NCBI GenBank assembly: GCA_045541975.1 | Contig: JAZQKB010000026.1 | Location: 4,593-68,592, forward strand | Length of the DNA stretch: 64,000 nucleotides | Direction of reading: 5' to 3' | DNA from: Clostridia bacterium | Lineage (GTDB): Bacteria; Bacillota; Clostridia; UMGS1840 | In this document: positions 1 through 64,000 of the stretch, piece after piece | Layout: each line of letters opens with the position of its first letter | Position numbering within the stretch: the stretch's first letter is position 1 | The notes under the pieces: generated by a model | Seen by the model: the letters and a program-made list of their open reading frames with translations, nothing else | Told to the model about the DNA's origin: nothing | The model's database searches: none | Position numbers and translations under genes: made by a program

Positions 1-328
1 TAAATTTTTTTTATTCGCACAGTTTCCTAACTTTTTTAGAAAATGCCATACTATTTTATATATATAATATTACAATCCTATTACATTATACACCAACAGA
101 CAGGCACAGTAATATGAAAAATTCAGCAAAAAACCCTAAAAAAACGGCAAAAACCCTCCATTTTTTTGTTAAAAAATTATCAAAATAGATTTGTATGCAA
201 TTTTTGGAAAACTTCTTTGTGAAAAAATTTCCATTTTGGCACCAAACTGCTGGTTCGTCATACAATGAAAGTGAACCGGGGATTCTGTATGTTTCCTGAC
301 GGTTTAAAACACGACAGGAGGATTTAAT

Positions 329-1162
329 ATGTCGAAAGATTGTGCAACCGGAAGCATCCGTGATGCGGTTTGCATTCATACCGATAAGGTATACGATGCC
401 TGCAAAGATAAGGATTGCATTGTGGACGCCAGAGTATATGTGACTCCTTGCGGTCAGGAATTAATTGACCGCTCCATCAACATCAAAGTGAGAAAAGCGG
501 AAATTATTTGGGTATACACCGATGTGGAGGAAGTACCCTTTAACCGTGGATTTTACACTGTGGACTTAAAATACTTCTTCAAGGTTTACTTAGACGTGTT
601 CACCGGGGTGGGACGTCCGGTAACCGTGGAAGGATTAGCCACCTTTGATAAAAAGGTGATTCTGTTTGGTTCGGAAGGCAAGGCAAAAAGCTTTACCTCC
701 AAATTCCGTCCTAATGAAAAGGATATTCAGCTTTCTGTGAAAAATAATCTGCCGGAAGCTATTGTGGAAGTAGTGGAACCCATCGCATTGTCTGCCAAGG
801 TAGTGGAACGCCACCAGCACCACTGCTGCTGCGAAATTGACTGCACCAGTCTGCCCAGTGAAATTTGTTCCTGCTTTGATGATGAAATCATCGGGGAAGA
901 ACGGGATAAAAACGTGTATGTCACCTTAGGTCTGTTCTCCATTATCCGTCTGGAACGAAATGTTCAGCTGTTGGTGCCTGTTTACGATTTCTGTGTTCCG
1001 GATAAAGAATGTGTAGGTGCTACCGAAGATAATCCTTGTGACCTGTTTGATAACATCACTTTCCCTGTGGACGAATTTTTCCCTCCTAACGCTTGCAGTT
1101 TTGACAATAACACCTTATCCACCCCCAGAGAAACCAATCAGAGAAATTGCGGCTGCAAATAG
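329..1162 (+). CDS. cysteine-rich hypothetical protein (possible spore coat/exosporium-type structural protein)
   Basis: 277-aa ORF with aggagga RBS 6 nt before the ATG. Many Cys in clusters (DKVYDACKDKDC, HHCCCEIDC, C-terminal NCGCK). I cannot assign a family confidently. Confidence 0.5.
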   Translation: MSKDCATGSIRDAVCIHTDKVYDACKDKDCIVDARVYVTPCGQELIDRSINIKVRKAEIIWVYTDVEEVPFNRGFYTVDLKYFFKVYLDVFTGVGRPVTVEGLATFDKKVILFGSEGKAKSFTSKFRPNEKDIQLSVKNNLPEAIVEVVEPIALSAKVVERHQHHCCCEIDCTSLPSEICSCFDDEIIGEERDKNVYVTLGLFSIIRLERNVQLLVPVYDFCVPDKECVGATEDNPCDLFDNITFPVDEFFPPNACSFDNNTLSTPRETNQRNCGCK

Positions 1163-1336
1163 TCGGGAATGTGAAAAAACTTCTGAACGCAAGAAATATT
1201 CTTGCTATCAACAAACCTCACCACTTGACGTACATCCGGTACGTCTTGGGGTAACCCGAAGCTGATGCTTCGGTTCAGTTTGCTGATTAAAAGCTTTTTT
1301 CCGATTCCCAAAACGCTATTGTACCCATAGCAAAAA

Positions 1337-1367
1337 TAAAAAAAAGAGGCGTTATGCCTCTTTTTTT
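1337..1367. terminator. bidirectional rho-independent terminator between convergent genes
   Basis: gaggc-gttat-gcctc hairpin flanked by an A-run and a T-run. It overlaps the stop codon of the phosphatase gene. Confidence 0.6.
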
Positions 1368-1813
1368 ATGCCTAAATGTTTCAACAATCCATGGCAACCT
1401 GCCACCACATCCCGATAGGTCTCATCAAAGTTTCCGGTGTACCAGGGATCTGCAATGTCGCCACCTTCTGAAAAGTCCAACAGCTTCTTCACTTTTCCCA
1501 GAGAATCTGTTCCGATGATGCGGTTTAAGTTTTTAACATTCCAGGAATCCATAGGGATGATATAATCGTAGATTTCGTAGTCTTTTTTGGTTAATTGAAC
1601 GGCATGTTTTCCGGCAGTGGAAATGCCGTATTCCTGAAGTTTTTTTCTGGTGCCGGGGTGGACGGGATTTCCGATTTCTTCCCGGCTGGTAGCAGAGGAT
1701 GCAATCTGAAATTCTTCTGCTATCCCAAGTTTTCTGACCATATCTTTTAACACAAATTCTGCCATGGGACTTCTGCAGATATTTCCGTGGCAAACAAACA
1801 TAATTTTTATCAT
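1352..1813 (-). CDS. low-molecular-weight protein-tyrosine phosphatase
   Basis: N-terminal MFVCHGNICRSPMAE contains the C-X5-R-S P-loop of LMW-PTPs. The 153-aa size and the DPWY motif also fit. Confidence 0.9.
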   Translation of the reverse strand: MIKIMFVCHGNICRSPMAEFVLKDMVRKLGIAEEFQIASSATSREEIGNPVHPGTRKKLQEYGISTAGKHAVQLTKKDYEIYDYIIPMDSWNVKNLNRIIGTDSLGKVKKLLDFSEGGDIADPWYTGNFDETYRDVVAGCHGLLKHLGIKKEA

Positions 1814-1892
1814 AAAATCCTCCCAATGAACTGTAAGGTGTGTTTATTATATCACGGTATCACGAATTTTACAAGAGTTCTGGCAGAATCCA

Positions 1893-1921
1893 TTGACAAA
1901 AATAGTCGCTTGTGATAAGAT
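1893..1921 (+). promoter_or_regulatory. sigma-A-type promoter (TTGACA-17-TAAGAT with TG extension)
   Basis: TTGACA at 1893-1898, a 17-nt spacer ending in tgtga, and TAAGAT at 1916-1921. It lies about 35 nt upstream of the 1958 start. Confidence 0.5.
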
Positions 1922-1957
1922 TTTTTTAAAAATTTAACCAAAAAGCGAGGAACAGTT

Positions 1958-3610
1958 ATGAAAATTATAGACATGCATATCCACGCCTGGGGCACCAAAC
2001 CGGATCCGGATCTGCTGATTCAAAAAATGGAAGAAGCGGGAGTCTGGGGCGGTTGTGTGATGTCTTCCCAGCCTTTGGAATCCAACCCCAGAATCGGTCT
2101 TTCTTTTGAAGAAAGAATCCAGGAGGTCTTTGCCTGGCAAAAAGGATATGAAGACAGAATTTTCCCCATCATCTGGATTCATCCCAAAGAAGAAAACCTT
2201 GCCCAAAAGGTCAAGGATGCTGTAAAACGTGGCATCTGCGGATTTAAAATGATTTGCAAGGATTTTGATGTGTATTCCGAGGAAACTATGGCAATTCTTC
2301 GTACCATTGCAGAATTGAATGTTCCGGTACTGTTTCATTCAGGAATTTTGTGGGACGGAACTGATTCCTCCAAACATAACCGTCCTGTTCACTGGGAAGC
2401 TCTATCTCAAATTCCCGGACTTCGGTTTTCCTTGGGACATTGCTCCTGGCCGTGGATTGACGAATGCTTTGCAGTATACGGACAGTTTTTAAATGCCCAA
2501 AGCCACGGAAATCCTGCGGAAATGTTTTTTGATACTACCCCGGGAACACCCCTGATTTACCGAAAAGACCTGTTATATAAGCTGTTTGTGGGTGGTTACG
2601 ATACCGGCCACAACGTGATGTTCGGGTCGGATTGCTTTGCTTATGATTATAAGCCGGAGTGGACAGGAAAATGGCTGAAAACTGATGGAGAGCTGATGCG
2701 GGAATTTGGTGTCAGCCGTGAAATTTTTGAAAACTATTATTACCGCAATGTGATGCGTTTTTTAGGAAAAGGACCGCAAGTTTCTCATGATATTCCCGTT
2801 CCCGATAATGCAGGTGGTTGGAAAGCTACCAATCCTGAAGTGCCGAAAATCATTGAAAAGTGGTATCAAAAACTGTCATTCCCAAACTATTTTGACGAAG
2901 AATTTTACCGTGCACTCCGTGAAATCCCCGTTTCTGATATCCTTACTGCATCCACCTATGACGCCACCTGTCAGGACGGAAAACGGAATCTGCTGTCGAC
3001 ACTTTTTATGGCAGAAGAATATGCAAAAAACTGTCAGAAGCAAGGAATTTCTGAAGAAATTCTGTTGGATTCTCTTTCGGAGTTGGTCAATTATACTCAT
3101 ATTTTCAGCGATCTGAAAAACGAACTTGCTCTTGGTAGAATGGACTGGATTTTACGAATTTTAAAGGGCGAAATTCTAAAGTTGGGAAGATTGCAGTTTG
3201 CTTTGGAACCATCCATGGTGGATATTTTTGAAAAGGGCATCAAAAAAGGGGACACTGTGTTACGGTGCTACATCCCCGGAGGGGAAAAATTAAGCAGAGA
3301 AACAGTAGCTTCTTCCATTCAACAGGCGAAAGAATTTTTTGGAGAGTACATCATCGTGGTAACCTCCTGGTTACTGGATGATTCTTTGAAAGAATTGTTG
3401 CCGGAGGATAGCAATATTTTAACATTCCAATCCTTATTTGAAACGGTAAAACGAGAAGAGTCCGACGCCATTTTACGTTTTGTTTTCCGCTGGAATACCA
3501 ACCGGTTCAGTGTGAAACATGCATCCTCTTACAATGCTTTTTCCGAAGGAGTTAAGCAGGCAATGTTGGCAGGCAAAAAATTCTACGAAGTAACCGGTTA
3601 TTTCAAATAA
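1958..3610 (+). CDS. fusion protein: metal-dependent amidohydrolase (TIM barrel) N-domain plus acyltransferase-like C-domain
   Basis: The N-terminus MKIIDMHIHAWG has the H-x-H amidohydrolase signature, and HSG, GHCSWPW and FGSD motifs follow. The C-terminal half (about residue 290 onward) resembles the DUF5596/GNAT-like acyltransferase proteins of Clostridia. Confidence 0.65.
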   Translation: MKIIDMHIHAWGTKPDPDLLIQKMEEAGVWGGCVMSSQPLESNPRIGLSFEERIQEVFAWQKGYEDRIFPIIWIHPKEENLAQKVKDAVKRGICGFKMICKDFDVYSEETMAILRTIAELNVPVLFHSGILWDGTDSSKHNRPVHWEALSQIPGLRFSLGHCSWPWIDECFAVYGQFLNAQSHGNPAEMFFDTTPGTPLIYRKDLLYKLFVGGYDTGHNVMFGSDCFAYDYKPEWTGKWLKTDGELMREFGVSREIFENYYYRNVMRFLGKGPQVSHDIPVPDNAGGWKATNPEVPKIIEKWYQKLSFPNYFDEEFYRALREIPVSDILTASTYDATCQDGKRNLLSTLFMAEEYAKNCQKQGISEEILLDSLSELVNYTHIFSDLKNELALGRMDWILRILKGEILKLGRLQFALEPSMVDIFEKGIKKGDTVLRCYIPGGEKLSRETVASSIQQAKEFFGEYIIVVTSWLLDDSLKELLPEDSNILTFQSLFETVKREESDAILRFVFRWNTNRFSVKHASSYNAFSEGVKQAMLAGKKFYEVTGYFK

Positions 3611-3625
3611 AAAAAGGAGAGGAAA

Positions 3626-4543
3626 ATGAAGAGTTTTTATCCTTTTTATTATGGGGACTTTCAATGCATTGGCGGAGCGTGTCAGCATAACTGTTGCATC
3701 GGTTGGGAAATTGACATTGACCGGAAGACTTTCGAGAAATACCAAGGGAGTTCAGGTGTTTTAGGAGATCGCTTAGCGAAGAATATTTCCACGGAAGATA
3801 CTCCGCATTTCATCTTGCAAGAATCGGAAAGATGTCCTTTTTTAAATGAGCAAAATCTTTGCGATATTATATTGGAAAAAGGAGAAGATTTTCTCTGTCA
3901 GATTTGCACAGATCACCCCAGATTCCGTAACTTTTTTTCCGGTTGCGTTGAGGTGGGATTAGGGCTTTGCTGCGAGGAAGCGGCACGATTAATGTTATCT
4001 CAGATAAAACCTTTTACCATACCTGAAAAACCGTTGGAAATTTTAACGGAGGAGGAAGTATCTTTTTTTCGTTTCCGTAGTGATATTTTTAGAAAAATAG
4101 GGGACAGAAGTTTGCCATTATTTCAGCGAATTTCATCCCTGTGTCAGGGATACGGAATTTCTCTCCCCAAAAAAACTCATCAAGAGTGGGCAGAGATTTT
4201 TCTTTCTTTGGAGTATTTGGATGAAACATGGATCACATTCTTACAACAATTAAAGCAAGCAGATTCTGTGGGTTCCCTGTCTACCGAGTGGGATCCTCCC
4301 TTAGAACAGTTATTTAGCTATTTTATTTACCGTCATTTAGCAGGCGGCTTGGAGGACGGTCGCTATGGCGAGCGGATTTTATTCGCTCAATTGGCTGTTA
4401 CCATGATTTCTTTCTTGGCATCCATACAAACCAATCAACCACTCACCTTGGAATCTTTTTTTGAACTTTCCAGACTATATTCTTCTGAAATCGAATATAG
4501 CGAGGAAAACACCGAAGCACTTTTAACCTTACTGGAAAATTAA
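3626..4543 (+). CDS. FliB-like cysteine-cluster protein (annotated in databases as flagellin lysine-N-methylase family)
   Basis: The N-terminus YYGDFQCIGGACQHNCCIGWEIDIDRKTFEKY is the typical FliB/YkgJ-type Cys cluster. A second CPFL...C...C..H cluster follows. Confidence 0.65.
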   Translation: MKSFYPFYYGDFQCIGGACQHNCCIGWEIDIDRKTFEKYQGSSGVLGDRLAKNISTEDTPHFILQESERCPFLNEQNLCDIILEKGEDFLCQICTDHPRFRNFFSGCVEVGLGLCCEEAARLMLSQIKPFTIPEKPLEILTEEEVSFFRFRSDIFRKIGDRSLPLFQRISSLCQGYGISLPKKTHQEWAEIFLSLEYLDETWITFLQQLKQADSVGSLSTEWDPPLEQLFSYFIYRHLAGGLEDGRYGERILFAQLAVTMISFLASIQTNQPLTLESFFELSRLYSSEIEYSEENTEALLTLLEN

Positions 4544-4576
4544 AAAAAGGAGTTGTCAGCGACAACTCCTTTTTTG
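4542..4576. terminator. bidirectional rho-independent terminator
   Basis: Perfect 9-bp stem ggagttgtc/gacaactcc with loop agc, flanked by A7 and T6. Confidence 0.8.
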
Positions 4577-4585
4577 TTGTTTTAG

Positions 4586-5740
4586 TTAAATGATGGTATT
4601 TCGTTTCGTTCGTTTGGAGAGCAAAAGATTTCCCGCAAATACCAAGGCGTATATCACACTAATATAACCCAATGCCCATAGATGGTATTTTGCTCCATAA
4701 ACACCGTTTAAATAGTAGTAAATAGGTAACAGACGAAAATACCCTTCCAATTCCACAAAGTTAAAGAAAATAGGGGATAATACCAGAGATAGAATCAAAA
4801 TTCCCGGAATTATTGCACCAAATTTTCCGTATGAGGAAAAGGGGAGGGAAACCAGCAGTGAAAATCCGGTTGCAGTAACCGTTAAGAGAAGTGTTGCAAT
4901 CAGTTCATTGGCAAAGGATTCTGTCAGATTGGAAAGCGCTAACGATACCAGCATGACACTTGCGGAAAGAATCGCAGCTGCCAGACAGGTCCCCATTGCC
5001 GGAATGATTCGTTTTTGCGGAGCTAACCAGTCAAATCGTCCTTCCGAACGGTCTTTTACGGAGTACATTGCAGCAGTCAAAGTGCATAAGAGAACCATCA
5101 CTGCAAGTAATCCTCTGATGGGAGCATTCAGATAATTGATTTGAGCATTGTTTTGGCTTTCACCCACCGTTTCCACGGTCACCACTTCATCCTGTTGAGG
5201 TAATTTCAGATAAAATTCTTCGATTGTTTGTTCCGGTACGTTTTTTCCGTTCACAATATGTTCTTCTGAGAAATTGCGGTAAATATCATAGGAAAAATCA
5301 TGAAATATTGCAGAAAAAAGCATTTCGTTAACAATCTGATTTGCCATATTGGATTCTCTGCGAATCACAGTCACCACCGGTTTTCGGGAGGTATTAGCTG
5401 CATACTGATCTAAACGTTTGGAAAAATCGTTCGGAAAAATCCAGGCAACATCCGTTTTGTGGTTGGCGACCAGCTTGGTTGCTTCGTTTACGGAATCTGC
5501 CACGGTAAAGTACACCATAGAATCGTTTTCCATAAGAGAAGTTATGATGTTTTTTGCGGTGAGATCGTCACCTTCGTGACAAAGTGTCACTCGCATCAGA
5601 CCGCTGTCTTGTTGCATTGCCATATTTCCCATGGGAATCATCACGGGAATCAGACACAAAAGCACCACAAAGCTCCATTGCTTTAGCAGACGTTTCCCAA
5701 GCATATAAAACCAGTTCATACAGTATTTTAGTTTATTCAT
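4586..5740 (-). CDS. ABC-2 type transporter permease
   Basis: 384 aa with one N-terminal TM segment, a large extracytoplasmic loop and a C-terminal cluster of TM helices. It overlaps the upstream permease gene by 4 nt. Confidence 0.7.
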   Translation of the reverse strand: MNKLKYCMNWFYMLGKRLLKQWSFVVLLCLIPVMIPMGNMAMQQDSGLMRVTLCHEGDDLTAKNIITSLMENDSMVYFTVADSVNEATKLVANHKTDVAWIFPNDFSKRLDQYAANTSRKPVVTVIRRESNMANQIVNEMLFSAIFHDFSYDIYRNFSEEHIVNGKNVPEQTIEEFYLKLPQQDEVVTVETVGESQNNAQINYLNAPIRGLLAVMVLLCTLTAAMYSVKDRSEGRFDWLAPQKRIIPAMGTCLAAAILSASVMLVSLALSNLTESFANELIATLLLTVTATGFSLLVSLPFSSYGKFGAIIPGILILSLVLSPIFFNFVELEGYFRLLPIYYYLNGVYGAKYHLWALGYISVIYALVFAGNLLLSKRTKRNTII

Positions 5741-6972
5741 TGAAAATCACCTGCTATCCGATATTTTCGCCAGAGGGCAGATATGGTAAAGAAACCGCCA
5801 ATGTAGGCTAATATCCACACAAAATCGGCAAGTGCAAGCTCGTTTGACATCGTTTTTCGGATAAACGAAAAGGCCAGTCCTACCGGTAGAGATTCCATCA
5901 GATTCCGTAGGAAATCCGGGAAGAAGAAATTTGGATACAAACATCCGGACAGATATCCCAGAATCAAAAAGCAGAGAAACTGTGCCAGCAGTGCACCAAT
6001 AAAATTGGGAATCAATTCGTAGAAGGTATATTGCATCAGAGTAATCATTACAAATACAGGAATCAGGCGAATCACAAACAAAAGACAGTCAAGCACACCA
6101 ACTGATAGCAGCTCCGGAACCGGCAACTTTACAAAAGAAAGCACAATTCCGAAAATACCTGCAAAAATCAACAGCATCAAGGTGGTGATGGTAGCATAGG
6201 CACCGTATTCACAAAGCACCTGCGATGTGGGGGGAATACCTGAGATTTTTAAGAGACGGTTGTATGAAAGATTTCGGGAGGAAAACAGCCGATTGCAGGA
6301 AACACCCCAAAGCAGCAAAAATAATGTTGTAATTCCGCACACATAATAGCCACCTAAAGACAGCGAATCCGCAATACCAAGATCGTTCATCTCATACATC
6401 TCGGTACGGTTTAAGATGAAATTCATATAAGACAGCATTAAACTGTTGGTGTTATCGTGATAATCTGCATTATCATACATCAACGATAAATCCTGCATAG
6501 AATACATGCCGTTCTGGGATTCAATAACCAGCTCAGAAACAATTGTCACGATTTCTTCCGAGAACATTGCACCCAAGGTTTTCGGGCCGTTTAGAGTGAT
6601 GTATTTGGCAGGTGTGTTGATGCCAAGGTATAAATTGTTGATATAGTTTTCCGGCACCAAAATATAACCCTGAATTTGTCTCTCATCCAGAGCATTTTTG
6701 GCTTCTTCTTCCGTTAGATTCACCAGTTCCACATAAAAACGGGAGCTATCCATATTCTGTAGAGCATATAAGCCGATATCAAGATAGGAGCTTTCTAAAT
6801 CCCCCACCACACCAATGGATATTTTTTGCTGTTTTTCACCGGTTAAAGTGGATTTGAGCAAAATGCCTCCTGCCGTGGCAAGACATCCCAACACAAGTAC
6901 GGTAACCAGTAAAATGACAGGAAAAATTTTGAAAGCCCGTTTTAAGTGTAACCGAAAATATTTTTTTAGCAT
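5737..6972 (-). CDS. ABC-2 type transporter permease
   Basis: 411 aa with the same topology as its neighbour. It directly follows the ATPase gene. Confidence 0.7.
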   Translation of the reverse strand: MLKKYFRLHLKRAFKIFPVILLVTVLVLGCLATAGGILLKSTLTGEKQQKISIGVVGDLESSYLDIGLYALQNMDSSRFYVELVNLTEEEAKNALDERQIQGYILVPENYINNLYLGINTPAKYITLNGPKTLGAMFSEEIVTIVSELVIESQNGMYSMQDLSLMYDNADYHDNTNSLMLSYMNFILNRTEMYEMNDLGIADSLSLGGYYVCGITTLFLLLWGVSCNRLFSSRNLSYNRLLKISGIPPTSQVLCEYGAYATITTLMLLIFAGIFGIVLSFVKLPVPELLSVGVLDCLLFVIRLIPVFVMITLMQYTFYELIPNFIGALLAQFLCFLILGYLSGCLYPNFFFPDFLRNLMESLPVGLAFSFIRKTMSNELALADFVWILAYIGGFFTISALWRKYRIAGDFQ

Positions 6973-6974
6973 CG

Positions 6975-7637
6975 TTATAACTGACCTACCAATCGGTTGA
7001 TATTTCCGTCGTATTCAAAGGGGTTCAATACACCGTTTTTTAAAATAAACAGTTGGTCACAAAGAGGTAATTCCTGCACGTCATGAGTGGCAAGAATGAT
7101 GATTCCACCTTGCTTTTTAAACTGCTCCAGATAATTGAAAATCCTGGTTTTGCAGATTAAATCCAAGGCGGCAGAGGGTTCGTCCAGTAACAGAATTTTC
7201 GGCTTGTTGGAAACTGCACAGCCAATCGCCAATCTTTTTTTCATACCGCCGGACATCTTGTATACCGGTGTTTTTAAAAAGTCACCGATTCCAAGTATTC
7301 CCAGAACCCCTTGGGACAATTCCTTTGTAAGTTCCAGCGAATCATACCAAAGAGACAGATTATCTTTTGCAGACAGTTCTTCCAAAAGGGGAGTGTTTTG
7401 GGGCACATAGCCCACTAGACGGGAGCGTTTTTTGGCATCTTTTAGCAGATCATCTCCCTGATAGGTAAAGCTTCCGCCATCAGGTTTTAAAATGCCGGCA
7501 AGAATGCCCAGCAAAGTGGATTTTCCACTTCCGTTTCCACCTAAAATGCCAATACACTGACCTTCTTTGGCAGAAAAGGTAATATTTTTTAAGATGCAGT
7601 TTTTCTGATAATTTTTTTTGATGGATACAATCTTCAT
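6975..7637 (-). CDS. ABC transporter ATP-binding protein
   Basis: Walker A GGNGSGKST, signature MSGGMKKR, Walker B LLLDEPSAALD and an H-loop ATHD. Confidence 0.92.
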   Translation of the reverse strand: MKIVSIKKNYQKNCILKNITFSAKEGQCIGILGGNGSGKSTLLGILAGILKPDGGSFTYQGDDLLKDAKKRSRLVGYVPQNTPLLEELSAKDNLSLWYDSLELTKELSQGVLGILGIGDFLKTPVYKMSGGMKKRLAIGCAVSNKPKILLLDEPSAALDLICKTRIFNYLEQFKKQGGIIILATHDVQELPLCDQLFILKNGVLNPFEYDGNINRLVGQL

Positions 7638-7708
7638 AATAAAATCCTTTTTGATAAGAGAACTGAGAACAAAGCTGTTCTCAGTTCTTAATAGGTTTTA
7701 TGATATTG

Positions 7709-9712
7709 TTAGGGTAACTCAATAGCCGGTTCCTTTGCCACGGCCATTTCTGTTTCAAAGCCTTCCAGGTAGGTGAGGTAAAGCTCCATTAGTTCTTCTT
7801 CGGTGAAAAGTTCCAGATCTTCTTCCGGTAAGGTTAAGAGCCATGCTTCGTAATCTAAAACTTCTTCCTGTTTGGTTGCATTGTCAAATTCTGCTTCCAG
7901 TGTAGCAACCAATTCTTCGGGTAAACCAATCTTTCGCAGATTGGAGAATAACGGTTCCATATCAAATGCTGCCAGCCATTCTGCCATAGCTGTTTCATCC
8001 GGATACATCATATCAAGTGTCAGCGTATTTTCGGGAATTGCAAGATCCACGGTTTCGTTTATCTTTTCAGCTGCGGTAATATCTAAGCACAGACCGTCTT
8101 TGTAATATACGCCGATAGAAGAAGTGCCTTCCGTTTCAGAAATCATATTCCAGGACAGTTTGAATTGGAAGTCAGAAAGTTCTTCGATTCCTGCCATAGA
8201 GGCAAATTCTTCGTTTACAAACAGGGTAACGGTGCCTTGTTTATAGTCTTTGGTAATGCCTTCTGTTAAACATTCCAAAACAGTCATATTCATCACTTTT
8301 AACGCATATTTACCGGAACCGTTATGAGTGGTGCCGGACCATTCTGCATTGCCGCCGGGGAATTTTGCAGAAATCATAGCACCGGCGTTATTACTGGAGA
8401 ATACATTGTACCATTCAAAGTCTACACCTTGAATTTCCAAAGCACCGCCGGCGGGTTTTCCTTTGGCATCCACATACAACCGGTAAGTCATAACGGTTTC
8501 ATCAGAGGTGGAACCTACTTGATTCAGTTCTTCTAAGGCACCATCCATTGCTTCTTTAAAATCACTGTAGGACATACCGGTCAGAGATTCTATGTCTTCA
8601 ATGACTTGTTCTAAGTCGCTGTCATCCTTTAAAGTAGATACTAAGGCTTTGCAAAGCTGCAGGAAATCCTGTTCGCTGATTTCTGCAGTTAAAACTGTTA
8701 CTTTCTGAGAAACATCTTCCACGGTAAGAGTGGTTTCGGTTTCAGAAACAGAACCTAAATTTTTCATCACGCATTTCACATAGCGGGACAGGATTCTCTG
8801 TGTGGTTTCTTCGTCGGGGATACATTCCAGAATTTCTGTCATTATTGCATATGTATCCTGCATTTGCTGTATGCTGTAATCATCCATAGCAGCAACCAGT
8901 TTCAGGTAGGTGGGGTTATAATCGGGGAAACCGAAATAGTAAGTCAAGTTGTCATAGTTCATCAGGTAATCCAGCTTTAAAAGATCCACACCGTTAATTT
9001 TGTATTGCTGGTCCAGAGCGATTGTGCTGTCTTTCATATCTGCTTTCATGGTTACAGAAATGGTATCCAGCCAATCAATATACGGAGCAATATCTTCTCC
9101 GGTAAAGTCTTCCAGCATGGGAGCTAACTGGTCTCCAACAGTAATTTCCAACTCACCGGATTCGGAATAACCGTCAGTCCATTGTTTGCCGAATTTCGCA
9201 AGTGCCTCTGCAATATCACCGGTCGCATCGTCAATGTTGTTGTCCACCACGGTTGCTAAGTACTGTTCGGGAGAGGTGAATAATTTGGTCACTGCATTTT
9301 TCACATAGTCCCAATGGGCAAAGCAAATCACACCCACACCGGCAATAATCAGTGCCAGCACTGCACAGATAATTATTTTGGTGGATTTTTTCATTGGCTT
9401 TTTCGGAGCTTTTTGGGGAGCAAAAACAGGAGTCTCGGGTTCCTGAGGCTGATTGGAAGTTTCCTCAGTTACGAGGGGATTTCCGCACACTTCGCAGAAA
9501 CGGCTTCCGCTTTCGTTTGCTTTTCCGCATTTGGAACAAACTGTTCCTTTGGGAGCTTCTGCAAAAGTAACCGGTTCTTCTACCGGAGCGGATTCTATTA
9601 CAACTTCTTCGGTTGCAGGAATTTCTGTATTGGTATTTACTTCCTGTGCAACACAGATGGGACAGCTCGTCTGCCCGTCTTCCAGTTTTCTGCCGCAATT
9701 TTCACAAAACAT
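7709..9712 (-). CDS. zinc-ribbon domain membrane-anchored protein with large acidic extracytoplasmic domain
   Basis: Two CxxC...CxxC zinc-ribbon units at the N-terminus (CENCG..CPIC and CSKCG..CEVCG), then one TM helix (IIICAVLALIIAGVGVICF), then about 530 acidic residues. Confidence 0.7.
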   Translation of the reverse strand: MFCENCGRKLEDGQTSCPICVAQEVNTNTEIPATEEVVIESAPVEEPVTFAEAPKGTVCSKCGKANESGSRFCEVCGNPLVTEETSNQPQEPETPVFAPQKAPKKPMKKSTKIIICAVLALIIAGVGVICFAHWDYVKNAVTKLFTSPEQYLATVVDNNIDDATGDIAEALAKFGKQWTDGYSESGELEITVGDQLAPMLEDFTGEDIAPYIDWLDTISVTMKADMKDSTIALDQQYKINGVDLLKLDYLMNYDNLTYYFGFPDYNPTYLKLVAAMDDYSIQQMQDTYAIMTEILECIPDEETTQRILSRYVKCVMKNLGSVSETETTLTVEDVSQKVTVLTAEISEQDFLQLCKALVSTLKDDSDLEQVIEDIESLTGMSYSDFKEAMDGALEELNQVGSTSDETVMTYRLYVDAKGKPAGGALEIQGVDFEWYNVFSSNNAGAMISAKFPGGNAEWSGTTHNGSGKYALKVMNMTVLECLTEGITKDYKQGTVTLFVNEEFASMAGIEELSDFQFKLSWNMISETEGTSSIGVYYKDGLCLDITAAEKINETVDLAIPENTLTLDMMYPDETAMAEWLAAFDMEPLFSNLRKIGLPEELVATLEAEFDNATKQEEVLDYEAWLLTLPEEDLELFTEEELMELYLTYLEGFETEMAVAKEPAIELP

Positions 9713-9857
9713 ACTGATATCTCCTTTCAGAAAAAAGCAACCGCAAAGTATTGCTTTTTAATTACCTCTAGTATATTACATTGTATGTTTCTTGTCAATA
9801 AAAATATAAAAAACGGATGATCTAAAACGGTGTTTTTGATAAAACATCAGATACCTA

Positions 9858-9886
9858 TTGCTTTTTTAAAACAGGTGTGTTATAAT
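9858..9886 (+). promoter_or_regulatory. near-consensus sigma-A promoter (TTGCTT-17-TATAAT)
   Basis: TTGCTT at 9858-9863, an exact 17-nt spacer, TATAAT at 9881-9886. It would start the riboswitch leader near 9893. Confidence 0.7.
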
Positions 9887-9892
9887 AATAGA

Positions 9893-10125
9893 AAATCTAA
9901 TAGCTATCACACAAAGTGGCAGTTACTCTGCAAAAACAGGAGTAACCGCTTGAAAGGGAAAGAGGTGCAAATCCTCTGCGATCAACTGTCGGTGTGTGCA
10001 TCGAAGTTGCTGTGTCCGTCGGTGAAAACCGGTCATTGGGAAACTGAGAAGGCAGGGCATAGTAATGCGGATTTTTCATTGAAAAATCTATATGGTGTGA
10101 GCCACAAAACCTGCTTTGGTATTTT
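9893..10125 (+). promoter_or_regulatory. cobalamin (B12) riboswitch aptamer
   Basis: Core motifs are present in the right order. These are gaAAGGGAAagaGGTGcAAATCCtctgcgatcaACTGTcggtg, then GTCATTGGGAAactGAGAAGGC, then a B12-box-like AGCCACAAAACCTGCT near 10100-10116. It lies upstream of a corrinoid adenosyltransferase. Confidence 0.75.
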
Positions 10126-10203
10126 CTTGTGTCCATTTGTGGAGTGGGAGAGTATTTTGTTTCTTTATGGGAAGCATTTGTGATATTCTGCAGGAACATT
10201 CAG

Positions 10204-10244
10204 CTGCGGTAATTTCCAAAAAGGGAAGTTACTGCAGTTTTTTT
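10204..10244 (+). terminator. riboswitch expression-platform terminator
   Basis: 14-bp stem ctgcggtaatttcc/ggaagttactgcag (two G-U pairs), an A-rich loop, then T7. It lies 30 nt before the cobO-like start. Confidence 0.7.
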
Positions 10245-10273
10245 ATGGGAAATAAGACAGGAGATTTTTTGCG

Positions 10274-10786
10274 ATGATACAGTGTTATTTTGGCAACGGA
10301 AAAGGGAAAACCACAGCTTCGGTAGGTGCTGCCATCCGATATCTGGGATGTAAAAAGAGAGTGCTCTATGTATCTTTTTTAAAAGACGGCACTTCCTCGG
10401 AATTGGCAATCTTAAGAAATCTTTCCGGTTTGGACCTTTTGATTCCGTCAGTTTCCTATCGGTTATACGATAATCAAAACCCTGAAAAAACAGAGGAACT
10501 TTCCCGAGCATATACCGATTTTTTTAACGAGAAAATCAACGGAATTTCCACTTCATACGATATGATTGTTTTAGACGAAATCTTAGACGTTGTTTCTTTC
10601 GGATACCTTTCGGAAGAAATTTTGATGGATTCTTTAAAGCGTTGGAACAAAACTGCGGAAGTTGTTTTGACAGGACACAGCCTATCCCCAGACATAGCAG
10701 AAATTTGTGACTATATTTCTGAGGTTTCCTCAAAAAAACATCCTTATGAAAAAGGAATACACTCCAGAAAGGGTATTGAGTATTAA
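10274..10786 (+). CDS. cobO: cob(I)yrinic acid a,c-diamide (corrinoid) adenosyltransferase, CobO/BtuR type
   Basis: N-terminal GNGKGKTTASVGAAIRYLG P-loop, the LDEI motif and the 170-aa size are typical of CobA/CobO/BtuR. Confidence 0.8.
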   Translation: MIQCYFGNGKGKTTASVGAAIRYLGCKKRVLYVSFLKDGTSSELAILRNLSGLDLLIPSVSYRLYDNQNPEKTEELSRAYTDFFNEKINGISTSYDMIVLDEILDVVSFGYLSEEILMDSLKRWNKTAEVVLTGHSLSPDIAEICDYISEVSSKKHPYEKGIHSRKGIEY

Positions 10787-10846
10787 AATAACACCGGTAT
10801 TGTTCGGTAATCAGAAAATGGGAAGATGACATCATCTTCCCATTTT

Positions 10847-12688
10847 TTATAGCAGAAATGCTACCAAACGAATCATCATACAAAGCACAATCCCAATGAT
10901 TGTGGGGATGCTAGCAGCTAAAACAGTCCATTTCATACTTCCGGTTTCTTTTTTGACGGTCATCAGGGTGGTGGAGCAGGGCCAGTGAAATAAAGAAAAC
11001 ACCAAGGTGCAGATGGCAGTTATCAATGTCCATCCGTTTGCCAGAAGGATTTCTTGTAAGCCAAGAATACTTTTAGCTTCTGTCAGTAGAGATGCTCCCG
11101 TGTATGCCATCAGGATGATTGGAAGCACAATTTCGTTGGCGGGAAGTCCCAGCAGAAAGGCAAGAAGAATCACACCGTCCATCCCTAAAGCAGTCCCGAC
11201 GGGATTTAAAAGATTGCCTAAAAACATCAGAAGGGTGTTGTTTCCAATCCATATGTGTGATACCAGCCACAGAACTGCTCCTGCGGGTACTGCAACCGTT
11301 ACAGCTCTTCCAAGAACAAACAGACTGCGGTCTAATAACGATCTTAAAAGTACCTTTCCCACCTGCGGTTTCCGAAAGGGTGGAAGTTCTAATGCAAAGA
11401 AAGATGGTTCGCCACGAAGTATTGTTTTCGACAACACAAAAGATACCAAAAAAGTCATCAGAATGCCCAAAAGAATCAAACCGGTCAGAATCAATGCTCC
11501 AACCCAGGAAGATTGCGACTGGGAAAAAAACACTGTAATAATAGCAAGTAAGGTCGGAAATTTTCCGTTACAGGGAACCAGACTGTTGGTTAATACTGCA
11601 AGCAACCGTTCCCGTTTGGAATCAATAATCCTGGTTCCCGTTACCCCAACAGCATTACAGCCGAATCCCATACACATTGTGAGTGCTTGCTTTCCGCAGG
11701 CATTACATTTTTGCAGCGTATGGTCAAGATTAAAGGCAACCCTTGGCAAATAGCCAAGATCCTCCAGCAGAGTAAATAACGGAAAAAAGATTGCCATTGG
11801 TGGCAGCATCACGGAAACAATTCGTCCCACCGTGGAAAACACACCGTGAAAGAGAAAATCGGAAAGTAGAGGCGGAATCCTTAGAAAATTTGCTCCTGCC
11901 ATCAGCCACTTTTCTAAATGCTGAAAAAGTTGGGAAAGCAGTTCAGACGGATAGTTTGCACCCACCATGGTAATCCAGAAAACGATTGCTAAAAGTCCCA
12001 TCATAATGGGAAATCCTGTCCATTTTCCCGTTAAAAGTTTATCTATTCGTTCTTCTTTTTGACGATAGTTTTTGTTGCGGTAGGTAACCGTTTGTTTGGC
12101 AATTTCTTCTGCTTTTGTGATTAAGTCAGAAATTTTTATCTGATGGGAAAATACTTCCGGCTCCGTTTTTGTGTTTGCAACTTTTGAAACCTGTTGCATC
12201 AGTTCAGATAAACCGTTTTTCCGATTCGCTGAAGTGGTTACCACTGCAACTCCCAATAGTTCTGAGAGCTTTTTCTCATCTACCATGATGCCTTTTCTGG
12301 AGGCTTCGTCCATTAGATTGACGCATACCACCACCCGACGGGTGACGGTAAGAATCTGAAGTAACAGATTCAGATTCCGCTCCAATGAAGTGGCATCGCA
12401 AACCACAATTAGCGCATCATACTGCCCTGCAAACAGAAATTCTTTTGCCACCTCTTCCTCCTCGGAATGAGCATGCAAGGAATAAGTTCCCGGAATATCG
12501 GTCAATAAGTATTGTGTGCCTTCAAAACGAAAGGTTCCCTGAGCGGTGCTGACAGTTTTCCCTGGCCAGTTTCCGGTATGTTGCCGAAGTCCTGTCAATG
12601 CATTGAATACCGTGCTTTTTCCTACATTTGGATTTCCCATTAATCCCACTGTCAATGGGGGGTTATTCTTTGTTTGCATAGATGTCAC
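10847..12688 (-). CDS. feoB: ferrous iron transporter FeoB
   Basis: N-terminal G-domain (GNPNVGKST, DIPGTYS, NLMD) followed by a polytopic membrane domain, 613 aa in total. The start codon is uncertain (M1 or M4). Confidence 0.95.
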   Translation of the reverse strand: MTSMQTKNNPPLTVGLMGNPNVGKSTVFNALTGLRQHTGNWPGKTVSTAQGTFRFEGTQYLLTDIPGTYSLHAHSEEEEVAKEFLFAGQYDALIVVCDATSLERNLNLLLQILTVTRRVVVCVNLMDEASRKGIMVDEKKLSELLGVAVVTTSANRKNGLSELMQQVSKVANTKTEPEVFSHQIKISDLITKAEEIAKQTVTYRNKNYRQKEERIDKLLTGKWTGFPIMMGLLAIVFWITMVGANYPSELLSQLFQHLEKWLMAGANFLRIPPLLSDFLFHGVFSTVGRIVSVMLPPMAIFFPLFTLLEDLGYLPRVAFNLDHTLQKCNACGKQALTMCMGFGCNAVGVTGTRIIDSKRERLLAVLTNSLVPCNGKFPTLLAIITVFFSQSQSSWVGALILTGLILLGILMTFLVSFVLSKTILRGEPSFFALELPPFRKPQVGKVLLRSLLDRSLFVLGRAVTVAVPAGAVLWLVSHIWIGNNTLLMFLGNLLNPVGTALGMDGVILLAFLLGLPANEIVLPIILMAYTGASLLTEAKSILGLQEILLANGWTLITAICTLVFSLFHWPCSTTLMTVKKETGSMKWTVLAASIPTIIGIVLCMMIRLVAFLL

Positions 12689-12923
12689 CTCCTTTTTTCA
12701 CCCAGATTTTTCCGGCATCTTTTTTTCGTAATGCAAGAAGCGTTCCTCGCACACGGTAGGCAACCGGATCTCCTGCAGATGCAGAAAATACACAGCTAAC
12801 AGAACACCCTTTTGTTAAACCAAGGTCTTCCAGTCTTCTTTTATGTTCTCCCCGGGATACATTCTGAAGCACTGTTGCGTATTCTCCCGGCAGCAATTCG
12901 GATAAAAAACATTTTTGTGGCAT
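12663..12923 (-). CDS. feoA: FeoA family protein
   Basis: 86-aa SH3-like FeoA pattern (LSELLPGEYATV...LGLTKG...) directly upstream of and overlapping feoB. Confidence 0.8.
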   Translation of the reverse strand: MPQKCFLSELLPGEYATVLQNVSRGEHKRRLEDLGLTKGCSVSCVFSASAGDPVAYRVRGTLLALRKKDAGKIWVKKGGDIYANKE

Positions 12924-13077
12924 AGTTGATTCCTCCGCGGAATTTTGTTTTCGTAAGTTCCTATCTTTATCCTATGAAAAAAAATGCGGTTGGTGATAAG
13001 TACGAAAAAATACTTGCACTTTTCACAAAAGGGTAGTATAATAAGGGTAATATCATCCAGGAAAGGTGAACTTTACT

Positions 13078-13965
13078 ATGAATTATGAATTACAATACAA
13101 GGATATGAAAGCGGTTTGTACTACCTATGGTGCTGAACTGATTTCTCTTACCAAAGCAAACGGTAGAGAAGTGATCTGGCAGGGAGACAAAACTTATTGG
13201 GGCGGTGTGAATCCCAATTTGTTTCCCATTGTTTGTAGCTTGAAAAACTCCAAAACTGTGATTGACGGCGTGGAATACACAATCCCCAAGCACGGTTTTG
13301 CAAGACGGATGGAATTTGAGGTTTTTGAAAAATCCGACAACAGCATTACATTTCTTTTGACAGATAACGAAAAAACAAGAGAATGCTACCCTTATGCTTT
13401 TGGCTTTTATGTAACCCATACCTTAACGGATGACGGGTTTATCACCACTTACCGTGTGGAAAACAGAAACGAAAAAACCATGCTGTTTGGCTTGGGCGGA
13501 CATACTGCATATAACTGTCCGATGGCGGAAGGGGACGTGTTCACCGATTATGAAATCCGTTTCAATCAAGCGGAAACCAATCCGGTGTATCAGTGTGTGG
13601 CAGACGATTTGGGAGGATTGTTGTACGAAAGAGGGATCCGTACCGAATATCAAAATGTGACAAATATTCCGCTTCAGTATTCTATTTTTGATCTGGATGC
13701 CCTGATGTTTTCCAAATTAAATTCTGATAAAATCAGTTTGGTGCATAAAGAAAAAGGCTACGGCGTGGAAGTAACCGTAAACGGGTTCTCCTGTCTTGGT
13801 ATCTGGACTCCGATCGGTCTTCAGGCACCCTTTCTCTGTATTGAGCCTTGGACCATTATTCCTGATAAGGAAGACACCACCGGTATCTTTGCGGAAAAAC
13901 CGAATATCACTGCTTTGCCACAGGGAGAATCCAAAGAGTTTTCTTATCAGATCCGTTTGATTTAA
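13078..13965 (+). CDS. aldose 1-epimerase (galactose mutarotase-like) family protein
   Basis: WGGVNPNLFPIV, HGFAR and GGHTAY motifs of the mutarotase-like family. The ATG at 13078 has better RBS spacing (aggaaagg) than the GTG at 13066 given in the ORF track. Confidence 0.75.
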   Translation: MNYELQYKDMKAVCTTYGAELISLTKANGREVIWQGDKTYWGGVNPNLFPIVCSLKNSKTVIDGVEYTIPKHGFARRMEFEVFEKSDNSITFLLTDNEKTRECYPYAFGFYVTHTLTDDGFITTYRVENRNEKTMLFGLGGHTAYNCPMAEGDVFTDYEIRFNQAETNPVYQCVADDLGGLLYERGIRTEYQNVTNIPLQYSIFDLDALMFSKLNSDKISLVHKEKGYGVEVTVNGFSCLGIWTPIGLQAPFLCIEPWTIIPDKEDTTGIFAEKPNITALPQGESKEFSYQIRLI

Positions 13966-13980
13966 CAGAGGTGCAAAAAG

Positions 13981-14739
13981 ATGAAAAAATATCCCTTCTG
14001 GGTTATCAAAAATGATGCCAAACGGTTATTGCGGGGGAAATGGAACCCGTTGGTTTTGGCGTTGTTTATCCCGTTTTTGCTGTTTGTGGCATTTCAGGTG
14101 AAGGTGACGATGCAGCTTGAGAGTATGCCGCCTACTCCTTTGCAGCGGCAGTACGTGTTTTTGTCAGAGCTTGTGACATTGGCGTTTTCCGTGATTGTGC
14201 AGTTGATTACAGTTGGTATTTACGAAAATTTGAAACCTGCCCGGGAAAAGGCCAGCTTTTTTCTGGTTTACCGTGTAGCAGTGAAAAAAATCTGGAAAAT
14301 GCTACCCACACTTCTGGTTGGTATCGTGCTTCCTTATGGATTGGCATATTTGCTATCGTCGGATGAAATGCTTCGTTTTTATGATTATCTGATGTTCAGC
14401 GTGATGGATATTCACGTCTATAAAGTTTTGATTGTAATTCTTTTTTATCTGTTGCAAATTTTATCGGTTTATTTGCAGTTTTCGTTGTTGTTAGTTCCTG
14501 CCATAACGGTGGAACATCCGGAATATGGCGGTTTCCGTCTGATGAAGGAAAGCTTTTTGATCACAAAAGGAAACCGTATTTATCTTTTGATGATGACGAT
14601 AAGCTTTGTAGGTTGGATCATTTTGGGAGCGTTGGCATTTTATATCGGCGTTTTATGGGCAATGCTTTATCTGCTGAGTGCACATTACGCTTATTACAGA
14701 CGTTTAACCATTCCGGAAGAACCGTTTCATTTAGCATAA
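13981..14739 (+). CDS. DUF975-like integral membrane protein
   Basis: N-terminal IKNDAKRLLRGKWNPLVL followed by multiple TM helices, 252 aa. Confidence 0.6.
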   Translation: MKKYPFWVIKNDAKRLLRGKWNPLVLALFIPFLLFVAFQVKVTMQLESMPPTPLQRQYVFLSELVTLAFSVIVQLITVGIYENLKPAREKASFFLVYRVAVKKIWKMLPTLLVGIVLPYGLAYLLSSDEMLRFYDYLMFSVMDIHVYKVLIVILFYLLQILSVYLQFSLLLVPAITVEHPEYGGFRLMKESFLITKGNRIYLLMMTISFVGWIILGALAFYIGVLWAMLYLLSAHYAYYRRLTIPEEPFHLA

Positions 14740-14781
14740 AAAAAGCTGTGATACCAAAACATGGTATCACAGCTTTTTTTG
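14738..14781. terminator. bidirectional rho-independent terminator
   Basis: 12-bp perfect stem gctgtgatacca/tggtatcacagc flanked by an A-run and T7. Confidence 0.85.
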
Positions 14782-14789
14782 TTTGCAGA

Positions 14790-15335
14790 TTAGCTTTCAA
14801 ACAGTTTGCCAAGCACCGTTGCGGCGGTGGTTGCCAGTTTTTTTTCGGTATCGTCTAACGTAACGTTGGTTTCAGTAGCATATAAAATCACGGAGCCGAT
14901 GACATCACCTTCTGACACAATGGGAATGACTGTGCCGCACAAATAGGTGTTGTTGTGATCTAATAAGTGAACTCTGGAGTCACCGGAACGATTTACAAAA
15001 TACGGTTCCCGATTTTTTAATACTGTTTCAATTTCGTTGGAAATTTTCTGATCAGTCAGCTCTTTTTTGCCCGTTCCTGCCACGCAAATAATGGCATCAT
15101 TATCAGTAATTGCTGTATTATGTCCGCTGATTTTGTATAGTGCATCCGCATATTGTGTGGCGAAATTGCCAAGCTCACCCACCGCAGAGTATTTTTTGAA
15201 AATTACTTCGCCTTCTTTATTCGTAAAGATTTCCAGTGGATCGCCTTCTCGGATGCGCATGGTTCTGCGAATTTCTTTAGGAATGACAACTCTTCCGAGA
15301 TCGTCAATTCGTCTTACAATTCCAGTTGCCTTCAT
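14790..15335 (-). CDS. spoVT: stage V sporulation protein T (AbrB-family regulator with GAF-like C-domain)
   Basis: MKATGIVRRIDDLGRVVIPKEIRRTMRIREGDPLEIF is the SpoVT/AbrB swapped-hairpin N-domain. The 181-aa length matches SpoVT rather than AbrB. Confidence 0.9.
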   Translation of the reverse strand: MKATGIVRRIDDLGRVVIPKEIRRTMRIREGDPLEIFTNKEGEVIFKKYSAVGELGNFATQYADALYKISGHNTAITDNDAIICVAGTGKKELTDQKISNEIETVLKNREPYFVNRSGDSRVHLLDHNNTYLCGTVIPIVSEGDVIGSVILYATETNVTLDDTEKKLATTAATVLGKLFES

Positions 15336-15569
15336 ATTTTATGCTCCTTTTTTCAAAATTACGTTCATATTTTGCACATCTGTGGAATTTTTATGTAAGG
15401 AAAAAGGTGGATTTTTGGTGATTTCATAACAGCGATTACATTTTCTTTTGTAAACATTTGCAATCTGAAAAAATAATGCGTTTTTTCTGCTAATTTTATC
15501 CAACTGAAAGGCTTGACATCCGATGCTGGTCTGTGTTATACTGAAACAAATTTGACTAAAGGAGACTGC

Positions 15570-16163
15570 ATGAACATACAAGACATCAAAGGTTGGACAT
15601 ACGGTTTTATGAAGCGTAACGAAAGCCAGTGTGTGGAATATATTGTATCCTTGCGGGATGATGCATTGTATGCCATTCAGAACAAGGATTACAGTAAGGC
15701 ATCAGCACTGTATCGTGACGTGGCCTACGGTATGGAACGGCTTGCTACGATTGATCAGGATACCTATGAACCACCTCTTTATGCGGCGGTTTTTTGTGTT
15801 GCAAAGGTGGAAGCATTTTGGCTCCATCATAGAGAGGAAGCTGTCAAGCAGTTGCAGATTGCCCGTGAAGTTGCGAAAAGTTGTGCAGCTTATGGCAGAA
15901 CGGATGCACTCCTTGCCGACCAGGATGTAGCAGTGCTTGAAAAACTTCTTTCTAAAATGGAAACGGAAGCTGCATTTTCTGATCTGATTTCTTCCTATGG
16001 AGAAGAGGCGTGGAATTTGGCAAATGAGGCGGCGTTTTCAAGCTTTCATCTGGAGAATACCGTTTCAGGGTTGGGATGCATAGCATTTATTGTATTGCTG
16101 ATTGTTCTTGTTGTGTTGTATTCCGTAGTAGTTACTACAGCACCGAATAGTTTTTCCGCTTAA
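15570..16163 (+). CDS. hypothetical protein with C-terminal TM anchor
   Basis: ATG at 15570 is preceded by aaaggaga. The body is helical and TPR-like, with a hydrophobic tail IAFIVLLIVLVVLYSVVV. Confidence 0.5.
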   Translation: MNIQDIKGWTYGFMKRNESQCVEYIVSLRDDALYAIQNKDYSKASALYRDVAYGMERLATIDQDTYEPPLYAAVFCVAKVEAFWLHHREEAVKQLQIAREVAKSCAAYGRTDALLADQDVAVLEKLLSKMETEAAFSDLISSYGEEAWNLANEAAFSSFHLENTVSGLGCIAFIVLLIVLVVLYSVVVTTAPNSFSA

Positions 16164-16316
16164 TCCTTGGAAACGTTGTTTGTTTGAATCCCTCTTATGC
16201 AGAGGGATTTTTTATTTGAAACAGTGAATCCTAGACAATTTATAAAAAAATACTTGCAATTTGTAACAATATATGGTAAAATGTGGGTACAGGATTTTAT
16301 TAAGGAGGAATTTGTT

Positions 16317-16499
16317 ATGAAAAGAATCTGTGCAGTGTTATGTGCATTATGCATGCTGTTTGCTTTATCCGGTTGTCAGGGTAAATGTGACGCTTGCGGA
16401 AAACAGGGAACTGTTAAGAAAATCACCATTATGGGTGAATCTGCAAACCTGTGTACCGATTGTCAGGCTTTAATCAGCATGATGGGCCAAGATTTCTAA
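16317..16499 (+). CDS. small putative lipoprotein with CxxC pairs
   Basis: ATG at 16317 follows aaggagga. The signal peptide ends in the lipobox LSGC, and the mature part has CDACG and CTDC motifs. Confidence 0.55.
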   Translation: MKRICAVLCALCMLFALSGCQGKCDACGKQGTVKKITIMGESANLCTDCQALISMMGQDF

Positions 16500-16514
16500 G
16501 AATCAGCAAATTTT

Positions 16515-16553
16515 AAAAAATGTCCCCGGCATTTTGCCGGGGATGTTTTTTTG
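16515..16553 (+). terminator. rho-independent terminator
   Basis: tccccggc/gccgggga stem with loop atttt, followed by a T-run. Confidence 0.75.
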
Positions 16554-16619
16554 TGTAATAGCCTCCCGATTTTTCGGAAATACTATGGACAAGTATTATG
16601 GGAAAAGACGGAGGATTCT

Positions 16620-17390
16620 ATGAATAAAGTGGTCATCTGCGGTGTCAACACCCAGGATTTACCCCGATTGAATCAGGATAAAAAAACAGCGCTGTTGGAA
16701 CGGATTGCAAAAGGAGATAAGGAAGCCCGAGAAGAATTTATCAACGGGAATTTACGTTTGGTACTGAGTGTGATCAAAAAGTTTGCCAACCGTGGCGAAA
16801 ACCCGGACGACTTATTTCAAATCGGATGCGTGGGACTGATGAAAGCCATTGATAATTTTGACTTATCTCACGAAGTTCGGTTTTCCACTTACGCAGTCCC
16901 GATGATTTTGGGAGAAATTAAGCGATATCTGCGAGATTCCGGGGCGGTGAAGGTAAGTCGCTCTTTAAAGGATATTGCTTATCGTGCTCTTACTGCAAAA
17001 GAGAAACTCACGGCATCGTTGGGGCATGAGCCGACCCCGTATGAAATTGCAGAAGAAATTGGCGTAACGCCCAAAGAAGTGGTAACGGCGTTAGATGCTA
17101 TTTGCGATCCCGTTTCGTTATATGAGCCTATTTATAACGACGGCGGTGATGTGATTCTGGTGATGGATCAGTTATCAGATACCAAAAGCAGAGAAGAAAA
17201 ATGGCTGGGTGGTATTTGTGTTTCGCAGGCAATGAGTAAACTTTCGGAAAAAGAACAAAAAATTTTGTCGATGCGGTTTTTTGAAGATAAAACTCAAATG
17301 GAAATTGCCGAGGAAATTCACATTTCTCAGGCTCAGGTCTCCCGACTGGAAAAGAACGCACTGATTTCTATGCGCAAATATATTAATTAA
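16620..17390 (+). CDS. sigG: sporulation sigma factor SigG
   Basis: NKVVICGVNTQDLP, GNLRLVLSVIKKF, DNFDLSHEVRFSTYAVPMILGEIKRYLRD and LYEPIYNDGGDVILVMDQ match B. subtilis SigG almost motif for motif (from memory). They do not match SigF. Confidence 0.9.
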   Translation: MNKVVICGVNTQDLPRLNQDKKTALLERIAKGDKEAREEFINGNLRLVLSVIKKFANRGENPDDLFQIGCVGLMKAIDNFDLSHEVRFSTYAVPMILGEIKRYLRDSGAVKVSRSLKDIAYRALTAKEKLTASLGHEPTPYEIAEEIGVTPKEVVTALDAICDPVSLYEPIYNDGGDVILVMDQLSDTKSREEKWLGGICVSQAMSKLSEKEQKILSMRFFEDKTQMEIAEEIHISQAQVSRLEKNALISMRKYIN

Positions 17391-17420
17391 TTTCATAAAA
17401 AGAAGTCTCGCTTTCATACG

Positions 17421-18920
17421 ATGATAAGGGAAGGGAGGCTTCTTTTTTTGAGAAAAGGTATGCAGTTTGTGAGGAATGTTCTGCTGATGACAGGATGTTC
17501 GTTTTTTCTAAGGAGTCTTGGACTGTCTTTTTCAGTTTATCTTTCCAATCGAATCGGTGCCGAAGCAATGGGAACCTACCATTTGGTTTTGTCGGTATAT
17601 TTCTTTTCAGTCACTTTTGCTACTTCGGGTATCGGACTGACGGTTACAAAATTGGCAGCAGAGGAACTTGCGAAAGGGAATCGTGCAACCCTTTCGGCAT
17701 TGGTTCAAAAATCTTTGCGATACTGTCTGATTTTTAGTAGTCTTGCAGGATGCTTTTTGGTTGCTTTAGCGCCATTTCTGGTGCACACTGTTTTTAGCGG
17801 AACCATTTCGGAAATGCCTTTTTACATATTGGCGATGGGATTGCCTTTTATTTCTGTTTCCTCGGCATTATCAGGCTATCTGATTGCACTTCGGAAATCG
17901 GGGAAAACTTCATTTGGTCAACTGACAGAACAGTTTGTAAAAATGGGAGTAACGGTATGGTTGCTTTCTTTAGCAGATGCTACTAATCTGACGAAACTTT
18001 CCTGTGCCTTAGTCTTTGGTGGAACAGTTTCTGAAATAATATCCTGCGGGTATTATTATATGATATACCGATTGCAGGAGAAACCTTACAAACCGGAAAA
18101 GAAAAGAGGGCAGTGGAGACGGATTTTGAGCTTTTCTGTGCCAATCGCCTTAAGTTCTTATCTTCGGTCAGGATTATCTTCTGTAAAACAGCTGTTAATT
18201 CCAAAAAGGTTACAGTCCGCAGGAATTTCCAATGGCGTTGCCCAATATGGGAAAGTGAACGGTATGGTGTTTCCCATACTGATGTTTCCGCAAGTTTTGC
18301 TCTCGTCGTTTGCATCGCTGATTATACCTGAAATCACCGAAAAACATACCTTGGGGCAGAACAAAGCACTACGTCGAATCCTATCCCGCATCTTTCGGAT
18401 TACTCTGCTGTTTTCTGTGGCGGTTGCAGGTATTTTAGTTCGCTTTGCAGAAAAACTCAGTCTGTTTTTTTATGGAAATTTGGAAGTATCAGTTTATTTA
18501 AAATTATTAGCGCCGCTTGTTGTGATTATGTACTTGGATGATATCGTGGATGCAGTTTTAAAAGGAATTAACTGTCAGGTCACGGTGGTTAAAATTAACA
18601 TTTTAGATTCCGCTTTGGGAATCGGACTGCTTTGGTGTTTGCTTCCCGTTTGTGGAATCCGCGGATATTTTACCGTAATCGCTGTGGGAGAAATTTTAAA
18701 CGGGACCTTAAGCATCATCACCTTAATTCGGCATACTGACTGTTCCTTTGGACTGTTTCGCAATGTTTTATGTCCGGCTGTGATGATTTCTTTGTCGGTC
18801 TGGTGTGCTTCCGTGTTGATTCCGCACAGTCTTTGGAGTGCAATTTTGGTGACTGTGTTTTTATATATCTGTTTGCTTTATGCCACGGGACTTTTTACAG
18901 TTGACGATTTGAAATTATAA
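17421..18920 (+). CDS. MOP-superfamily flippase, SpoVB-like (stage V sporulation protein B family)
   Basis: Polytopic protein of about 490 aa (about 14 TM) with the polysaccharide-biosynthesis/MurJ-like pattern, adjacent to sigG. The start is uncertain (17421 ATG, 17460 ATG or a nearby GTG). Confidence 0.65.
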   Translation: MIREGRLLFLRKGMQFVRNVLLMTGCSFFLRSLGLSFSVYLSNRIGAEAMGTYHLVLSVYFFSVTFATSGIGLTVTKLAAEELAKGNRATLSALVQKSLRYCLIFSSLAGCFLVALAPFLVHTVFSGTISEMPFYILAMGLPFISVSSALSGYLIALRKSGKTSFGQLTEQFVKMGVTVWLLSLADATNLTKLSCALVFGGTVSEIISCGYYYMIYRLQEKPYKPEKKRGQWRRILSFSVPIALSSYLRSGLSSVKQLLIPKRLQSAGISNGVAQYGKVNGMVFPILMFPQVLLSSFASLIIPEITEKHTLGQNKALRRILSRIFRITLLFSVAVAGILVRFAEKLSLFFYGNLEVSVYLKLLAPLVVIMYLDDIVDAVLKGINCQVTVVKINILDSALGIGLLWCLLPVCGIRGYFTVIAVGEILNGTLSIITLIRHTDCSFGLFRNVLCPAVMISLSVWCASVLIPHSLWSAILVTVFLYICLLYATGLFTVDDLKL

Positions 18921-18984
18921 TTTTTCTTGTGTTTTTAGGTGGAGTGTGTTACAATAGAGTTATCAAAAAACAAGAAGCAAAAAA

Positions 18985-19560
18985 ATGTCGTACATAGAAA
19001 AACTGAATCAACAAAAAGCTGACATCTTTCAATTCTATAAAACAGTTGATGGCTTGCGATTGCCAATACAGGTCTTTTTGCCTGATTTTTTTGATAAAAC
19101 CTGTACCTATCCTACGGTCATCGCCATTCATGGCGGCGGTTGGAACGCCCTAAAGGAAACACCCGCTGACTGGGACGGTGGCTGGATGGCGAATAATGTG
19201 AAATATTATCGGGAAAAAGGATACGTTGGGATTGTGTTTTCGTATCGTGATTTTGCAATTTGTCCCGACGGCGTTGGCGGCATCTGGAGTTACTGTGCCA
19301 AAGAGCCTATGCCGTATTCTCCTGTGCATCACATCAAAAAACTTGATGCCAAAATTTTAGTGATGCACGGCACAAGCAATTCTGTGGTAGCGATTGATGA
19401 CAGCCGTGTATTTACCGAAAAAATGAAGGGATCAGGGAACGAAATCACTACGATGGAAGTTCCAAATGCGGAACATGCCTTTATCTTATTTGGCTATACC
19501 AACACAGAAGAAAATATTTTGGAAGTGTTAAAGAAAACGGACGAGTTTTTTGATCTATAA
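18985..19560 (+). CDS. alpha/beta-hydrolase (esterase/lipase HGGGW type) lacking the nucleophile segment
   Basis: The IAIHGGGW oxyanion motif and a C-terminal HGTSNSVV...AEHAF are present, but no G-x-S-x-G elbow. At 191 aa it is short; my recollection is that this family is usually considerably longer. Confidence 0.55.
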   Translation: MSYIEKLNQQKADIFQFYKTVDGLRLPIQVFLPDFFDKTCTYPTVIAIHGGGWNALKETPADWDGGWMANNVKYYREKGYVGIVFSYRDFAICPDGVGGIWSYCAKEPMPYSPVHHIKKLDAKILVMHGTSNSVVAIDDSRVFTEKMKGSGNEITTMEVPNAEHAFILFGYTNTEENILEVLKKTDEFFDL

Positions 19561-19585
19561 ACTGCTATAAAAACGGGAGAACGGT

Positions 19586-20326
19586 ATGAACCTTACCAAA
19601 CGGAATTTCTTAACAGGAAATCAATTAAAAATCATAGCGGCACTATTGATGCTTACGGACCATATTGGTGTGATGCTGTATCCAAATATCGTAGAACTTC
19701 GTATGATAGGGCGGTTATCTTTTCCTGTTTTTGCGTATTTGATTGCAGAAGGCTGTATCCATACCAGCAATAAGAAAAACTATTTTTTGGGTATTTTTTT
19801 GTTGGGAATTTTCTGCCAACTCATATTTTACATTGCGGAAGGCAGTACGGATTTAGGCATTCTAATTACCTTTTCCATCTCTATTTTACTTTGCTATCTT
19901 TTGCAAGCATTGAAAGAAACACTGATTTCGCAAGAGAAAAGCATGATACAAAAAGTGTTGTTGTGCATTTGTTTTGCCCTAGCAATCGGCATCACACATC
20001 TCATCAATCAGAAAGTCTATGTGGATTATGGATTTTGGGGATGTGTTTTACCCGTTTTTGCCTGCTTGTGCCGTAGTGTGAAAGCTAACGGGAAAACCTA
20101 CCTGCAAAAACTGGATCAGAATTTCATCCATGTGATTCTTTTTGGAATCGGGTTATATTTTCTTTGCCTGGAATACGGTGAAATCCAAAGGTATTCTTTG
20201 CTGGCACTTCCTTTGCTGTTTCTTTATTCTAGAAAACGGGGAGAGTTTAAGCTGAAATGGTTTTTCTATATCTTCTATCCCGTTCATTTTGCAGTGCTGG
20301 CACTGATTGAGCAGTTATTCTTTTAG
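19586..20326 (+). CDS. TraX family membrane protein
   Basis: LKIIAALLMLTDHIG, RLSFPVFAYLIAEG and a C-terminal FYIFYPVHF are typical TraX-family signatures. Confidence 0.75.
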   Translation: MNLTKRNFLTGNQLKIIAALLMLTDHIGVMLYPNIVELRMIGRLSFPVFAYLIAEGCIHTSNKKNYFLGIFLLGIFCQLIFYIAEGSTDLGILITFSISILLCYLLQALKETLISQEKSMIQKVLLCICFALAIGITHLINQKVYVDYGFWGCVLPVFACLCRSVKANGKTYLQKLDQNFIHVILFGIGLYFLCLEYGEIQRYSLLALPLLFLYSRKRGEFKLKWFFYIFYPVHFAVLALIEQLFF

Positions 20327-20346
20327 GGCAATAAGGAGCAACAAAT

Positions 20347-20904
20347 ATGAAATTTTTCGGACATTTTAAAACCATCACCAAGCATAAGCTTCTGGTGATG
20401 AAGCATTGCTTTCGGATTGGACTTTACCGTCAGGGATTGGCTCACGATCTGTCAAAATATCATCCCAGGGAATTTGGAATTGGGGTGAAATATTATATCG
20501 GTACCGAAAGTCCCAATGCGGAGGAAAGAAAAGCCACAGGGGTTTCCACCGCATGGCTTCGTCATAAGGGCAGAAACAAGCACCATTTTGAGTACTGGAT
20601 TGACTATAGTCCCAACCCCGAAGAGGGAATCGTTGGGATGAAAATGCCCTTAAAATATGTGGCGGAAATGTTTTGCGACCGTCTTGCTGCCTCTAAAAAC
20701 TATCAGGGCGACAAATACACGCCCGAACATCCTTTGGCATATTATGTGAAAGACCGTGACAAAATTATTATCCATCCCGAGGTGGATGCACTTTTGATGA
20801 AATTGCTCACCATGTTAAAGAACGAAGGAGAAGACGTAACGTTTACCTATTTAAAAAAATTGCTGAAAGAAGAAAAACAACAGAAAAAAATCGGCTCAAA
20901 ATGA
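20347..20904 (+). CDS. DUF5662-like protein
   Basis: FGHFKTITKHKLLVMKHCFRIGLYRQGLAHDLSKY matches my memory of the DUF5662 family N-terminus. Confidence 0.5.
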   Translation: MKFFGHFKTITKHKLLVMKHCFRIGLYRQGLAHDLSKYHPREFGIGVKYYIGTESPNAEERKATGVSTAWLRHKGRNKHHFEYWIDYSPNPEEGIVGMKMPLKYVAEMFCDRLAASKNYQGDKYTPEHPLAYYVKDRDKIIIHPEVDALLMKLLTMLKNEGEDVTFTYLKKLLKEEKQQKKIGSK

Positions 20905-20917
20905 GCCGATTTTTTTC
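20884..20917. terminator. bidirectional rho-independent terminator
   Basis: atcggctca/tgagccgat 9-bp stem flanked by A7 and T7. It overlaps the stop codon at 20902-20904. Confidence 0.8.
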
Positions 20918-20919
20918 AA

Positions 20920-22335
20920 TTATATCAGTTTATCACATTCCAATAACATCAATATTGCCATTTCGGTAGCTTCTAAAAAGCCTTCAATGGATAATACTTC
21001 GTCAGGCTGATGGAGATTTCCGTGTCCTTTTGGTAGGTCGAAAGGAATTTCCTTTCTCACCATAGTGCCGATTTCCACTGCGCAGGGTAAGTGCCGTCCG
21101 TAGGTACCGCCGGCATTGACCAGGCTTTTTGCCTCGGTATCTCCGGTGTAATCCTTGTATACTTGCAAACAAGCCTGAACGGTGGGCAAATCTTCGGGAA
21201 GCACGTGGGTAGACATCACATGCGAGAAGGAAACCGACCAATCCTTTTGGCTGAATTTTTCGATTAAATCTTTTTGCAATGCATCCGGATCGGTAGTTTT
21301 TCCGAAACGGATATCAAATACTAAGGAAACACAGCCGTTTTCCAAGCGTACGATTCCGTTGGTGCAAGTGAGTTTTCCAAAGTCGGGATCCATAGCTTCG
21401 ATGCCCAAAGCTTCCCCATAGGGGGTTGCAAGTAAGTTTTTCACAAAGGACAGTTGTTTTTTGTCATTTTCTGTCAGAAGTTCGCAATCAGATAAGAAAT
21501 CAGTAATCAGGAAGCCGGCATTCAAAGAACCTTCGGGGAATGCGCCGTGAGTGGACACACCTTCTGCGTAAACCGTAATTTCACTCTGATCCATAGAAAT
21601 CTTCACCGAATCAGTTTCCTTTGATTTTAAGGCATCGTAGAGGTCTTCTTTTGCCTTTAGTTTCATGGTTGCTTTTCCTAAGATAATATTAAAGGAAACA
21701 CCACCGTGAAAATCGGTCACATCATCCAGAGGGATTTTGGATACCGCTGTTGCCTGAAACATTCCTTTATTCCCACGGTATAAGGGAAACTCAGAATCGC
21801 AAATCAAAGAAAAATCGGGTGCTTTGTGGTTTTTTGCATAGTTTTCAATATCTTGCATACCTGTTTCTTCGCTGATTCCTGTGAAGGAAACAATTCTGCT
21901 TTGGATGGGTAATTGAAGATCCTGAATCATTTTCATGATATAGAGTGCCGATACCACAGCACATTTATCGTCTGCCACACCACGACCAATTAAAAAACCG
22001 TCTTTCACCGTGGCAGAAAAGGGGGAGCCTGCTACCCAATCATCACCTGCTGCTACCACATCGGCATGGGCAAACAGACCCAGACTTTTTTCGCCGTCTC
22101 CTAAATAGGAAAGCAGATAACCGTCCTGGTGGTCAATGTCGGTGGCAAAACCGTTTTTTTCATATAAATCTTTCACATAGTCTAACACTTCGGCACATTC
22201 CTTGCCAAAGGGATATTCTTCACTCACATTCTGCTGAACAGACGGAAATGCTACCAAACGGGATAATTCTGCAATCATTTCGTCTTTGTGAGACCAAATA
22301 TAGTCATGAATTTGTTTCTGATACATTTTTTTCAC
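20920..22335 (-). CDS. M20-family dipeptidase (PepV/Sapep-like)
   Basis: 471 aa with HADVV, GRGVADDKC and SEETG metal-ligand motifs of M20 peptidases, and PepV-like length. Confidence 0.85.
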   Translation of the reverse strand: MKKMYQKQIHDYIWSHKDEMIAELSRLVAFPSVQQNVSEEYPFGKECAEVLDYVKDLYEKNGFATDIDHQDGYLLSYLGDGEKSLGLFAHADVVAAGDDWVAGSPFSATVKDGFLIGRGVADDKCAVVSALYIMKMIQDLQLPIQSRIVSFTGISEETGMQDIENYAKNHKAPDFSLICDSEFPLYRGNKGMFQATAVSKIPLDDVTDFHGGVSFNIILGKATMKLKAKEDLYDALKSKETDSVKISMDQSEITVYAEGVSTHGAFPEGSLNAGFLITDFLSDCELLTENDKKQLSFVKNLLATPYGEALGIEAMDPDFGKLTCTNGIVRLENGCVSLVFDIRFGKTTDPDALQKDLIEKFSQKDWSVSFSHVMSTHVLPEDLPTVQACLQVYKDYTGDTEAKSLVNAGGTYGRHLPCAVEIGTMVRKEIPFDLPKGHGNLHQPDEVLSIEGFLEATEMAILMLLECDKLI

Positions 22336-22350
22336 TCCTTTTTATCTATT

Positions 22351-23169
22351 CTATGCAAGAGAAAACTTTTGAAGAAGTTCTTCTTTTTTCTCTTGGAGTA
22401 ACACTAAGCTGGGTTTTCCGATATAATTTAAGTCGTGTCGTTTTACCAGTTCTTTTGCTAAAGCAATATTCGTTTGATCAAACACCACCTGAGAGCTGTG
22501 GGCATCGGAACCAAAGGTAATGGGGCATCCCACTTCGCCTGCAATCTGAAAGAAACGGTCGGAAGGGTAGTTTTCGTTGCTTCTGGCACCGTTAAAATTG
22601 ATTTCTAAGGGAATGTTGTATTCCTTAGAGGCTTCGCAGATTTTTTTCATTTCTGCGTAATAGAGTACATCATTTTTGCCACGGTAATTCACAAAATCCG
22701 GATGTGCCACATAGGTAAATACACCGGTTTTGATTCCTGCTAAAACACATTCCACATACTCTATCAGCACATTTTCATCTTCGGTTGGGACACCTGAGGG
22801 GTAACCGTTGGGATATTCATTCTGAAGATAGTGTTGCCCTAAAATCAGATATTCAGCCCCAAAATCCAAAACCATTTTCAGCATTTTGGGAAAATACAGC
22901 GGATAATATTCCATTTCGTAACCGATTTTGATATCAAGTTTGTTTTGATATACCTCTCTTAAACGGTTAGCTTCTTTGAAGTATTCCGGCACATCTTTGA
23001 TGAAAATACGGTGATAGGTGGTTTCATAACCGTCGGGGAAACGAAACGGAGAATGCTCGGAAAAGCCTAAGTAGTGCATACCGCCTGCGATGGCGTTTTT
23101 CACATAGTCTTCCATTTCATCGGTTGCATGATGACAGTATTTGGTGTGGGTATGATAATTATAGTCCAT
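22351..23169 (-). CDS. histidinol-phosphatase family (PHP domain, HisJ-like)
   Basis: N-terminal YHTHTKYCHHA PHP motif, C-terminal FGSDAH, 272 aa. Confidence 0.8.
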   Translation of the reverse strand: MDYNYHTHTKYCHHATDEMEDYVKNAIAGGMHYLGFSEHSPFRFPDGYETTYHRIFIKDVPEYFKEANRLREVYQNKLDIKIGYEMEYYPLYFPKMLKMVLDFGAEYLILGQHYLQNEYPNGYPSGVPTEDENVLIEYVECVLAGIKTGVFTYVAHPDFVNYRGKNDVLYYAEMKKICEASKEYNIPLEINFNGARSNENYPSDRFFQIAGEVGCPITFGSDAHSSQVVFDQTNIALAKELVKRHDLNYIGKPSLVLLQEKKEELLQKFSLA

Positions 23170-23230
23170 AAGAAAGCCCTCTTTAAAATTATATATGGTA
23201 TTATATCATGTTTTAGAAAAACTGTCAACG

Positions 23231-23270
23231 AAAAAAGAACCTTTTCCCATAGGGAGAAAGGTTCTTTTTG
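23231..23270 (-). terminator. rho-independent terminator of the atp operon
   Basis: gaacctttt..ccc/ggg..aaaggttc hairpin with a U-run on the minus strand, just downstream of atpC. Confidence 0.7.
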
Positions 23271-23277
23271 AAATCAA

Positions 23278-23537
23278 TTATTCAAATTGAAAAGAGCCGG
23301 AAATTAAGGTGACAATGTCTTTGCCAACGGTTAAAAGACCTCCTTTTGCGGTTGCCTTCTTTTTGGTCTCATTTTCTAAATGAATCACCACGGGAGCCTC
23401 CACAATGGAAGTGACAAAAGGGATATGTCCTGCCATAATGGCTAAATCACCTTCGGTACCGCGAACATCCAATTTCACAACGTCTCCTTCAAACAGATTG
23501 CCGTCAGGAGAGGAAACAATCAAATGAAAGGTATTCA

Positions 23538-23538
<1 letters not shown>
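23278..23538 (-). CDS. atpC: F0F1 ATP synthase subunit epsilon (short form, beta-sandwich only)
   Basis: LIVSSPDGNLFEGDV...AIMAGHIPF pattern. Its start overlaps the atpD stop (ATGA-type junction). It is only 86 aa. Confidence 0.85.
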
Positions 23539-25791
<2,253 letters not shown>

Positions 25792-25794
25792 TTT

Positions 25795-27285
25795 CTACAC
25801 CTGCACTTTCGCAAGAATGTCTTTTAATTCGTTTTCTAACTGTTCATCATATTCGCCGTTTTCAATACGGGTTAACCAACCGCCAAACTCATTTTCCAGT
25901 TTGCCAAACAGCTTCTGTTCGTATTTTTTTACATCAGAAACGGCAACCGAATCCAGATAACCTTTGATAACTGCATACACAATAGCAACCTGACAACCCA
26001 CACGGACGGGTGCATTTCTGCCTTGCTTTAACACTTCCACAATACGTTCCCCTAACGCCAGACGAGCTTTGGTATCAGCATCTAAGTCGCTTCCAAACTG
26101 GGCAAAGGATTGCAATTCACGGTACTGAGAATATAAAAGCTTCAGTTCACCGGAAACTTTTTTCATTCCCTTTAGCTGAGCGGAACCGCCCACACGGCTT
26201 ACGGAAATACCGGGGTTGATTGCCGGCATAATACCGGAATGAAATAACTCAGTTTCTAAGAATATCTGACCGTCGGTAATGGAAATTACGTTGGTGGGAA
26301 TATAGGCAGACACGTCACCTGCCTGGGTTTCAATAATGGGAAGGGCAGTAATGGATCCACCTCCGTATTCTTTTGCCACACAAGCAGCTCTTTCCAACAG
26401 TCTGGAATGGAGATAGAATACGTCTCCGGGGTATGCTTCACGTCCGGGCGGACGGCGGATTAACAGAGAAAGAGCACGGTATGCCACTGCGTGTTTACTT
26501 AAATCATCATAAATAATTAACACGTCTTTTCCTTGTTCTCTGAAATGCTCTGCCATAGCGCAACCGCTATAAGGAGCAATATACTGAAGCGGTGCGCTTT
26601 CTGCTGCAGTTGCGGAAACGATGATGGTGTATTCCATAGCGCCGTTTCTTTGCAGTTCACTTGCCAATTTCGCCACAGAGGTACTCTTTTGGCCAATGGC
26701 AACATAAATACAGATAACTCCCGTGTTTTTCTGATTGATAATCGTGTCAATAGCGATTTCGGTTTTCCCGGTTTGACGGTCCCCGATAATCAGCTCACGC
26801 TGTCCCCGACCGATGGGAATCATACTGTCAATTGCTTTAATACCGGTCTGCAACGGCACATTTACGCTTTCACGTTCAATAATGCCGGGTGCTTCCGACT
26901 CAATAGGACGGGTAGCGTCATATTGGATGGGACCTTTTCCGTCGATGGGTTCGCCCAAGGCATTTACTACACGACCTAACAGGTTATTGCCAACCGGTAC
27001 AGACAGTACCTTTCCGGTACGGGACACGTTGGCACCTTCACGGATATCGTTATTGTTGGATAAAACTGCAACAGACACAGTTTCTTCTTCTAAGTTCTGT
27101 GCCATGCCGAAGCTTCCGCCTTCAAATTCCAACAACTCATTTGCCATACAGTTCTTTAGACCGTATACCTGAGCGATTCCGTCACCCACTAAGATAACTT
27201 TTCCCGTTTCTTCCATCTGAACACGGGATTTATAATGTTCAATCTGTGTTTTTATGATATGGCTGATTCCAGCGGGATTGTTCAT
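25795..27285 (-). CDS. atpA: F0F1 ATP synthase subunit alpha
   Basis: GDRQTGKT Walker A, 496 aa, conserved alpha motifs throughout. Confidence 0.95.
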
Positions 27286-27821
27286 AATTTAATCACTTCC
27301 TTGATTCGTTGCAGGCGTTTTTGCACACTGGCATCGATAATCTGATCCTCTAAGGTGATTTTTAATCCGCCTATGAGGGTTTCGTCCACCAGATAGTGGG
27401 GGACAATGTGCTTGCGATACTTTTCTTCCAATTTTTTGATAAGAGCTTCTTTCTGGTTATCTGCTAGGGGAATTTTGGAGGTCACTGTTACGGTCACAGT
27501 GTTGGAAACCACCATTTCCAGCTTAAAAAACTCTTCAATAATTTCAGAAAGCTTTGTGATATAACCGTTTTCGCAGAGTAGCTTTAAAAAAGATACCACA
27601 TCCTCCGGCATCTTGGCACCAAAGGCCTCCTCGATGGCTAAAAGCCGTTCGGACAAGGGAAGGGCAGGTGTGGCAAGATACATAGGATATTCGGGGTTTT
27701 CTAAAAGTACCGTTTGAATCGTTTCTAAATTTTCGGCAAATTCAGTTACCTTGCTTTTTTCCATGGCTATGGCAAACAAGGCTTCTGCATACGCTTTACT
27801 TGTGTCCTTCATTTGCTTCAC
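27282..27821 (-). CDS. atpH: F0F1 ATP synthase subunit delta (OSCP)
   Basis: YAEALFAIA at the N-terminus, 179 aa, positioned between atpF and atpA. Confidence 0.8.
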
Positions 27822-28311
27822 CTAATTCATTGATAAAGGAATCAATCAGTTTTTTGTGGTCTTCTTCCTTTACTTCACGTTCCAGAATTTTACCTGCAAG
27901 TAAGGTACCCACGTTAACGATTTCTTCCTTGATGGTTTCTTCTGCTTTTCTCAACTCAAGCTTGGCATCTTCTTCCGCCTGACGGATAATACTGTCTGCC
28001 TTTTCTTTGGCATCGGCTAAGATTTCCTGCTCTCTTTGATTTGCAGTGACAACGGCAGATTGAATCAAGCTATCTGCCTCGGATTCGGCATGGGATAGCT
28101 TTTCTTCGTATGTTTTCTTGTCGGAAAGTGCCTGCTCTTTGGCATCTTCTGCCTGCTTGTATTCGTTATCAATGGTTTCCTGACGTTGTGCCAACATCTT
28201 TTTCACGGGCTTATACAGGAATTTTTTCACCAGTAAGAAAAGAATCAAGAGATTCAGCAGAGCAAAGAGCATTTCCCAAAGATTAATGGAAATAATCGGT
28301 AATGTTTGCAT
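27796..28311 (-). CDS. atpF: F0F1 ATP synthase subunit b
   Basis: One N-terminal TM helix followed by a long charged coiled coil (ERQETIDNEYKQAEDAKEQA...). Confidence 0.85.
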   Translation of the reverse strand: MQTLPIISINLWEMLFALLNLLILFLLVKKFLYKPVKKMLAQRQETIDNEYKQAEDAKEQALSDKKTYEEKLSHAESEADSLIQSAVVTANQREQEILADAKEKADSIIRQAEEDAKLELRKAEETIKEEIVNVGTLLAGKILEREVKEEDHKKLIDSFINELGEANEGHK

Positions 28312-28355
28312 GTTGCATGCTCCCTATCTGTATGGATTAATTTCGTTTCGTTCGT

Positions 28356-28673
<318 letters not shown>

Positions 28674-28717
28674 TTAAATTTTTAAACTTTTTTCACATTT
28701 TTAGTTATTTTAATATT

Positions 28718-29647
28718 TTATGCCACTGATTTTTTTGCTTGCTTTTTCAAAAGCCTTTTCTGTTTTCTTGCTTCGTGTTCCTCCTGAGGATATGCACCTG
28801 CCACATTCATCATGGTAAGCATTGCGAAGATAAACGCCTGCAAGCATCCTGAGAACACGTCAAAATAAATGGATAACACTGCGGGAATCCCCAATCTGAA
28901 CCATGGCAAATCTCCGAGTAATCCGGGTAACCAGCCAAACACCAAAGCGGAAAGTCCAGACAGCGCTACTGCAAGTAATGTGGAAATTACCGTTCCCGAT
29001 AAAATATTTCCGTAATGACGGAAGCTCATGGAGATGGGAGTTGCAAATTCACTTAAAAAGTTGATGGGTGCTAAGAGTGCCACCGGTTCGGTAAAGCTCT
29101 TTAAATAATAAAGAGGTCCGCACTTTAGTTTGTAGTAGGTGATTAAAATAAATACCAAAAGCGCCCAACCGCCAACCACGTTAATGTCTGATGTGGGAGG
29201 AAACAGTCCGATTAGCGAACTCAAACTGGACACTGCAGACAAAGCCAGCATGGCGATAATAAAGGGAGCATATCCCATAAACACTTCGCCCATATTTTCC
29301 TGCACCAGTCCATCTACCTTTTCCACAATCAACTCTGCAAAGTGCTGACGTTTTAAGTGTATCCGTTCCCCAATGCCGTGTGCCATGTATAAGCAGAAAA
29401 AGAAAATAGTCACGGTAACCAACAGGGAATTAATTTGTGATTCTGTTACGGGGAAATCCTGGATGGGCATGGGAATCGTAAAAAAGATTCTGGCACCTGT
29501 TAAGGAAATACCGTCACTTTGGGGTTTGGTTAAGATCTGAAGAATCATGCCCACAACCAGAGGCAGAATCATCATCACAATGTAGAGGGCATCCACAATT
29601 TTAAAATGACGGCTCGTTTGTATTTTGTCTGTTTTATTTTTTTGCAA
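28718..29647 (-). CDS. atpB: F0F1 ATP synthase subunit a
   Basis: Polytopic protein with the SMSFRHYGN motif (the conserved Arg of subunit a). The start could be internal, because 309 aa is long for this subunit. Confidence 0.85.
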   Translation of the reverse strand: MQKNKTDKIQTSRHFKIVDALYIVMMILPLVVGMILQILTKPQSDGISLTGARIFFTIPMPIQDFPVTESQINSLLVTVTIFFFCLYMAHGIGERIHLKRQHFAELIVEKVDGLVQENMGEVFMGYAPFIIAMLALSAVSSLSSLIGLFPPTSDINVVGGWALLVFILITYYKLKCGPLYYLKSFTEPVALLAPINFLSEFATPISMSFRHYGNILSGTVISTLLAVALSGLSALVFGWLPGLLGDLPWFRLGIPAVLSIYFDVFSGCLQAFIFAMLTMMNVAGAYPQEEHEARKQKRLLKKQAKKSVA

Positions 29648-29667
29648 AATCTATCACCCCTTTGGGA

Positions 29668-30057
29668 TTAGTCTTTCAGAAAAAGCGGTCGCAGTGACAC
29701 GGCAATTCTTGGGAATAAGAAGGGAATCACCACCGCCACAAGATGAAACTGTGGAACAAAGTATCCCACTATCGCAAACGCCAATAAGAAAAACATTCGT
29801 GCCGTTTGTGAGAATTTTATTAAGGTTTTGGCATCTTTTTCTTCTTTTGTAAGAGCGTTCTGCACGGTAATACCCATTAGAAGAAAATTACAAACAGCAC
29901 CTAAAACTCCCCAGATATTTCCTAAAAGCACCGAAATATCCCAGGCTTTGCAAAAGAAAAACACCGCTTCCATAATCACACTTAACACGATTGTTATCAC
30001 GGCAATATAGCGTGTTTCTTTTAACACGGTTGCATCAATTTTTTTCACGGGGTTCAC
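29668..30057 (-). CDS. atpI: ATP synthase subunit I (AtpI-like small membrane protein)
   Basis: 129-aa protein with four TM helices, first gene of the atp operon. Confidence 0.6.
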   Translation of the reverse strand: MNPVKKIDATVLKETRYIAVITIVLSVIMEAVFFFCKAWDISVLLGNIWGVLGAVCNFLLMGITVQNALTKEEKDAKTLIKFSQTARMFFLLAFAIVGYFVPQFHLVAVVIPFLFPRIAVSLRPLFLKD

Positions 30058-30258
30058 CTCTTCTTTGTCTATATGATATGGAAAAAAATACTTATAAATC
30101 TATTCTATCTTATTTTTGTGAAAAATGCAAGAAAAAAATCCAAACAATTCATAAAAAGTTCAGATTTTGGTCAAATTGGTATCCTTTATTGCAAATTGCG
30201 TAATATTATGATACAATTATAGAAAACAATAGAAAAAACGGAGGAGGAAGAATACCCT

Positions 30259-31740
30259 GTGGAAAAAACATATCTTTGCATTGATTTAAAGTCTTTTTAT
30301 GCCTCCGTGGAATGTATGGAACGAGGATTGGACCCGCTAAAAACCAATCTGGTGGTTGCCGATAGCTCCCGTACGGAAAAAACCATCTGCTTAGCGGTAA
30401 CACCCAGTTTAAAACAGTACGGTCTTTCGGGCCGTTCCCGTTTGTTTGAAGTAGTAAAACGGGTTCGTGAGGTGAATGAGGAACGGCTCCGTCATGCACC
30501 AAATCGCACCTTTTCGGGAGAATCCCATCAGGCGGATTGTTTGAAAACCGATCCGTCCTTAAAATTGTCTTACCTGATTGCACCACCTCGTATGGCACAC
30601 TATATGGAATACAGTACCAAAATTTATGATGTTTATTTAAAATATGTTTCTCACGAAGATATTTTAGTATATTCCATTGATGAAGTTTTTATTGATTTAA
30701 CGGCATATTTGCCGTTTTATAAAAAAACAGCACGGGAATTGGCATTGCTCATTATCCGTGATGTGCTTGCAACTACAGGGATAACTGCCACAGCGGGCAT
30801 TGGCACCAATTTGTATCTTGCCAAAATTGCGATGGACATCAAAGCCAAAAAAATGCCTGCCGATCGCGACGGTGTGCGAATTGCGTTTTTAGACGAAAAA
30901 AGCTATCGTCAGGAGCTATGGAACCATCAGCCGTTGACTGATTTTTGGAGAGTGGGGCAGGGTTCTGCCAAACGGTTGGAAAGCCGTCGGATGTATACCA
31001 TGGGAGATATTGCCCGTGCATCCTTGTCGGCAGATGGCAGAAAGGTTTTAAAAAAATTGTTCGGCATCAATGCCAAACTTCTCATTGATCATGCCTGGGG
31101 GTATGAACCTTGTGATATTGCAGAGGCTAAGGCCTATATTCCCGAAAATCGCAGTCTAAGCTCAGGACAGGTGTTATCTTCTCCCTATGATTATGAAAAA
31201 ACACGAATCATCGTTCGGGAGATGACGGAGCTGATGGCGTTGGATTTGGTGGAAAAACGGATTTTGACTGACCAGTTGACCTTAACGATTGGTTACGATA
31301 CCGAAAACGTGACCAAAAACTTCAAAGGAACCGTGGAAACTGACCGTTACGGCAGAAAAACTCCGAAATCTGCTCACGGCACCGTGAATCTTTCCCAAAT
31401 GACTTCCTCCACCATGCTGATGATGGAGGGAATGATGGAACTGTTTGAACGAATTGTAGATTCCCGCCTGACTGTTCGCCGGATAACGATTTCGGCAAAT
31501 CGGTTGGTATTGGAAAAAAGCTATCAAAAAGAACCGGTGTACGAACAACTGGATTTATTTACCAGCCAAGATGAAAAACAGGCAAAAGAAAAACAGTTAG
31601 AAAAAGAACGCAGTCTTCAGGAAACGACCGTCCGTCTTCGTAATAAATTTGGCAAAAATGCCGTATTAAAAGGCACCAACCTGCAGGAAGGTGCCACCAC
31701 TATGGATAGAAACCGTCAGATTGGCGGTCATAAAGCGTAG
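30259..31740 (+). CDS. Y-family DNA polymerase (UmuC/ImpB/UvrX-like)
   Basis: CIDLKSFYASVEC, YSIDEVFIDLT and ATAGIGTNLYLAKIAMD are Y-family catalytic motifs. GTG start follows ggaggagg. Confidence 0.9.
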   Translation: MEKTYLCIDLKSFYASVECMERGLDPLKTNLVVADSSRTEKTICLAVTPSLKQYGLSGRSRLFEVVKRVREVNEERLRHAPNRTFSGESHQADCLKTDPSLKLSYLIAPPRMAHYMEYSTKIYDVYLKYVSHEDILVYSIDEVFIDLTAYLPFYKKTARELALLIIRDVLATTGITATAGIGTNLYLAKIAMDIKAKKMPADRDGVRIAFLDEKSYRQELWNHQPLTDFWRVGQGSAKRLESRRMYTMGDIARASLSADGRKVLKKLFGINAKLLIDHAWGYEPCDIAEAKAYIPENRSLSSGQVLSSPYDYEKTRIIVREMTELMALDLVEKRILTDQLTLTIGYDTENVTKNFKGTVETDRYGRKTPKSAHGTVNLSQMTSSTMLMMEGMMELFERIVDSRLTVRRITISANRLVLEKSYQKEPVYEQLDLFTSQDEKQAKEKQLEKERSLQETTVRLRNKFGKNAVLKGTNLQEGATTMDRNRQIGGHKA

Positions 31741-31750
31741 GTGAATTTTT

Positions 31751-32170
31751 TTGGACAACTTAGAAAACTTTTATCGTGATATCATACATTATTCCTATCC
31801 CAATCCCGAAATTGAAAAAGACTTTCCCGATCCGGTATTGCGGGGCGCTCAGTTTGCACCTTTTGCAGCCTTAACAGGCCACGATGAAGCAATCGAGGAA
31901 ACTGCCCGGTTAACTGACGGAAAAATTATTTTGTCCGAAACACGACAGGAAGAAATCAACCGCAGCCTGCAGTTTCTTTTAGAGCATATCGGGGAACACC
32001 CGATGGTTTTAGTTACCTATTTTGTAGCCGACCAAAAAAAGCAGGGTGGTGCTTATGATACGAAACAGGAAACTGTCTTAAAAATTCGCGCTGCTGAACA
32101 AATTTTACTTCTTTCTGACAAAACCGAAATCTCATTTTCCGATATTTTAAATCTGGGAATTTTAGCATAG
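31751..32170 (+). CDS. YolD-like protein
   Basis: 139-aa ORF immediately after the Y-family polymerase, with the FAPFAALTGH motif typical of YolD-like partners. TTG start. Confidence 0.65.
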   Translation: MDNLENFYRDIIHYSYPNPEIEKDFPDPVLRGAQFAPFAALTGHDEAIEETARLTDGKIILSETRQEEINRSLQFLLEHIGEHPMVLVTYFVADQKKQGGAYDTKQETVLKIRAAEQILLLSDKTEISFSDILNLGILA

Positions 32171-32244
32171 CATTTTCCAACAACTATAAGAGAGTTATCG
32201 CAAAGCCAATAGGAGCAAATTTCCAAACTATCTTCGTTTCGCAC

Positions 32245-32280
32245 AAAAAAAATCTGTAACCCTTGCGGTTACAGACTTTT
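32245..32280. terminator. rho-independent terminator
   Basis: ctgtaacc/ggttacag stem with loop cttgc, preceded by A8 and followed by acTTTT. Confidence 0.65.
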
Positions 32281-32283
32281 GGG

Positions 32284-32327
32284 TGGCAGGGGCAGTAGGA
32301 TTTGAACAGGGGCACATAGGATTTAAG
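32284..32327 (-). repeat. tandem tRNA-Trp 3'-end-like remnants (att-site scars), not a functional tRNA
   Basis: The reverse complement of 32284-32307 reads GTTCAAATCCTACTGCCCCTGCCA. That is T-loop, T-stem 3' strand, acceptor 3' strand, discriminator G and CCA, matching the bacterial tRNA-Trp 3' end from memory. A degenerate second 20-mer (32308-32327) follows. No 5' half of a tRNA is present. Confidence 0.6.
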
Positions 32328-32481
32328 TTGGTGCAAGACGAATTAAATTGTGTTATCCTACACCTCGAAAAGCATTGGGGTTACAGGCTTTTTCAAATGT
32401 AGTGGCGGAAAACCCGCAAAATTCAAATAATTACGAAATTTTAAAATTTTGACCAAAAAGTTGGTGCAAAGTTGGTGCAAG
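32325..32481 (+). repeat. three copies of AAGTTGGTGCAA(G/A)
   Basis: Copies at 32325-32337, 32458-32470 and 32469-32481. The last two are in tandem and overlap by 2 nt. Confidence 0.7.
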
Positions 32482-32534
32482 CACTAGTCTGCATATACGC
32501 AAAAAAATATTTAGATTTATTATTTTAATTTAAT

Positions 32535-32570
32535 AAAAAAATGGAACAGACTTACTGTTCCATTTTTTTA
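32535..32570. terminator. bidirectional rho-independent terminator
   Basis: atggaacag/ctgttccat 9-bp stem flanked by A7 and T7, downstream of the 32623 gene. Confidence 0.8.
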
Positions 32571-32622
32571 TGCTTAGTAAGTGTACAAAGTTTAGACTAT
32601 AATGTATACGTGAGTTTATTAT

Positions 32623-33045
32623 TTAACCTTGATTTTGCCTATAAATTTCTTTTAAATTTTCAATAGCAAGTACGGGATCCATTGTGTGAAACACCATATA
32701 ATTTCGTTTCATTGTATCAACAGGAGCCTGCTTATATATTTTGGAACTATCTTCACCGGTGTAAAAATGCCAGTAGCGATAAAGATATCCAATCCAATAG
32801 ATTACATCAACAGAAAAGACTTCTCCCTCTGAAGATGAGATACCTGTATTTTGGGATATCAATTCTTCAAGCAGGTATTCTTCTCCAGCCCACTGCATAC
32901 GGTTATATTTTGAATCTAAATCTTTAGCAATTTTAGAAGTCATAAACGCTTTGATAAAGGGTGCACTGCTATAACCTTTTTGAGTAGCTAATTCAAAAAG
33001 TCTGCCTTGAATATCACACAGTTTTAATTGTAATTCATCAATCAT
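32623..33045 (-). CDS. hypothetical protein translationally coupled to the HTH-DUF3990-like gene (possibly DUF3791-like partner)
   Basis: 140-aa ORF. Its ATG lies 2 nt after the upstream stop, and an aaggaga RBS sits inside the upstream gene end. Confidence 0.55.
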   Translation of the reverse strand: MIDELQLKLCDIQGRLFELATQKGYSSAPFIKAFMTSKIAKDLDSKYNRMQWAGEEYLLEELISQNTGISSSEGEVFSVDVIYWIGYLYRYWHFYTGEDSSKIYKQAPVDTMKRNYMVFHTMDPVLAIENLKEIYRQNQG

Positions 33046-33047
33046 GA

Positions 33048-33917
33048 TTATTCTCCTTTCGCTTCGTCAAGGATTTCATCAAAAAACTTGCCATCACGGC
33101 GATGACTTTTGCAGATATCGTTTGCCAGAGATACACCTTTCGCCCTGTTTTCTTCTGCAATATTTTTCATAACAAGTCTTTCAAGATAAGAAAGAGGTAT
33201 TTCGGCTTCTATACGAACAGCGTTACAGCCTTTTTGGGAAATGGTTACATATTGTTTACCTAACTGCAATGCGGAAAGACTGTTGACGAGAGCAATATCC
33301 GTAATATTTCCAACGAAAAAGTTATCGATGACATAAAACATTCTATCATTTGCAATACTGCCGATGATTAAATCCTTGTCAGCCATCATATTGCAATATT
33401 GATTGTAAAGGGGAGTATCTTTTATGGTTTCCATCTTGCCCCGGTTATATGCCACGAGCATAGCCCAGTCAATATCCGGATTCACTTCTAAACATTTTAA
33501 CTTATCAGTACAAATTGATACAATATAAAATTTCGACTCCTCATAATCGCAGACAAGGGTAAGAGGTTGATTTGGATCGGTTCCCATATAAAAGCCTTCG
33601 CCAAAGTCACATTGTTTACGGCTTTTTGGTGCAATATCCCCAATGATACCAGATTTAGAACCGTGATAAAGCAGAATTCTGTTTTTTTCCAGTTTGATAT
33701 CTTGGGAAGCTTGTTGGATTTTTTCCAGAATCATATCGTAAACAGGTATGCTTTTGTCCTTGCATATATCGTACAGTTTTGTTTGAGCAAGTTTATTTGG
33801 GATAGCATGCCCGTTTTCCCAACGGTTGACTGTTGCAAAAGATACGCCGAGCCAAGCTGCAAATTCATTTTGACTCATATTTATAATGTTTCTGATTCTT
33901 TTTATTATAGTATTCAT
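33048..33917 (-). CDS. XRE-family HTH fused to DUF3990-like domain
   Basis: The N-terminus MSQNEFAAWLGVSFATVNRWENG is a canonical XRE HTH. The C-terminal part has LLYHGSKSG, DFGEGFYMGT and IIGSIANDRMF, which is the DUF3990 pattern as I remember it. Confidence 0.7.
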   Translation of the reverse strand: MNTIIKRIRNIINMSQNEFAAWLGVSFATVNRWENGHAIPNKLAQTKLYDICKDKSIPVYDMILEKIQQASQDIKLEKNRILLYHGSKSGIIGDIAPKSRKQCDFGEGFYMGTDPNQPLTLVCDYEESKFYIVSICTDKLKCLEVNPDIDWAMLVAYNRGKMETIKDTPLYNQYCNMMADKDLIIGSIANDRMFYVIDNFFVGNITDIALVNSLSALQLGKQYVTISQKGCNAVRIEAEIPLSYLERLVMKNIAEENRAKGVSLANDICKSHRRDGKFFDEILDEAKGE

Positions 33918-33975
33918 ATTCCCACCTCAATATAACATTGTTTACATTGATTATTATATCAAATGTTATATACTA

Positions 33976-34026
33976 TGTCAATAATTTCTTACAAATATTA
34001 AATAAAATTCTTGAAAAATAAAGAAC
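33976..34026 (+). repeat. about 50-nt promoter-region repeat, copy 1 (partner at 34981-35030)
   Basis: tgtcaaTaatttcttacaaatattaaataaaattCttgaaaaataaagaa differs from the 34981 copy at 2 positions. Confidence 0.85.
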
Positions 34027-34232
34027 GGAAAGAACTTGTAAAACACAAAACGTAAAAATATATTATTATTGAAAAGTGTATAAAATGTTCTATGAAATAT
34101 ATTGAAAAGTGTGAAATAGAGTTTTTTCTTTATGTTGATTAGAAAGATTTAAGCATAAATTGAGGATTATTTTACTTTTCGACAAAATAATAATAAAAAA
34201 CCTGAAAAATAATAACCAGGAAAGGAGGAAAC

Positions 34233-34604
34233 ATGGGTGAATTGCTTATGAAATATGACCGGGTAAAATTACCCCGGAACAGTCTGTCTGAAGGCAAGGG
34301 GATTATGCGCTTCTGGGTGAGAATTGCAGTTTGTGCAGCCTTTCGCACAGGTCCGTGGAAATACTGTGAACATGTCAATAGATTAGTCTATTGGTACAGT
34401 AAAAAAATTACACAGAAATCCTATGCAAATGAGTCCGAAAATCGCGTTGCACTTTTTGACGCTATAATACGCGCGTATATTTCTCCTTGTAATTATTGTG
34501 AGTATTGTAAGCATTGTAAATATGACTGCAGGAGTATTGATTATAGTTACAGTAGAACAATAGAGTCAGATAATATTAGGGGACCTTGTTTCCCGTCGGA
34601 CTGA
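34233..34604 (+). CDS. in-frame internal-deletion derivative of the 35045 initiator-like gene
   Basis: The 123-aa product equals the N-terminal roughly 46 aa plus the C-terminal roughly 77 aa of the 345-aa paralog. Estimated by eye, the shared parts are roughly 85% identical at nucleotide level. Confidence 0.7.
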   Translation: MGELLMKYDRVKLPRNSLSEGKGIMRFWVRIAVCAAFRTGPWKYCEHVNRLVYWYSKKITQKSYANESENRVALFDAIIRAYISPCNYCEYCKHCKYDCRSIDYSYSRTIESDNIRGPCFPSD

Positions 34605-34980
34605 ATGAACTGTTGAACTACATAACAGTACTGAATAACCAATCATTTCTGATGGCAATAAATTGGCACAAAAATGGCACAGTTTTGCCGATGACAAACA
34701 AATACAAATGTGTTATATTGGTAGTGTCAAAAGGTGGGGGTGGACAATAAAACACTGTTTTGGCAGTTGTCTTACATTCAAAAAAGAGACAATGATTCTG
34801 ATTAAAAAGTTGATGGCATCAGATAGTACGGAGGTATTGCAAATTGTTTGATTTGATGAAGAACTTTTACTGTTATCCGCAATTCTTTTCACGAAAAAAT
34901 GAATAAAATGATAGAAATCTCCAAAATGCAGCGGTTTTTGCGAGATTTGCAATCTGAAACTAAGACATCTGTTATATATG

Positions 34981-35030
34981 TGTCAAAAATTTCTTACAAA
35001 TATTAAATAAAATTATTGAAAAATAAAGAA
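34981..35030 (+). repeat. about 50-nt promoter-region repeat, copy 2
   Basis: See the 33976-34026 entry. Here it is directly followed by aggaggg and the ATG at 35045. Confidence 0.85.
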
Positions 35031-35044
35031 AGGAGGGAACCTGT

Positions 35045-36082
35045 ATGAAATGTTTGATGAAGTATGAATGGGTTAAATTACCCCGTACTCATCTACCTGA
35101 TGGGAAAGGACTGATGCGTTCCTGGACAAGACTTGCATCTCGTGCAGCATTTCGAAAAGGCCAAGCAGAATATTGCGGTCATATCAATCCTGTGAACGCA
35201 GGAGAGTGGTCTGGCGGTATTGTTGGGGTACAGAGTATTCTTGAAATAAAAAAGCGTTCTGCAGCGCTGACAACACTGGATAAATTATCGGAACTTGGAT
35301 ACTTGGGTTATACCCTTGATGCAAAGACAAAACGGCTTACCTATCGAATTAGCGACTGGGTGGTAAACTGTTCCAGTGAAGAGTGTATGGATGGGAACGT
35401 ATATACTTCTCAGGGATACGGGTTCCTGTGCCTTCCACGGAATATAACAGAACGACTTGTAGAACAAAATTACATATTTGAAGAATCAGACGCATGGTTG
35501 GATTTATGGTGTCACACAGTATCCGAAGATCCAAACAATGCGTTTTCTTTTTTAGCACCGATAGTTCAGTATGGAAAATTTGGAGTTGTTTTAACTTTGG
35601 AAACCTTGGGAAATCGCTGGGGTTGGGAAAAAACAAAGGTATGGAGATTTTTGAAAAAGCACGGGGATATCTTTGCTAAGTATCGTTTACCCGGCTCTTA
35701 CGGTTGTCTTATTTATAATAAACTTTATCCTATCAATAAAGAGGTTTCACTACCTACAGATGAAAAAATTGTGGGTATATTGGATGAAGTGCGAACCCTT
35801 GGAACTCATACACATAAACATGTCAGCGATCACGAGCATATCAATCGGTTAGTCTATTGGTACAGCAAAAAAATCACTGAAAAAAATTGTGAAAATGTAT
35901 CCGAAAATCGCGTTGCACTTTTTGACCCTATAATATGCGCGTATATTTCTCCTTGTAATCATTGTGAGTATTGTAATCATTGTGAATATGACTGCGGGAA
36001 TATTGATTATAGTGATAGGAGAACTATAGAGTCATATAATATGCAAAAATCTTGTTTCCTGTCAGACAGAATGAACTGTTGA
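35045..36082 (+). CDS. mobile-element DNA-binding / replication-initiator-like protein with Cys-rich tail
   Basis: 345 aa with two winged-helix-like segments (LTTLDKLSELGYLGYTLD..KRLTYRISDW and LETLGNRWGWEKTKVWRFLKKHG). The C-terminal tail is CNHCEYCNHCEYDC. Confidence 0.55.
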   Translation: MKCLMKYEWVKLPRTHLPDGKGLMRSWTRLASRAAFRKGQAEYCGHINPVNAGEWSGGIVGVQSILEIKKRSAALTTLDKLSELGYLGYTLDAKTKRLTYRISDWVVNCSSEECMDGNVYTSQGYGFLCLPRNITERLVEQNYIFEESDAWLDLWCHTVSEDPNNAFSFLAPIVQYGKFGVVLTLETLGNRWGWEKTKVWRFLKKHGDIFAKYRLPGSYGCLIYNKLYPINKEVSLPTDEKIVGILDEVRTLGTHTHKHVSDHEHINRLVYWYSKKITEKNCENVSENRVALFDPIICAYISPCNHCEYCNHCEYDCGNIDYSDRRTIESYNMQKSCFLSDRMNC

Positions 36083-36380
36083 ATCACAAGTAATTTCAAA
36101 CAAATTGTTGTTGGTGTCGATCACAGCATTGGTGGTGTCAAATAATAGGACGGCGGTAAAAGATATGTGGGTCAATTAAGAATTTATGTTCTGATATTCT
36201 ACTTTCACAAGGAAAAAATGGTGTAAAATCTGCCGAAATTCTTCAAAAAATTGATACAGTACTTTATAAAAAGACAAAACCCTGGGATTTCAGATGATTT
36301 GAGCAGCAGAGGTATCTGAAATTCGCCAGAGAGAGCAAATAATATGGCGAAAAAAACTTGCAAAAGGAGCGTGATTATGT

Positions 36381-37514
36381 ATGAAACACATTTGCCCGGG
36401 CAGTCCGGCAGGCAGTCTTTGCACCATTCTTTCAACGGTTGGTGAGTATCCCTATTCTTCACTTCATCTACTCGGTAATGAGCGATATTTCCGCAATACA
36501 GTCCATCAGCTTCTGGAGAAAAATACCTTGCATCATACTCAGTCTGGTGAGAAGCATATTTGTAAACTTTTTATGTTATCCGGAAAGAGTTCTCTAAAAA
36601 CGATTCGTCTGTGCAAGGGTGCTCTCCCCATACTGAATTGGATTTCACCGGATGCTTTGGATTATTATTTGAATGCATTTCGAAATTGCCACTTTCACGG
36701 TGATCGAAATCACATTGAACGGAATCATAGAATTGCTGAGGCAGTGGCAATGTGTATGCGGGCGGAGATAGAGTACCGACCGTATCATTTACCCGAACTG
36801 CAGAATCAAGCGCGTCTTTCCATCATACCGAATCAGACGGTATTCTATCAGTCGAGGTCATTGAAATCTATTGGTTCCAGCGAGATGAACAAAACGATGT
36901 TCACCAGACTGGTCGGAGCAATTTACTCCCACCGGAAATGTTTTGCTGTATATAACACCCGTGATTCCCTGATGAAGTGGAACGACAGAGGAGAATTTAA
37001 AGCTCTCCAGAATTTAATCAATATCACCAGACTCAATTCCAATATTCCCAATGTGGATTCTGCAATTTTGTTTGGCCGATCTGATAAAGTCATATTGGAT
37101 ACTCTTCAATTTCAAGAAAAGAATCACCGATTAGAATTTCGATTTGACGGAATTTACCGATATATTCATTTTGTGCCGTTGTCCGAAGCAGGCATCAGAT
37201 TATTAAAAATTTTATGTTTACCTGAAATACAGCAAAGGCTACTTGATTTGTTGTTTGAACCTCACAGCCTTACAAACGGACTTGGGTTATTTGAGTATGA
37301 TGCATATGTGAATCAAAAATATATTTTTTCCCATTTAGACGGTGATATCGCTCGACTCATTCGATTCAAAGAAGGGTTACTGTTCAATTATTACAAAGGT
37401 GAAGTGATTTGTTTTGACTTCCAGGTGTATTATGTTAAAAAATATTTGGAAGATCTTGTAACTGTCAAGGTGATTGATATGAATTTGATAGAAAAAGGAC
37501 TTGGATTGAGATAA
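36381..37514 (+). CDS. hypothetical protein of the element (weak resemblance to replication-relaxation type wHTH proteins)
   Basis: 377-aa ORF with aaaggagcg RBS. I recognise no confident family. There is a His-rich segment HFHGDRNHIERNHRIAEA. Confidence 0.45.
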   Translation: MKHICPGSPAGSLCTILSTVGEYPYSSLHLLGNERYFRNTVHQLLEKNTLHHTQSGEKHICKLFMLSGKSSLKTIRLCKGALPILNWISPDALDYYLNAFRNCHFHGDRNHIERNHRIAEAVAMCMRAEIEYRPYHLPELQNQARLSIIPNQTVFYQSRSLKSIGSSEMNKTMFTRLVGAIYSHRKCFAVYNTRDSLMKWNDRGEFKALQNLINITRLNSNIPNVDSAILFGRSDKVILDTLQFQEKNHRLEFRFDGIYRYIHFVPLSEAGIRLLKILCLPEIQQRLLDLLFEPHSLTNGLGLFEYDAYVNQKYIFSHLDGDIARLIRFKEGLLFNYYKGEVICFDFQVYYVKKYLEDLVTVKVIDMNLIEKGLGLR

Positions 37515-37668
37515 GGAGTGTTGCTGTTTAAAAAAAGATGAATTGTGCAAAATGACGGGGAAGAGGGCGATTATTAACCAAAATTTTCTGTCATACTGAC
37601 TTGGGACCGAAAAACGCTTGGCAGTAAGAAAATCTTTGTTGAAACCTCACAAACTTAACATATCCGGC

Positions 37669-37697
37669 TTGACTTATGGCTTGATTTTTGGTATACT
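37669..37697 (+). promoter_or_regulatory. consensus-like sigma-A promoter (TTGACT-17-TATACT)
   Basis: TTGACT at 37669-37674, an exact 17-nt spacer, TATACT at 37692-37697. Confidence 0.75.
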
Positions 37698-37703
37698 ATA
37701 ACC

Positions 37704-37951
37704 GTGACAGGGGCTTGCATCCAGGCTTTCGGTACATCGGAAGAATTCCCGGTGTTAGACTTGCTCGAGGATGTAGTAGGGAACCGTTACGGATTTAGCG
37801 CACTGAGCGATCCATAATGATGCAAGCAAAACTGAATATGAAGCCGGAGGGCTGCTAATACTTTACAGAGTCAATCGTGGGGATGAGACACCCAAATTTC
37901 CCGACACTTGGCTCTGTATTGTCATTTTTGCAGACCTTCCGGCTTTTTTTT
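37704..37951 (+). ncRNA. structured RNA / leader of about 245 nt (possibly the DUF3268-associated RNA motif)
   Basis: It has a perfect 9-bp long-range helix (37713-37721 with 37819-37827). A 14-bp helix with one bulge pairs 37842-37855 with 37930-37944. An 11-bp inner helix pairs 37864-37874 with 37908-37918. It ends in T8 at 37944-37951. To the eye it is much more GC-rich than its flanks. Confidence 0.6.
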
Positions 37952-37973
37952 ATTGCAATTGGAGGTAATTTAC

Positions 37974-38444
37974 GTGAATAAAAAGAACAAAAAACGAAAG
38001 GGAATTAATGCAGCTCCTACCCGTTGTCCTTACTGCGGCGGACGTGTTGTTTTCCGGAGTGCCGATGGCATTTACCAGGAAAACCACAATGGTAGGATGC
38101 TTTATGTATGTTCCCGTTATCCTGAATGTGATGCTTATGTCAGAACCCATGACGGAACAAGGATTCCTGTTGGTAGTATGGCAAATCACGAACTGAGAAT
38201 TCTCAGAAAAACTGCACACCATTATTTTGATCAGTTACATAAATCCGGTCTGATGACCAAAGACGGTGCTTACGACTGGTTAGCCAATGTGATTGATGAA
38301 CCAAAGTCTTACGCACATATAGGGCTCTTGAGTGAATACTATTGCAAACAGGTGATTGAACAGAGTAAAGAATACTTAAGACGTTATAAGAATAAGCAGA
38401 AAAACTTGCAGTCTAAAAAGAGAAGAGGGGAGCTGATTTCATGA
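37974..38444 (+). CDS. zinc-ribbon protein (DUF3268-like, topoisomerase-type C4 finger)
   Basis: GTG at 37974 lies 7 nt after ggaggt. CPYCGG...CSRYPECDAYV forms a C4 zinc ribbon, followed by a helical C-terminal half. The ATG at 37908 lies inside the RNA helix and is rejected as the start. Confidence 0.65.
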   Translation: MNKKNKKRKGINAAPTRCPYCGGRVVFRSADGIYQENHNGRMLYVCSRYPECDAYVRTHDGTRIPVGSMANHELRILRKTAHHYFDQLHKSGLMTKDGAYDWLANVIDEPKSYAHIGLLSEYYCKQVIEQSKEYLRRYKNKQKNLQSKKRRGELIS

Positions 38445-38957
38445 AATTAACAGCTCAGCAGCAGAAACTGGTTGAAGATAATCTGGGTCTGGTAGGCAAA
38501 GTAATTTTCCAAAAGGTCTATGATATTGATAAGCTTCCTTTTTATACATATGATGACCTTTTCCGGATTGGTTGTATCGGACTTATGAAAGCTGCTACAA
38601 CTGGATAAAGGCGGTACCTTTTCTACTTATGCCTACAGACTCATCTGGAATGAGATTTGCGATGCATTAGCTTACGCTACACGAAAAAAATCCAAAGAAG
38701 AATCTTTAGATACAATTCAATTGACTGATCCTGAGGATGATTTTGAAGTCAACCGGGATTTAAGAATTGAGCTGTATGATGTGATACAAAAAGCGAAGGG
38801 AGATGTTTCTCCCTCCGTTTCGTTTGGTATTGATGCATTATTGCTTATGAATGACGGCTACACCGCCAAAGAAATAGGTGTTCGTTACGGCAAAACAGCA
38901 CATACCGTTGCTGCATTGGTATCCAAGGCGAAGAAGCACTTTAGAAGTACATTATGA
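38441..38957 (+). pseudogene. sigma-70 family (element-type) sigma factor, split by a frameshift
   Basis: The ATG at 38441 overlaps the upstream stop (ATGA). Region 2 (DDLFRIGCIGLMKA) runs into a TAA at 38606. Shifted one base downstream, the next frame continues with LDKGGTFSTYAYRLIWNEI and a region-4 HTH (YTAKEIGVRYGKTAHTVAALVSKAKK) to 38957. Confidence 0.7.
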
Positions 38958-38966
38958 ATCTTTGTG

Positions 38967-39336
38967 TTAATCATTAAAGTTTTCCTTACGATATTGTAAT
39001 GGTGACATCCCTACATTTTTTTGAATATCAAATTCAAATGTGTAGCGTTGGAAAGACTGAGTAGTTCGCTGATTTCTTCGATGGATTTATTGGTTGACCG
39101 TAATAGTGTTTTTGCTAAACGCAATTTGTTTTTCAAAATATACTGATGTGGCGTTATGTTATATCTTTGCTTAAAAAGACGGGTAAAATGCTGCACTGAT
39201 AAATTTGAAATTTTTGCAAGATCTTCTAAGGTGATGTTATCTGTCAGATGTGAGTCAAGATATAACCGGGCATTGTCAATGGCATCGTGATTCGAGGTTG
39301 TGATTTGGTGATGCTTGGAAAGAAATGCAATGATTT
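38967..39336 (-). pseudogene. AraC-family regulator remnant (N-terminal sensor domain missing, 3' frameshift)
   Basis: Only the C-terminal double HTH remains (ITLEDLAKISNLSVQHFTRLFKQRYNITPHQYILKNKLRLAKTLL..). A 7-nt homopolymer at 39016-39022 breaks the frame; with one more base it would read FKKNVGMSPLQYRKENFND-stop. Confidence 0.7.
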
Positions 39337-39378
39337 CTAAAAAATAAGTATATCTTTTGATAAGAAAATGTAGTCTAA
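39337..39378 (-). pseudogene. 3'-end fragment of an EEP-family gene (LDYIFLSKDILIF-stop)
   Basis: Nucleotides 39349-39377 match 40261-40289 at 28 of 29 positions. The second site lies inside the intact EEP gene, where it encodes VDYIFLSKDI. Confidence 0.7.
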
Positions 39379-40038
39379 CTATATACAGTGGCTATAATCA
39401 AAATCACAATATTTCAAAAACTCCTTCGCCATTAATGTAGCACCGACTTGATTTGGATGAATTCTGTCCCAGGCGATATAACCTGAATATCTTATTTTAC
39501 AATAATCCTCATACATTTTTTGGAAATCCACAAAAATGCAGTTATGTTTTTCGGCAAGCCTTTTGCTTATAGCAACATATTCATCCATTCTTTTTCGCAT
39601 CATATCTTCTTTGTTAGGTTCTATGATGTAAGGAGATAATATAAACACACCTTTTACTTTATCCTTTACCCTCGTAATCATTTCCTCAAGATTTGATTCG
39701 TATTCATCGGGCAATACATGTGAACTTACAATTGCAGGAGAATCAAATTGTCTCCAAACGTCATTTATACCAATACAAATCGAAACCCAATCAGGATTTA
39801 ATTCTACAACATCCCTGTCAAATCTTGTCAGCAAATCTCTGCTGGTATTGCCTGAAATACCAGAATTGGTTATTCTTAACAATGTTTCAGGATAGTATGT
39901 AGCAAACATATTTTCAAGCACTCGGACATACCCTCTTCCAACATTGTCAAACAATCCTTCACCTACTGGATTTACACTTTCCATATCAGTTACTGAGTCT
40001 CCGGCAAAAACAATTCTGTCATAATTTTCAAATATCAT
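39379..40038 (-). CDS. SGNH/GDSL hydrolase (esterase/deacetylase-like)
   Basis: FAGDSVTD block I, a GxND-type block (IGINDVW) and a C-terminal DRIHPN block V. Confidence 0.85.
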   Translation of the reverse strand: MIFENYDRIVFAGDSVTDMESVNPVGEGLFDNVGRGYVRVLENMFATYYPETLLRITNSGISGNTSRDLLTRFDRDVVELNPDWVSICIGINDVWRQFDSPAIVSSHVLPDEYESNLEEMITRVKDKVKGVFILSPYIIEPNKEDMMRKRMDEYVAISKRLAEKHNCIFVDFQKMYEDYCKIRYSGYIAWDRIHPNQVGATLMAKEFLKYCDFDYSHCI

Positions 40039-40185
40039 TTTTTCTTTCCTCCGTATAAAATACCAATTTTATTATAGGTAAATACTTTTTTGACTCCATT
40101 TAACAGTCGTTATAGCATCGTCATCATAGACGATTCACTTCGGATGAATCAAAAACCCCTGACCTTCATTTACAATATTACCATT

Positions 40186-40914
40186 TTATATTTCAACCTC
40201 TGCTGTCAGTGCAAAATGGTCTGAAGCAATTTTCTTAATAACCCTTGTTTTTAGAATCTTTATATCCTTTGATAAGAAAATGTAGTCTACTTTATAATAA
40301 GGATTTTCACTGCGGAAGGTTAATTCGTTATTTTTTTCATCAACCTCATTAAATATTTCATAGAATGGCTTTAATAATTCGCTTTGGGGGTGCAGGTTGA
40401 AATCTCCCATAAGAATCATAGGAGTATCAACCTTTTTTATCTCTGGAAGCAATGTTTCAACAGCGTTCTTTTTCTGTCCGTTGGCAATTCCAAAATGAGT
40501 TACAAAAACTGTTATATCTTTTTCACCACATTCTATAACTGCTTTAAGCAAACAGCGTGATTTGTATATCACCGGTTCATCCTTTATGAGTGGTTCGGGA
40601 ATTGGGATTACTTTTAATTCCTTTATTATGTGTTTTGAAAGAATAGAATTTCCGAAATAGCCAATTTCTGGAACATTTACGGCAGGTGCAAAAAAACCTT
40701 TCATTTTAGTAAGTGCACCTATTTTTTCAGTCTGATTCCAATAGTCTTCTTTTAAACCATAACCATAAACTTCGTTCAGTCCAAGAATATCGGGATTAAT
40801 CTCATTTATGATGCTTGTAGGTACATTATAGTCAATTAAATCTGTGCCGTCTTTTAAATATAAACCGTAGTCCATTGCGTGCCTGATGTTAAAAGTCATT
40901 ATTTTGATTTTCAT
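40186..40914 (-). CDS. endonuclease/exonuclease/phosphatase (EEP) family protein
   Basis: MTFNIRH, LGLNEV, GDFN and SDHFAL motifs of the EEP fold. Confidence 0.85.
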   Translation of the reverse strand: MKIKIMTFNIRHAMDYGLYLKDGTDLIDYNVPTSIINEINPDILGLNEVYGYGLKEDYWNQTEKIGALTKMKGFFAPAVNVPEIGYFGNSILSKHIIKELKVIPIPEPLIKDEPVIYKSRCLLKAVIECGEKDITVFVTHFGIANGQKKNAVETLLPEIKKVDTPMILMGDFNLHPQSELLKPFYEIFNEVDEKNNELTFRSENPYYKVDYIFLSKDIKILKTRVIKKIASDHFALTAEVEI

Positions 40915-42400
40915 AATAAATTACCCCTTTACCCTTGTTATATTTCTCTCCCGTTTTATCGTAGATGATTGTGTAGGTCTTTCCTCTGAAATTAAGGTTT
41001 TCAAGCTTAAACCATTCCCAGTTGTCCGGGATTGACGGAGAAACTGAAAGGTCATTGTTTTCATATAGCACGCCCACAATTCCTGAAATTATAAGGTCGC
41101 AGAATGTGGAATGGTTGTAGTCTTTTCCACGTTCATAACCGCCATATTCCTGCTTCCAACCTTGGTTTTTAAGTATTTCACGGCTTGACCATTCATCTTT
41201 TTCAGAATGTCTTACCTCATCAACCCAGGGGATTTCTTTTCCGTCTTCACGCACTCTTTTATGGCTTCGGGCGTATTGCTTTGTGAGTTCAAAGAACAAT
41301 TCCTTGTATTTGGGGTACTTCATACAAACATTGCGAAGTGCAGTCAATGTCTGTGAGGTTGCATAGGGCCACACATATCCGTTCCACAGACATTCGTGGT
41401 CAACTTTGTATAAATAACGGTTGTGGGTTTTTTCTGCTGTTGAAATTCCGAAATCAGTGTAAAAAATATTTTTATCTATAAGGTAACGAAAAACATTTTC
41501 GTTTTTGTTTTCGGGAATGTTAAACATCCAGGGAATATATCCGATTTCTTCTCTCGGTGAGTCTTTTTTAAAAATTTCGGAAAGGGGTTCATTTTCTTCA
41601 AAATGGAAGGCACGAAAAAAACCGTCTTTCCATAATTTTTCATTTACATGCTTTTTTAACTTCTCATATTTTCCTTTATATTTTTCAAAAGTTTCATTAT
41701 CGCCGTAGATTTTTGCAAATTCAGAAATCGCCCATGCATCTGCACACATATATGAATTTAAGGTTGGTCGTATTCCTTTTAAAACACGCAAATCTTCGCT
41801 TGTTCCGCTTATGGAATATTCCATAGCGTCATAGTTGTCATACGACCAGAACATACCATTTTCAAGCAGATGAGTATTTTCCCATTCTTCATAGTATTTG
41901 CATATTTTTTCTATAAAATTTTCACCTAAATCAAAATCACCTGTAACAAGGCAATACTGATATATTGCATAGATAAACCATGTGCTGTATTGATGTGAAC
42001 CCTCGCAATTATCAAGAAAAAAATTTATGTAGTCTGTAAAATATTTTTTTGAGTTTTTCAGCCATCTTCCCTCATAAATGTGATGACCTAAAGGTGCGTT
42101 TATTGTGTTATGCTTTCCGCTCCATGAAACTTTCGGCAAAAATTCAGTGAAAACATAGCCGTCTTCTGTTTTTTTAAGATGTTTTCTGAAAGTCCACCAG
42201 CGGAAATAATATGCCTTTTCAATATCTTTATCGGGACATTCCAAAATGGGAATTTCTTCTTTAAGCCACTCATAAGCATGATTATTATCAATTAAATTTC
42301 TGTATATTTCTTCATCATTATCGTTGAATAAATCAACATACTTTTTTAAAATATCCATAGCTTTATCCTTCAAACAGATTTCTTTTGTCGTAAAATGCAT
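40889..42400 (-). CDS. (alpha/alpha)6-barrel glycoside hydrolase, GH63/MGH1-like
   Basis: 503 aa, aromatic-rich, with a WNGYVWPYATSQTL-type motif and the overall pattern of MGH1/GH63-like enzymes. Confidence 0.55.
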   Translation of the reverse strand: MHFTTKEICLKDKAMDILKKYVDLFNDNDEEIYRNLIDNNHAYEWLKEEIPILECPDKDIEKAYYFRWWTFRKHLKKTEDGYVFTEFLPKVSWSGKHNTINAPLGHHIYEGRWLKNSKKYFTDYINFFLDNCEGSHQYSTWFIYAIYQYCLVTGDFDLGENFIEKICKYYEEWENTHLLENGMFWSYDNYDAMEYSISGTSEDLRVLKGIRPTLNSYMCADAWAISEFAKIYGDNETFEKYKGKYEKLKKHVNEKLWKDGFFRAFHFEENEPLSEIFKKDSPREEIGYIPWMFNIPENKNENVFRYLIDKNIFYTDFGISTAEKTHNRYLYKVDHECLWNGYVWPYATSQTLTALRNVCMKYPKYKELFFELTKQYARSHKRVREDGKEIPWVDEVRHSEKDEWSSREILKNQGWKQEYGGYERGKDYNHSTFCDLIISGIVGVLYENNDLSVSPSIPDNWEWFKLENLNFRGKTYTIIYDKTGEKYNKGKGVIYYENQNNDF

Positions 42401-43247
42401 GGCCTATATATTCATTTATCCCTGTTCTTCCGTTATACCAGAGCATCCATTTTTCATCTTTTTCATTCCATATAACAGTAGGCTTATAGCAAGCATCTGC
42501 ATCCCAACTTCCTTTTTCGGGTGAAATTATGGGGTTAAGAGGTGATTTTGTCCACTGTGTCAGACCGTTTTCAGATTTTGCAACACATATTGAGGCTGTA
42601 TCAATATCTCTATAGCCTATATAAAACATAAGATAGCCCATATCATCAGTTTTTAAAACCTGACAGCCTCCGATACGCTGCTGTTCATATTCGTTATTGA
42701 CATCACATACAAACATGGGATTGATTTTGGATTTTGTCCAGTTTGTTCCGTCTTTACTATGAGCATAGCAAAGAACATTCGGCTCATAGGTTTCACCTGC
42801 TGAATACCACATTTTATATTCGTTATTCTCGTATAGTACACACGGATTCATTACGGAAGCATTTTCCCAGGGAAATTCGGGAATCATAATTGGTTCATCT
42901 GATACACGCTCAAAGTTTATTCCGTCTTTACTTTCCGCATAACCGATGTAACTATGATCTCTTGCCTGACCTGTGTACCACATTTTATATATTCCGTCTG
43001 CTTTTAAAACGCAGTTTCTGTTTACAAGGTCTTCCCAACCGCTTTTGGGATTATTTTCAAGAGTTATTACAGGTTTTTCCCAGTTTATGCCATCATCGCT
43101 GAATGTTACTGCACAAGCCTTTTTTTCTCGCCAGGAAAAATCCATACGGTATTTTCCGTTATCAATCCATACATACGCATCAAATACTGTTCCGGTTGAT
43201 TTGTCTCCGAAAACAGGATTATTTTTTAGTTTTTCAAAATTGTTCAT
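42363..43247 (-). CDS. five-bladed beta-propeller glycosidase/phosphorylase (GH130- or GH43-like)
   Basis: Repeated blade motif x-Y-x-M-W-Y-x-G (GIYKMWYTGQ, NEYKMWYSAG, GYLMFYIGY, EKWMLWYNGR), 294 aa. Confidence 0.6.
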   Translation of the reverse strand: MNNFEKLKNNPVFGDKSTGTVFDAYVWIDNGKYRMDFSWREKKACAVTFSDDGINWEKPVITLENNPKSGWEDLVNRNCVLKADGIYKMWYTGQARDHSYIGYAESKDGINFERVSDEPIMIPEFPWENASVMNPCVLYENNEYKMWYSAGETYEPNVLCYAHSKDGTNWTKSKINPMFVCDVNNEYEQQRIGGCQVLKTDDMGYLMFYIGYRDIDTASICVAKSENGLTQWTKSPLNPIISPEKGSWDADACYKPTVIWNEKDEKWMLWYNGRTGINEYIGHAFYDKRNLFEG

Positions 43248-43542
43248 AAGTTACGATTCCTCCACACTAATTACTGTCTTTTGGAAAATTATAACATTGC
43301 TAAAAATCATTGTCAATCCCGAAAATACCAACAAATTACCCCTTTTTTACTTATTTATAAGTAATAAAGAAAAAATGAGTGTTTTAAGATAAGCAAATCA
43401 TTGTAGGAAAATAGGATGATTTTGTTTGTGTTTTCGGGATTGAAAACACCTTTCACAGATGGTATACTACTATTGTGGTATTATGTCATTTTGTGTTCTA
43501 AAAAATAGCCAAATTTAGAAACACTGACAGCGGGGTGAAAAT

Positions 43543-45696
43543 ATGCAAAAAGGGATTTTTTGGATTGGCTCGGAAACGGGAACCAATAAACATCAGATTT
43601 ACCATTTTAAAAAGACAGTGAATTTTGAAAAAAATGTTGGTATGACAGTTAAAATATCTGCTGATAGCCGATATAAGCTTTATATCAACGGGAAATATGT
43701 TGCTGAGGGACCATGCATTGGTACAGAACAATATTATGATGCAGTTGATATCAGCGAGTTTCTGAGAGCTGGAGAAAATGAATTTGAAGCTGTTGTTTTA
43801 TATCTTGGTGGGAATTCCGGTATGTCCTGCATAAGTCGCAAGAACAAGGTAGCTTTTATGCTTGACGGAACGCTTTCTGACGGAAGAAAATTCGGAACAG
43901 ATCAGTCGTGGCAGGTAGCGTTGGATGAAAATGTTGAATTCTATTCAAGTTATGTTCATCCGAACGGATTTTTTTGTGAAAAGTATATAGGTGATACTCC
44001 TTTAGAATGGAAAAACAGCGTTGAACACACATGGGTTACATATAAAATGAATACTTGGGGAGCTTTCGGAAATTATTTTGTAAAAGAGAGAGAAATTCCC
44101 GTTTTATATCCCGATTCTCCTAAAAAAATGGAAATTACGGACAGCGGAGAAAACTATGTTTTGTATGACCTGAAAAACCACAGCGTTGGTTATCCCGAAT
44201 TTGTGTTTAGCGGAACAGGCAAGGCAGAAATAACATACAGCGAAGCATATATGTTTTATGTCGAGGAAAAAAACTGGTACATCAAACAAAAAAGAGATGA
44301 CAGTTCGGGAGAAATTGTTGGCTCAACCGATATTTTGAATATAAATAGTGAAGCTTACCGATACAGACCATTTCTTACAAAAACTGCAAGGTACATAAAG
44401 GTTAAATTTGACAGCGGTGTGAAAATCAAAGAAGCTAACTTTTTAGAATACAGATATCCGCTTAATATAGTAAATAATTTTGAGTGCTCCGATGAGGTTT
44501 ATAACAAAATATGGGAAAACAGCGTGCGCACTTTAAGAAACTGTATGTTTGATACATATGTTGACTGCCCGTATTATGAAATGGAGCAATATACGGAAGA
44601 TACATATCTTGAAATGATGTACACGCTTATGATAAGCGATGATTACAGAATCATTAAAAAAGCAATTACTGATACATGGCAATCCCAGAATTACGAAGGA
44701 ATGATGCTTGCTAGTGCACCAATGTATTATAAACAGATAACACCGACCTTCAATTTCTTCTGGATAATGATGGTAGAAAAATATCTGCTATATAGCGGAG
44801 ATATTGATTTTGTGAAAAGGCTTTTACCGTCTGCATACAGCATTCTTTCGTGGTTTGAAAGCTACATAAACGAAGACGGAGTAGTAGGTGCAACGGATTA
44901 CGGGCGTTTTATTGATTGGGTAGCAGGCTGGAAGAGTGGATTTTATCCTGATAATGCCGAAAAAAATCCGATGTGTATTGTAAGTTTAATGTATCTTTAC
45001 TCAATCAAGGCAGTTGCACAAATGTTTTTAAAAGCAGGTAAAAAACACATTGCCGAGGAGCTTTCGCATCAGTATGAAGTATTAAAGAAAAATATAAATA
45101 AAGTGTTTTTCTCAAAAGAAGAGTTCATGTATACTGACACAACAAAAGGCAATTTTTGCGAGCATAGTCAGATATGGGCGGTTTTATCAGGTGCGATAGA
45201 GGGCGATGATGCTGTTAAGTGTTTAGAGAATGCCAAAAAGGATTATGTTTTGAAATGTTCCTTTTCCTACCGCTTTTTCAGATTCCGTGCCTACGAAAAA
45301 TGCGGAATTTGTATGGATATGGATGAAGCAATGTCAGGCTGGAAGGAAATGCTGTCGCAAGGAGCGACAACATGGTTTGAAAACCCCGGACACGCAAGAA
45401 GCGACTGTCATGGCTGGAGCAGTGTTCCTATTTATGAATTTACTACAAGAATACTTGGTATACAGCCGATTTCAGACGGATTTTATGATATTCTGATTAA
45501 GCCTGAATTTCTAAAGCTTGATTATGCAAAAGGCAGTATATACACAAAACACGGCAAAGTTGATATTTCGTGGAAAAAAGAAAATGGAAAATATACAATA
45601 AGGGTAATATCGCCAAAGGAAATAACAAAGCACATAGTGCTTCTTGACGGAAAAACGACAAAAACAAACGACAGCAATATTACAGTTGAATATTAA
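43543..45696 (+). CDS. alpha-L-rhamnosidase-like glycoside hydrolase (GH78-related)
   Basis: N-terminal rhamnosidase-N pattern (KISADSRYKLYINGKYVAEGP), a VDCPYYEMEQYTEDTY motif that aligns with the GH78 DCPxRE..GWxGD block, and an (alpha/alpha)6 C-terminal half. Confidence 0.65.
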   Translation: MQKGIFWIGSETGTNKHQIYHFKKTVNFEKNVGMTVKISADSRYKLYINGKYVAEGPCIGTEQYYDAVDISEFLRAGENEFEAVVLYLGGNSGMSCISRKNKVAFMLDGTLSDGRKFGTDQSWQVALDENVEFYSSYVHPNGFFCEKYIGDTPLEWKNSVEHTWVTYKMNTWGAFGNYFVKEREIPVLYPDSPKKMEITDSGENYVLYDLKNHSVGYPEFVFSGTGKAEITYSEAYMFYVEEKNWYIKQKRDDSSGEIVGSTDILNINSEAYRYRPFLTKTARYIKVKFDSGVKIKEANFLEYRYPLNIVNNFECSDEVYNKIWENSVRTLRNCMFDTYVDCPYYEMEQYTEDTYLEMMYTLMISDDYRIIKKAITDTWQSQNYEGMMLASAPMYYKQITPTFNFFWIMMVEKYLLYSGDIDFVKRLLPSAYSILSWFESYINEDGVVGATDYGRFIDWVAGWKSGFYPDNAEKNPMCIVSLMYLYSIKAVAQMFLKAGKKHIAEELSHQYEVLKKNINKVFFSKEEFMYTDTTKGNFCEHSQIWAVLSGAIEGDDAVKCLENAKKDYVLKCSFSYRFFRFRAYEKCGICMDMDEAMSGWKEMLSQGATTWFENPGHARSDCHGWSSVPIYEFTTRILGIQPISDGFYDILIKPEFLKLDYAKGSIYTKHGKVDISWKKENGKYTIRVISPKEITKHIVLLDGKTTKTNDSNITVEY

Positions 45697-45721
45697 AATA
45701 CTTACAGAAAAGGGGATAAAA

Positions 45722-46588
45722 ATGAAATTTGGTACATTATACGCTTATTGGACACATGAATGGAAAGGCGACTATAAGAAATTCGCGAAAAAAGTTTCTG
45801 ACATCGGTTTTGACATTCTGGAAATATCGGCAGGAAATCTGCTTGATATGACTGATAATGAAATTGATGAATTGAAAAGCTTAACGAAAGATTTAGGGAT
45901 AGAAATAACATCAAATATCGGACCTGCGAAAAAATATGATGTTGCTTCAGCTGATAAAAACACAAGGGAAGCAGGAATCAAATTTTTAAGCGACATTATG
46001 AAGAAAATGGACAGACTTGATTCAAGGTCGATAGCTGGTGTTATGTATACATACTGGCCAAACGACTTTTCTGATTTGGATAAAGAAGCTATATGGGCAA
46101 GAGGCGTAGAGAGTGTAAAGCGTCTTGGGAATGTAGCAGAAAATCTTGGTATTGAATTTTGTCTGGAGGTTGTAAACAGATTTGAAACACACATTCTTAA
46201 TACTGCTGAAGAAGGTGTGCAGTACTGTAAGGATGTTGACTGTAAAAGCGTGAAGCTTTTGCTTGATACATTCCATATGAATATAGAAGAAGATAATTTA
46301 TATGATGCGATAATTACAGCAGGTGATTATCTCGGTCATCTTCATGTAGGTGAAGGTAACAGAAAGCTTCCCGGTCAGGGATCCCTTCCATGGAACGAAA
46401 TCGGAAAGGCACTTAACAAAATAGGCTATAAAAAAGGCGTTGTTATGGAGCCGTTTGTAACTATGGGAGGACAGATCGGCTCTGATATAAAGGTGTGGAG
46501 AGATTTATCTTGCGGAGCTAATGAACAGCAAATGGATGAACAGATAAAGAAATCGCTTATCTTCTTAAAAGATGCGTTCAGGGGGTAA
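45722..46588 (+). CDS. ketose 3-epimerase (D-psicose/D-tagatose 3-epimerase family)
   Basis: MKFGTLYAYWTHEWKGDY..GFDILEISA, CLEVVNRFETHILNTAEEGV, LLLDTFHMNIEE, GHLHVGEGNRKLPGQG and VMEPFV..GGQIGSDIKVWRD closely track the Clostridium cellulolyticum D-psicose 3-epimerase sequence as I recall it. Confidence 0.85.
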   Translation: MKFGTLYAYWTHEWKGDYKKFAKKVSDIGFDILEISAGNLLDMTDNEIDELKSLTKDLGIEITSNIGPAKKYDVASADKNTREAGIKFLSDIMKKMDRLDSRSIAGVMYTYWPNDFSDLDKEAIWARGVESVKRLGNVAENLGIEFCLEVVNRFETHILNTAEEGVQYCKDVDCKSVKLLLDTFHMNIEEDNLYDAIITAGDYLGHLHVGEGNRKLPGQGSLPWNEIGKALNKIGYKKGVVMEPFVTMGGQIGSDIKVWRDLSCGANEQQMDEQIKKSLIFLKDAFRG

Positions 46589-46593
46589 AATCC

Positions 46594-47520
46594 ATGATTT
46601 GGACAATGGGAGAACTGATTGTAGAAATTATGCGTGAAAAGGAAGATTTGCCACTTGACAAAGCGGAAAGATTTATCGGACCTTTTCCAAGCGGAGCACC
46701 CGGTATTTTCATTGATACAGTTGCCAAAATGAAACACAAAGCGGGAATTATCAGCGGAGTAGGCAACGATGATTTTGGGAATTGCATTTTAAAAAGGCTT
46801 AAGGAAGATGGCGTTGATTGCAGTAATGTGTTGATAGATGAAACAACTTCAACAGGCTGTGCGTTTGTTACATATTTTTCTGATGGCTCACGAAAATTTA
46901 TCTTTCATATAGGAAACACTCCTGCCGCAAAAGCTGTTATGCCTGACTATGCCAAAATCCCAAATGCAGGTTTTTTCCATATTATGGGCTGTTCTGTAAT
47001 GGCAGAAGAAAAATTCGGCAAAGAGATAGTGAAAACAATGCACGCCTTTAAGGAAAAAGGTGCAAAAATATCCTTTGACCCTAATATAAGGCCTGAACTT
47101 TTGGGGAATGCAGAGCTTATTAAAGAGATTTTAGCAGAAACCTCTGTTTTTCTTCCCGGCGTATCGGAGCTTTTGTCAGTAACGGGAAAAAACACAATAG
47201 AAGAAGCGGTAGAGGAATGCTTTGAAAATGAAAATCTTGAAATTATTGCACTAAAAAACGGTTCCTCCGGCTGCAAAATTTTCACAAGAAATGAAAGCTG
47301 TGAAATAGGTGTATATAAAATTGATGCTAAGGATGCCACTGGTGCAGGAGACTGCTTTGATGCTGCATTTATATGCGGATTGTGTGATGGGAAATCTATA
47401 TCAGACTGTGCTAAACAGGCATCAGCTGCCGCAGCTATCAATACAGCAGCATTCGGTCCTATGGAGGGTAAAATAACACCTGAATGTGTAAATGAAATGA
47501 TAATGAAAGGTGAGATGTAA
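46594..47520 (+). CDS. PfkB-family sugar kinase
   Basis: GGAPGIF-type N-terminal motif and a C-terminal DATGAGDCFDAAF (PfkB signature 2). Confidence 0.85.
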   Translation: MIWTMGELIVEIMREKEDLPLDKAERFIGPFPSGAPGIFIDTVAKMKHKAGIISGVGNDDFGNCILKRLKEDGVDCSNVLIDETTSTGCAFVTYFSDGSRKFIFHIGNTPAAKAVMPDYAKIPNAGFFHIMGCSVMAEEKFGKEIVKTMHAFKEKGAKISFDPNIRPELLGNAELIKEILAETSVFLPGVSELLSVTGKNTIEEAVEECFENENLEIIALKNGSSGCKIFTRNESCEIGVYKIDAKDATGAGDCFDAAFICGLCDGKSISDCAKQASAAAAINTAAFGPMEGKITPECVNEMIMKGEM

Positions 47521-47523
47521 GAA

Positions 47524-48366
47524 ATGTATCTTTCAAGTAAGGAAATAATAGTAAAGGCTTATAAAGAAAAATATGCAGTTCCTGCATTTAATGCCGAAAA
47601 CCTTGAAATGGTACAGGCGATTATAGAGGCTGCAGAAGAAGAGCATTCACCTGTTATAATTCAGACAACACCCCCTACTGTAAAGTATCTGACTGCTGAT
47701 GAAGCGTATGCTATGGTTTATACAATGGCAAAAAAATCAACTGTTCCTGTTGCACTTCATTTAGACCATTGTGCCGACTTTAACGGTGTAATGGCGGTTA
47801 TAAAAGCAGGTTATTCATCAGTAATGTTTGACGGGTCAAAGCTTCCATTTGAGGAAAATATAGCGATTACACGCAAGGTTGTTGAGGTTGCTCGCCCTAT
47901 GGGAATAACAGTGGAAGCAGAGCTTGGAACAGTCGGTGGTAAAGAAGACAATGTGATTGCAAAAGAGGTTATATACACTGATCCGTCTGAGGCAAAGGAA
48001 TTTGTTGAAAAAACAGGCGTTGATATGCTTGCAGTTGCAATCGGAACAGCTCACGGATTTTATAAAGGTGAACCGAAACTTGATTTTGACAGAATAGAAA
48101 AGATTAGTAAATTAACAGATATTCCGCTCGTTCTTCACGGCGGTTCGGGAGTTCCCGAGGAAAGTGTGAAAAAGGCTATTTCGCTGGGTATGGCAAAGGT
48201 TAATTTTGCAACAGAGCTTCGTGCAGCTGCAACAAAAGGTGTGCGTAAGATTCTTCAGGACGAAAGCGTTATAGACCCGAAAAAATATATGGCAGAAGCA
48301 AGGCAGGAGGTTATTAAGCTTTGCAAAGAAAAAATAAAGATGTGCGGTTCTTGTAATAAGGCATAG
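47524..48366 (+). CDS. class II ketose-bisphosphate aldolase (fructose/tagatose-bisphosphate aldolase family)
   Basis: YAVPAFN, LHLDH, VEAELG, IGTAHG and LVLHGGSG motifs. Confidence 0.85.
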   Translation: MYLSSKEIIVKAYKEKYAVPAFNAENLEMVQAIIEAAEEEHSPVIIQTTPPTVKYLTADEAYAMVYTMAKKSTVPVALHLDHCADFNGVMAVIKAGYSSVMFDGSKLPFEENIAITRKVVEVARPMGITVEAELGTVGGKEDNVIAKEVIYTDPSEAKEFVEKTGVDMLAVAIGTAHGFYKGEPKLDFDRIEKISKLTDIPLVLHGGSGVPEESVKKAISLGMAKVNFATELRAAATKGVRKILQDESVIDPKKYMAEARQEVIKLCKEKIKMCGSCNKA

Positions 48367-48378
48367 GAGGCAAAGAAA

Positions 48379-49356
48379 ATGAACAGAAAATATTCAGTTT
48401 TTATTGATCATGTTGGGACTTTTTGCGATAGATATTGCAATGCGTACTCAGAAAAACCTTTTACAATATCAGAAAAATTTGACCGAGTTGCAAGTATCCC
48501 TCTTTTATCTGCGGTTGATCTTAATATGACAGCAGATTATAATATGGCAAAGGATGAAATTAAAGCAAGCTTAAAAAGAACAGGTCTTAAAGTTAATTCA
48601 GTTATGATGGATTCCACAGCAGACAGAATTTTTAAGCAGGGAACTTTTTCAAGTCTGGATAAGGATATCAGAAAAAGAGCTGTAGATGATGCAAAAAAAG
48701 CAATGGATTTTGCAGAGGAATTAGGATGTCCTACATTTGCGATATGGCCTGGACAGGATGGATACGATTATATGTTTCAGGCGGACTACATAAAAGAGAG
48801 AATGCTTTTTGCAGAATGCTTAAAAGAAATATCCGAATATAAACCGAATATGAATATTGCTTTGGAGTATAAACCCAAAGAGCCTCGTATTCACAGCTAT
48901 GTGAATACGATGGAAGGAACTCTGCTTATGATTGAAAAAGCAAAACTTTCCAACGTGGGAATAGCAATGGATTACGGTCATTCATACTTCGGTGGCGAAA
49001 ATCCTGCGGAAGCAGTTGCGATTTTAAATATGTACGGCGGAAAGCTGTTTGCCATACATATGAATGACAATAACGGCTCATGGGACGACGATATGATTGC
49101 AGGAAGCGTGAATACACTTCCGTACCTTGAGTTTATTTATTGGCTTAGAAAAACAGGCTATAATGGATATATCACCTTTGACCAGTTCCCATACAGAGAG
49201 GAATCAAAAGAAGCAGTAAATGAAAGTGCATTGTGGTTTGATTATCTTGAAAGTCTTATTGATAGGGCAGATATGGATGAGATTGCCTCTGTTCTTGCGT
49301 TAAAAGATGGTAACGCTTCAAGCAGACTTATGAGAAAATTGATTCAGGGTTCATGA
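48379..49356 (+). CDS. xylose isomerase-like TIM-barrel sugar isomerase/epimerase
   Basis: 325 aa with IWPGQDG, LEYKPKEPR, DYGH and HMNDN motifs, reminiscent of the xylose/rhamnose isomerase-like superfamily. Confidence 0.65.
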   Translation: MNRKYSVFIDHVGTFCDRYCNAYSEKPFTISEKFDRVASIPLLSAVDLNMTADYNMAKDEIKASLKRTGLKVNSVMMDSTADRIFKQGTFSSLDKDIRKRAVDDAKKAMDFAEELGCPTFAIWPGQDGYDYMFQADYIKERMLFAECLKEISEYKPNMNIALEYKPKEPRIHSYVNTMEGTLLMIEKAKLSNVGIAMDYGHSYFGGENPAEAVAILNMYGGKLFAIHMNDNNGSWDDDMIAGSVNTLPYLEFIYWLRKTGYNGYITFDQFPYREESKEAVNESALWFDYLESLIDRADMDEIASVLALKDGNASSRLMRKLIQGS

Positions 49357-50108
49357 TGTTGAAAAAAGATTATCATTTACACCCGAATTTATTAAAAAAG
49401 CCTGAACAAGCGGATTTGTTCATACAGCGTGCGATAGAACTCGGCTTTCATGAAATATGCTTTACTGACCATATGCCCTTTACCGTAACAGGTGATGAGC
49501 ACGACCGTATTCCTTTCGGAAAAGTAAGAAAATACTGCGATAAAGTAAGAGAAAAGGCAGAAGAATACAAGGATAGAATTATCATAAGAACAGGAATAGA
49601 AATTGATTATCACCCAAGCTGTATAAAAGAAATCGAACAGGTTTTGTCAGAAGGTGATTTTGATTATATCATCGGCTCATCACATCTGAATATAGCAGGT
49701 TTCAATATTCCAATGGAGAACACCACACGCACAGAATTTGCAGAACAGGTTCTGAAAAATTACCTTTTAGCCGCAAGATCAGGTTATTTTGATACAATAT
49801 CGCATCTTGATGTGTATAGATGGGTATTTTCTGAATATCCCCTTCAAGATGATAGCTATACCTATCAGTCAAATATAGAAATAATAAATAAGATTTTTGA
49901 AGAGCTTGAAAAAAGAAGGCTAAATCTTGAAATAAATACAGCACCGTTATATAAAGGCTTTGATAATCTTGGTGTTTATCCCGAAAAAGATATTATTAAA
50001 ATCAGCCGACAGTATGAATTGAGTTATGTTTACGGCTCTGATGCACATACGGCTGATAAGGTAGGATTTGGTTATGATTTTTATGAAAAATTGTGTTGTG
50101 AGGAATGA
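49353..50108 (+). CDS. PHP-domain phosphatase (histidinol-phosphatase HisJ-like)
   Basis: DYHLHPN, FTDH, GIEIDY, SSH, SHLD and GSDAH metal-ligand motifs. It overlaps its neighbours by 4 nt on both sides. Confidence 0.75.
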   Translation: MMLKKDYHLHPNLLKKPEQADLFIQRAIELGFHEICFTDHMPFTVTGDEHDRIPFGKVRKYCDKVREKAEEYKDRIIIRTGIEIDYHPSCIKEIEQVLSEGDFDYIIGSSHLNIAGFNIPMENTTRTEFAEQVLKNYLLAARSGYFDTISHLDVYRWVFSEYPLQDDSYTYQSNIEIINKIFEELEKRRLNLEINTAPLYKGFDNLGVYPEKDIIKISRQYELSYVYGSDAHTADKVGFGYDFYEKLCCEE

Positions 50109-51664
50109 TTATGGATTTTGAAAAAATGACTTTAAAAGAAAAAATATACCAAACCTTTATTGTAGATAAGCATGAAATAGAACAAGAAAAAAGTGTTGAA
50201 GCTTTTTTTAGGAAATATCCTGTTGGAGGTCTTTATTTTTCCAATTCGTATGTTGCTGATTTAGGTGCATTGATGGCTGATGGTGCAGTTTCCGAAAGTG
50301 ATTTTCTGGAGAAATGCAGAAGCTTTTCAAAGTATCCGCTTTTTGTATGTGTTGATATGATAACACTTCCAAATGCTCCTGACATTGAAATTTCTGCCAT
50401 AGCAGCCTGTAAGGATGAAAATATGCATTATGCCTATGGAAAGTCAGTTGGATTATCATGTAATTACTTTGATGTTGACTGCATTTTAGGTCCATGCATT
50501 GATATGAAAATGGAAAGATGCGCTGATTTTAATTCAATGTGTACCACCGATGATGCTGTGTTTAACGGGAAAATGTATTCCCAGGTTGTAAGAGGTATTC
50601 AGGACTGTGGTGTCGCTGCAACAGCAAAGCACTTTCCGGGACAGGGAACTTATCATGTTAATTTCCATTTAGGACCGGGAAAAAATATATTCAGCTTTGA
50701 TAAATGGATGGATACATACGGCTACAGCTATAAAAAAATGTTTGAGAAAGATTGTATGTGTGTTATGACTTCGCATCTCACACTGCCTTCCTACACAAAC
50801 GAATCAGAAGAGGGGTATCCTCCTATAGCAACTTTTTCAAAAAAAATAACAGTTGACCTTTTGAAAAAGAAGCTGGGATTTAAGGGAGCAGTTATAACAG
50901 ATGCCCTTGTAATGGGAGGTATGGCTTGTGGAAATCAGGCTCTGGAAGCAGCACAGGCATTTAAGTGTGGCGCTGACTTTCTGCTTTGGCCTCCTATTGA
51001 AACAGCCGATATAATAGAAGAAAAAATATTAAGCGGCGAAATACCGATGTCAAGACTTGATGATGCATTGGAACGAATCAAAAGAGTCAGAAAATTTGTT
51101 GCTGAAAACAAAAAAACAATACCGTGTGATGCAGAAAAATATGTTATGGAAACTGTTCATAAAGCATACGATGGCGGAGTTGAGCTTATAAGAAACGAAA
51201 ACAGTGTGCTTCCATTAAAGAAAGAAGATAAAATTCTTGTTATAGGAAATGCACCTGACGGTTATAGAATGGATGCTGCAAAGAAATTTTATGAGTCATT
51301 GGTTGACAAAGGCTTTGATGTCGATTTTCAGAAATATTTGTTGACCTGTTTTCAAAAAGAGATAAATGAAATATGCGAGCCTTATGATAAAATTATTTTT
51401 GTGTTGAATCATCCTTATGTTGTTGGAGAATTTCCAAATTGTGCTTCAACAACCTGGGCATCTCATATTGTAGATCAAAATAAAAAGTGCTATTTAAATT
51501 TTTCTTCGCCATTTTTGGTTGACGATTATTATCCTTATGAATTATGCCTGATAAATGCAAATTGCGGAATAAATAAATATTCTGTTGATGCAGTTATAGA
51601 AAAAATGACAGGAAAATCAGAATTTATCGGGAAAGCCCATTTGAATTTTAATGAATTGCGTTAA
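50105..51664 (+). CDS. glycoside hydrolase family 3 protein
   Basis: The KHFPGQG motif and a VITDAL/MGG block of the GH3 N-domain, 519 aa. Confidence 0.75.
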   Translation: MIMDFEKMTLKEKIYQTFIVDKHEIEQEKSVEAFFRKYPVGGLYFSNSYVADLGALMADGAVSESDFLEKCRSFSKYPLFVCVDMITLPNAPDIEISAIAACKDENMHYAYGKSVGLSCNYFDVDCILGPCIDMKMERCADFNSMCTTDDAVFNGKMYSQVVRGIQDCGVAATAKHFPGQGTYHVNFHLGPGKNIFSFDKWMDTYGYSYKKMFEKDCMCVMTSHLTLPSYTNESEEGYPPIATFSKKITVDLLKKKLGFKGAVITDALVMGGMACGNQALEAAQAFKCGADFLLWPPIETADIIEEKILSGEIPMSRLDDALERIKRVRKFVAENKKTIPCDAEKYVMETVHKAYDGGVELIRNENSVLPLKKEDKILVIGNAPDGYRMDAAKKFYESLVDKGFDVDFQKYLLTCFQKEINEICEPYDKIIFVLNHPYVVGEFPNCASTTWASHIVDQNKKCYLNFSSPFLVDDYYPYELCLINANCGINKYSVDAVIEKMTGKSEFIGKAHLNFNELR

Positions 51665-51696
51665 TTCAATCTGATTTAGGGAAAGGGAATTTTAAA

Positions 51697-52803
51697 ATGA
51701 ATAAGCAAGATTGGTTTTACGATAGAAAATGGGGTATGTTTAATCACTATATAGGGTATAGCCCCAAGGGAGACATAAGAGCAGGTTGGAAAGAATACAA
51801 GGATTATAATGAAAAAATAAATAGGTTTGATGTTGATCAATATGCAAAAATTGCTCATGAAGTAAATGCAGGATATGTTTTTTTTACAATTATGCAGGGC
51901 GACAGATTTATGTGTGCACCGAATGATACTTTTAATCAGATAACGGGTTATAAGCCTGGTGAGGCTTGTTCGGAAAGAGATCTTATAGCAGATCTTATAA
52001 AAGCACTGGATAAATATAATATTCCTTTATTTTTATATTTCACGGGTGATGGCCCTTATATAGATGAATATGCAGGCCGTAAATTTAATTATCATAACCG
52101 TGAAAAAGAACTTGTTAATCCTGAATTTATAGAAAAGTGGACAGCGGTTTTAAAAGAATATGCAGTGCGTTACGGAGAAAAAGTTCATGGCTGGTGGCTT
52201 GATGGAACATTTGATTATCTTGGGTATGTTGATCATGATGATGACTATCTGAAGCCATATGCGGATGCAATAAAGGCAGGAAATCCTGATGCACTCATAG
52301 CATTCAATAACGGTGTGTTAAAGCTTGACTTTAATAATCCAATGTACGAAAAATACTATGACGGCGAAAAGCATCCACTCTCAAGGATAAGAAAGCTTGA
52401 GAAATATGCACTGGAAGGCGATGAAACTGCAAAAAACTTTTTTGGTAAAGTTGCAGGGATAAACACGAGATATTCAAAACATGAGAATTATACAGCAGGA
52501 GAGACTAATGAGTTCACAGAATATCCCAAAGGAAGATTTGTTGACGGTTTACAATGGCATATATTATCATTTTTAGGCGCAAATGAAAACTATAATAAAT
52601 TGTGGGGAAATTGTGCTTGGAACTCCATGGGTTGTAAATACAGTGCTGAATATATGTATCATTATGTAAAAAAATGTAATGAGCTTGGGGGAGTTGTTTC
52701 TATTGACACGTTTTTATATGATGATGGTCATATAGATTGGGGACAGTATGAAATACTAAAAAAACTCGGAGAATTAAGAAAAAGAAATGAGGTAACAAAA
52801 TGA
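51697..52803 (+). CDS. GH29-like (alpha-L-fucosidase-like) TIM-barrel protein, divergent
   Basis: RKWGMFNHY, AGYVFFT, DLIADLIKALDKYNIPLFLYF and VHGWWLDG parallel the GH29 blocks. However, the usual HHDGF block is replaced by MQGDRF. Confidence 0.45.
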   Translation: MNKQDWFYDRKWGMFNHYIGYSPKGDIRAGWKEYKDYNEKINRFDVDQYAKIAHEVNAGYVFFTIMQGDRFMCAPNDTFNQITGYKPGEACSERDLIADLIKALDKYNIPLFLYFTGDGPYIDEYAGRKFNYHNREKELVNPEFIEKWTAVLKEYAVRYGEKVHGWWLDGTFDYLGYVDHDDDYLKPYADAIKAGNPDALIAFNNGVLKLDFNNPMYEKYYDGEKHPLSRIRKLEKYALEGDETAKNFFGKVAGINTRYSKHENYTAGETNEFTEYPKGRFVDGLQWHILSFLGANENYNKLWGNCAWNSMGCKYSAEYMYHYVKKCNELGGVVSIDTFLYDDGHIDWGQYEILKKLGELRKRNEVTK

Positions 52804-53732
52804 ACAGCGGATCACTTACAGTAGGAAAAAAACCTTTTTGGAAAAGGTTAAGAAGGGATTTATCATTCAATAGATTTGCATATTTTTTAATAATTCCCGC
52901 AGTTGTGCTTACAATTATTTTTCATTATTTTCCTCTTTGGGGAGTAAAACTTGCGTTTCAGCAATATAATATTTATTCGCCTGAAACAAGTCCGTGGTGC
53001 GGATTGGATAATTTTATCACAATATTTAAAACCCCGGGATTGGTGCAGGCAATAATAAATACACTGTTGTGTAGCGTTATTGGTCTTGTTACAGGATTTC
53101 CACTTGAGATTATGTTTGCACTTGCATTAAATGAAGTAAGAAATACTGGATTTAAAAAGGTCACTCAGACAATATCATATCTACCACACTTCCTTTCAAC
53201 AATGGCTGTTGTTGGATTGGCAACTACAATGTTTTCAATGTATGGCCCTATCAATGATATTATTGATTTTTTGGGCGGAGAAAGAACAATGTTTCTTGCA
53301 CAGCAGAATATGTTTTTGCCTATCATTACAATTGTTTGTCTTTGGAAAAATACAGGTTGGAATTCAATCATATATTTATCTGCTATTTCCGGTGTTGATC
53401 CGACCTTATATGAAGCTGTAGCTATTGACGGTGGCGGAAGATGGCGACAGATATGGCATGTTACACTTCCTTGTATCAGACCAACCATAATCATACTTCT
53501 TATCTATAAATTTGGTGGATTGTTCGGAAGTACATTTGAGATTGTATATGGTTTCCAGAATCCTTTTGTTAATTTTGAAAATATAAGTACGATTATTTAT
53601 AAGCGTGGTATTGAGGGCGGACAGTACGGAATTTCTACTGCCATGGGGCTTTTCCAAGGTGTTATTGGATTTATTCTTCTTTATATTGCTAATTTCACTG
53701 CAAAAAAAGTTTCTGAAACAAGCTTGTTCTAA
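52800..53732 (+). CDS. carbohydrate ABC transporter permease (LplB-like)
   Basis: Six-TM MalF-type permease with an EAVAIDGGGRWRQIWHVTLP (EAA-loop) motif. Confidence 0.85.
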   Translation: MNSGSLTVGKKPFWKRLRRDLSFNRFAYFLIIPAVVLTIIFHYFPLWGVKLAFQQYNIYSPETSPWCGLDNFITIFKTPGLVQAIINTLLCSVIGLVTGFPLEIMFALALNEVRNTGFKKVTQTISYLPHFLSTMAVVGLATTMFSMYGPINDIIDFLGGERTMFLAQQNMFLPIITIVCLWKNTGWNSIIYLSAISGVDPTLYEAVAIDGGGRWRQIWHVTLPCIRPTIIILLIYKFGGLFGSTFEIVYGFQNPFVNFENISTIIYKRGIEGGQYGISTAMGLFQGVIGFILLYIANFTAKKVSETSLF

Positions 53733-53752
53733 CTTGGAAGGGAGGCAGAAAG

Positions 53753-54658
53753 ATGAAAAATAATGATGGCATCGGCTACAGAATATTTATAGTATTCAAT
53801 TATATCATTTTAGCTTTGGTATCCTTTACTATGCTTTATCCTTATTTGAATGTTCTTGCTAAGGCGTTCAATGAAGGTGCGGATACAGCCTTGGGAGGAA
53901 TTACATTCTGGCCAAGAGAATGGACTCTTGAAAACTTTACGGCTATATTATCTGAAGATAGTTTTTTCAGAGCATTGGGCGTTACAGTAGCAAGAGTTGT
54001 TCTGGCAACGCTTGGATCGTTGCTGGTACAGTTTGCCGCTGCATATACTATGGCAAAGAAGAATCTTATGTTAAAGACAGCTCTGACATTTTTCTTTATG
54101 ATTCCAGGATATATTGCAGTTGGAGTGATTCCTACTTATGTGCTCTATTCTGATTTAGGACTTTTAAATTCATTCTGGGTATATGTTTTACCGGGACTAT
54201 TCAGTTTTTATAATATGATAATCATAAGAACATATATGCAGTCCAATATACCTGACGCTTTATATGAAGCGGCATATCTTGACGGGGCGACGGATGTAAC
54301 TATATTTTTCAAAATAGTGTTACCTTTAACACTTCCTGTCATGGCAACAATTGCACTTTGGACAATGGTTGGGCAATGGAACGACTGGACAACTACGCTT
54401 TATTATATTACAACGCCAAAGCTACATACCCTCCAATTTAAAATGATGCAGGTTGTTAAGGAGTCTGAATATATTGAAAAAATGCGTGCGGCACTTCTTG
54501 CACAGGGAGCAAATGTTGAGGATATGGAGGTCAATATAACTTCTGACTCACTTATTTCAGCACAGGTTATAATAACTACTGTTCCGATTATAGCTGTTTA
54601 TCCTTTCCTGCAGAAATATTTTGTTAAAGGTGTTACACTTGGAAGTATTAAAGGCTAA
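53753..54658 (+). CDS. carbohydrate ABC transporter permease (LplC-like)
   Basis: EAAYLDGATDVTIFFKIVLPL EAA-loop, 301 aa. Confidence 0.85.
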   Translation: MKNNDGIGYRIFIVFNYIILALVSFTMLYPYLNVLAKAFNEGADTALGGITFWPREWTLENFTAILSEDSFFRALGVTVARVVLATLGSLLVQFAAAYTMAKKNLMLKTALTFFFMIPGYIAVGVIPTYVLYSDLGLLNSFWVYVLPGLFSFYNMIIIRTYMQSNIPDALYEAAYLDGATDVTIFFKIVLPLTLPVMATIALWTMVGQWNDWTTTLYYITTPKLHTLQFKMMQVVKESEYIEKMRAALLAQGANVEDMEVNITSDSLISAQVIITTVPIIAVYPFLQKYFVKGVTLGSIKG

Positions 54659-54682
54659 GAAAGTTTCTTGAGGAGGACAAAA

Positions 54683-56923
54683 ATGGGAAACTTAATCGAA
54701 TTGAAATGCGACTTACTTGTTGCAGGTGGGGGAATTGCAGGAATTTGTGCCGCAGTTGCCGCTGCAAGAAAAGGAGTAAGTGTTGTTCTTATAAATGACA
54801 GATCAGTTCTTGGAGGAAATGCATCAAGTGAAATACAGGTGCCGATATCAGGTGCTTGTCATCATGAGTTTAATGCAGCAATTTATGTTAAAGAAACAGG
54901 AATTGTTGATGAATTAAGGCAGAGATCTATTGATCTGAAATCAGGAGGAGGTTACGCTTCACACGGTTTTATAGCGACAGACGCTGTATATCTGGATGCT
55001 GTTTATAATGAAGAAAATATAAATCTTATTTTAAACACAGTTGTTACAGGATGTCTGACGGAAAACGGAAGAATTATTTGTGCTTATGCGAAGCATAGCG
55101 TGAACGGAAACGATTATCATATTTATGCTGACAACTATATTGATTCAACAGGTAACGGTATGCTTGCTTTTGAGGCAGGTGCGGAATACAGAATAGGAAG
55201 AGAAGCAAAAAGTGAATTTAATGAATCAGAAGCACCTGAAGTGGCAGATAAATGTACTATGGGAAATACTATTTTATTTGATGCCGAGGAAGCCGACCGA
55301 GAGGTTGTTTACAAGGCTCCCGATTTCGCGATGGATATTACAAAAACAGATTTTTTTAAGCATCTTCATATAAAAGAAAATTTCCGTGCTATCAACACAG
55401 GCGGAGCACACTGGTCGTATGAATACGGTGGTCAGGTCGATATATTAAACGACCATAACGACATTGAAAAGGAGCTCAGAAGCTTTGCATACGGCGTGTG
55501 GGATTATGTTAAAAACAGCGGAGAATTTTCTGATGTGAAGAATAAACGCTTGAGTAAGATGTGCGTTAAAGCAGGAACGAGAGAATCAAGAAGAATTGTT
55601 GGAGATTATATTTTAACCGAAAATGATATTGAAAACAAAGTGAATTTTGAGGATTCTGTAGCTTATGGCGGATGGCCTATGGATGTTCACGCACCCAAAG
55701 GGATGTATGATTCCATACCTGCTTCAAATTTCATTCCTGTCACAGGTACATATAACATTCCTTTCAGATGCCTTTATTCAAAAAATATAGAAAATCTGAT
55801 GATGGCAGGAAGAGATATAAGCGTAACACATATAGCATTAGGTTCAACACGAGTTATAGCAACTTGTGCAACAACAGGTCAGGCAGTGGGAACGGCGGCA
55901 TATATCTCAAAAAAATACGGAGCAACACCCCGTGAAATTTACAAAAATCACATTGAAGAACTGAAATATACATTACTTGCGGATGACCAGCCGATACTTC
56001 ATATAAAAGAGCAGGGAATGAATGCAGAGGTAAGTGCAACAAGCGAGGCGGTATATGAAAATGTGGCATTTAATGAATATATGGCATTAGACCGCGATTA
56101 TGCACTTTCGCTTATGCTTGACAGCAAAAAGCTGAATAGCTTTAAGATTCATCTAAAGGCTCAGAATAAGACAAAATTAAGCTGTAAAATATTTACAGGA
56201 ATACATCCTGAAACATATCTTCCTGAAATTCGTCTTAAAAAGATTGAAACAGATATAGAAGCAGGTTTTGAAGGATGGAAAGAGCTTAAAATTGATTGCG
56301 ATGTTGGAGCAGACAGCAAGATATGTGTTGTTTTTGAAAAAAATGAAGATATATCCATTGCAACCGGAAAAGCGAGAGTAATGGGAGCAATCACTCACAG
56401 AATGCATAAGGAAATAACTGACGATGGCAGAGACCACGACAGTATCCCTCTTGATAAGGATAAAACGGGCTATTGCTATTTTGACCACAGATATGAAAAA
56501 GGAAAAAATATTCTTTTTTGCGATATAAAACCAAAACAAACAGTTTTTGCAGCAAAGAATGTAATAAATGGCTACAGACGCCCCTACGGAACACAGAATT
56601 TGTGGAAAGCGTCTGACAATAATGAGCAAAAGCTTATACTTACATTAAACGAAGAAATAAATTCAGATGGTTTTTATTTTGTGTTTGACAATGAACTTCA
56701 TCTTGACCGTTTTTGGAAAATGCCTGCTGTTCTGACTTCGGATTTTATTGTTGAGATTGAAGATAAAAACGGAGTAAGAGAGTATTTCGTGAAAGACAAT
56801 ATTCAGCGAGTGTATAAGCTTAATGACAAATTTAAGGGTGTTAAAAAAATTCAGCTTACCATAAAGAAAACCTATGGAAAAGAAGCGGGAGTTTATGCAA
56901 TACAGCCCATTATAAATGATTAA
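54683..56923 (+). CDS. FAD-dependent oxidoreductase (large, PUL-associated type)
   Basis: N-terminal CDLLVAGGGIAGICAAVAAARKG dinucleotide-binding motif. The ATG at 54683 follows gaggagg. About 746 aa with a long C-terminal extension. Confidence 0.7.
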   Translation: MGNLIELKCDLLVAGGGIAGICAAVAAARKGVSVVLINDRSVLGGNASSEIQVPISGACHHEFNAAIYVKETGIVDELRQRSIDLKSGGGYASHGFIATDAVYLDAVYNEENINLILNTVVTGCLTENGRIICAYAKHSVNGNDYHIYADNYIDSTGNGMLAFEAGAEYRIGREAKSEFNESEAPEVADKCTMGNTILFDAEEADREVVYKAPDFAMDITKTDFFKHLHIKENFRAINTGGAHWSYEYGGQVDILNDHNDIEKELRSFAYGVWDYVKNSGEFSDVKNKRLSKMCVKAGTRESRRIVGDYILTENDIENKVNFEDSVAYGGWPMDVHAPKGMYDSIPASNFIPVTGTYNIPFRCLYSKNIENLMMAGRDISVTHIALGSTRVIATCATTGQAVGTAAYISKKYGATPREIYKNHIEELKYTLLADDQPILHIKEQGMNAEVSATSEAVYENVAFNEYMALDRDYALSLMLDSKKLNSFKIHLKAQNKTKLSCKIFTGIHPETYLPEIRLKKIETDIEAGFEGWKELKIDCDVGADSKICVVFEKNEDISIATGKARVMGAITHRMHKEITDDGRDHDSIPLDKDKTGYCYFDHRYEKGKNILFCDIKPKQTVFAAKNVINGYRRPYGTQNLWKASDNNEQKLILTLNEEINSDGFYFVFDNELHLDRFWKMPAVLTSDFIVEIEDKNGVREYFVKDNIQRVYKLNDKFKGVKKIQLTIKKTYGKEAGVYAIQPIIND

Positions 56924-56967
56924 AAATATTTATAAATAAATTTTAATTTCGGAAAGGAAGAAATAAA

Positions 56968-58827
56968 ATGAAAAAAGTAAGAGTAATAGCAGTAATGCTT
57001 ATCACAGTTATGCTTATACTTACTTTAAGCTCTTGTGGTAACAATGAAAAAAATAATGAGGTTGAAATTGATACTTCAAAGTTTTTTGATTTCAATCAGT
57101 ACAAGGATTCAGAGGATATTCCTTCATGGGAAGGTGAACAGCTTAAGCTCATTCTCTGGTCAAGAGCGAGTGAACCGGCTGACAGTAATATCGGAAAAAC
57201 AAGTGAATACGATTGCATCAACAAGGAAGCACTCAGAATTACAGGTGTAACTATGGATTCCGATCTTTCGTTTGATAATTCAGGCTCAAGTGCCGACGCA
57301 AGAATTGCAAAAATGATTGCTACAGACAGTTATCCTGATATAGCAACCGGTATTCCTGACCCATCAGGGCTGATTCAGAAAGGCGTTCTTTACAGACTTG
57401 ATGAATATGTGGAAAAATATGCACCGACAGTATATAAGCTTTTTGGACCTGATTCAAAAACCTATGGCGCTGAATGGAACAGACAGATGAAAAAATACGG
57501 CGGAGTTTACTCGATTTCACTTTCAGGAAATACAACGGCAGTTAAAAAAATAACAAAGGATGACGGAAATTACGATTTAACCGATGAACAGCTGTTGAGT
57601 GTATCAGGTGTTCCTGCGACCGAAAAGGGCGGTTTCTACGTGCGTGCAGATATTTTAGAAAAAATATATCCTGAATCTCACACAACAGAAGAGCTTAAAG
57701 CAATTTATGAGAAGAACGGCAAATTTACAAAAGAGGAAGTTTTTGATGTTCCTATCAACAGCCGTGAGGATTTTATAGAGTTTGCTTATAAGGTTAAAGA
57801 TGTTTTAGCCGAAATGGGAGAAAAGGAATCCTATGCAATGTATACCCATACAGGTGCTGACAACTGGCCACTTCTTACAACTTTTTCAAAGATTATGGGA
57901 TATAATGCAAACTACTTCTCATACTGGGATAAGGAAACTAAACAAATTGAATATACCTTTAAACAGGATTGGTTTAAGGATGTACTTAAAATTTACAATC
58001 AGTTTATAAGAGATGGTGTTGCTTCAAAAGAAGCACTTATTGATACAAGTACGCAGTTTAATGAAAAAGTTAATTCAGGAAAATATGGAATACTTCTGTC
58101 AAACCCTCCATCAGGCGGAAAGTATAAGTATAGAAGAGTGTGGGTAAATTACGGTTTTGATACCGATAAATTTGTTACCTTCAGCTCTAGCGACGCACTT
58201 ACTATGAGAATATCGTTCTTTAATAAAAATATTAACGAGCAGCAGCTTATTCAGGCACTCAGATATTTAGAATTTATGGCGAGTGATCCCGGTCAAAAAC
58301 TTACATACTGGGGACCAAAATCATTGGGCTTATATACAGAGGATGAAAACGGAAATCTTCGTTATAATGATCCTGCTTTAGAGATGGAAATGTTAAATAA
58401 CGCAGGAATTGATTTGAGAAGAAAATATGGATTATTTGGCACATGGCCTCCTGTAATGGGAGTTCCTGCTTCTAAATTCGCACCGAAGGTATTTTACACT
58501 GATAAATTAACATGGGGAACTTTCTGGAATCCCGGTGCCATTGAAGAAACAAAGAGCCCTGAAATCGAGGGAACACCTGCTAATATTTATGAATCTACAT
58601 TTACTACAGAGATTGAAGAAGTTAAGAACTTCTGGGCTGCAAGACAGGGTTTTGAAGATGCACTTCAGATAGTATTTACATCAACAGACGATAAAGCCTT
58701 TGAAACAAATTATAAAACAATGGTTGATTATGCAGTTGAAAACGGTCTTACAGATGAAACCTTGAAAAAATGTAATGATTACTATGAAAATGTCCTAAAC
58801 AAGGATTATATGGGTTATTTAAAATAA
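56968..58827 (+). CDS. extracellular solute-binding lipoprotein (LplA-like, ABC sugar uptake)
   Basis: Signal peptide with lipobox LSSCG. The 619-aa size is typical of the large family-1 oligosaccharide-binding proteins. Confidence 0.8.
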   Translation: MKKVRVIAVMLITVMLILTLSSCGNNEKNNEVEIDTSKFFDFNQYKDSEDIPSWEGEQLKLILWSRASEPADSNIGKTSEYDCINKEALRITGVTMDSDLSFDNSGSSADARIAKMIATDSYPDIATGIPDPSGLIQKGVLYRLDEYVEKYAPTVYKLFGPDSKTYGAEWNRQMKKYGGVYSISLSGNTTAVKKITKDDGNYDLTDEQLLSVSGVPATEKGGFYVRADILEKIYPESHTTEELKAIYEKNGKFTKEEVFDVPINSREDFIEFAYKVKDVLAEMGEKESYAMYTHTGADNWPLLTTFSKIMGYNANYFSYWDKETKQIEYTFKQDWFKDVLKIYNQFIRDGVASKEALIDTSTQFNEKVNSGKYGILLSNPPSGGKYKYRRVWVNYGFDTDKFVTFSSSDALTMRISFFNKNINEQQLIQALRYLEFMASDPGQKLTYWGPKSLGLYTEDENGNLRYNDPALEMEMLNNAGIDLRRKYGLFGTWPPVMGVPASKFAPKVFYTDKLTWGTFWNPGAIEETKSPEIEGTPANIYESTFTTEIEEVKNFWAARQGFEDALQIVFTSTDDKAFETNYKTMVDYAVENGLTDETLKKCNDYYENVLNKDYMGYLK

Positions 58828-58833
58828 AACGGA

Positions 58834-61800
58834 GTGTTTTCTGAATTGAAACGTATTATTTCTATTTTTCTACTAACAGTATTACTGAATATGGGGGTAT
58901 ATTCTTCTGCGGAAGAATATACCCTACCTGAGTGCTATGTAAGTCTTTTGTGCGAGGGTTGGGAAAATAATAGCTTTAAAAAAGTTACAGCACAGCTCAC
59001 AGGCTACAGTGAGAATAATATTTTGTACTGTATTGCAGCTTACGATAACCACCGTTTAAGTGATATTTCATTCAAAACGGGAGAAAGCGGAAACTTCTCA
59101 AAAACCCTTTCACTTAACAATGTAGGAAATGAAAGCGACATTAAGGTTTTTGCGTGGGATGAGAATTTTGTTCCTTTGTATGACGGAAATTATGAAAGAG
59201 AAAACATACTTTATGTTTCTCAAAAGTCATCGGTTTTGGGAAACGGAACAAAGAACAATCCGTTTTTGTCCTTAGAAAATGCGTATGAAACAGCAGCTAT
59301 AATGAATTGTGATGTTACCGTAAAAATGGAAGCGGGAACATACTCTGTAAATGAGCCAATAAAACTCACCGTATCAAATGATTATTCAGTTTCAATTTGC
59401 GGTTCAGATTACGGCGATACAATAATTGACGGCGGAAAATCTGTAACGGGATTTAGTGAGGTTGAAGGCGAAGAGTTTTATGTTTGCGATATTGATTATG
59501 ACGGAGATATTCACGAGCTTTACATAAACGACCATGGTGCAAAAATGGCACAAACCGAAAATGTTTTTTATCCATCAAAAATTGATAATACAAATAGCAC
59601 AATTAAATTTTCAGGTGAATATTCGTTGCCCTTTGATGTAACGGGTGATGAGGATTTATATATTTCAGTTGTAGATGAATGGAAATATGTTATTTGTCCT
59701 GCTTTGGAATTTTCAAAAGATGATGCGGATAATCAGACAGTAAAAATAAGCCCCGAATATTTTTCAAGATATGATTTGTTAAGAAACACAAATAATCCCT
59801 TTGTCTTTATGAACAGCAAGGCTTTTTTGGATAGTGAGGGAGAATTCTATTTTGATAAATCGGAAAATAAGCTGTACTATTATCCGTTTTTGGGCGAAAC
59901 AGTTGAAAGTATAGTTGCGTATATTCCGCAAAGTGAAGGTTTGCTTTCTGTTGAAGGTACAGAAGATGACAAGATAAAAGATCTTACTTTTGAAAACTTA
60001 ACCTTCCGACACGGAATCTGGAACTTACCTTATGATATAGGACACCAGACAGGTCAGGCAGAGCAGTTTATAACAAGCAGTGAAGTTTTGAACGGATATT
60101 ATAAAAACTTCAAAAAAGAGCCGGCTTCCTGGGCGAAGGCATGGGGGGCAGTAAACCGTGCACAGATTGAAATTTCCTATGCAGAAAATATTCAGTTTAT
60201 AAATAACCGTTTTGAAAACATGGGTGGCGGTGCAGTGCATTTTTCCGATATGTGCACCGATTGCAAAGCTGAAGGAAATCTGTTCTATAATATAGGCGGT
60301 GCGGCTGTAACTATTGGTTCGCCTACGCATAACGACATATTGTTCAGCAATATGGACAAAATAACAAGAAATATTTCGATTAAGAATAATTTTATCCGAA
60401 AAACAGCACAGATACTTCATGGTTCATGTGCGATAACAGCTTTTTATACTGATTCCTGCGATATTTCAAATAATGATATTGCAGATAGTTCCTATTCAGG
60501 AATTTCTCTCGGATGGGGCTGGGGAAACGATGTATCAGAAAGCAGAAACAACAAAATTAAGAATAATAAAATTGTAAATATTATGAGTGATATGTGGGAC
60601 GGAAGCCATATTTACACATTGGGAAATATGCCCGGCACTGAAATTTCGGGTAACTATCTTGGAAGAACTGACGAAAAATGTGGCGGTGGCGGTTTCTATC
60701 CCGATGAGGGAAGCCGAAATCTCACATTTAAAAATAACATGGTTGAAAATGCTGCGTCATGGAAATTTATTTTAGAAGATTACTTCATTCAGCACGCGGC
60801 AACTGCAGATGATGGTACGCCGATATATGAAGCTTTTGATAAAAGTATGACCTACAGCGGAAATTATGTTAATTTCCTTAATAAATACCGTAGAAAATTT
60901 GTGGATGGTGTTTATGAAGAAAAGACAGTTGGAGGAGTAACTAAGCAGGTTATGACAACAGCTCCGTCTTATTCGGGTTATGAATTAGTACCTGATGAGA
61001 TACTTGCAGGATTTATTGAAGCAAGCGATTTTTCTCAAATCCCTGAAGCAAAAGTGATTAAAGAAAATGCAGGACTTACGGATGAATATCAGCATCTTGA
61101 AGCTGATTTTAGTAAGGCTTACAATACAGATAACGGAATAAAAAAGAGTAAGTATTTTGATTCTGTGAATTTCTTTGAAGTACCTGCCGGAAGTTGTAAG
61201 CTTGAAGGCGGAAACAATGTCGATTTTTACAGTGATGTTGAATATAACAATTCTGACGGCTGTAATTATTATGTTGATTTGGGCGGCCGTTATCAGACAG
61301 TGGGATTATCCGAAAGAGGTGGATATACAGGTACCTGGGTTACTTATGATGTTACTCCCCAAAAAACAGGATATTACGACATATATTTTTCATCCGCTTC
61401 AACAGTTGAATGTATAGTAGGATTGTATGTTGACGGTGTATTACAGGGCAAATTCACATCAATTCCGGCTTCAGGCGGCTTAAAAAGACCTTCAACAGGT
61501 ATAGTTTGTCCTGATTTATATCTTGAAGCAGGGAAAACATATTGTTTTAAGGTTGAATGTCAGCTTGGCGTTATGCAGTTATATTCACTTATTTTTGATT
61601 ACAGTGAAAGCAACTTATATGAAAACAGCGACACCTATACCGAAACGCTGATAGCAAGTGAAAACTTTGCAGATTACAGAAACGCAAGCAATACATTTCC
61701 ATTTAATAAAACACTCAAAAGCATTGTTCCAAATAGCGGCACCGGATTTTCAACTCCGTGGTTTGACAATTTTTCAGACCAGACTATTGTAAGCTCAACA

Positions 61801-62340
61801 GAGCCTAAGTTCTATTATTTAAGATACAATGGTGTGTATGTAGGCAATGTTAAGTCGTACCGTCAGAATATATACCGAAAGCTGACAACTCCTGTTAGTT
61901 TTAAGGAAGATAAAATTTTAAGGATAGAATATATATCTGCATTCGGAGATAACACGGATGTCTATAGCGGTTTAGAGCTTTTAGCTTCAAATCAGAGTAA
62001 GCTGTTGGGAATCGGTTCATATAAGGATACAACAAGTGGTGCCGGGTATGATTTAACAATATGGAACATTAACGGCAGAAGTGAGTGTCAAAGAATGAGC
62101 CAAAAGAAATCCTTTGCAATCAATACTTTTTATAAGTACATAATTGAGCTTGAAATAAACAGCGATAATGTGGATACTTTAAGAATTAAAGTATTTAAGA
62201 TAAACGAAACTGAGCCTGATTCCTGGGATACAGTGTTTAAAAAGGAACTTGGAAAAGGTAGTGTTGAATACATAGGAATCAATTTTGCAAATTTGACTTA
62301 TTTTAACAGCTTTACTATAAATGAGTTAACGGGAAATTAA
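58834..62340 (+). CDS. secreted multidomain right-handed beta-helix carbohydrate-active protein with CBM6/35-like and ConA-like C-terminal domains
   Basis: GTG start and a signal peptide. It has an NPFLSLENAYETA entry motif and repeated beta-helix coils (NNRFENMGGGAVHF, GNLFYNIGGAAVTIG, NNDIADSSYSGISLGWGWG). After residue about 780 there is a CBM-like segment (YYDIYFSSAS..LYVDG). Confidence 0.6.
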   Translation: MFSELKRIISIFLLTVLLNMGVYSSAEEYTLPECYVSLLCEGWENNSFKKVTAQLTGYSENNILYCIAAYDNHRLSDISFKTGESGNFSKTLSLNNVGNESDIKVFAWDENFVPLYDGNYERENILYVSQKSSVLGNGTKNNPFLSLENAYETAAIMNCDVTVKMEAGTYSVNEPIKLTVSNDYSVSICGSDYGDTIIDGGKSVTGFSEVEGEEFYVCDIDYDGDIHELYINDHGAKMAQTENVFYPSKIDNTNSTIKFSGEYSLPFDVTGDEDLYISVVDEWKYVICPALEFSKDDADNQTVKISPEYFSRYDLLRNTNNPFVFMNSKAFLDSEGEFYFDKSENKLYYYPFLGETVESIVAYIPQSEGLLSVEGTEDDKIKDLTFENLTFRHGIWNLPYDIGHQTGQAEQFITSSEVLNGYYKNFKKEPASWAKAWGAVNRAQIEISYAENIQFINNRFENMGGGAVHFSDMCTDCKAEGNLFYNIGGAAVTIGSPTHNDILFSNMDKITRNISIKNNFIRKTAQILHGSCAITAFYTDSCDISNNDIADSSYSGISLGWGWGNDVSESRNNKIKNNKIVNIMSDMWDGSHIYTLGNMPGTEISGNYLGRTDEKCGGGGFYPDEGSRNLTFKNNMVENAASWKFILEDYFIQHAATADDGTPIYEAFDKSMTYSGNYVNFLNKYRRKFVDGVYEEKTVGGVTKQVMTTAPSYSGYELVPDEILAGFIEASDFSQIPEAKVIKENAGLTDEYQHLEADFSKAYNTDNGIKKSKYFDSVNFFEVPAGSCKLEGGNNVDFYSDVEYNNSDGCNYYVDLGGRYQTVGLSERGGYTGTWVTYDVTPQKTGYYDIYFSSASTVECIVGLYVDGVLQGKFTSIPASGGLKRPSTGIVCPDLYLEAGKTYCFKVECQLGVMQLYSLIFDYSESNLYENSDTYTETLIASENFADYRNASNTFPFNKTLKSIVPNSGTGFSTPWFDNFSDQTIVSSTEPKFYYLRYNGVYVGNVKSYRQNIYRKLTTPVSFKEDKILRIEYISAFGDNTDVYSGLELLASNQSKLLGIGSYKDTTSGAGYDLTIWNINGRSECQRMSQKKSFAINTFYKYIIELEINSDNVDTLRIKVFKINETEPDSWDTVFKKELGKGSVEYIGINFANLTYFNSFTINELTGN

Positions 62341-62350
62341 GGAGGAAATT

Positions 62351-64000
62351 ATGAGAATCAAAAAACTTATTTGCTTTTGTCTGACTGTTTTGATTGCTTT
62401 TCAGATAATGACAGTATCGGCAGAGCCGTATATCAATGTGAATATTCCCGGAAGTATTGAAGCTGAGAACTATGATATAGACGGCAAGGGGATAAGCTAC
62501 GGAGATGTTGATCTGACAAATTTGGGCGGATTATATAGACAGGATGATGTTGATATTTATTCAGCGAACAGCGGTAAGCTTCATTATGTTCTTATGGAGC
62601 AAAACGAATGGCTGAAATATACATTTTATACAGATAGAGCAGGAAGTTTCGATATTTATCTGAATGCGATTATTGATAATCTTAAATCAAAAGCAAATCT
62701 TTATATTGACGATATGCTTGTTTTGGAGAAAAAGGAATTGTCTGCAACAACAAAGGACACATTCACAGATATTTATATTGGAGCTGTATATTTAAAGGAA
62801 GGGGAGCATACTCTCACTCTTGAAAATAAAAGCTATGACATTAAGCTTAATAGTATAAATTTTCTGCACACGAGAAATAAGGGGGTAAAGACCTGGGATA
62901 TGCAGGTTGTAAAGCTGTCTGTTCCTCCCATGATTAAAAAAGGCAGTAATTTAGGCTTTCCTCAAATTAACTTCCGTGGCGGTAATGAAACAGAGGAAGT
63001 TTACCAGACAGTGATTTATGTCTCAGAAAACGGAAATGACGGAAATGACGGCAGCGAAAACAAACCGTTTAAAACAATAAAGAGAGCCAAAGAGGAAGTC
63101 AGAAAATATAGTCAGAATATGACAGGAAATGTAAAAGTAAGCATTGGTGCAGGAAGATACTACACCTATGAGCCTATCGTGTTTGATATGGCGGATTCTG
63201 CAACAAACGGTTTTAGTATTATTTATGAAGGTTCGGAAAACGATGATACTTTTATTGACGGCGGAATACCCGTAACAAATTTCAAAAAGGTTCCTGGCAA
63301 GCCCTTGTGGGAAGCTGATTTTGACAAAGACGGGTTTATGTATGAGTTTTATGTGAATGACCACAGAGCAAGAGTTGCACAGTCTGAGTATAATTATATG
63401 CCCCGTTCAGGTGCAAGAGATCCCGAAACAAATGCAATAAGAGGCCTTAAATTCAATAATACGACAATGCCGCTCAAATTTGAAAATCCTGACGGGATGA
63501 TTCTTTGGGCTTGCAATGAGTGGAAACCAAGCTTTTATCAGGTTGATCAGATGATTTGTGATGAAGAGACAACCTCGTTTTTATTGAAGGGTGAGCATTT
63601 CAGCCTGCAATCTTCTTTAATGACGGGTTGCGATGAGATTTTATTTAAAAATCATATTTCTCTTCTTGATAAGCCGGGAGAGTTTTACTACGATAAAGAA
63701 GCAAAGAAAATATACTACTATCCTTTAGAAAATGAGGATATGAGTAAAGCAGTAGGCTATGTTCCCGCTACAAAACAGCTTGTTGATATAGCAGGCGAGG
63801 GAATGGAGAAAAAAATAAAGGGCTTAACATTTAGAAACTTAAACTTCAGACATACTGTCTGGGAAGATGATTATATAACAGGTCATTACGCAGGTCAGGG
63901 CGACCAGTATTTTACCGGAAAAGAAAAAAACTGGTATGACCACTGGGGAAATATCAACGCATCTTCGGTAACTGCCAATTATGCAGAAAATGTTAATATT
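62351..64000 (+). CDS. secreted beta-helix paralog with N-terminal CBM6/35-like domain (partial, runs off the window)
   Basis: ATG follows ggagga, and a signal peptide is present. An IEAENYD CBM-type motif is followed by NKPFKTIKRAKEEV, EFYYDKEAKKIYYYP and LTFRNLNFRHTVW blocks that are colinear with the 58834 protein. The frame is open to 64000. This ORF is absent from the supplied ORF track. Confidence 0.7.
   Translation, partial: MRIKKLICFCLTVLIAFQIMTVSAEPYINVNIPGSIEAENYDIDGKGISYGDVDLTNLGGLYRQDDVDIYSANSGKLHYVLMEQNEWLKYTFYTDRAGSFDIYLNAIIDNLKSKANLYIDDMLVLEKKELSATTKDTFTDIYIGAVYLKEGEHTLTLENKSYDIKLNSINFLHTRNKGVKTWDMQVVKLSVPPMIKKGSNLGFPQINFRGGNETEEVYQTVIYVSENGNDGNDGSENKPFKTIKRAKEEVRKYSQNMTGNVKVSIGAGRYYTYEPIVFDMADSATNGFSIIYEGSENDDTFIDGGIPVTNFKKVPGKPLWEADFDKDGFMYEFYVNDHRARVAQSEYNYMPRSGARDPETNAIRGLKFNNTTMPLKFENPDGMILWACNEWKPSFYQVDQMICDEETTSFLLKGEHFSLQSSLMTGCDEILFKNHISLLDKPGEFYYDKEAKKIYYYPLENEDMSKAVGYVPATKQLVDIAGEGMEKKIKGLTFRNLNFRHTVWEDDYITGHYAGQGDQYFTGKEKNWYDHWGNINASSVTANYAENVNI

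Follow-up and report, generated by a model that had tools for sequence, protein, structure and literature searches.

Toxins of the ADP-ribosyltransferase (ART) clan that are encoded together with a tightly coupled neutralising partner are known from the toxin–antitoxin (TA) systems Xre-RES, ParST, MbcTA and DarTG. In two of these, Xre-RES and ParST, the toxin is bound by an all-helical domain that is linked to an XRE HTH. A different layout is found in CapH/CapP and BrxR/CapW, in which an HTH repressor and its partner, under their own promoter, stand ahead of defence operons. DUF3990, which Pfam assigns to the ART clan (PMC7955679), in agreement with a preliminary description of the present locus, is used by T6SS Rhs effectors as their C-terminal toxin domain (PMC4524185, PMC10763514). 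Cassettes of DUF3990 with small partners are also among the defence candidates PDC-M42, PDC-M13 and PDC-M10 of Payne, Hughes, Fineran and Jackson, where they were predicted by their embedding in type I R-M, BREX and DISARM; the 145 PDCs are predictions, not assayed (bioRxiv 10.1101/2024.01.29.577857). Our literature search returned no experiment on any DUF3990 or DUF3791 protein.

The two genes described here, A and B, lie in a 64,000-nucleotide stretch of Clostridia DNA (the window). A matches the PADLOC models PDC-M13B, PDC-M13A, PDC-M42A and PDC-M10A, and B matches PDC-M42B (E 2.4e-13). The match of A to PDC-M42A (E 5.4e-8) covers residues 79–235 only, and those to PDC-M13B and PDC-M13A are stronger; judged by model matches and adjacency, the pair agrees with PDC-M42, its neighbouring genes matching the A and B models. 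The family is already catalogued, being listed as PADLOC candidates PDC-M42/M13, and the proposal of a defence-type module is in line with this listing of the pair's relatives as defence candidates. The preliminary description had missed this cataloguing as well as the probable kinship of B with DUF3791. The likeness to PDC-M42, PDC-M13 and PDC-M10 consists in a DUF3990 protein with a small partner and in R-M embedding or adjacency, whereas an N-terminal HTH and a candidate operator are extra in the present subfamily. From their sequences, the pair is best read as equivalent to candidate PDC-M42 with the HTH shifted onto the putative toxin.

Compared with the other systems, the HTH–helical antitoxins of Xre-RES and ParST resemble sister modules of the present family, in which DUF3990 is accompanied by a B-like protein carrying the HTH. 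However, the antitoxins of Xre-RES, ParST, MbcTA and DarTG have no sequence or fold match to B, and in the present pair it is the toxin-like protein that carries the HTH, with apparently a Gln in place of the catalytic Glu. Serratia Rhs5-CT and Enterobacter bugandensis RhsA share the Pfam family and combine an exchangeable toxic tip with a small immunity gene, yet the Rhs effectors are secreted polymorphic toxins of Proteobacteria, whereas A is cytoplasmic, HTH-fused and clostridial. With CapH/CapP and BrxR/CapW the family has in common a self-promoted HTH pair directly upstream of interchangeable defence genes, but their domains are not related to those found here, a downstream defence gene is missing from about half of the present loci, this one included, and the family additionally has HTH-less cassettes.

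The HTH–DUF3990 protein and its ART-like domain

Gene A (33917–33048, minus strand; ORF, Pfam and AF2 model) encodes a 289-aa fusion of an XRE-type HTH to DUF3990, a putative effector or toxin and autorepressor, and the fusion stands as first described because both domains exceed their Pfam cut-offs. Specifically, the HTH (33795–33905, minus strand; residues 5–41) scores 32.4 bits with HTH_3 (cut-off 23, E 9.8e-8). The DUF3990 domain (33216–33674, minus strand; residues 82–234), supported by Pfam, conservation and fold matches, reaches 94.1 bits against a gathering threshold of 32.2 (PF13151, E 8.7e-27) over profile positions 2–150 of 152, and is also recovered by a whole-genome search. Its three previously reported motifs, LLYHGS, FGEGFY and GSIANDRMF, are present at residues 82–87, 105–110 and 186–194. 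A helical C-terminal extension follows (33051–33215, minus strand; residues 235–289), which is restricted to DUF3990 forms paired with long B-type partners.

NCBIfam places the HTH in the MqsA family (E 7e-8), and its closest solved structures are the antitoxin or controller HTHs of HigA2, C.BclI and P22 c2; the model of A matches XRE HTH structures with a Foldseek probability of 1.0. Searches of PHROGs and NCBIfam gave generic HTH matches only, and Pfam gave no match of A to RES, DarT or ParT.

The AF2 model of A is confident (pLDDT 96.8). In the comparison of the full-length model with ART folds, the matches are weak, but every non-HTH structural match is an ART, namely the diphtheria-toxin homologue 7rb4, PARP10/15 and the PolyVal ARTs. 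The best solved match is 7rb4 (E 3.7e-3), and the PolyVal ARTs are matched with E 1.7e-3; against solved ARTs, TM values of the full-length model are about 0.15–0.27, with no E below 1e-3. Additionally, across 53 family members, only ART-PolyVal and PARP recur as extra Pfam matches, both weak. Sequence searches of PDB chains with A, B and the DUF3990 profile returned only HTH relatives or one spurious repeat match.

In line with the earlier suggestion of an H-Y-type fold, LYHGS and FGxGFY align with the PARP1 motifs carrying H862 and Y896 (hhalign, P 0.0025). The corresponding residues of A, H85 (the His of strand 1, in H-G-S/T) and Y110 (the Tyr of strand 2), are invariant. They belong to a group of ten, H85, D104, F105, G106, Y110, Y131, W151, R159, D182 and Q222, that are invariant in the DUF3990 set although the sequences are merely 30–45% identical. 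The domain resembles the H-Y-E ARTs of the PARP/diphtheria-toxin type and ART-PolyVal in its weak fold-level matches, in this motif alignment and in clan, and differs from them in the invariant residues D104, W151, R159 and D182 outside the triad and in helical inserts between strands. No conserved Glu is found in the DUF3990 domain. Where the H-Y-E ARTs have the Glu as third triad residue, the position is probably held in A by the invariant Q222, an assignment based on the strand order of the model and on the motif GxQYV compared with PARP NEYIV. With Gln probably replacing the catalytic Glu, classical NAD+-dependent transfer may not occur.

The helical partner and the shared operon

Gene B (33045–32623, minus strand) encodes a 140-aa, all-helical protein that is the putative neutraliser or antitoxin. 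It is mildly acidic and soluble, without catalytic-looking invariant residues. Against DUF3791 (PF12668), residues 103–137 score 16.3 bits (E 0.0095), below the gathering threshold of 25 bits, whereas DUF3791 is matched with E<=1 by 114 of 134 family members (lowest E 1.4e-5); the local B profile, moreover, picks out a DUF3791-like ORF. On these profile matches, B is probably a divergent DUF3791 protein. An origin of B from two DUF3791 repeats was considered and dropped, hhalign comparison with small DUF3791 sets being too weak (P about 0.02). The AF2 model (pLDDT 93) has no structural neighbour in the PDB (Foldseek, best E 1.3), so that antitoxins of the MbcA/ParS/Xre type and macrodomain antitoxins, none of which B recognisably resembles, were rejected as candidates.

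As had been proposed, the two genes are tightly coupled. At their junction, GAA GCG AAA GGA GAA TAA TC ATG, a gap of only 2 nt separates the stop codon of A from the start of B, and the Shine-Dalgarno sequence of B, AAAGGAGAA (33051–33059, minus strand), is made of the last three codons of A. Transcription is predicted to start from a sigma-70 promoter (33953–33981, minus strand) with a 12/12 consensus match, consisting of a TTGACA -35 box (33981–33976), a 17-nt spacer and a TG-extended TATAAT -10 box (33958–33953); the TTGACA...TATAAT layout recurs upstream of A in orthologous loci. About 52 nt past the stop codon of B, an intrinsic terminator hairpin with a U-run (32533–32571, minus strand; fold energy -20 kcal/mol, z = -7.1) leaves the pair standing alone in the window.

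The -10 box is flanked by an inverted repeat, the candidate operator TATAACAT-N24-ATGTTATA (33931–33970, no strand assigned), with perfect 10-nt arms at 33930–33939 and 33962–33971. It occurs once in the window, against 0.03 copies expected by chance, and has no second copy in the 1.69-Mb genome. With at most one mismatch per arm it is kept in 71 of 79 orthologous loci, in 64 of them with the 24-nt spacer. In four loci (L062, L065, L067 and L074), a symmetric variant, ATCAT/ATGAT, accompanies a change of the recognition helix from FA to Y[LI], which provides a natural specificity variant in which operator and recognition helix change jointly. A conserved palindrome over the -10 box that covaries with the recognition helix is, at the sequence level, the signature of TA autoregulation, and the autoregulated layout suggested earlier is consistent with it.

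Pairing, decay and genomic setting

The small gene had been called an obligatory partner, and the gene neighbourhoods across genomes bear this out. In 80/80 loci of other genomes, B comes immediately after A in the same orientation, a pairing that is not due to chance, and in an even sample of 399 Clostridia genomes it follows A in all 16 HTH–DUF3990 genes. DUF3990 itself is present in 83 of the 399, about a fifth, and among about 130 intact DUF3990 genes none is partnerless. The flanking genes are unrelated among the 80 loci, which are mostly chromosomal, and none of the other 10 genomes sampled from the genus has the pair, a patchy distribution; overall, it is common in gut bacteria. A coupled two-gene operon kept together across genomes is the arrangement of type II TA systems. 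The dN/dS of about 0.03–0.09 for A and B (dS saturated) indicates strong purifying selection on both.

The two components decay differently. In ten degraded loci, DUF3990 is broken or truncated and the DUF3791 or B partners are of intact length. The HTH, on the other hand, changes its carrier: in the sister modules, a DUF3990 protein of about 225 aa is accompanied by a protein of about 215 aa that joins a B-like domain to HTH_3, and B aligns with this HTH-bearing partner with an hhalign E of 5e-8.

In 39 of the 80 loci, B is followed on its own strand by another gene no more than 250 nt away, often after 2–60 nt, which is too close for a terminator. In the other 41, the next gene is on the opposite strand (31), on the same strand beyond 250 nt (5) or not called (5). 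The direct downstream same-strand genes encode HsdM (5), Eco57I-like (3) and type IV REase (3) proteins and, further, GmrSD, Mrr, NERD, Fic, DUF4238 and Cas9, and such passenger defence genes differ between genomes. Restriction, GmrSD, Fic, NERD and Cas9 genes behind a presumably shared promoter suggest that the pair belongs to defence islands. Additionally, a Moraxella plasmid carries a cassette lying within a type I R-M operon, and R-M operons enclose HTH-less DUF3791–DUF3990–DUF3791 cassettes.

In the window, synteny with same-genus genomes (ATP synthase, dinB, yolD) ends at about 32180–32400, and the 34–39 kb stretch holds DUF3268 RNA and the DUF3268/sigma genes that conjugative elements typically carry. 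The first description of the pair as lying at the edge of a mobile-element remnant is partly supported by the synteny break and the conjugative-element genes; no tRNA or integrase marking an integration site was found within the window. The GC content of the pair is not distinct from that of the adjoining low-GC region. Viral contigs hold no close relatives of the pair, and phage and plasmid collections contain distant DUF3990 genes only, the module being almost absent from them; a plasmid-addiction role is therefore not supported, nor is a phage or plasmid origin of the present copy.

Possible functions of the pair

We lean, with modest confidence, towards a self-contained, self-repressed toxin–antitoxin or abortive-infection module. 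In such a module, the DUF3990 domain of A would be the toxic effector, probably modifying a protein or nucleic acid by means of NAD+. The XRE HTH of A would bind the operator over the -10 box as a dimer and switch off the operon's own very strong promoter, and B, translationally coupled to A, would bind and neutralise the DUF3990 domain. Loss, titration or degradation of B might then leave DUF3990 active and stop growth, with phage infection or loss of the element as speculative triggers. In about half of the related loci, the same promoter would also read into restriction, GmrSD, Fic, NERD or Cas9 genes. We infer the binding of A to B and to the operator, and the toxicity, from sequence. We further propose that the A–B complex is the working unit, which would leave the HTH free to sit on either subunit. 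The asymmetric decay, the toxin-tip role of DUF3990 in Rhs effectors, the subunit-swapping HTH and the PADLOC matches count for the TA or abortive-infection module, as do the ART matches with their invariant residues, the constant and coupled pairing under purifying selection, the conserved candidate operator, the defence context and the absence from other genomes of the genus. A DNA-binding domain borne by the toxin, unusual among type II TA systems, counts against it, and so do the invariant Gln at the probable Glu position, the weak fold matches and the near absence from phage and plasmid collections.

The genes that follow B raise an alternative that we regard as possible, if rather unlikely, in which the pair is not a toxin but an infection- or stress-sensing transcription switch for downstream defence genes. 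The HTH–DUF3990 protein would repress, the ART-like domain with B as co-factor would sense NAD+-derived molecules or DNA damage, and the signal would release repression, as in CapH/CapP, BrxR/CapW and R-M controller proteins. The close same-strand gene in 39/80 loci, the many passengers that are defence genes varying by genome and the strong promoter with its conserved candidate operator would all fit such a switch, and Gln in place of the catalytic Glu would suit binding over catalysis. However, 41/80 loci and the window have no close same-strand passenger, yet the pair has stayed intact and purifying selection acts on it. The operator being nowhere else in the genome, a regulator here would control itself only. 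The HTH-less cassettes within R-M operons, the service of DUF3990 as an Rhs toxin tip and the loss of DUF3990 while its partners persist also argue against a purely regulatory role.

Elements of both readings could be combined in a portable "sensor-effector head", which we consider improbable at present. Here, an H-Y-Q ART-fold domain would be checked by a novel-fold helical partner and their complex would repress the strong promoter; infection would free a toxic activity that modifies nucleic acids or proteins and would also de-repress the passenger defence gene. If so, abortive infection would be coupled to induced innate and adaptive immunity genes (R-M, GmrSD, Fic and Cas9).

It is distinctly less probable that the pair stands outside conflict altogether, as a housekeeping or mobile-element establishment enzyme with an accessory subunit and no toxin–antidote relation, for example an NAD+/ADP-ribose-related modifier that conjugative elements would use as they do ART-PolyVal domains. 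The structural likeness to the PolyVal ARTs of phages and conjugative elements and the position of the pair at the edge of a conjugative-element remnant would agree with such a role, but arguing against it are the unrelated flanks of 80 mostly chromosomal loci, the lack of a fixed tie to conjugation genes, the patchy occurrence in the genus, the defence genes enriched in the neighbourhood and the asymmetric decay.

Reversed roles, with B harmful and the HTH–DUF3990 protein acting as its antidote, are about as improbable. The latter would then be an antitoxin of the enzyme (type VII-like) kind, modifying or sequestering B while repressing the operon. Enzymatic antitoxins are known, and the gene order with an upstream HTH, most like those of antitoxins such as HigA2 and MqsA, fits classical type II antitoxins. 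Degraded loci, however, lose DUF3990 and retain the small partners, the reverse of the pattern that a toxic partner would predict. Moreover, sister modules carry the HTH on the B-like protein, DUF3990 is an Rhs effector toxin tip, and B, a mildly acidic and soluble helical protein, has no invariant residues that look catalytic.

For the favoured TA or abortive-infection module, the locus offers a compact unit of 1.45 kb, a consensus promoter and a defined 40-bp candidate operator, confident models of A and B and ten invariant candidate active-site residues. The target of the H-Y-Q ART-like domain and its presumed block by a DUF3791 fold would give two large DUF families a function, and the pair could also reveal whether such modules drive adjacent restriction or CRISPR genes. 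PDC-M13 relatives of DUF3990 rank among the commonest "candidate defence" calls in rumen genomes.

A compact operon with a conserved candidate operator

The HTH-DUF3990 fusion (gene A, 33917..33048, minus strand, a 289-aa ORF) and its downstream partner (gene B, 33045..32623, minus strand, a 140-aa ORF) follow a sigma-70 promoter at 33981-33953 on the same strand, in which TTGACA, a 17-nt spacer and a TG-extended TATAAT give a 12/12 consensus match. A terminator-like hairpin with a U-run (-20 kcal/mol, z -7.1) lies ~52 nt past the stop codon of B, and the A-B unit, with its own promoter and terminator, is thus a compact, self-contained operon of ~1.45 kb. The fusion described from the sequence is borne out by Pfam, which places an XRE-type HTH_3 domain at A residues 5-41 (32.4 bits, cut-off 23) and DUF3990 at residues 82-234 (94.1 bits, cut-off 32.2), both encoded on the minus strand, and the motifs quoted from A in the preliminary description are present in the translated ORF. 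The junction reads ...AAA GGA GAA TAA TC ATG; as that description had it, B starts 2 nt after the stop codon of A, and its Shine-Dalgarno sequence lies within A, formed by the last three codons.

A perfect inverted repeat surrounds the -10 box, with one arm, ATATAACATT, at 33930-33939 and the other, AATGTTATAT, at 33962-33971. There is a single TATAACAT-N24-ATGTTATA in the window, where 0.03 would be expected by chance, and the pattern is single in the entire genome as well. Allowing at most one mismatch per arm, the repeat is found upstream of A in 71/79 orthologous loci, 64 of the 71 with exactly the 24-nt spacer, and it is kept while the surrounding non-coding DNA is unrelated between loci. 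Additionally, in four loci (L062, L065, L067 and L074) both arms are altered symmetrically, to ATCAT...ATGAT, and in exactly these four the recognition helix starts with Y-L or Y-I, not F-A. This covariation probably represents one evolutionary event, yet the protein and both half-sites change together. Taken together, the conserved, unique repeat and its covariation with the helix provide strong sequence-level evidence for the prediction that the HTH of A binds this candidate operator and represses its own promoter.

Predicted folds of the two proteins

The AlphaFold2 model of A has a pLDDT of 96.8 and a pTM of 0.92. In a search of solved structures, its HTH resembles the antitoxin or controller HTHs HigA2, C.BclI and P22 c2, whereas all non-HTH matches are ADP-ribosyltransferases (ARTs), as anticipated earlier, albeit weak ones, none of which passes E 1e-3; the best is the diphtheria-toxin homologue 7rb4 (E 3.7e-3, match probability 0.92), and the PARP10/15 catalytic domains follow at E about 0.1. 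Among viral models, A matches PolyVal ADP-ribosyltransferases (E 1.7e-3 and 9e-3) and giant polyvalent proteins, the top match being an unnamed 202-aa protein (BFVD A0A0H3UZB3, E 4e-8, TM 0.56 on the target) that is probably a phage-borne stand-alone DUF3990. Sequence and profile searches found no solved structure related by sequence to the DUF3990 part. Pfam assigns DUF3990 to the ART clan (PMC7955679), as the preliminary description had it, and the only extra Pfam families recurring among 53 members at a permissive threshold are ART-PolyVal (3) and PARP (2).

Residues 75-289 of A match 934 clusters (one representative per 50% cluster), which split into HTH-fused proteins of ~285 aa and stand-alone proteins of ~205-250 aa. 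Ten residues (H85, D104, F105, G106, Y110, Y131, W151, R159, D182 and Q222) are invariant over 53 stand-alone sequences with an identity of just 30-45%. In a profile comparison with the human PARP1 catalytic segment, which is a lead only, LYHGS lies opposite LWHGS and DFGxGFY opposite MFGKGIY, with H85 opposite PARP1 H862 and Y110 opposite Y896. Judging from the strand order in the model and from GxQYV compared with PARP NEYIV, the invariant Q222 seems to take the place of the catalytic Glu. DUF3990 thus probably has the ART fold, with the His and Tyr of the NAD pocket, but apparently lacks the full classical H-Y-E triad.

No Pfam family scores above threshold in B. Sub-threshold DUF3791 matches occur in 114/134 members of its family (best 1.4e-5), which marks B as a probable divergent DUF3791 protein. 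B is modelled as a ten-helix bundle (pLDDT 93), for which the PDB offers no structural neighbour (best E 1.3). It is a soluble protein of mild acidity (pI 5.2), and its near-invariant residues are unlike a catalytic set.

Pairing, gene company and probable roles

Homologues number ~4,800 for A and ~4,300 for B, most of them in assemblies of gut and rumen Clostridia. Across 80 loci taken from genomes of other species (A identity 63-85%), B is directly downstream of A on the same strand in 80/80, usually at a spacing of 0-27 nt, and the most widespread flanking gene family is present in at most 15/80. Of 399 evenly sampled Clostridia genomes, 83 contain DUF3990, and B lies downstream in 16/16 of the HTH-fused copies fetched; the neighbourhood statistics proposed in the preliminary description thus show the pairing to be kept. 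The window's 1.69 Mb genome has a single copy of the pair, and an A orthologue was found in 0/10 other sampled genomes of the genus. Against the closest relatives, dN/dS is ~0.03-0.09 for both A and B, with dS saturated. Constant pairing, variable flanks, patchy distribution in the genus and low dN/dS indicate that the pair acts as an independent two-gene unit which moves horizontally and is under selection.

Inspected loci of the Clostridia survey present four layouts, in all of which the genes overlap or nearly abut: DUF3791, DUF3990 (~155 aa) and a DUF3791-like gene (I); DUF3990 followed by a ~150-aa partner (II); DUF3990 with a C-terminal extension (~225 aa) followed by a 215-aa partner (III); and HTH-DUF3990 with the extension followed by B, as in the window (IV). 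One locus (L140, G325:C22, 2483-5299) carries layouts III and IV in tandem, a 274-aa DUF3990 and a 211-aa B-like-HTH protein being directly followed by a 305-aa HTH-DUF3990 and a 146-aa B. The layout III partner is a B-like N-terminal domain (E 5e-8 over 114 columns against B, hhalign) fused to a C-terminal HTH_3. The HTH therefore switches between the two proteins across layouts, which is most simply explained if both form one DNA-binding complex.

The PADLOC search suggested earlier returned candidate models for both genes: A matches PDC-M13B/A, PDC-M42A and PDC-M10A, and B matches PDC-M42B (E 2.4e-13). These phage-defence candidates were predicted from embedding in type I R-M, BREX and DISARM systems (bioRxiv 10.1101/2024.01.29.577857), and PDC-M13 is among the commonest candidate calls in rumen genomes. 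A Moraxella osloensis plasmid (NZ_CP014236.1, 4454-8001) has such a DUF3990 cassette inside a type I R-M operon, in the order hsdM, DUF3990, small gene, DUF3791 and hsdS, with 4-nt gene overlaps. A same-strand gene lies within 250 nt past B in 39/80 loci, often at 2-60 nt. These followers include HsdM (5), Eco57I-like methylases (3), type IV restriction enzymes (3), GmrSD, Mrr, NERD, Fic, DUF4238, DUF3427 and one Cas9 (with REC, PI, RuvC and HNH, same strand, starting 167 nt past the pair; L015:7465-11415, an uncultured Faecalibacterium contig); a few others are housekeeping genes. The pair thus often stands ahead of defence genes that differ from locus to locus, and it might chiefly be a sensing switch for them. 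This main rival reading, which we consider unlikely, is weakened by the many conserved copies that have no such passenger gene, among them the one in the window, where B is followed by the terminator and a convergent yolD-like gene.

The decay of the family bears on which partner is harmful. Among 15 loci in which the DUF3990 match is broken by stops or cut to a fragment, 10 retain partner ORFs of intact length, namely DUF3791 upstream and/or downstream of the remnant or, in the layout IV locus among them (L137), an intact B beside an A that a stop splits. Conversely, each of the ~130 intact DUF3990 genes inspected has a partner. This asymmetry is as expected if DUF3990 is toxic and DUF3791-type proteins are protective. 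Independent support for DUF3990 as the toxic component comes from Serratia and Enterobacter, whose T6SS Rhs effectors carry it at the C-terminus as their exchangeable toxin domain (PMC4524185, PMC10763514). Reversed roles of A and B are less likely, as is a non-conflict function of the pair. L141-L152, from various Clostridia genomes, contain many DUF3990 pseudogenes or fragments beside intact DUF3791 genes, which suggests that the enzyme component is inactivated frequently.

The domains of A and B, their constant pairing and tight coupling, the conserved and genome-unique candidate operator, an HTH that changes subunit, the one-sided decay and the nearby defence genes are all observed, and on these grounds we lean towards a self-repressed toxin-antitoxin or abortive-infection-type module. 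In such a module, the ART-fold DUF3990 domain of A would be the toxic effector, presumably NAD+-using and responsive to a trigger, the DUF3791-type protein B would bind A and neutralise it, and the operon would be repressed by operator binding through the HTH carried on the effector. The pair is equivalent to the predicted candidate PDC-M42, except that the presumed repressor HTH has moved to the putative effector. The family is already catalogued, as Pfam DUFs and a PADLOC candidate, and the pair is not a new kind of system; what is new here is the HTH-on-effector layout, the defined candidate operator, the H-Y-Q site that A appears to have and the novel predicted fold of B. The literature searched reports no function for DUF3990, as the preliminary description held, or for DUF3791, and does not mention PDC-M42.

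Genomic setting in the window

Synteny with same-genus genomes (L165-L169), which covers the ATP synthase operon, a Y-family polymerase gene and a yolD-like gene, stops at ~32180-32400. The polymerase gene (ImpB/MucB/SamB) and, after 10 nt, a possibly YolD-like gene of 139 aa that has no Pfam match occupy 30259-32170 on the plus strand; the former is conserved throughout the genus (11/11 genomes), and in fetched relatives the nucleotide match extends through the latter. Beyond the pair, a full-length DUF3268 RNA (37706-37828, plus strand; Rfam RF02966, 106 bits) precedes a DUF3268 zinc-ribbon gene (37908-38444), which a split sigma-70-like gene accompanies. The synteny break and these element-type genes at 34-39 kb place the pair at the left end of a region specific to the strain. 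The earlier proposal that it borders a mobile-element remnant is partly confirmed; no tRNA was found in the window. A 71-nt piece at 32240-32310 recurs, 87% identical, 13 kb downstream of yolD in another species' genome (G007), which suggests a recombination hot spot, as if different islands share the site. Within the region, a 255-nt block is duplicated at 84% identity (34368-34622 and 35834-36088), and a 123-aa ORF (34233-34604) is a shortened copy of a 345-aa initiator-like gene (35045-36082). A 65-nt block is also duplicated, at 91% identity (33976-34040 and 34981-35045), and its first copy shares sequence with the -35 box of the A promoter, which lies on the opposite strand.

What the first reader, a model, noticed from the sequence alone, without database searches (positions are those of the whole stretch)
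37669..37951. Consensus promoter driving a ~245-nt highly structured RNA ahead of a zinc-ribbon/sigma operon
A near-perfect promoter (TTGACT-17-TATACT) is followed by a segment that looks clearly more GC-rich than its surroundings and has no credible ORF. It folds into two domains closed by long-range helices that I can pair base by base.
- 37713-37721 GCTTGCATC pairs with 37819-37827 GATGCAAGC (9 of 9).
- 37842-37855 pairs with 37930-37944 (14 bp, one bulge, one G-U).
- 37864-37874 pairs with 37908-37918 (11 bp).
The last helix is immediately followed by T8, so the whole 3' domain is an oversized intrinsic terminator about 25 nt upstream of the GTG start of the zinc-ribbon gene. That architecture suits a ligand-, protein- or antisense-controlled attenuator, or a stable element-encoded sRNA. 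From memory, a DUF3268 RNA motif of unknown function was reported upstream of DUF3268 zinc-finger genes in Clostridia, and this may be an instance. Its function is unknown either way.
Basis: partly seen in the sequence, partly recalled or inferred. Interest (0 to 1): 0.72.

Follow-up and report, generated by a model that had tools for sequence, protein, structure and literature searches.

The report
Known DUF3268 RNA leader with terminator
This is a clear copy of an already catalogued but functionally unexplained bacterial RNA (the DUF3268 RNA, Rfam RF02966), and it sits with a conserved transcription stop signal in front of a zinc-ribbon/sigma-factor operon carried by conjugative DNA elements of gut Clostridia.

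Summary
Rfam's DUF3268 model (RF02966) matches window 37706-37828 full length at 106.2 bits, against a threshold of 65.3. The gene that starts at GTG 37974 is Pfam DUF3268.

I add four points.
- The 3' domain (37842-37951) is not part of the 121-nt Rfam model. It is a conserved intrinsic terminator and lies about 30 nt before the start codon in nearly all relatives.
- A scan for the RNA alone found a DUF3268 gene downstream in 57 of 58 testable metagenome loci.
- The cassette of promoter, RNA, terminator, DUF3268, sigma-70 and S26 signal peptidase lies inside conjugative elements, next to the type IV coupling protein and a SpaA adhesin. It has no matches in the phage, plasmid or viral collections.
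- In this window the sigma gene carries a +1 frameshift and the element looks like a remnant.

Most likely this is a cis-acting attenuating leader. The operon can be expressed only by read-through of the terminator. The signal is unknown. A helix-swap antiterminator I proposed is pairable in 91% of cells but has no compensatory changes. The family is known, its function is still open, and interest is modest.

The parts
37669..37697 (+). Sigma-A-type promoter: -35 TTGACT (37669-37674), 17-nt spacer ending in TGG (extended -10), -10 TATACT (37692-37697). The inferred transcription start is near G37704.
   Evidence: One search gives 10 of 12 with TG. TTGACA-17-TATACT is conserved at the same spacing from the RNA in 65 leaders. 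The start site is inferred, not measured.
37704..37707 (+). 5'-terminal GUGA, a candidate pseudoknot partner of the UUAC junction at 37787-37790.
   Evidence: 94.9% of cells pair in 99 leaders. The only changes are one-sided (G-U to A-U, and one to G-C). This is a candidate, not proven.
37706..37828 (+). DUF3268 RNA (Rfam RF02966), full length. P1 is 37712-37721/37819-37828. J1/2 CAGGCUUU is 37722-37729. P2 is 37730-37733/37783-37786. The P2a hairpin is 37734-37755. The k-junction core is G37758.A37782 and A37759.G37781, flanking the P3 hairpin 37760-37780. The P4 hairpin is 37791-37813.
   Evidence: 106.2 bits against a gathering score of 65.3, model positions 1-121. Covariation in P1, P2, P2a and P3 is shown. 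The k-junction assignment follows PMC10573300 and was read from the sequence.
37829..37841 (+). A-rich single-stranded linker (AAACUGAAUAUGA). The UGAAUAU core is nearly invariant in relatives.
   Evidence: Alignments. The reason for the conservation is unknown.
37842..37944 (+). 103-nt terminator hairpin. The base helix is 37842-37855/37930-37944, the inner helix 37864-37874/37908-37918, and the apical part 37877-37905 (GGAUGAGACA loop region).
   Evidence: -52.1 kcal/mol. In 99 leaders the base is 96.7% paired with double changes in 8 of 14 pairs, and the inner helix is 93.1% paired with double changes in 7 of 11. RNAalifold recovers both helices independently. A natural variant, L142, keeps only the base plus the U-tract.
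37944..37951 (+). U-tract (T8) of the intrinsic terminator.
   Evidence: Read. 51 of 61 related leaders have at least 7 T in the 9 nt after the stem.
37961..37976 (+). Shine-Dalgarno GGAGG (37961-37965) and GTG start codon (37974-37976) of the DUF3268 gene.
   Evidence: CGGAGG is conserved in relatives. The N-termini of homologues align to this start.
37974..38444 (+). DUF3268 zinc-ribbon protein gene (156 aa). Its stop codon overlaps the start of the next gene (ATGA).
   Evidence: Pfam PF11672 at 170.4 bits. 328 homologues. phrog_1934, function unknown.
38441..38957 (+). Sigma-70 family (ECF-like) gene, broken in this window by a +1 insertion near 38603, with a premature TAA at 38606-38608.
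   Evidence: Searches show split ORFs at 38441-38608 and 38721-38957. One search shows one extra base compared with the intact L001 copy. The intact L001 protein matches TIGR02937 at 67 bits.

Best explanation
What it is. The segment is the 5' leader of a regulatory operon carried by a conjugative element. A strong constitutive-type promoter starts transcription at about 37704. The first roughly 125 nt fold into the known DUF3268 RNA, a multi-helix junction with a k-junction. The next roughly 110 nt form a long hairpin followed by U8, which is an intrinsic terminator 22 nt before the start codon of the DUF3268 zinc-ribbon gene. In intact elements that gene is translationally coupled to a sigma-70 factor and followed by an S26 signal peptidase.

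Shown:
- Membership of the RNA family.
- Conservation and covariation of both domains.
- Strict linkage to the gene.
- No room for a promoter after the terminator.

Inferred:
- By default most transcripts end at 37951 as an RNA of about 245 nt, and the operon is made only by read-through. The leader therefore acts as an attenuator that keeps the element's sigma factor low.
- The folded DUF3268 domain is probably the sensor that sets the read-through frequency. I favour a protein or RNA-polymerase-level partner, possibly a product of the operon or the element, over a simple helix-swap metabolite riboswitch. I found no conserved, compensated antiterminator.

In this window the cassette is probably no longer functional as a switch, because the sigma gene is frameshifted.
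For: - Identity: Rfam RF02966 at 106.2 bits, full length. The k-junction core nucleotides are present (PMC10573300).
- Structure: 92.5% of cells pair in 99 leaders, 40 of 64 pairs show double changes, and 0 of 500 shuffles reach this. Slid controls pair at 36-42%. RNAalifold gives an independent consensus. Many G-U pairs make the structure specific to the + strand RNA.
- Terminator: the median hairpin is 98 nt at -48.7 kcal/mol, 51 of 61 leaders have at least 7 U after the stem, and the stem ends a median 30 nt before the start codon.
- Linkage from the protein side: at least 71 of 80 loci found through the protein carry the motif 212-261 nt upstream. The remaining nine are cut by contig ends or carry variant leaders.
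- Linkage from the RNA side: 57 of 58 metagenome loci found through the RNA alone have the gene 163-282 nt downstream.
- Context: the type IV coupling protein, a SpaA/LPXTG adhesin, sigma-70 and an S26 peptidase lie on the same strand.
- No promoter-like site lies between 37951 and 37974.
Against: - No transcript data are available. The start site, the termination efficiency and any regulated read-through are all inferred.
- No conserved alternative pairing links the sensor domain to the terminator. The only candidate, 37722-37733 with 37843-37854, has 0 compensatory changes and is mismatched in about half the family.
- Rfam files the family as 'Gene; sRNA'.
- A strong promoter plus a strong terminator is also what a stand-alone sRNA gene looks like.
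- The protein partner is a guess. The AlphaFold model of the DUF3268 protein (pLDDT 74.6) has no significant match in the PDB by fold or by sequence.
Confidence: 0.6

Rival explanations
1. A stand-alone trans-acting small RNA of about 245 nt, with its own promoter and terminator. Its position in front of the DUF3268 gene reflects only co-inheritance on the element. The operon gets basal, unregulated read-through.
For: There is a consensus promoter and a strong intrinsic terminator. The 5' end is possibly tucked into a pseudoknot, which would stabilise the RNA. Rfam types the family as sRNA. No compensated antiterminator was found.
Against: The RNA never occurs apart from the gene: 57 of 58 in the RNA-first scan. 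The spacing to the start codon is fixed. No promoter lies between the terminator and the SD. No conserved complementary target of the apical loop was found within 6 kb on either side.
Confidence: 0.2
2. A classical metabolite riboswitch. The conserved J1/2-P2 segment CAGGCUUUCGGU (37722-37733) pairs with the 5' arm of the terminator, GCCGGAGGGCUG (37843-37854), as an antiterminator. Ligand binding to the DUF3268 domain decides between the two folds.
For: The window and about half of the family can form an 8+3 bp duplex of about -17 kcal/mol. 91% of cells are pairable. J1/2-P2 resembles the 3' arm of the terminator (CAGGCUUUCGGU against CAGACCUUCCGGCU). The core has many invariant junction nucleotides and a k-junction, as in TPP riboswitches (PMC10573300).
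Against: There are 0 compensatory changes. The U-to-C change (29 of 62 leaders) and the G-to-A changes in this segment are not compensated in the terminator arm, whereas the G-to-A changes are compensated inside P2. Duplex energy z-scores are only -1.5 to -2.4, and about 0 or positive in half of the family. L073 and L117 break the pairing further. There is no association with metabolic genes.
Confidence: 0.1
3. A DNA-level element, such as a cruciform, a transfer origin or a recombination site built from the roughly 100-bp inverted repeat, rather than an RNA.
For: It lies inside a conjugative element, and long inverted repeats are typical of oriT regions.
Against: Pairing is kept through G-U wobbles on the + strand. 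Examples are columns 180/275 (19 G-U), 181/274 (28 G-U) and 203/250 (72 U-G). These would be A.C mismatches on the other strand and mismatches in DNA. A U-tract follows on the + strand only. The 5' half is a curated RNA family with a solved k-junction.
Confidence: 0.02

Closest known systems
DUF3268 RNA motif (Rfam RF02966; Weinberg et al. 2017, PMC5737381; k-junction crystal structure PDB 8ITS, PMC10573300)
   Same: Full-length match at 106.2 bits. It has the same helices, the same invariant junction nucleotides and the same k-junction core. It sits in the same place upstream of a PF11672 gene and in the same host group (Clostridia).
   Different: Nothing differs within the 121-nt model. The Rfam model stops at P1 and does not include the promoter, the candidate 5' pseudoknot or the conserved terminator hairpin described here. 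The papers I could read state that no function has been ascribed. I could not read the 2017 supplement, so I cannot say whether the terminator was already noted there.
Riboswitch and leader attenuators with intrinsic-terminator expression platforms (for example TPP, T-box or PyrR-type leaders)
   Same: A structured sensor-like domain is followed by a terminator in the 5' UTR, so the gene is expressed only by read-through. It shares the k-junction architectural element with TPP riboswitches.
   Different: No ligand is known and there is no compensated antiterminator helix. The terminator hairpin is unusually long (about 100 nt). The controlled genes are regulators of a mobile element, not metabolic genes.
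Terminator read-through control of conjugation regulators in Gram-positive plasmids (pCF10 prgQ/IRS1 with Anti-Q; pAD1 iad-t1/t2-traE1). From my own knowledge, not checked here.
   Same: A strong promoter gives a short terminated leader RNA. A positive regulator of transfer lies behind the terminator.
   Different: Those systems use an antisense or counter-transcript RNA. No antisense promoter was found in this leader, and there is no sequence relationship.
Cis-acting processive antitermination RNAs (HK022 put, Bacillus EAR). From my own knowledge, not checked here.
   Same: A promoter-proximal, highly conserved structured RNA lies in front of terminators in a long co-directional gene array.
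   Different: No Rfam match to such families appears even at E up to 1. There is no evidence of RNA polymerase binding.

Membership tests
DUF3268 RNA (Rfam RF02966) | Covariance-model score at or above the curated gathering score (65.3 bits) | tested here: met
   106.2 bits, E = 2.7e-21, model positions 1-121 of 121, not truncated.
DUF3268 RNA (Rfam RF02966) | All model helices are present (P1 closing helix, P2, and three hairpins) | tested here: met
   The alignment shows only 3 non-standard pairs. The helices covary in relatives.
DUF3268 RNA (Rfam RF02966) | Invariant junction nucleotides (CAGGCUUUCG, (C/U)AGAC, GGAACCGUUACGGA) | tested here: met
   All are present at 37722-37731, 37756-37760 and 37780-37793. 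The window has U at the variable first position of (C/U)AGAC.
DUF3268 RNA (Rfam RF02966) | k-junction: tandem sheared G.A/A.G pairs at the three-way junction, with no insertion between G1b and A2b | tested here: inconclusive
   The sequence requirements are met (G37758-A37759 opposite G37781-A37782, flanking P3). The three-dimensional fold cannot be tested here. The criterion comes from PMC10573300.
DUF3268 RNA (Rfam RF02966) | Location upstream of a gene for a DUF3268 (PF11672) protein | tested here: met
   The gene 37974-38444 matches PF11672 at 170.4 bits.
Intrinsic (Rho-independent) terminator | Stable G+C-rich stem base followed directly by a U-tract | tested here: met
   The base GCCGGAGGGCUGC/GCAGACCUUCCGGC is followed by U8. 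It is conserved and covaries. Actual termination was not measured.
Metabolite riboswitch | Expression platform with a conserved alternative pairing that excludes the terminator | tested here: not met
   The only candidate pairing has 0 compensatory changes and is mismatched in about half of the family.
Metabolite riboswitch | Specific ligand binding by the aptamer | not testable with these tools
   This needs in-line probing, ITC or similar assays.
Trans-acting sRNA gene | Own promoter and terminator defining a discrete transcript | tested here: met
   by sequence prediction only.
Trans-acting sRNA gene | Occurs and is conserved independently of the adjacent gene | tested here: not met
   57 of 58 loci found by the RNA alone have the DUF3268 gene at a fixed distance. 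There are no second copies in the window.

The most novel reading that the evidence does not exclude
The DUF3268 RNA could be a new class of cis-acting riboregulator. It could be either a riboswitch for an unidentified signal or a put/EAR-like element that modifies RNA polymerase. It would gate read-through of a dedicated terminator and so act as the master on/off switch for a sigma factor that drives transfer of a widespread family of conjugative elements in gut Clostridia.
Probability: 0.2. Interest if true: 0.7.

Novelty: already known. Interest (0 to 1): 0.3.

Why it matters
The RNA family has been catalogued since 2017, and part of it has been crystallised. The papers I could read say no function is ascribed to it. 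The analysis here turns 'an RNA upstream of a DUF gene' into a concrete, testable unit: promoter, sensor-like RNA and a conserved terminator in front of a zinc-ribbon/sigma-70/signal-peptidase operon inside conjugative elements of human and animal gut Clostridia. If read-through is regulated, this leader would control horizontal gene transfer in abundant gut bacteria, and it could be assayed with simple termination or reporter experiments. For this particular window the instance is ordinary. It is a typical family member attached to a decayed element.

Tried and rejected
1. Helix-swap antiterminator (37722-37733 with 37843-37854). It is pairable but not compensated, and its duplex energy is not better than shuffles in half of the family. 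Rejected as a family-wide mechanism.
2. Search for any other conserved alternative helix between the sensor domain, the terminator arms and the SD, using runs of at least 5 columns at 85% or more pairing. It found only the known helices, the candidate 5' pseudoknot, the weak UUGCG/UGCAG pairing, and the anti-SD-like CUUCC of the 3' arm with the GGAGG SD. None is demonstrably functional.
3. Truncated-transcript folding. The free 5' arm mostly forms a trivial local hairpin.
4. Antisense promoter inside the leader: none found.
5. Complement of the conserved apical loop (GGAUGAGACA) elsewhere in the loci: none found.
6. Small ORFs in the leader (37688-37798, 37704-37817, 37877-37981, and TTG 37908). 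They are not conserved. The variation is RNA-like, with indels that are not multiples of 3.
7. Rfam at E up to 1 for the 3' domain: only noise (CrcZ, 11.8 bits).
8. Plasmid and phage records (blastn) and viral contigs (pattern scan): no match.
9. DUF3268 protein function. There is no PDB sequence hit below E = 0.009 and no fold hit below E = 1. An ANTAR-domain protein (Rv1626) appears at E = 2.4, which is not significant.
10. Proteins c36 and c40 upstream of the leader: no Pfam, NCBIfam or PHROG hits.
11. The supplement of the 2017 discovery paper is not held, so its description of the motif could not be checked.

Full report
**1. The observation**

- The promoter is TTGACT, a 17-nt spacer, then TATACT, scoring 10 of 12 with a TG extended -10.
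- G+C rises to 0.52 at 37700-37819, against 0.31-0.37 just upstream.
- The 252 nt from 37704 fold at -92.7 kcal/mol (z = -4.97; 0 of 200 dinucleotide shuffles do as well).
- The 3' half alone (37829-37955) folds at -54.9 kcal/mol (z = -7.72).
- The T8 run is 37944-37951, the SD GGAGG is 37961-37965, and the GTG start is 37974.
- One small correction: the in-frame upstream codon at 37908 is TTG, not ATG.

**2. Identity of the 5' domain**

A scan of the whole window against Rfam 15 gives two hits above threshold. One is DUF3268 RNA (RF02966) at 37706-37828, with 106.2 bits against a gathering score of 65.3, E = 2.7e-21, covering model positions 1-121 of 121.

The nucleotides that form the k-junction solved by Li et al. 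(PDB 8ITS; PMC10573300) are present. They are G37758-A37759 opposite G37781-A37782, flanking hairpin P3.

The gene starting at GTG 37974 is Pfam DUF3268 (PF11672, 170.4 bits). [quoted passage not shown] The supplement of the 2017 discovery paper, which holds the description of the motif, is not available here.

**3. Relatives and what is conserved**

A protein search found 328 homologues of the zinc-ribbon protein. A scan of one genome per species with their alignment found 169 loci encoding a relative, of which the best 80 were kept. All of these are Clostridia from gut or rumen: Lachnospiraceae, Oscillospiraceae/Ruminococcaceae, Blautia, Schaedlerella and others.

At least 71 of the 80 carry the motif core 212-261 nt before the start codon. 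The remaining nine are explained:
- Three are cut by a contig end.
- Four carry a variant that lacks P3.
- One has a divergent J1/2.
- One has the leader displaced by an inserted gene.

The whole leader aligns, not just the 121-nt motif. Conserved parts are:
- the promoter at a fixed distance;
- the 5' end GUGRC;
- the motif;
- a short linker with a nearly invariant UGAAUAU;
- a long hairpin whose base is AGCCGGARGGCUGC ... GCAGNNCUUCCGGCU;
- a U-tract;
- CGGAGG and the start codon.

**4. The 3' domain is a conserved terminator**

Over the related leaders:
- The hairpin has a median length of 98 nt and a median energy of -48.7 kcal/mol.
- 51 of 61 leaders have at least 7 U in the 9 nt after the stem.
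- The stem ends a median 30 nt before the start codon.

On a 99-sequence alignment (62 genome and 37 metagenome leaders):
- 92.5% of cells form standard pairs, against 36-42% when the 3' partners are slid by 1-3 columns.
- 40 of 64 pairs show changes on both sides.
- 0 of 500 shuffles reach the observed values.
- The terminator base is 96.7% paired, with double changes in 8 of 14 pairs.
- The inner helix is 93.1% paired, with double changes in 7 of 11 pairs.

RNAalifold, run without my structure, recovers P1, P2a, the terminator base and the inner helix.

Many pairs are kept through G-U. This is possible only for the + strand RNA, so a DNA-level cruciform is excluded.

Natural variants show which part matters. 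L142 has lost the whole inner extension and keeps only GCCGGAGG/CCUUCGGC plus U5. L117 has compensated GG-to-AA and CC-to-UU changes in the base. The long extension is therefore dispensable, and the base plus U-tract is the core.

**5. Cis or trans**

I scanned the metagenome collection for the RNA alone, using the pattern CAGGCTNTCGGTAC-N30-60-CCGTTACGGAT. This gave 66 loci. Of the 58 with enough sequence downstream, 57 have a DUF3268 gene 163-282 nt after the motif. The one exception has a disrupted copy at the same place. The same pattern finds nothing in 2.9 million viral contigs. Blastn finds nothing in phage or plasmid records.

With about 10-15 nt between the U-tract and the SD, there is no room for a promoter. 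The zinc-ribbon/sigma operon can therefore be expressed only from transcripts that pass the terminator. This is the main reason I read the element as a cis-acting attenuating leader rather than an independent sRNA. No transcript data are available, so termination and read-through are inferred.

**6. How the two domains might communicate**

I looked for a conserved alternative pairing.

The most conserved single-stranded stretch of the motif together with the P2 strand (CAGGCUUUCGGU, 37722-37733) is complementary to the 5' arm of the terminator (GCCGGAGGGCUG, 37843-37854). The duplex is 8+3 bp at -17.3 kcal/mol. The same stretch also resembles the 3' arm. This looked like an antiterminator, but it fails the comparative test:
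- 91% of cells are pairable, but there are no compensatory changes.
- The U-to-C change in 29 of 62 leaders gives a C.A mismatch.
- The G-to-A changes are compensated inside P2, not in the terminator arm.
- The duplex energy is only 1.5-2.4 sd better than shuffles where the pairing is intact, and no better than shuffles in the other half of the family.

I keep it as a minority possibility.

A second feature is better behaved. The first four transcribed nucleotides (GUGA, 37704-37707) can pair with the UUAC junction (37787-37790). 94.9% of cells pair, and the only changes are G-U to A-U or G-C. This is a candidate pseudoknot that would tuck in the 5' end.

The CUUCC of the 3' arm could also pair with the true SD. 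I have no evidence that this matters.

No antisense promoter and no nearby complement of the conserved apical loop were found.

**7. Genomic context**

In most loci the order is:
- a giant SpaA-repeat LPXTG adhesin, or an SLH protein;
- a small membrane protein;
- the leader;
- DUF3268;
- sigma-70 (regions 2 and 4; TIGR02937);
- an S26 signal peptidase.

A VirD4/TraG coupling protein and an S1-domain protein lie further upstream, and an HTH protein, SpoVG and a 2812-aa protein lie downstream. All are on one strand. This is the layout of a conjugative element.

In this window the element looks decayed:
- The F-type ATP synthase operon (20.9-30.1 kb) is chromosomal.
- Homology to the closest relative (L001, 94%) covers only 37530-38944, that is, leader, DUF3268 and sigma.
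- The sigma gene has one extra base near 38603 and stops at 38606.
- There is no signal peptidase, and an AraC-type fragment follows on the other strand.

**8. The protein**

The AlphaFold model (pLDDT 74.6) shows a zinc ribbon plus a helical domain. It has no significant fold match in the PDB (best E = 1.2) and no convincing sequence match. It belongs to phrog_1934, of unknown function. It therefore gives no help with the mechanism. The idea that it or the sigma factor feeds back on the leader is a guess, by analogy with autoregulated leaders of nucleic-acid-binding proteins.

**9. Verdict**

The family is already known (RF02966), so the instance is not novel.

The analysis adds these points:
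- The terminator hairpin is a conserved second domain.
- The RNA is strictly cis-linked to its gene.
- There is a candidate 5' pseudoknot.
- The cassette belongs to conjugative elements of gut Clostridia.
- The k-junction arm is dispensable in some natural variants.

My estimates are:
- about 0.6 for a cis-acting attenuator with an unknown input, more likely a protein or the polymerase than a metabolite;
- 0.2 for a pure trans-acting sRNA;
- 0.1 for a helix-swap riboswitch;
- about 0.02 for a DNA element.

The remaining ~0.08 is left for readings not listed.

Noticed in passing
window 9897-10132 (+): A cobalamin riboswitch aptamer (RF00174) scores 43.5 bits against a gathering score of 31.5, full length.
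   Followed up: no
window 38441-38957 (+), insertion near 38603: The sigma-70 gene behind the DUF3268 gene is split by a +1 frameshift compared with the 94%-identical copy in L001. It could be a pseudogene or a sequencing error.
   Followed up: yes
window 37530-38944 compared with L001 5557-6970: Only the leader + DUF3268 + sigma block is shared with the closest relative. The upstream genes differ: two proteins without family matches here (345 and 377 aa), against an SLH giant protein plus a small membrane protein in L001. The cassette appears to move as a module between element backbones.
   Followed up: partly
L061 ~2440-2530, L063 ~5661-5750, L066, L071: These natural variants of the RNA lack hairpin P3 and the k-junction core, which are replaced by a single U. 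They keep P1, J1/2, P2, P2a, P4 and the terminator, have about 130 nt of extra hairpins before the gene, and fall below the Rfam threshold. The crystallised k-junction may be peripheral to function.
   Followed up: partly
L142 2406-2589; L123 4112-4414; L074 ~4170-4400: Other leader variants exist. L142 has a minimal 30-nt terminator. L123 has an extra hairpin between the motif and the terminator. L074 has a 176-aa ORF inserted between the leader and the DUF3268 gene.
   Followed up: partly
window 37722-37733, 37843-37854, 37930-37943, 37961-37966: Four related short elements occur in the leader. J1/2-P2 (CAGGCUUUCGGU) resembles the terminator 3' arm (CAGACCUUCCGGCU). The terminator 5' arm (GCCGGAGGG) resembles the true SD (UGGAGGU). 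The resemblance is unexplained, and comparative data do not support a switch.
   Followed up: yes
window 37829-37841 and the same columns in A4: The linker between the two domains has a nearly invariant UGAAUAU, although it is predicted to be single-stranded. The reason is unknown. It could be a protein or RNase site, or an A-rich tract that helps termination.
   Followed up: no
window 30259-33917: Between the ATP synthase operon and the leader lie a Y-family DNA polymerase (impB/mucB/samB, 30259-31740), an HTH_3+DUF3990 protein (33048-33917, - strand) and a weak DUF3791 match (32623-33045, - strand). These are likely cargo or remnant of the same mobile element.
   Followed up: no
window 39011-39196 (-): A short ORF matches only the C-terminal HTH of AraC-family regulators, directly after the broken sigma gene. 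It may mark the edge of the element.
   Followed up: no
DUF3268 protein, window 37974-38444: The protein family also has a phage family (phrog_1934, E = 1e-36). However, neither the RNA motif nor this DNA is found in the phage, plasmid or viral collections.
   Followed up: partly

What the first reader, a model, noticed from the sequence alone, without database searches (positions are those of the whole stretch)
45722..50108. Free-ketose 3-epimerase embedded in a kinase/aldolase/isomerase/PHP-phosphatase cassette: a possible physiological pathway for a rare sugar
The 45722 product tracks the biochemically characterised clostridial D-psicose (D-allulose) 3-epimerases almost block for block (sequence from memory). 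As far as I know, the physiological role of these enzymes remains unclear. Here the gene is the first of five tightly packed genes with 3-12 nt gaps or 4-nt overlaps. The others are a PfkB kinase, a class II ketose-bisphosphate aldolase, a second xylose-isomerase-like TIM-barrel enzyme and a HisJ-like PHP phosphatase. The order suggests a pathway: ketose epimerisation or isomerisation, then phosphorylation, then aldol cleavage, with a phosphatase step. It does not match the canonical rhamnose, fucose, tagatose or allulose-6-P routes that I know. Its position inside a glycan island implies that the substrate is released from the polymer.
Basis: partly seen in the sequence, partly recalled or inferred. 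Interest (0 to 1): 0.58.

Follow-up and report, generated by a model that had tools for sequence, protein, structure and literature searches.

The report
Rare-sugar breakdown cassette, partly known
Five tightly packed genes (sugar isomerase, 3-epimerase, kinase, aldolase, phosphatase) form a rare, horizontally acquired cassette in gut and rumen Clostridia; its kinase-aldolase core matches the proven E. coli tagatose pathway, but the sugar it really feeds on is still unknown.

Summary
At 45722-50108 lie five co-directional genes with 3-12 nt gaps or 4-nt overlaps: a ketose 3-epimerase (EPI), a PfkB kinase (KIN), a class II aldolase (ALD), a short xylose-isomerase-like enzyme (TIM2) and a HisJ-family PHP phosphatase.

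- **Conservation.** The same five genes in the same order recur at 69-87% identity in two other assemblies. Subsets recur in many more. EPI-KIN is the constant pair, followed by ALD or by a GatZ-like enzyme.
- **Match to known pathways.** KIN's closest characterised relative is the validated E. coli B2/Nissle D-tagatose kinase. ALD is 42-45% identical to tagatose-bisphosphate aldolases. The KIN+GatZ-like variant copies the S. meliloti tagatose route.
- **Best reading (about 0.45).** Aldose to 3R-ketose (TIM2), to 3S-ketose (EPI), to 6-phosphate (KIN), to 1,6-bisphosphate (host PFK), to triose phosphates (ALD). The substrate would be a D-ketohexose.
- **Rival (about 0.3).** An L- or 6-deoxy sugar cleaved as a 1-phosphate. 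GH78 rhamnosidases flank the cassette in three arrangements, and a TIM2 relative sits in a rhaB/rhaD-like cluster.
- **Unexplained.** The phosphatase recurs, once replaced by a HAD enzyme in the same slot, but has no assigned role.

The scan's first readers noted similar triads in three other genomes. Verdict: a new variant of a known kind.

The parts
43440..43468 (+). promoter-like site (TTGAAA-17-TATACT with TG) ahead of the GH78-like gene; probable start of the long co-directional unit
   Evidence: No convincing + strand terminator lies between 43543 and 60000; the count equals chance.
43543..45696 (+). cytoplasmic GH78-type alpha-L-rhamnosidase relative (717 aa, no signal peptide), 25 nt upstream of EPI
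   Evidence: Pfam Bac_rhamnosid6H and Bac_rhamnosid_C. PDB 2okx rhamnosidase B, 160 bits. A 52% homologue follows TIM2 in L106. N-terminus read.
45722..46588 (+). EPI: free-ketose 3-epimerase of the D-psicose/D-tagatose 3-epimerase family
   Evidence: NCBIfam NF051856, 408 bits against 300. PDB 3VNI, 324 bits, with all metal and catalytic residues kept. Pocket residues are L6 W14 I66 V107 W112.
46594..47520 (+). KIN: PfkB sugar kinase, tagatose-kinase-like
   Evidence: PF00294. NCBIfam tagatose kinase is the best model, 268 bits, below its cut-off of 420. The best E. coli and PDB match is the validated tagatose kinase (38% identity, 182 bits). The TGAGD motif is kept.
47524..48366 (+). ALD: class II (zinc) ketose-bisphosphate aldolase
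   Evidence: PF01116, 373 bits; TIGR01859, 379 against 343. It is 44-45% identical to E. coli KbaY and the tag-cluster aldolase. Motifs LHLDH, GTAHG and LVLHGGSG are kept. DPKK stands where bisphosphate aldolases have DPR.
48379..49356 (+). TIM2: short xylose-isomerase-like aldose-ketose isomerase of an uncharacterised clade
   Evidence: PF01261. PDB 3ktc, 167 bits; xylose isomerases, about 80 bits. The xylose-isomerase two-metal motifs are kept (EYKPKEPR, DYGH, WDDD, FDQ).
49353..50108 (+). PHP: HisJ-family PHP phosphatase, overlapping TIM2 and GH3 by 4 nt each
   Evidence: PF02811; TIGR01856, 133 against 90; the HisJ equivalog is not reached (101 against 133). Relatives of 69-79% identity follow the cassette in L135, L136 and L258.
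50105..51664 (+). cytoplasmic GH3 family glycosidase
   Evidence: PF00933; no signal peptide.
51697..52803 (+). cytoplasmic GH29-like (alpha-L-fucosidase-like) protein
   Evidence: PF01120, E 7e-11.
52800..54658 (+). two oligosaccharide-type (MalF/MalG-like) ABC permeases (52800-53732 and 53753-54658)
   Evidence: PF00528; NCBIfam UgpA/MalF/MalG-like.
54668..56923 (+). cytoplasmic FAD-dependent oxidoreductase (PF12831), 751 aa
   Evidence: Two homologues of about 40% identity lie beside an EPI relative in L055.
56968..58827 (+). 619-aa lipoprotein, probable solute-binding protein of the ABC system
   Evidence: Signal peptide plus Cys; no Pfam family.
58834..64000 (+). two secreted GH141-like beta-helix proteins; the second runs off the window
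   Evidence: PF13229 and PF21231; signal peptide.

Best explanation
The five genes are an accessory, horizontally acquired catabolic cassette. It takes a rare sugar from free aldose or ketose to triose phosphates.

Proposed steps:
- TIM2, a two-metal xylose-isomerase-type enzyme, converts an aldose into a 3R ketose.
- EPI inverts C3 of the free ketose to give the 3S epimer (D-psicose to D-fructose, D-sorbose to D-tagatose).
- KIN, a tagatose-kinase-type PfkB enzyme, phosphorylates C6.
- One of the genome's four phosphofructokinases adds the 1-phosphate.
- ALD, a tagatose/fructose-bisphosphate-type class II aldolase, cleaves the product to DHAP and glyceraldehyde 3-phosphate.

What is shown: the family memberships, the intact catalytic motifs, the conserved synteny, and homology of KIN and ALD to the validated E. 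coli tagatose enzymes.

What is inferred: the regiochemistry of KIN, the use of host PFK, the identity of the sugar (a D-ketohexose such as sorbose, tagatose or psicose, and an aldose such as D-gulose or D-allose), and the link of TIM2 to EPI.

The PHP phosphatase belongs to the unit but has no assigned step. My guess is that it removes dead-end sugar phosphates or frees a sugar 1-phosphate.
For: **Conserved unit**
- The cassette recurs as AraC|EPI-KIN-ALD-TIM2-PHP in L135 and as EPI-KIN-ALD-TIM2-PHP in L258. Subsets occur in L081, L106, L136 and L141.

**KIN is a tagatose-kinase type**
- Its best NCBIfam model is tagatose kinase.
- Its best E. coli and PDB relative is the validated tagatose kinase of the B2/Nissle cluster.
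- In 83 KIN loci, neighbours include EPI (32), ALD (18), GatZ/KbaZ-like (12), Zn-dependent polyol dehydrogenase (11) and monosaccharide ABC genes (18). These are the architectures of the S. meliloti and E. coli tagatose routes (PMC9720028).
- ALD-linked and GatZ-linked kinases are interleaved in the KIN tree.
- EPI pocket residues are identical in both contexts. The same ketose is therefore probably handled in both.

**ALD looks like a bisphosphate aldolase**
- It is 42-45% identical to GatY, KbaY and the tag-cluster aldolase.
- It keeps the zinc and catalytic motifs.
- It keeps basic residues (DPKK) at the position of E. coli FbaA Arg331, the C6-phosphate binder. YdjI, which acts on monophosphates, has none there. 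The role of Arg331 is from established knowledge.

**Other support**
- G000 has four PF00365 phosphofructokinase genes.
- TIM2 keeps the xylose-isomerase metal ligands.
- L-rhamnose-isomerase-type enzymes make 3R ketoses, including D-psicose from D-allose and D-sorbose from D-gulose (PMC11485043). This explains why a 3-epimerase would precede a 3S-specific aldolase.
Against: - No natural source of D-sorbose, D-tagatose, D-psicose, D-gulose or D-allose is known in the kinds of glycan these islands appear to degrade.
- The cassette is flanked by GH78 rhamnosidases in three different arrangements (WIN, L106, L136).
- A 57% TIM2 relative lies in a rhaD/rhaB-like cluster. This points to an L-rhamnose-like sugar.
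- KIN is below the tagatose-kinase cut-off (268 against 420) and only 38% identical to the validated enzyme.
- ALD passes the FBP-aldolase model and falls short of the TBP-aldolase models.
- No PFK gene lies in any fetched locus.
- The phosphatase has no role in this scheme, yet it is conserved, and a HAD enzyme occupies the same slot in L141.
- The window's transporter is of the oligosaccharide type, unlike the monosaccharide ABC systems of the validated clusters.
Confidence: 0.45

Rival explanations
1. This is a route for an L- or 6-deoxy-hexose released from rhamnose-, fucose- or L-galactose-bearing glycans. TIM2 isomerises an L-rhamnose-like aldose (L-rhamnose, 6-deoxy-L-talose, L-mannose, L-talose) to a 3R ketose. 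EPI flips C3 to 3S. KIN phosphorylates C1. ALD cleaves the ketose 1-phosphate to DHAP plus L-lactaldehyde or L-glyceraldehyde. No PFK is needed.
For: - A GH78-type rhamnosidase lies directly before EPI (window), directly after TIM2 (L106), and twice after PHP (L136).
- TIM2 relatives lie next to canonical GH78 genes (L111, L112), a GH140 apiosidase-like gene (L107) and a GH127-like gene (L108).
- In L108 a 57% TIM2 relative heads a cluster with rhamnulose-1-phosphate aldolase (321 bits against 170) and a rhamnulokinase-like gene (491 against 528).
- G000 carries a second EPI paralogue beside a FucI-like isomerase and a GH141-like gene. The FucI-like+EPI pair recurs in L062.
- G000 has the pdu operon, a rhamnulokinase and a FucA-like aldolase, but only a 46-aa relic of RhaA.
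- PF01116 aldolases are 3S-specific, so a 3-epimerase is exactly what a 3R ketose would need.
- E. coli YdjH/YdjI is a precedent for a PfkB kinase paired with a class II aldolase acting on a ketose 1-phosphate.
Against: - KIN orthologues are interleaved with GatZ-linked and polyol-dehydrogenase-linked ones, and the EPI pocket is identical in those contexts. This argues for a sugar with a 6-hydroxyl.
- The ALD clade keeps Lys-Lys at the distal phosphate site.
- Seven of ten genomes with the triad also have a rhamnulokinase-like gene. All five other TIM2 genomes tested have an intact RhaA. G132 has a complete canonical rha locus besides L108. The cassette is therefore not simply the rhamnose pathway.
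- The phosphatase has no role here either.
Confidence: 0.3
2. The five genes are not one pathway. EPI-KIN-ALD is a ketohexose module. TIM2 (an isomerase for L-rhamnose, D-apiose or another glycan sugar) and PHP serve other steps of the island and are merely co-transcribed.
For: - TIM2 and PHP are missing from all 80 genome loci found with EPI.
- TIM2 occurs without the triad in 16 of the 18 genomes (of 399 scored) that have a TIM2 match.
- PHP relatives of 64% identity or less sit in unrelated contexts.
- TIM2's best structural relative, 3ktc, is from Pectobacterium, a genus with a D-apiose isomerase gene (PMC13001218; the identity of 3ktc with ApsI is unverified).
Against: - L081 is a stand-alone AraC|EPI-KIN-ALD-TIM2 operon in a housekeeping context. 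L135 is AraC|EPI-KIN-ALD-TIM2-PHP.
- At least nine PHP relatives lie on the same contigs as EPI relatives.
- An unrelated HAD phosphatase takes the slot after ALD in L141.
- Apulose has no C3 hydrogen and cannot be an EPI substrate. A lone apiose isomerase without a kinase and transketolase would be useless.
Confidence: 0.15
3. The cassette runs in the synthetic direction. DHAP plus an aldehyde gives a ketose 1-phosphate (ALD), then a free ketose (PHP), then its epimer (EPI), then an aldose (TIM2). This would make a rare sugar or remove a reactive aldehyde.
For: This is the only scheme that gives the phosphatase an obvious step. It mirrors the well-known one-pot enzymatic synthesis of rare sugars.
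Against: The cassette has an AraC-type catabolic regulator in its relatives and sits among hydrolases and an uptake system. The kinase has no role. No glycosyltransferase or nucleotide-sugar genes are adjacent.
Confidence: 0.05

Closest known systems
E. coli Nissle 1917 / B2 phylogroup D-tagatose cluster (Ha et al., iScience 2022, PMC9720028)
   Same: It pairs a PfkB tagatose kinase with a stand-alone class II tagatose-bisphosphate aldolase, and host PfkA supplies the second phosphorylation. The window's KIN has this kinase as its best E. coli match (38% identity). ALD is 44% identical to its aldolase.
   Different: The E. coli cluster has a monosaccharide ABC importer, a DeoR regulator and an aldose 1-epimerase. 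It has no 3-epimerase, no xylose-isomerase-like enzyme and no phosphatase. The window's set lies among glycosidases with an oligosaccharide-type ABC system.
S. meliloti TagABC-TagD-TagE / A. tumefaciens altritol-galactitol route (tagatose kinase plus GatZ-like tagatose-6-phosphate 4-epimerase)
   Same: KIN orthologues of 45-60% identity sit beside GatZ/KbaZ-like genes in 12 loci, and beside Zn-dependent polyol dehydrogenases in 11 loci.
   Different: The window has an aldolase instead of the GatZ-like epimerase, and adds EPI, TIM2 and PHP.
Characterised D-psicose/D-tagatose 3-epimerases (C. cellulolyticum 3VNI, A. tumefaciens 2HK0, P. cichorii 2QUL) and the PsiR-regulated rhizobial operon
   Same: EPI is above the NCBIfam equivalog cut-off, is roughly 55% identical to the C. 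cellulolyticum enzyme (by eye from the alignment), and keeps all catalytic and metal residues. The rhizobial operon is induced by D-psicose (PMC7445875).
   Different: Position 6 is Leu instead of Tyr/Phe throughout this clade. The rhizobial loci fetched here lack a KIN homologue.
E. coli YdjH/YdjI (PfkB kinase plus class II aldolase acting on a ketose 1-phosphate) and B. subtilis IolC/IolJ
   Same: The same two protein families work in tandem. YdjI is 42% identical to ALD.
   Different: YdjI lacks the basic DPR/DPK motif that ALD keeps. YdjH is only about 25% identical to KIN.
Xylose-isomerase-type L-rhamnose isomerases and PDB 3ktc (Pectobacterium 'xylose isomerase', function not published)
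   Same: TIM2 shares the two-metal xylose-isomerase motifs and is most similar to 3ktc (167 bits). A 57% relative heads a rhaD/rhaB-like cluster.
   Different: TIM2 is about 100 residues shorter than xylose isomerases and P. stutzeri L-rhamnose isomerase. It scores far below the NCBIfam rhamnose-isomerase models (63 against 531). It has His at the position of xylose-isomerase Asp245.

Membership tests
Free-ketose 3-epimerase (D-psicose/D-tagatose 3-epimerase) | Scores above the curated equivalog model | tested here: met
   NF051856, 408 bits against a cut-off of 300.
Free-ketose 3-epimerase (D-psicose/D-tagatose 3-epimerase) | Metal ligands and catalytic pair Glu150, Asp183, His209, Glu244; O1-O3 binders Glu156, His186, Arg215 (C. 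cellulolyticum numbering) | tested here: met
   All are conserved in the phmmer alignment to 3VNI/3VNK and across the clade.
Free-ketose 3-epimerase (D-psicose/D-tagatose 3-epimerase) | Epimerises free D-psicose/D-fructose or D-tagatose/D-sorbose | not testable with these tools
   Needs an enzyme assay.
Tagatose kinase (PfkB family) | Scores above the curated equivalog model | tested here: not met
   NF049991 is the best model, but at 268 bits against a cut-off of 420.
Tagatose kinase (PfkB family) | Closest characterised relative is a validated tagatose kinase; orthologues sit with tagatose-6-phosphate-processing genes | tested here: met
   38% identity and 182 bits to the E. coli SE15 orthologue of ECOLIN_RS18675. 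GatZ-like or ALD neighbours in 12 and 18 of 83 loci.
Tagatose kinase (PfkB family) | Phosphorylates C6 of D-tagatose | not testable with these tools
   Needs an assay with product analysis.
Class II ketose-1,6-bisphosphate aldolase | Zinc ligands and catalytic Asp (LHLDH, GTAHG, LVLHGGSG) | tested here: met
   Alignment with E. coli KbaY, GatY, the tag-cluster aldolase and FbaA.
Class II ketose-1,6-bisphosphate aldolase | Arg that binds the distal (C6) phosphate (E. coli FbaA Arg331, motif DPR) | tested here: inconclusive
   Replaced by Lys-Lys (DPKK) in 15 of the 16 KIN-linked ALD sequences aligned, one of which has DPR. It remains basic. YdjI has no basic residue here.
Class II ketose-1,6-bisphosphate aldolase | Curated models: FBP aldolase (TIGR01859) or TBP aldolase (NF009374, TIGR01858) | tested here: inconclusive
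   TIGR01859, 379 against 343, is met. GatY subfamily, 365 against 383, and TIGR01858, 327 against 444, are not met.
E. coli Nissle-type D-tagatose pathway as a whole | Kinase plus aldolase plus monosaccharide ABC importer, with a host phosphofructokinase | tested here: inconclusive
   Kinase and aldolase homologues are present, and four PF00365 genes are in G000. The importer is of the oligosaccharide type, and there is no aldose 1-epimerase.
Xylose-isomerase-type aldose-ketose isomerase | Two-metal ligand set and catalytic Lys (Glu181, Lys183, Glu217, His220, Asp245, Asp255, Asp257, Asp287) | tested here: met
   Six are identical. Glu217 is Asp and Asp245 is His.
L-rhamnose isomerase | Scores above the curated models (TIGR02635, TIGR02629, PF06134) | tested here: not met
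   63 against 531 and 39 against 647 bits. The only evidence is context (L108).
Histidinol-phosphatase HisJ | Equivalog score and a histidine-biosynthesis context | tested here: not met
   The subfamily model TIGR01856 is met (133 against 90). The equivalog NF005996 is not (101 against 133). The context is sugar catabolism. A second HisJ-family gene lies at 22351-23169.
D-apiose transketolase pathway (ApsI, AplK, AptAB) | FGGY apulose kinase and split transketolase next to the isomerase | tested here: not met
   The E. coli SE15 cluster shows that AplK is an FGGY enzyme and that AptAB are transketolase halves. The window cassette contains neither gene type.

The most novel reading that the evidence does not exclude
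The cassette is an undescribed catabolic route in which a ketose 3-epimerase has its true physiological job. That job is to convert the 3R ketose, made by an L-rhamnose-isomerase-like enzyme from a glycan-derived L- or 6-deoxy-hexose, into the 3S epimer. A fructose/tagatose-type class II aldolase, rather than a RhaD/FucA-type one, can then cleave it. A dedicated phosphatase step would be shared by two unrelated enzyme families.
Probability: 0.28. Interest if true: 0.75.

Novelty: new variant of a known kind. Interest (0 to 1): 0.5.

Why it matters
Ketose 3-epimerases are the workhorses of industrial allulose production, yet their natural role in anaerobes is poorly documented. This cassette gives a concrete and testable setting, with a fixed epimerase-kinase pair joined to either an aldolase or a GatZ-like epimerase.

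In gut and rumen Clostridia the pair also comes with an uncharacterised short xylose-isomerase clade and a recruited phosphatase, all inside glycan-degradation islands. Finding the substrate would do three things:
- assign functions to three uncharacterised enzyme clades (TIM2, including PDB 3ktc relatives; the PHP clade; the KIN-linked DPKK aldolases);
- show whether gut bacteria can ferment allulose, tagatose or sorbose sweeteners by a free-sugar route distinct from AlsE;
- possibly reveal an unrecognised sugar in dietary or microbial glycans.

Tried and rejected
- **TIM2 as a replacement for a lost RhaA.** G000 has only a 46-aa RhaA relic. However, all five other TIM2-bearing genomes tested keep an intact RhaA. 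G132 has a full canonical rha locus besides the TIM2 cluster. Rejected as a general explanation.
- **The cassette as the D-apiose pathway.** The apulose kinase is an FGGY enzyme and the cleavage enzyme is a transketolase. Apulose has no C3 hydrogen for EPI and is not an aldol product of DHAP. Rejected.
- **A PFK gene regularly next to the cassette.** None was found in any fetched EPI or KIN locus. One occurs upstream on the P0012 contig.
- **Separate clades for ALD-linked and GatZ-linked kinases or epimerases.** This would have allowed different substrates. The tree and the pocket residues do not separate them.
- **A cassette-type AraC regulator in the window.** Only a generic HTH match to the truncated AraC remnant at about 39.0-39.3 kb was found.
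- **Searches that gave nothing useful.** Literature searches for 3KTC, apulose, apiose isomerase and Arg331. The Carter et al. 2018 apiose paper is not held. The protein atlas gave only generic names for TIM2. An earlier-findings look-up by TIM2 sequence found nothing.
- **Fructoselysine (FrlC/FrlD) and myo-inositol (IolC/IolJ/IolE) readings.** The models score far below their cut-offs, and the defining partner genes are absent.

Full report
**1. What is there**

The window holds, on the + strand, five genes:
- EPI, 45722-46588
- KIN, 46594-47520
- ALD, 47524-48366
- TIM2, 48379-49356
- PHP, 49353-50108

The gaps are 5, 3 and 12 nt, followed by two 4-nt overlaps. The second overlap joins PHP to a GH3 gene. 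EPI starts at the ATG at 45722, behind a Shine-Dalgarno sequence and 25 nt after the stop of a 717-aa GH78-type gene.

The only good promoter-like site lies at 43440-43468, ahead of that GH78 gene. No + strand terminator stands out down to 60 kb. The five genes are therefore probably the inner part of one long unit:

GH78-like, EPI, KIN, ALD, TIM2, PHP, GH3, GH29-like, two ABC permeases, FAD oxidoreductase, lipoprotein binding protein, two secreted GH141-like proteins.

The GH78-like, GH3, GH29-like and FAD proteins have no signal peptide. The 619-aa protein is a lipoprotein and the first beta-helix protein has a signal peptide. This fits outside cleavage, uptake of oligosaccharides, and breakdown in the cytoplasm.

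**2. The five proteins**

*EPI.* It scores 408 bits on the NCBIfam D-psicose 3-epimerase equivalog, against a cut-off of 300. It aligns over its whole length with the C. cellulolyticum enzyme (3VNI/3VNK, 324 bits). It keeps Glu150, Asp183, His209, Glu244, Glu156, His186 and Arg215. Position 6 is Leu in the whole clade, where the C. cellulolyticum enzyme has Tyr.

*KIN.* It is a PfkB kinase. Its best curated model is tagatose kinase, but below the cut-off (268 against 420). Its best solved relative is 3iq0 (182 bits).

*ALD.* It is a class II aldolase with intact LHLDH, GTAHG and LVLHGGSG motifs. It passes the FBP-aldolase model (379 against 343) and just misses the GatY subfamily model (365 against 383).

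*TIM2.* It is most like the uncharacterised Pectobacterium structure 3ktc (167 bits), then class I xylose isomerases (about 80 bits). It keeps the two-metal motifs: EYKPKEPR, DYGH, WDDD and FDQ. Two ligands are swapped, Glu217 to Asp and Asp245 to His. It is therefore an aldose-ketose isomerase and not a second epimerase.

*PHP.* It is a HisJ-family PHP phosphatase (TIGR01856, 133 against 90). It is below the HisJ equivalog. A second HisJ-family gene lies elsewhere in the window, at 22351-23169.

**3. How far the set is conserved**

*EPI-centred scan.* Among 80 genome loci found with an EPI alignment, EPI-KIN-ALD occurs in seven and EPI-KIN in two more. None has TIM2 or PHP.

*Closest relatives.* These tell more:

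| Locus | Arrangement |
|---|---|
| L135 | AraC, then EPI-KIN-ALD-TIM2-PHP (84, 72, 87, 83, 79% identity) |
| L258 | EPI-KIN-ALD(frameshifted)-TIM2-PHP inside a beta-helix/GH32N/GH3/GDSL/GH43 island |
| L081 | stand-alone AraC, then EPI-KIN-ALD-TIM2 |
| L106 | AraC, then EPI-KIN-ALD-TIM2-GH78-like |
| L136 | EPI-KIN-ALD-PHP-GH78-GH78 |
| L141 | EPI-KIN-ALD-HAD phosphatase |

*PHP clade.* It is small, with 94 proteins at E below 1e-20. At least nine of them lie on the same contigs as EPI relatives. At 64% identity or less, PHP sits in unrelated contexts.

*Rarity.* A KIN orthologue was found in 2 of 399 sampled genomes of the class, and in none of 15 other genomes of the family. TIM2 was found in none of the congeners searched. 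Horizontal acquisition is an inference from these points.

**4. What the kinase and aldolase correspond to**

A scan centred on KIN gave 83 loci. Neighbours were:
- EPI, 32 loci
- LacI/binding protein, 26
- ALD, 18
- monosaccharide ABC ATPase and permease, 18
- GatZ/KbaZ-like, 12
- Zn-dependent alcohol dehydrogenase, 11
- GFO/IDH/MocA oxidoreductase, 11
- TIM2, 5
- PHP, 3

Two validated pathways have these architectures (PMC9720028):
- S. meliloti uses TagD (tagatose kinase) and TagE (tagatose-6-phosphate epimerase).
- E. coli Nissle uses a tagatose kinase and a stand-alone class II tagatose-bisphosphate aldolase. PfkA is required for the step from tagatose 6-phosphate to the bisphosphate.

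In E. coli SE15 the best match to KIN is exactly that kinase (38% identity, 182 bits). It lies in the cluster aldose-1-epimerase, kinase, ABC, aldolase. ALD is 44% identical to that aldolase, 44% to KbaY, 42% to GatY, 42% to YdjI and 30% to FbaA. G000 has four PFK-family genes and a separate housekeeping FBP aldolase.

Two further points argue that the window's enzymes act on the same kind of sugar as the GatZ-linked ones:
- In the KIN tree, ALD-, GatZ-, dehydrogenase- and ABC-linked members are interleaved on short branches (quick tree, SH-aLRT support only).
- The EPI pocket residues L6, W14, I66, V107 and W112 are identical in the GH/ALD-linked and the GatZ-linked epimerases.

A third point concerns the aldolase. 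E. coli FbaA Arg331 is known from mutagenesis to bind the C6 phosphate. Counting back from the C-terminus places it in the DPR motif. At that position:
- KbaY, GatY, the tag-cluster aldolase, FbaA and the G000 housekeeping enzyme all have DPR.
- Nearly the whole KIN-linked ALD clade has DPKK (15 of the 16 aligned; L206 has DPR).
- YdjI, which acts on monophosphates, has nothing basic.

This favours a substrate with a distal anionic group.

**5. Evidence that points the other way**

*Rhamnosidase neighbours.* The GH78-like protein is a real rhamnosidase relative (2okx, 160 bits). Rhamnosidases touch the cassette in three different arrangements: before EPI, after TIM2, and after PHP.

*Other hydrolase-like genes next to the triad.* These are a GH127-like gene inserted between EPI and KIN (L001, L002, L139, L140), a dockerin-DUF4838 protein (L005, L020, L022), a nucleoside-hydrolase-like protein (L135, L147) and GH88 (L001).

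*Where TIM2 relatives sit.*
- Beside a GH140 apiosidase-like gene (L107, 72% identity).
- Beside canonical GH78 genes (L111, L112).
- In L108 (57% identity), at the head of a cluster with rhamnulose-1-phosphate aldolase, a deacetylase, a rhamnulokinase-like gene and a GH127-like gene.

*G000 itself.* It has a second EPI paralogue (41% identity, also above the equivalog cut-off). That paralogue lies beside a PocR/AraC regulator, a FucI-like isomerase and a GH141-like gene. The FucI-like+EPI pair recurs in L062.

*The stereochemical logic.* L-rhamnose-isomerase-type enzymes act on aldoses with the L-rhamnose configuration at C2 and C3. They therefore make 3R ketoses. Substrates include L-rhamnose, L-mannose, L-lyxose, D-allose, D-gulose and L-talose (PMC11485043). 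PF01116 aldolases make and cleave 3S ketoses. A 3-epimerase between them is thus logical for either a D- or an L-sugar.

*Why the cassette is not simply the rhamnose pathway.*
- Seven of ten triad genomes have a rhamnulokinase-like gene.
- All five other TIM2 genomes tested have an intact RhaA.
- G132 has a canonical rhaA-rhaB-rhaD locus as well as L108.
- G000 is the exception. It has rhamnulokinase, a FucA-like aldolase and the pdu operon, but only a 46-aa RhaA relic.

**6. The phosphatase**

No scheme I could write gives it a necessary step. It does belong to the unit:
- It overlaps its neighbours.
- Its close relatives always lie at or near the 3' end of the cassette.
- In L141 an unrelated HAD hydrolase of the beta-phosphoglucomutase family stands in the same place.

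Possible roles, none tested, are removal of dead-end phosphates made by a promiscuous kinase (psicose or sorbose 6-phosphate), or release of a free aldose from a sugar 1-phosphate made by a phosphorylase. GH130/GH32-like and GH65C-bearing genes lie just upstream on the other strand.

**7. Verdict**

- The isomerise, epimerise, phosphorylate, cleave reading is well supported by synteny.
- Two of the five genes match a validated pathway. The claim of no known match is therefore too strong.
- The substrate is open.

I put 0.45 on a D-ketohexose route through the 6-phosphate and 1,6-bisphosphate. I put 0.3 on an L- or 6-deoxy-sugar route through a 1-phosphate. I put 0.15 on co-located but separate modules, and 0.05 on a synthetic direction.

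First readers of this scan noted similar triads in three other genomes. I saw the same architectures in my own loci.

Noticed in passing
G000 contig C37:45724-53300 (locus L130:7237-17330): A second island lies right after a serine recombinase. It holds an EPI paralogue (41% identity, also above the D-psicose 3-epimerase cut-off), a divergent PocR/AraC regulator, a FucI-like isomerase (463 aa, weakly sulfoquinovose-isomerase-like) and a 1250-aa GH141-like protein.
   Followed up: partly
G000 contig C33:15390-15521 (locus L248:7391-7522): A 46-aa relic of the C-terminus of canonical L-rhamnose isomerase RhaA lies between a GDSL esterase and inorganic pyrophosphatase. G000 still has a rhamnulokinase equivalog directly after its pdu microcompartment operon (C37:191716-193185). 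RhaA is intact, truncated or not found in different congeners.
   Followed up: partly
L136:4027-6056: An RpiB/LacAB-family isomerase and a fused ROK kinase::ribulose-phosphate 3-epimerase lie just upstream of EPI-KIN-ALD-PHP. The fusion resembles allose kinase plus allulose-6-phosphate 3-epimerase. This would be a phosphorylated D-allose route next to the free-ketose cassette.
   Followed up: no
L258:8111-8999: The aldolase gene of an otherwise complete five-gene cassette is split into 195-aa and 58-aa pieces. This is a frameshift or an assembly error.
   Followed up: no
window 54668-56923; L055:6424-9749; G000 C33 (L248:813-2210): PF12831 FAD-dependent oxidoreductases recur in these glycan islands. 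Two copies (about 40% identity) lie beside an EPI relative, ABC permeases and a rhamnulokinase-like gene in L055. Their role is unknown.
   Followed up: no
window 22351-23169 (-): A second HisJ-family PHP phosphatase (272 aa, 25% identical to the cassette PHP) lies in the higher-GC part of the window. It is a candidate for the housekeeping histidinol phosphatase.
   Followed up: no
contig of P0002 (JGI 3300029305; no DNA available): In the closest EPI relative (86%), four small ORFs separate TIM2 from a 316-aa PHP. Corrinoid methyltransferase genes (URO-D-like plus B12-binding) lie a few kb downstream.
   Followed up: no
window 32000-64000: GC content drops from about 0.41-0.46 to 0.35-0.39 from about 32 kb to the window end. 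This covers the conjugative-element genes and the whole glycan island, and fits acquisition as one block.
   Followed up: partly
G000 whole genome: This 1.69-Mb genome carries four PF01116 class II aldolases and four PFK-family genes, an unusually large set for its size.
   Followed up: partly
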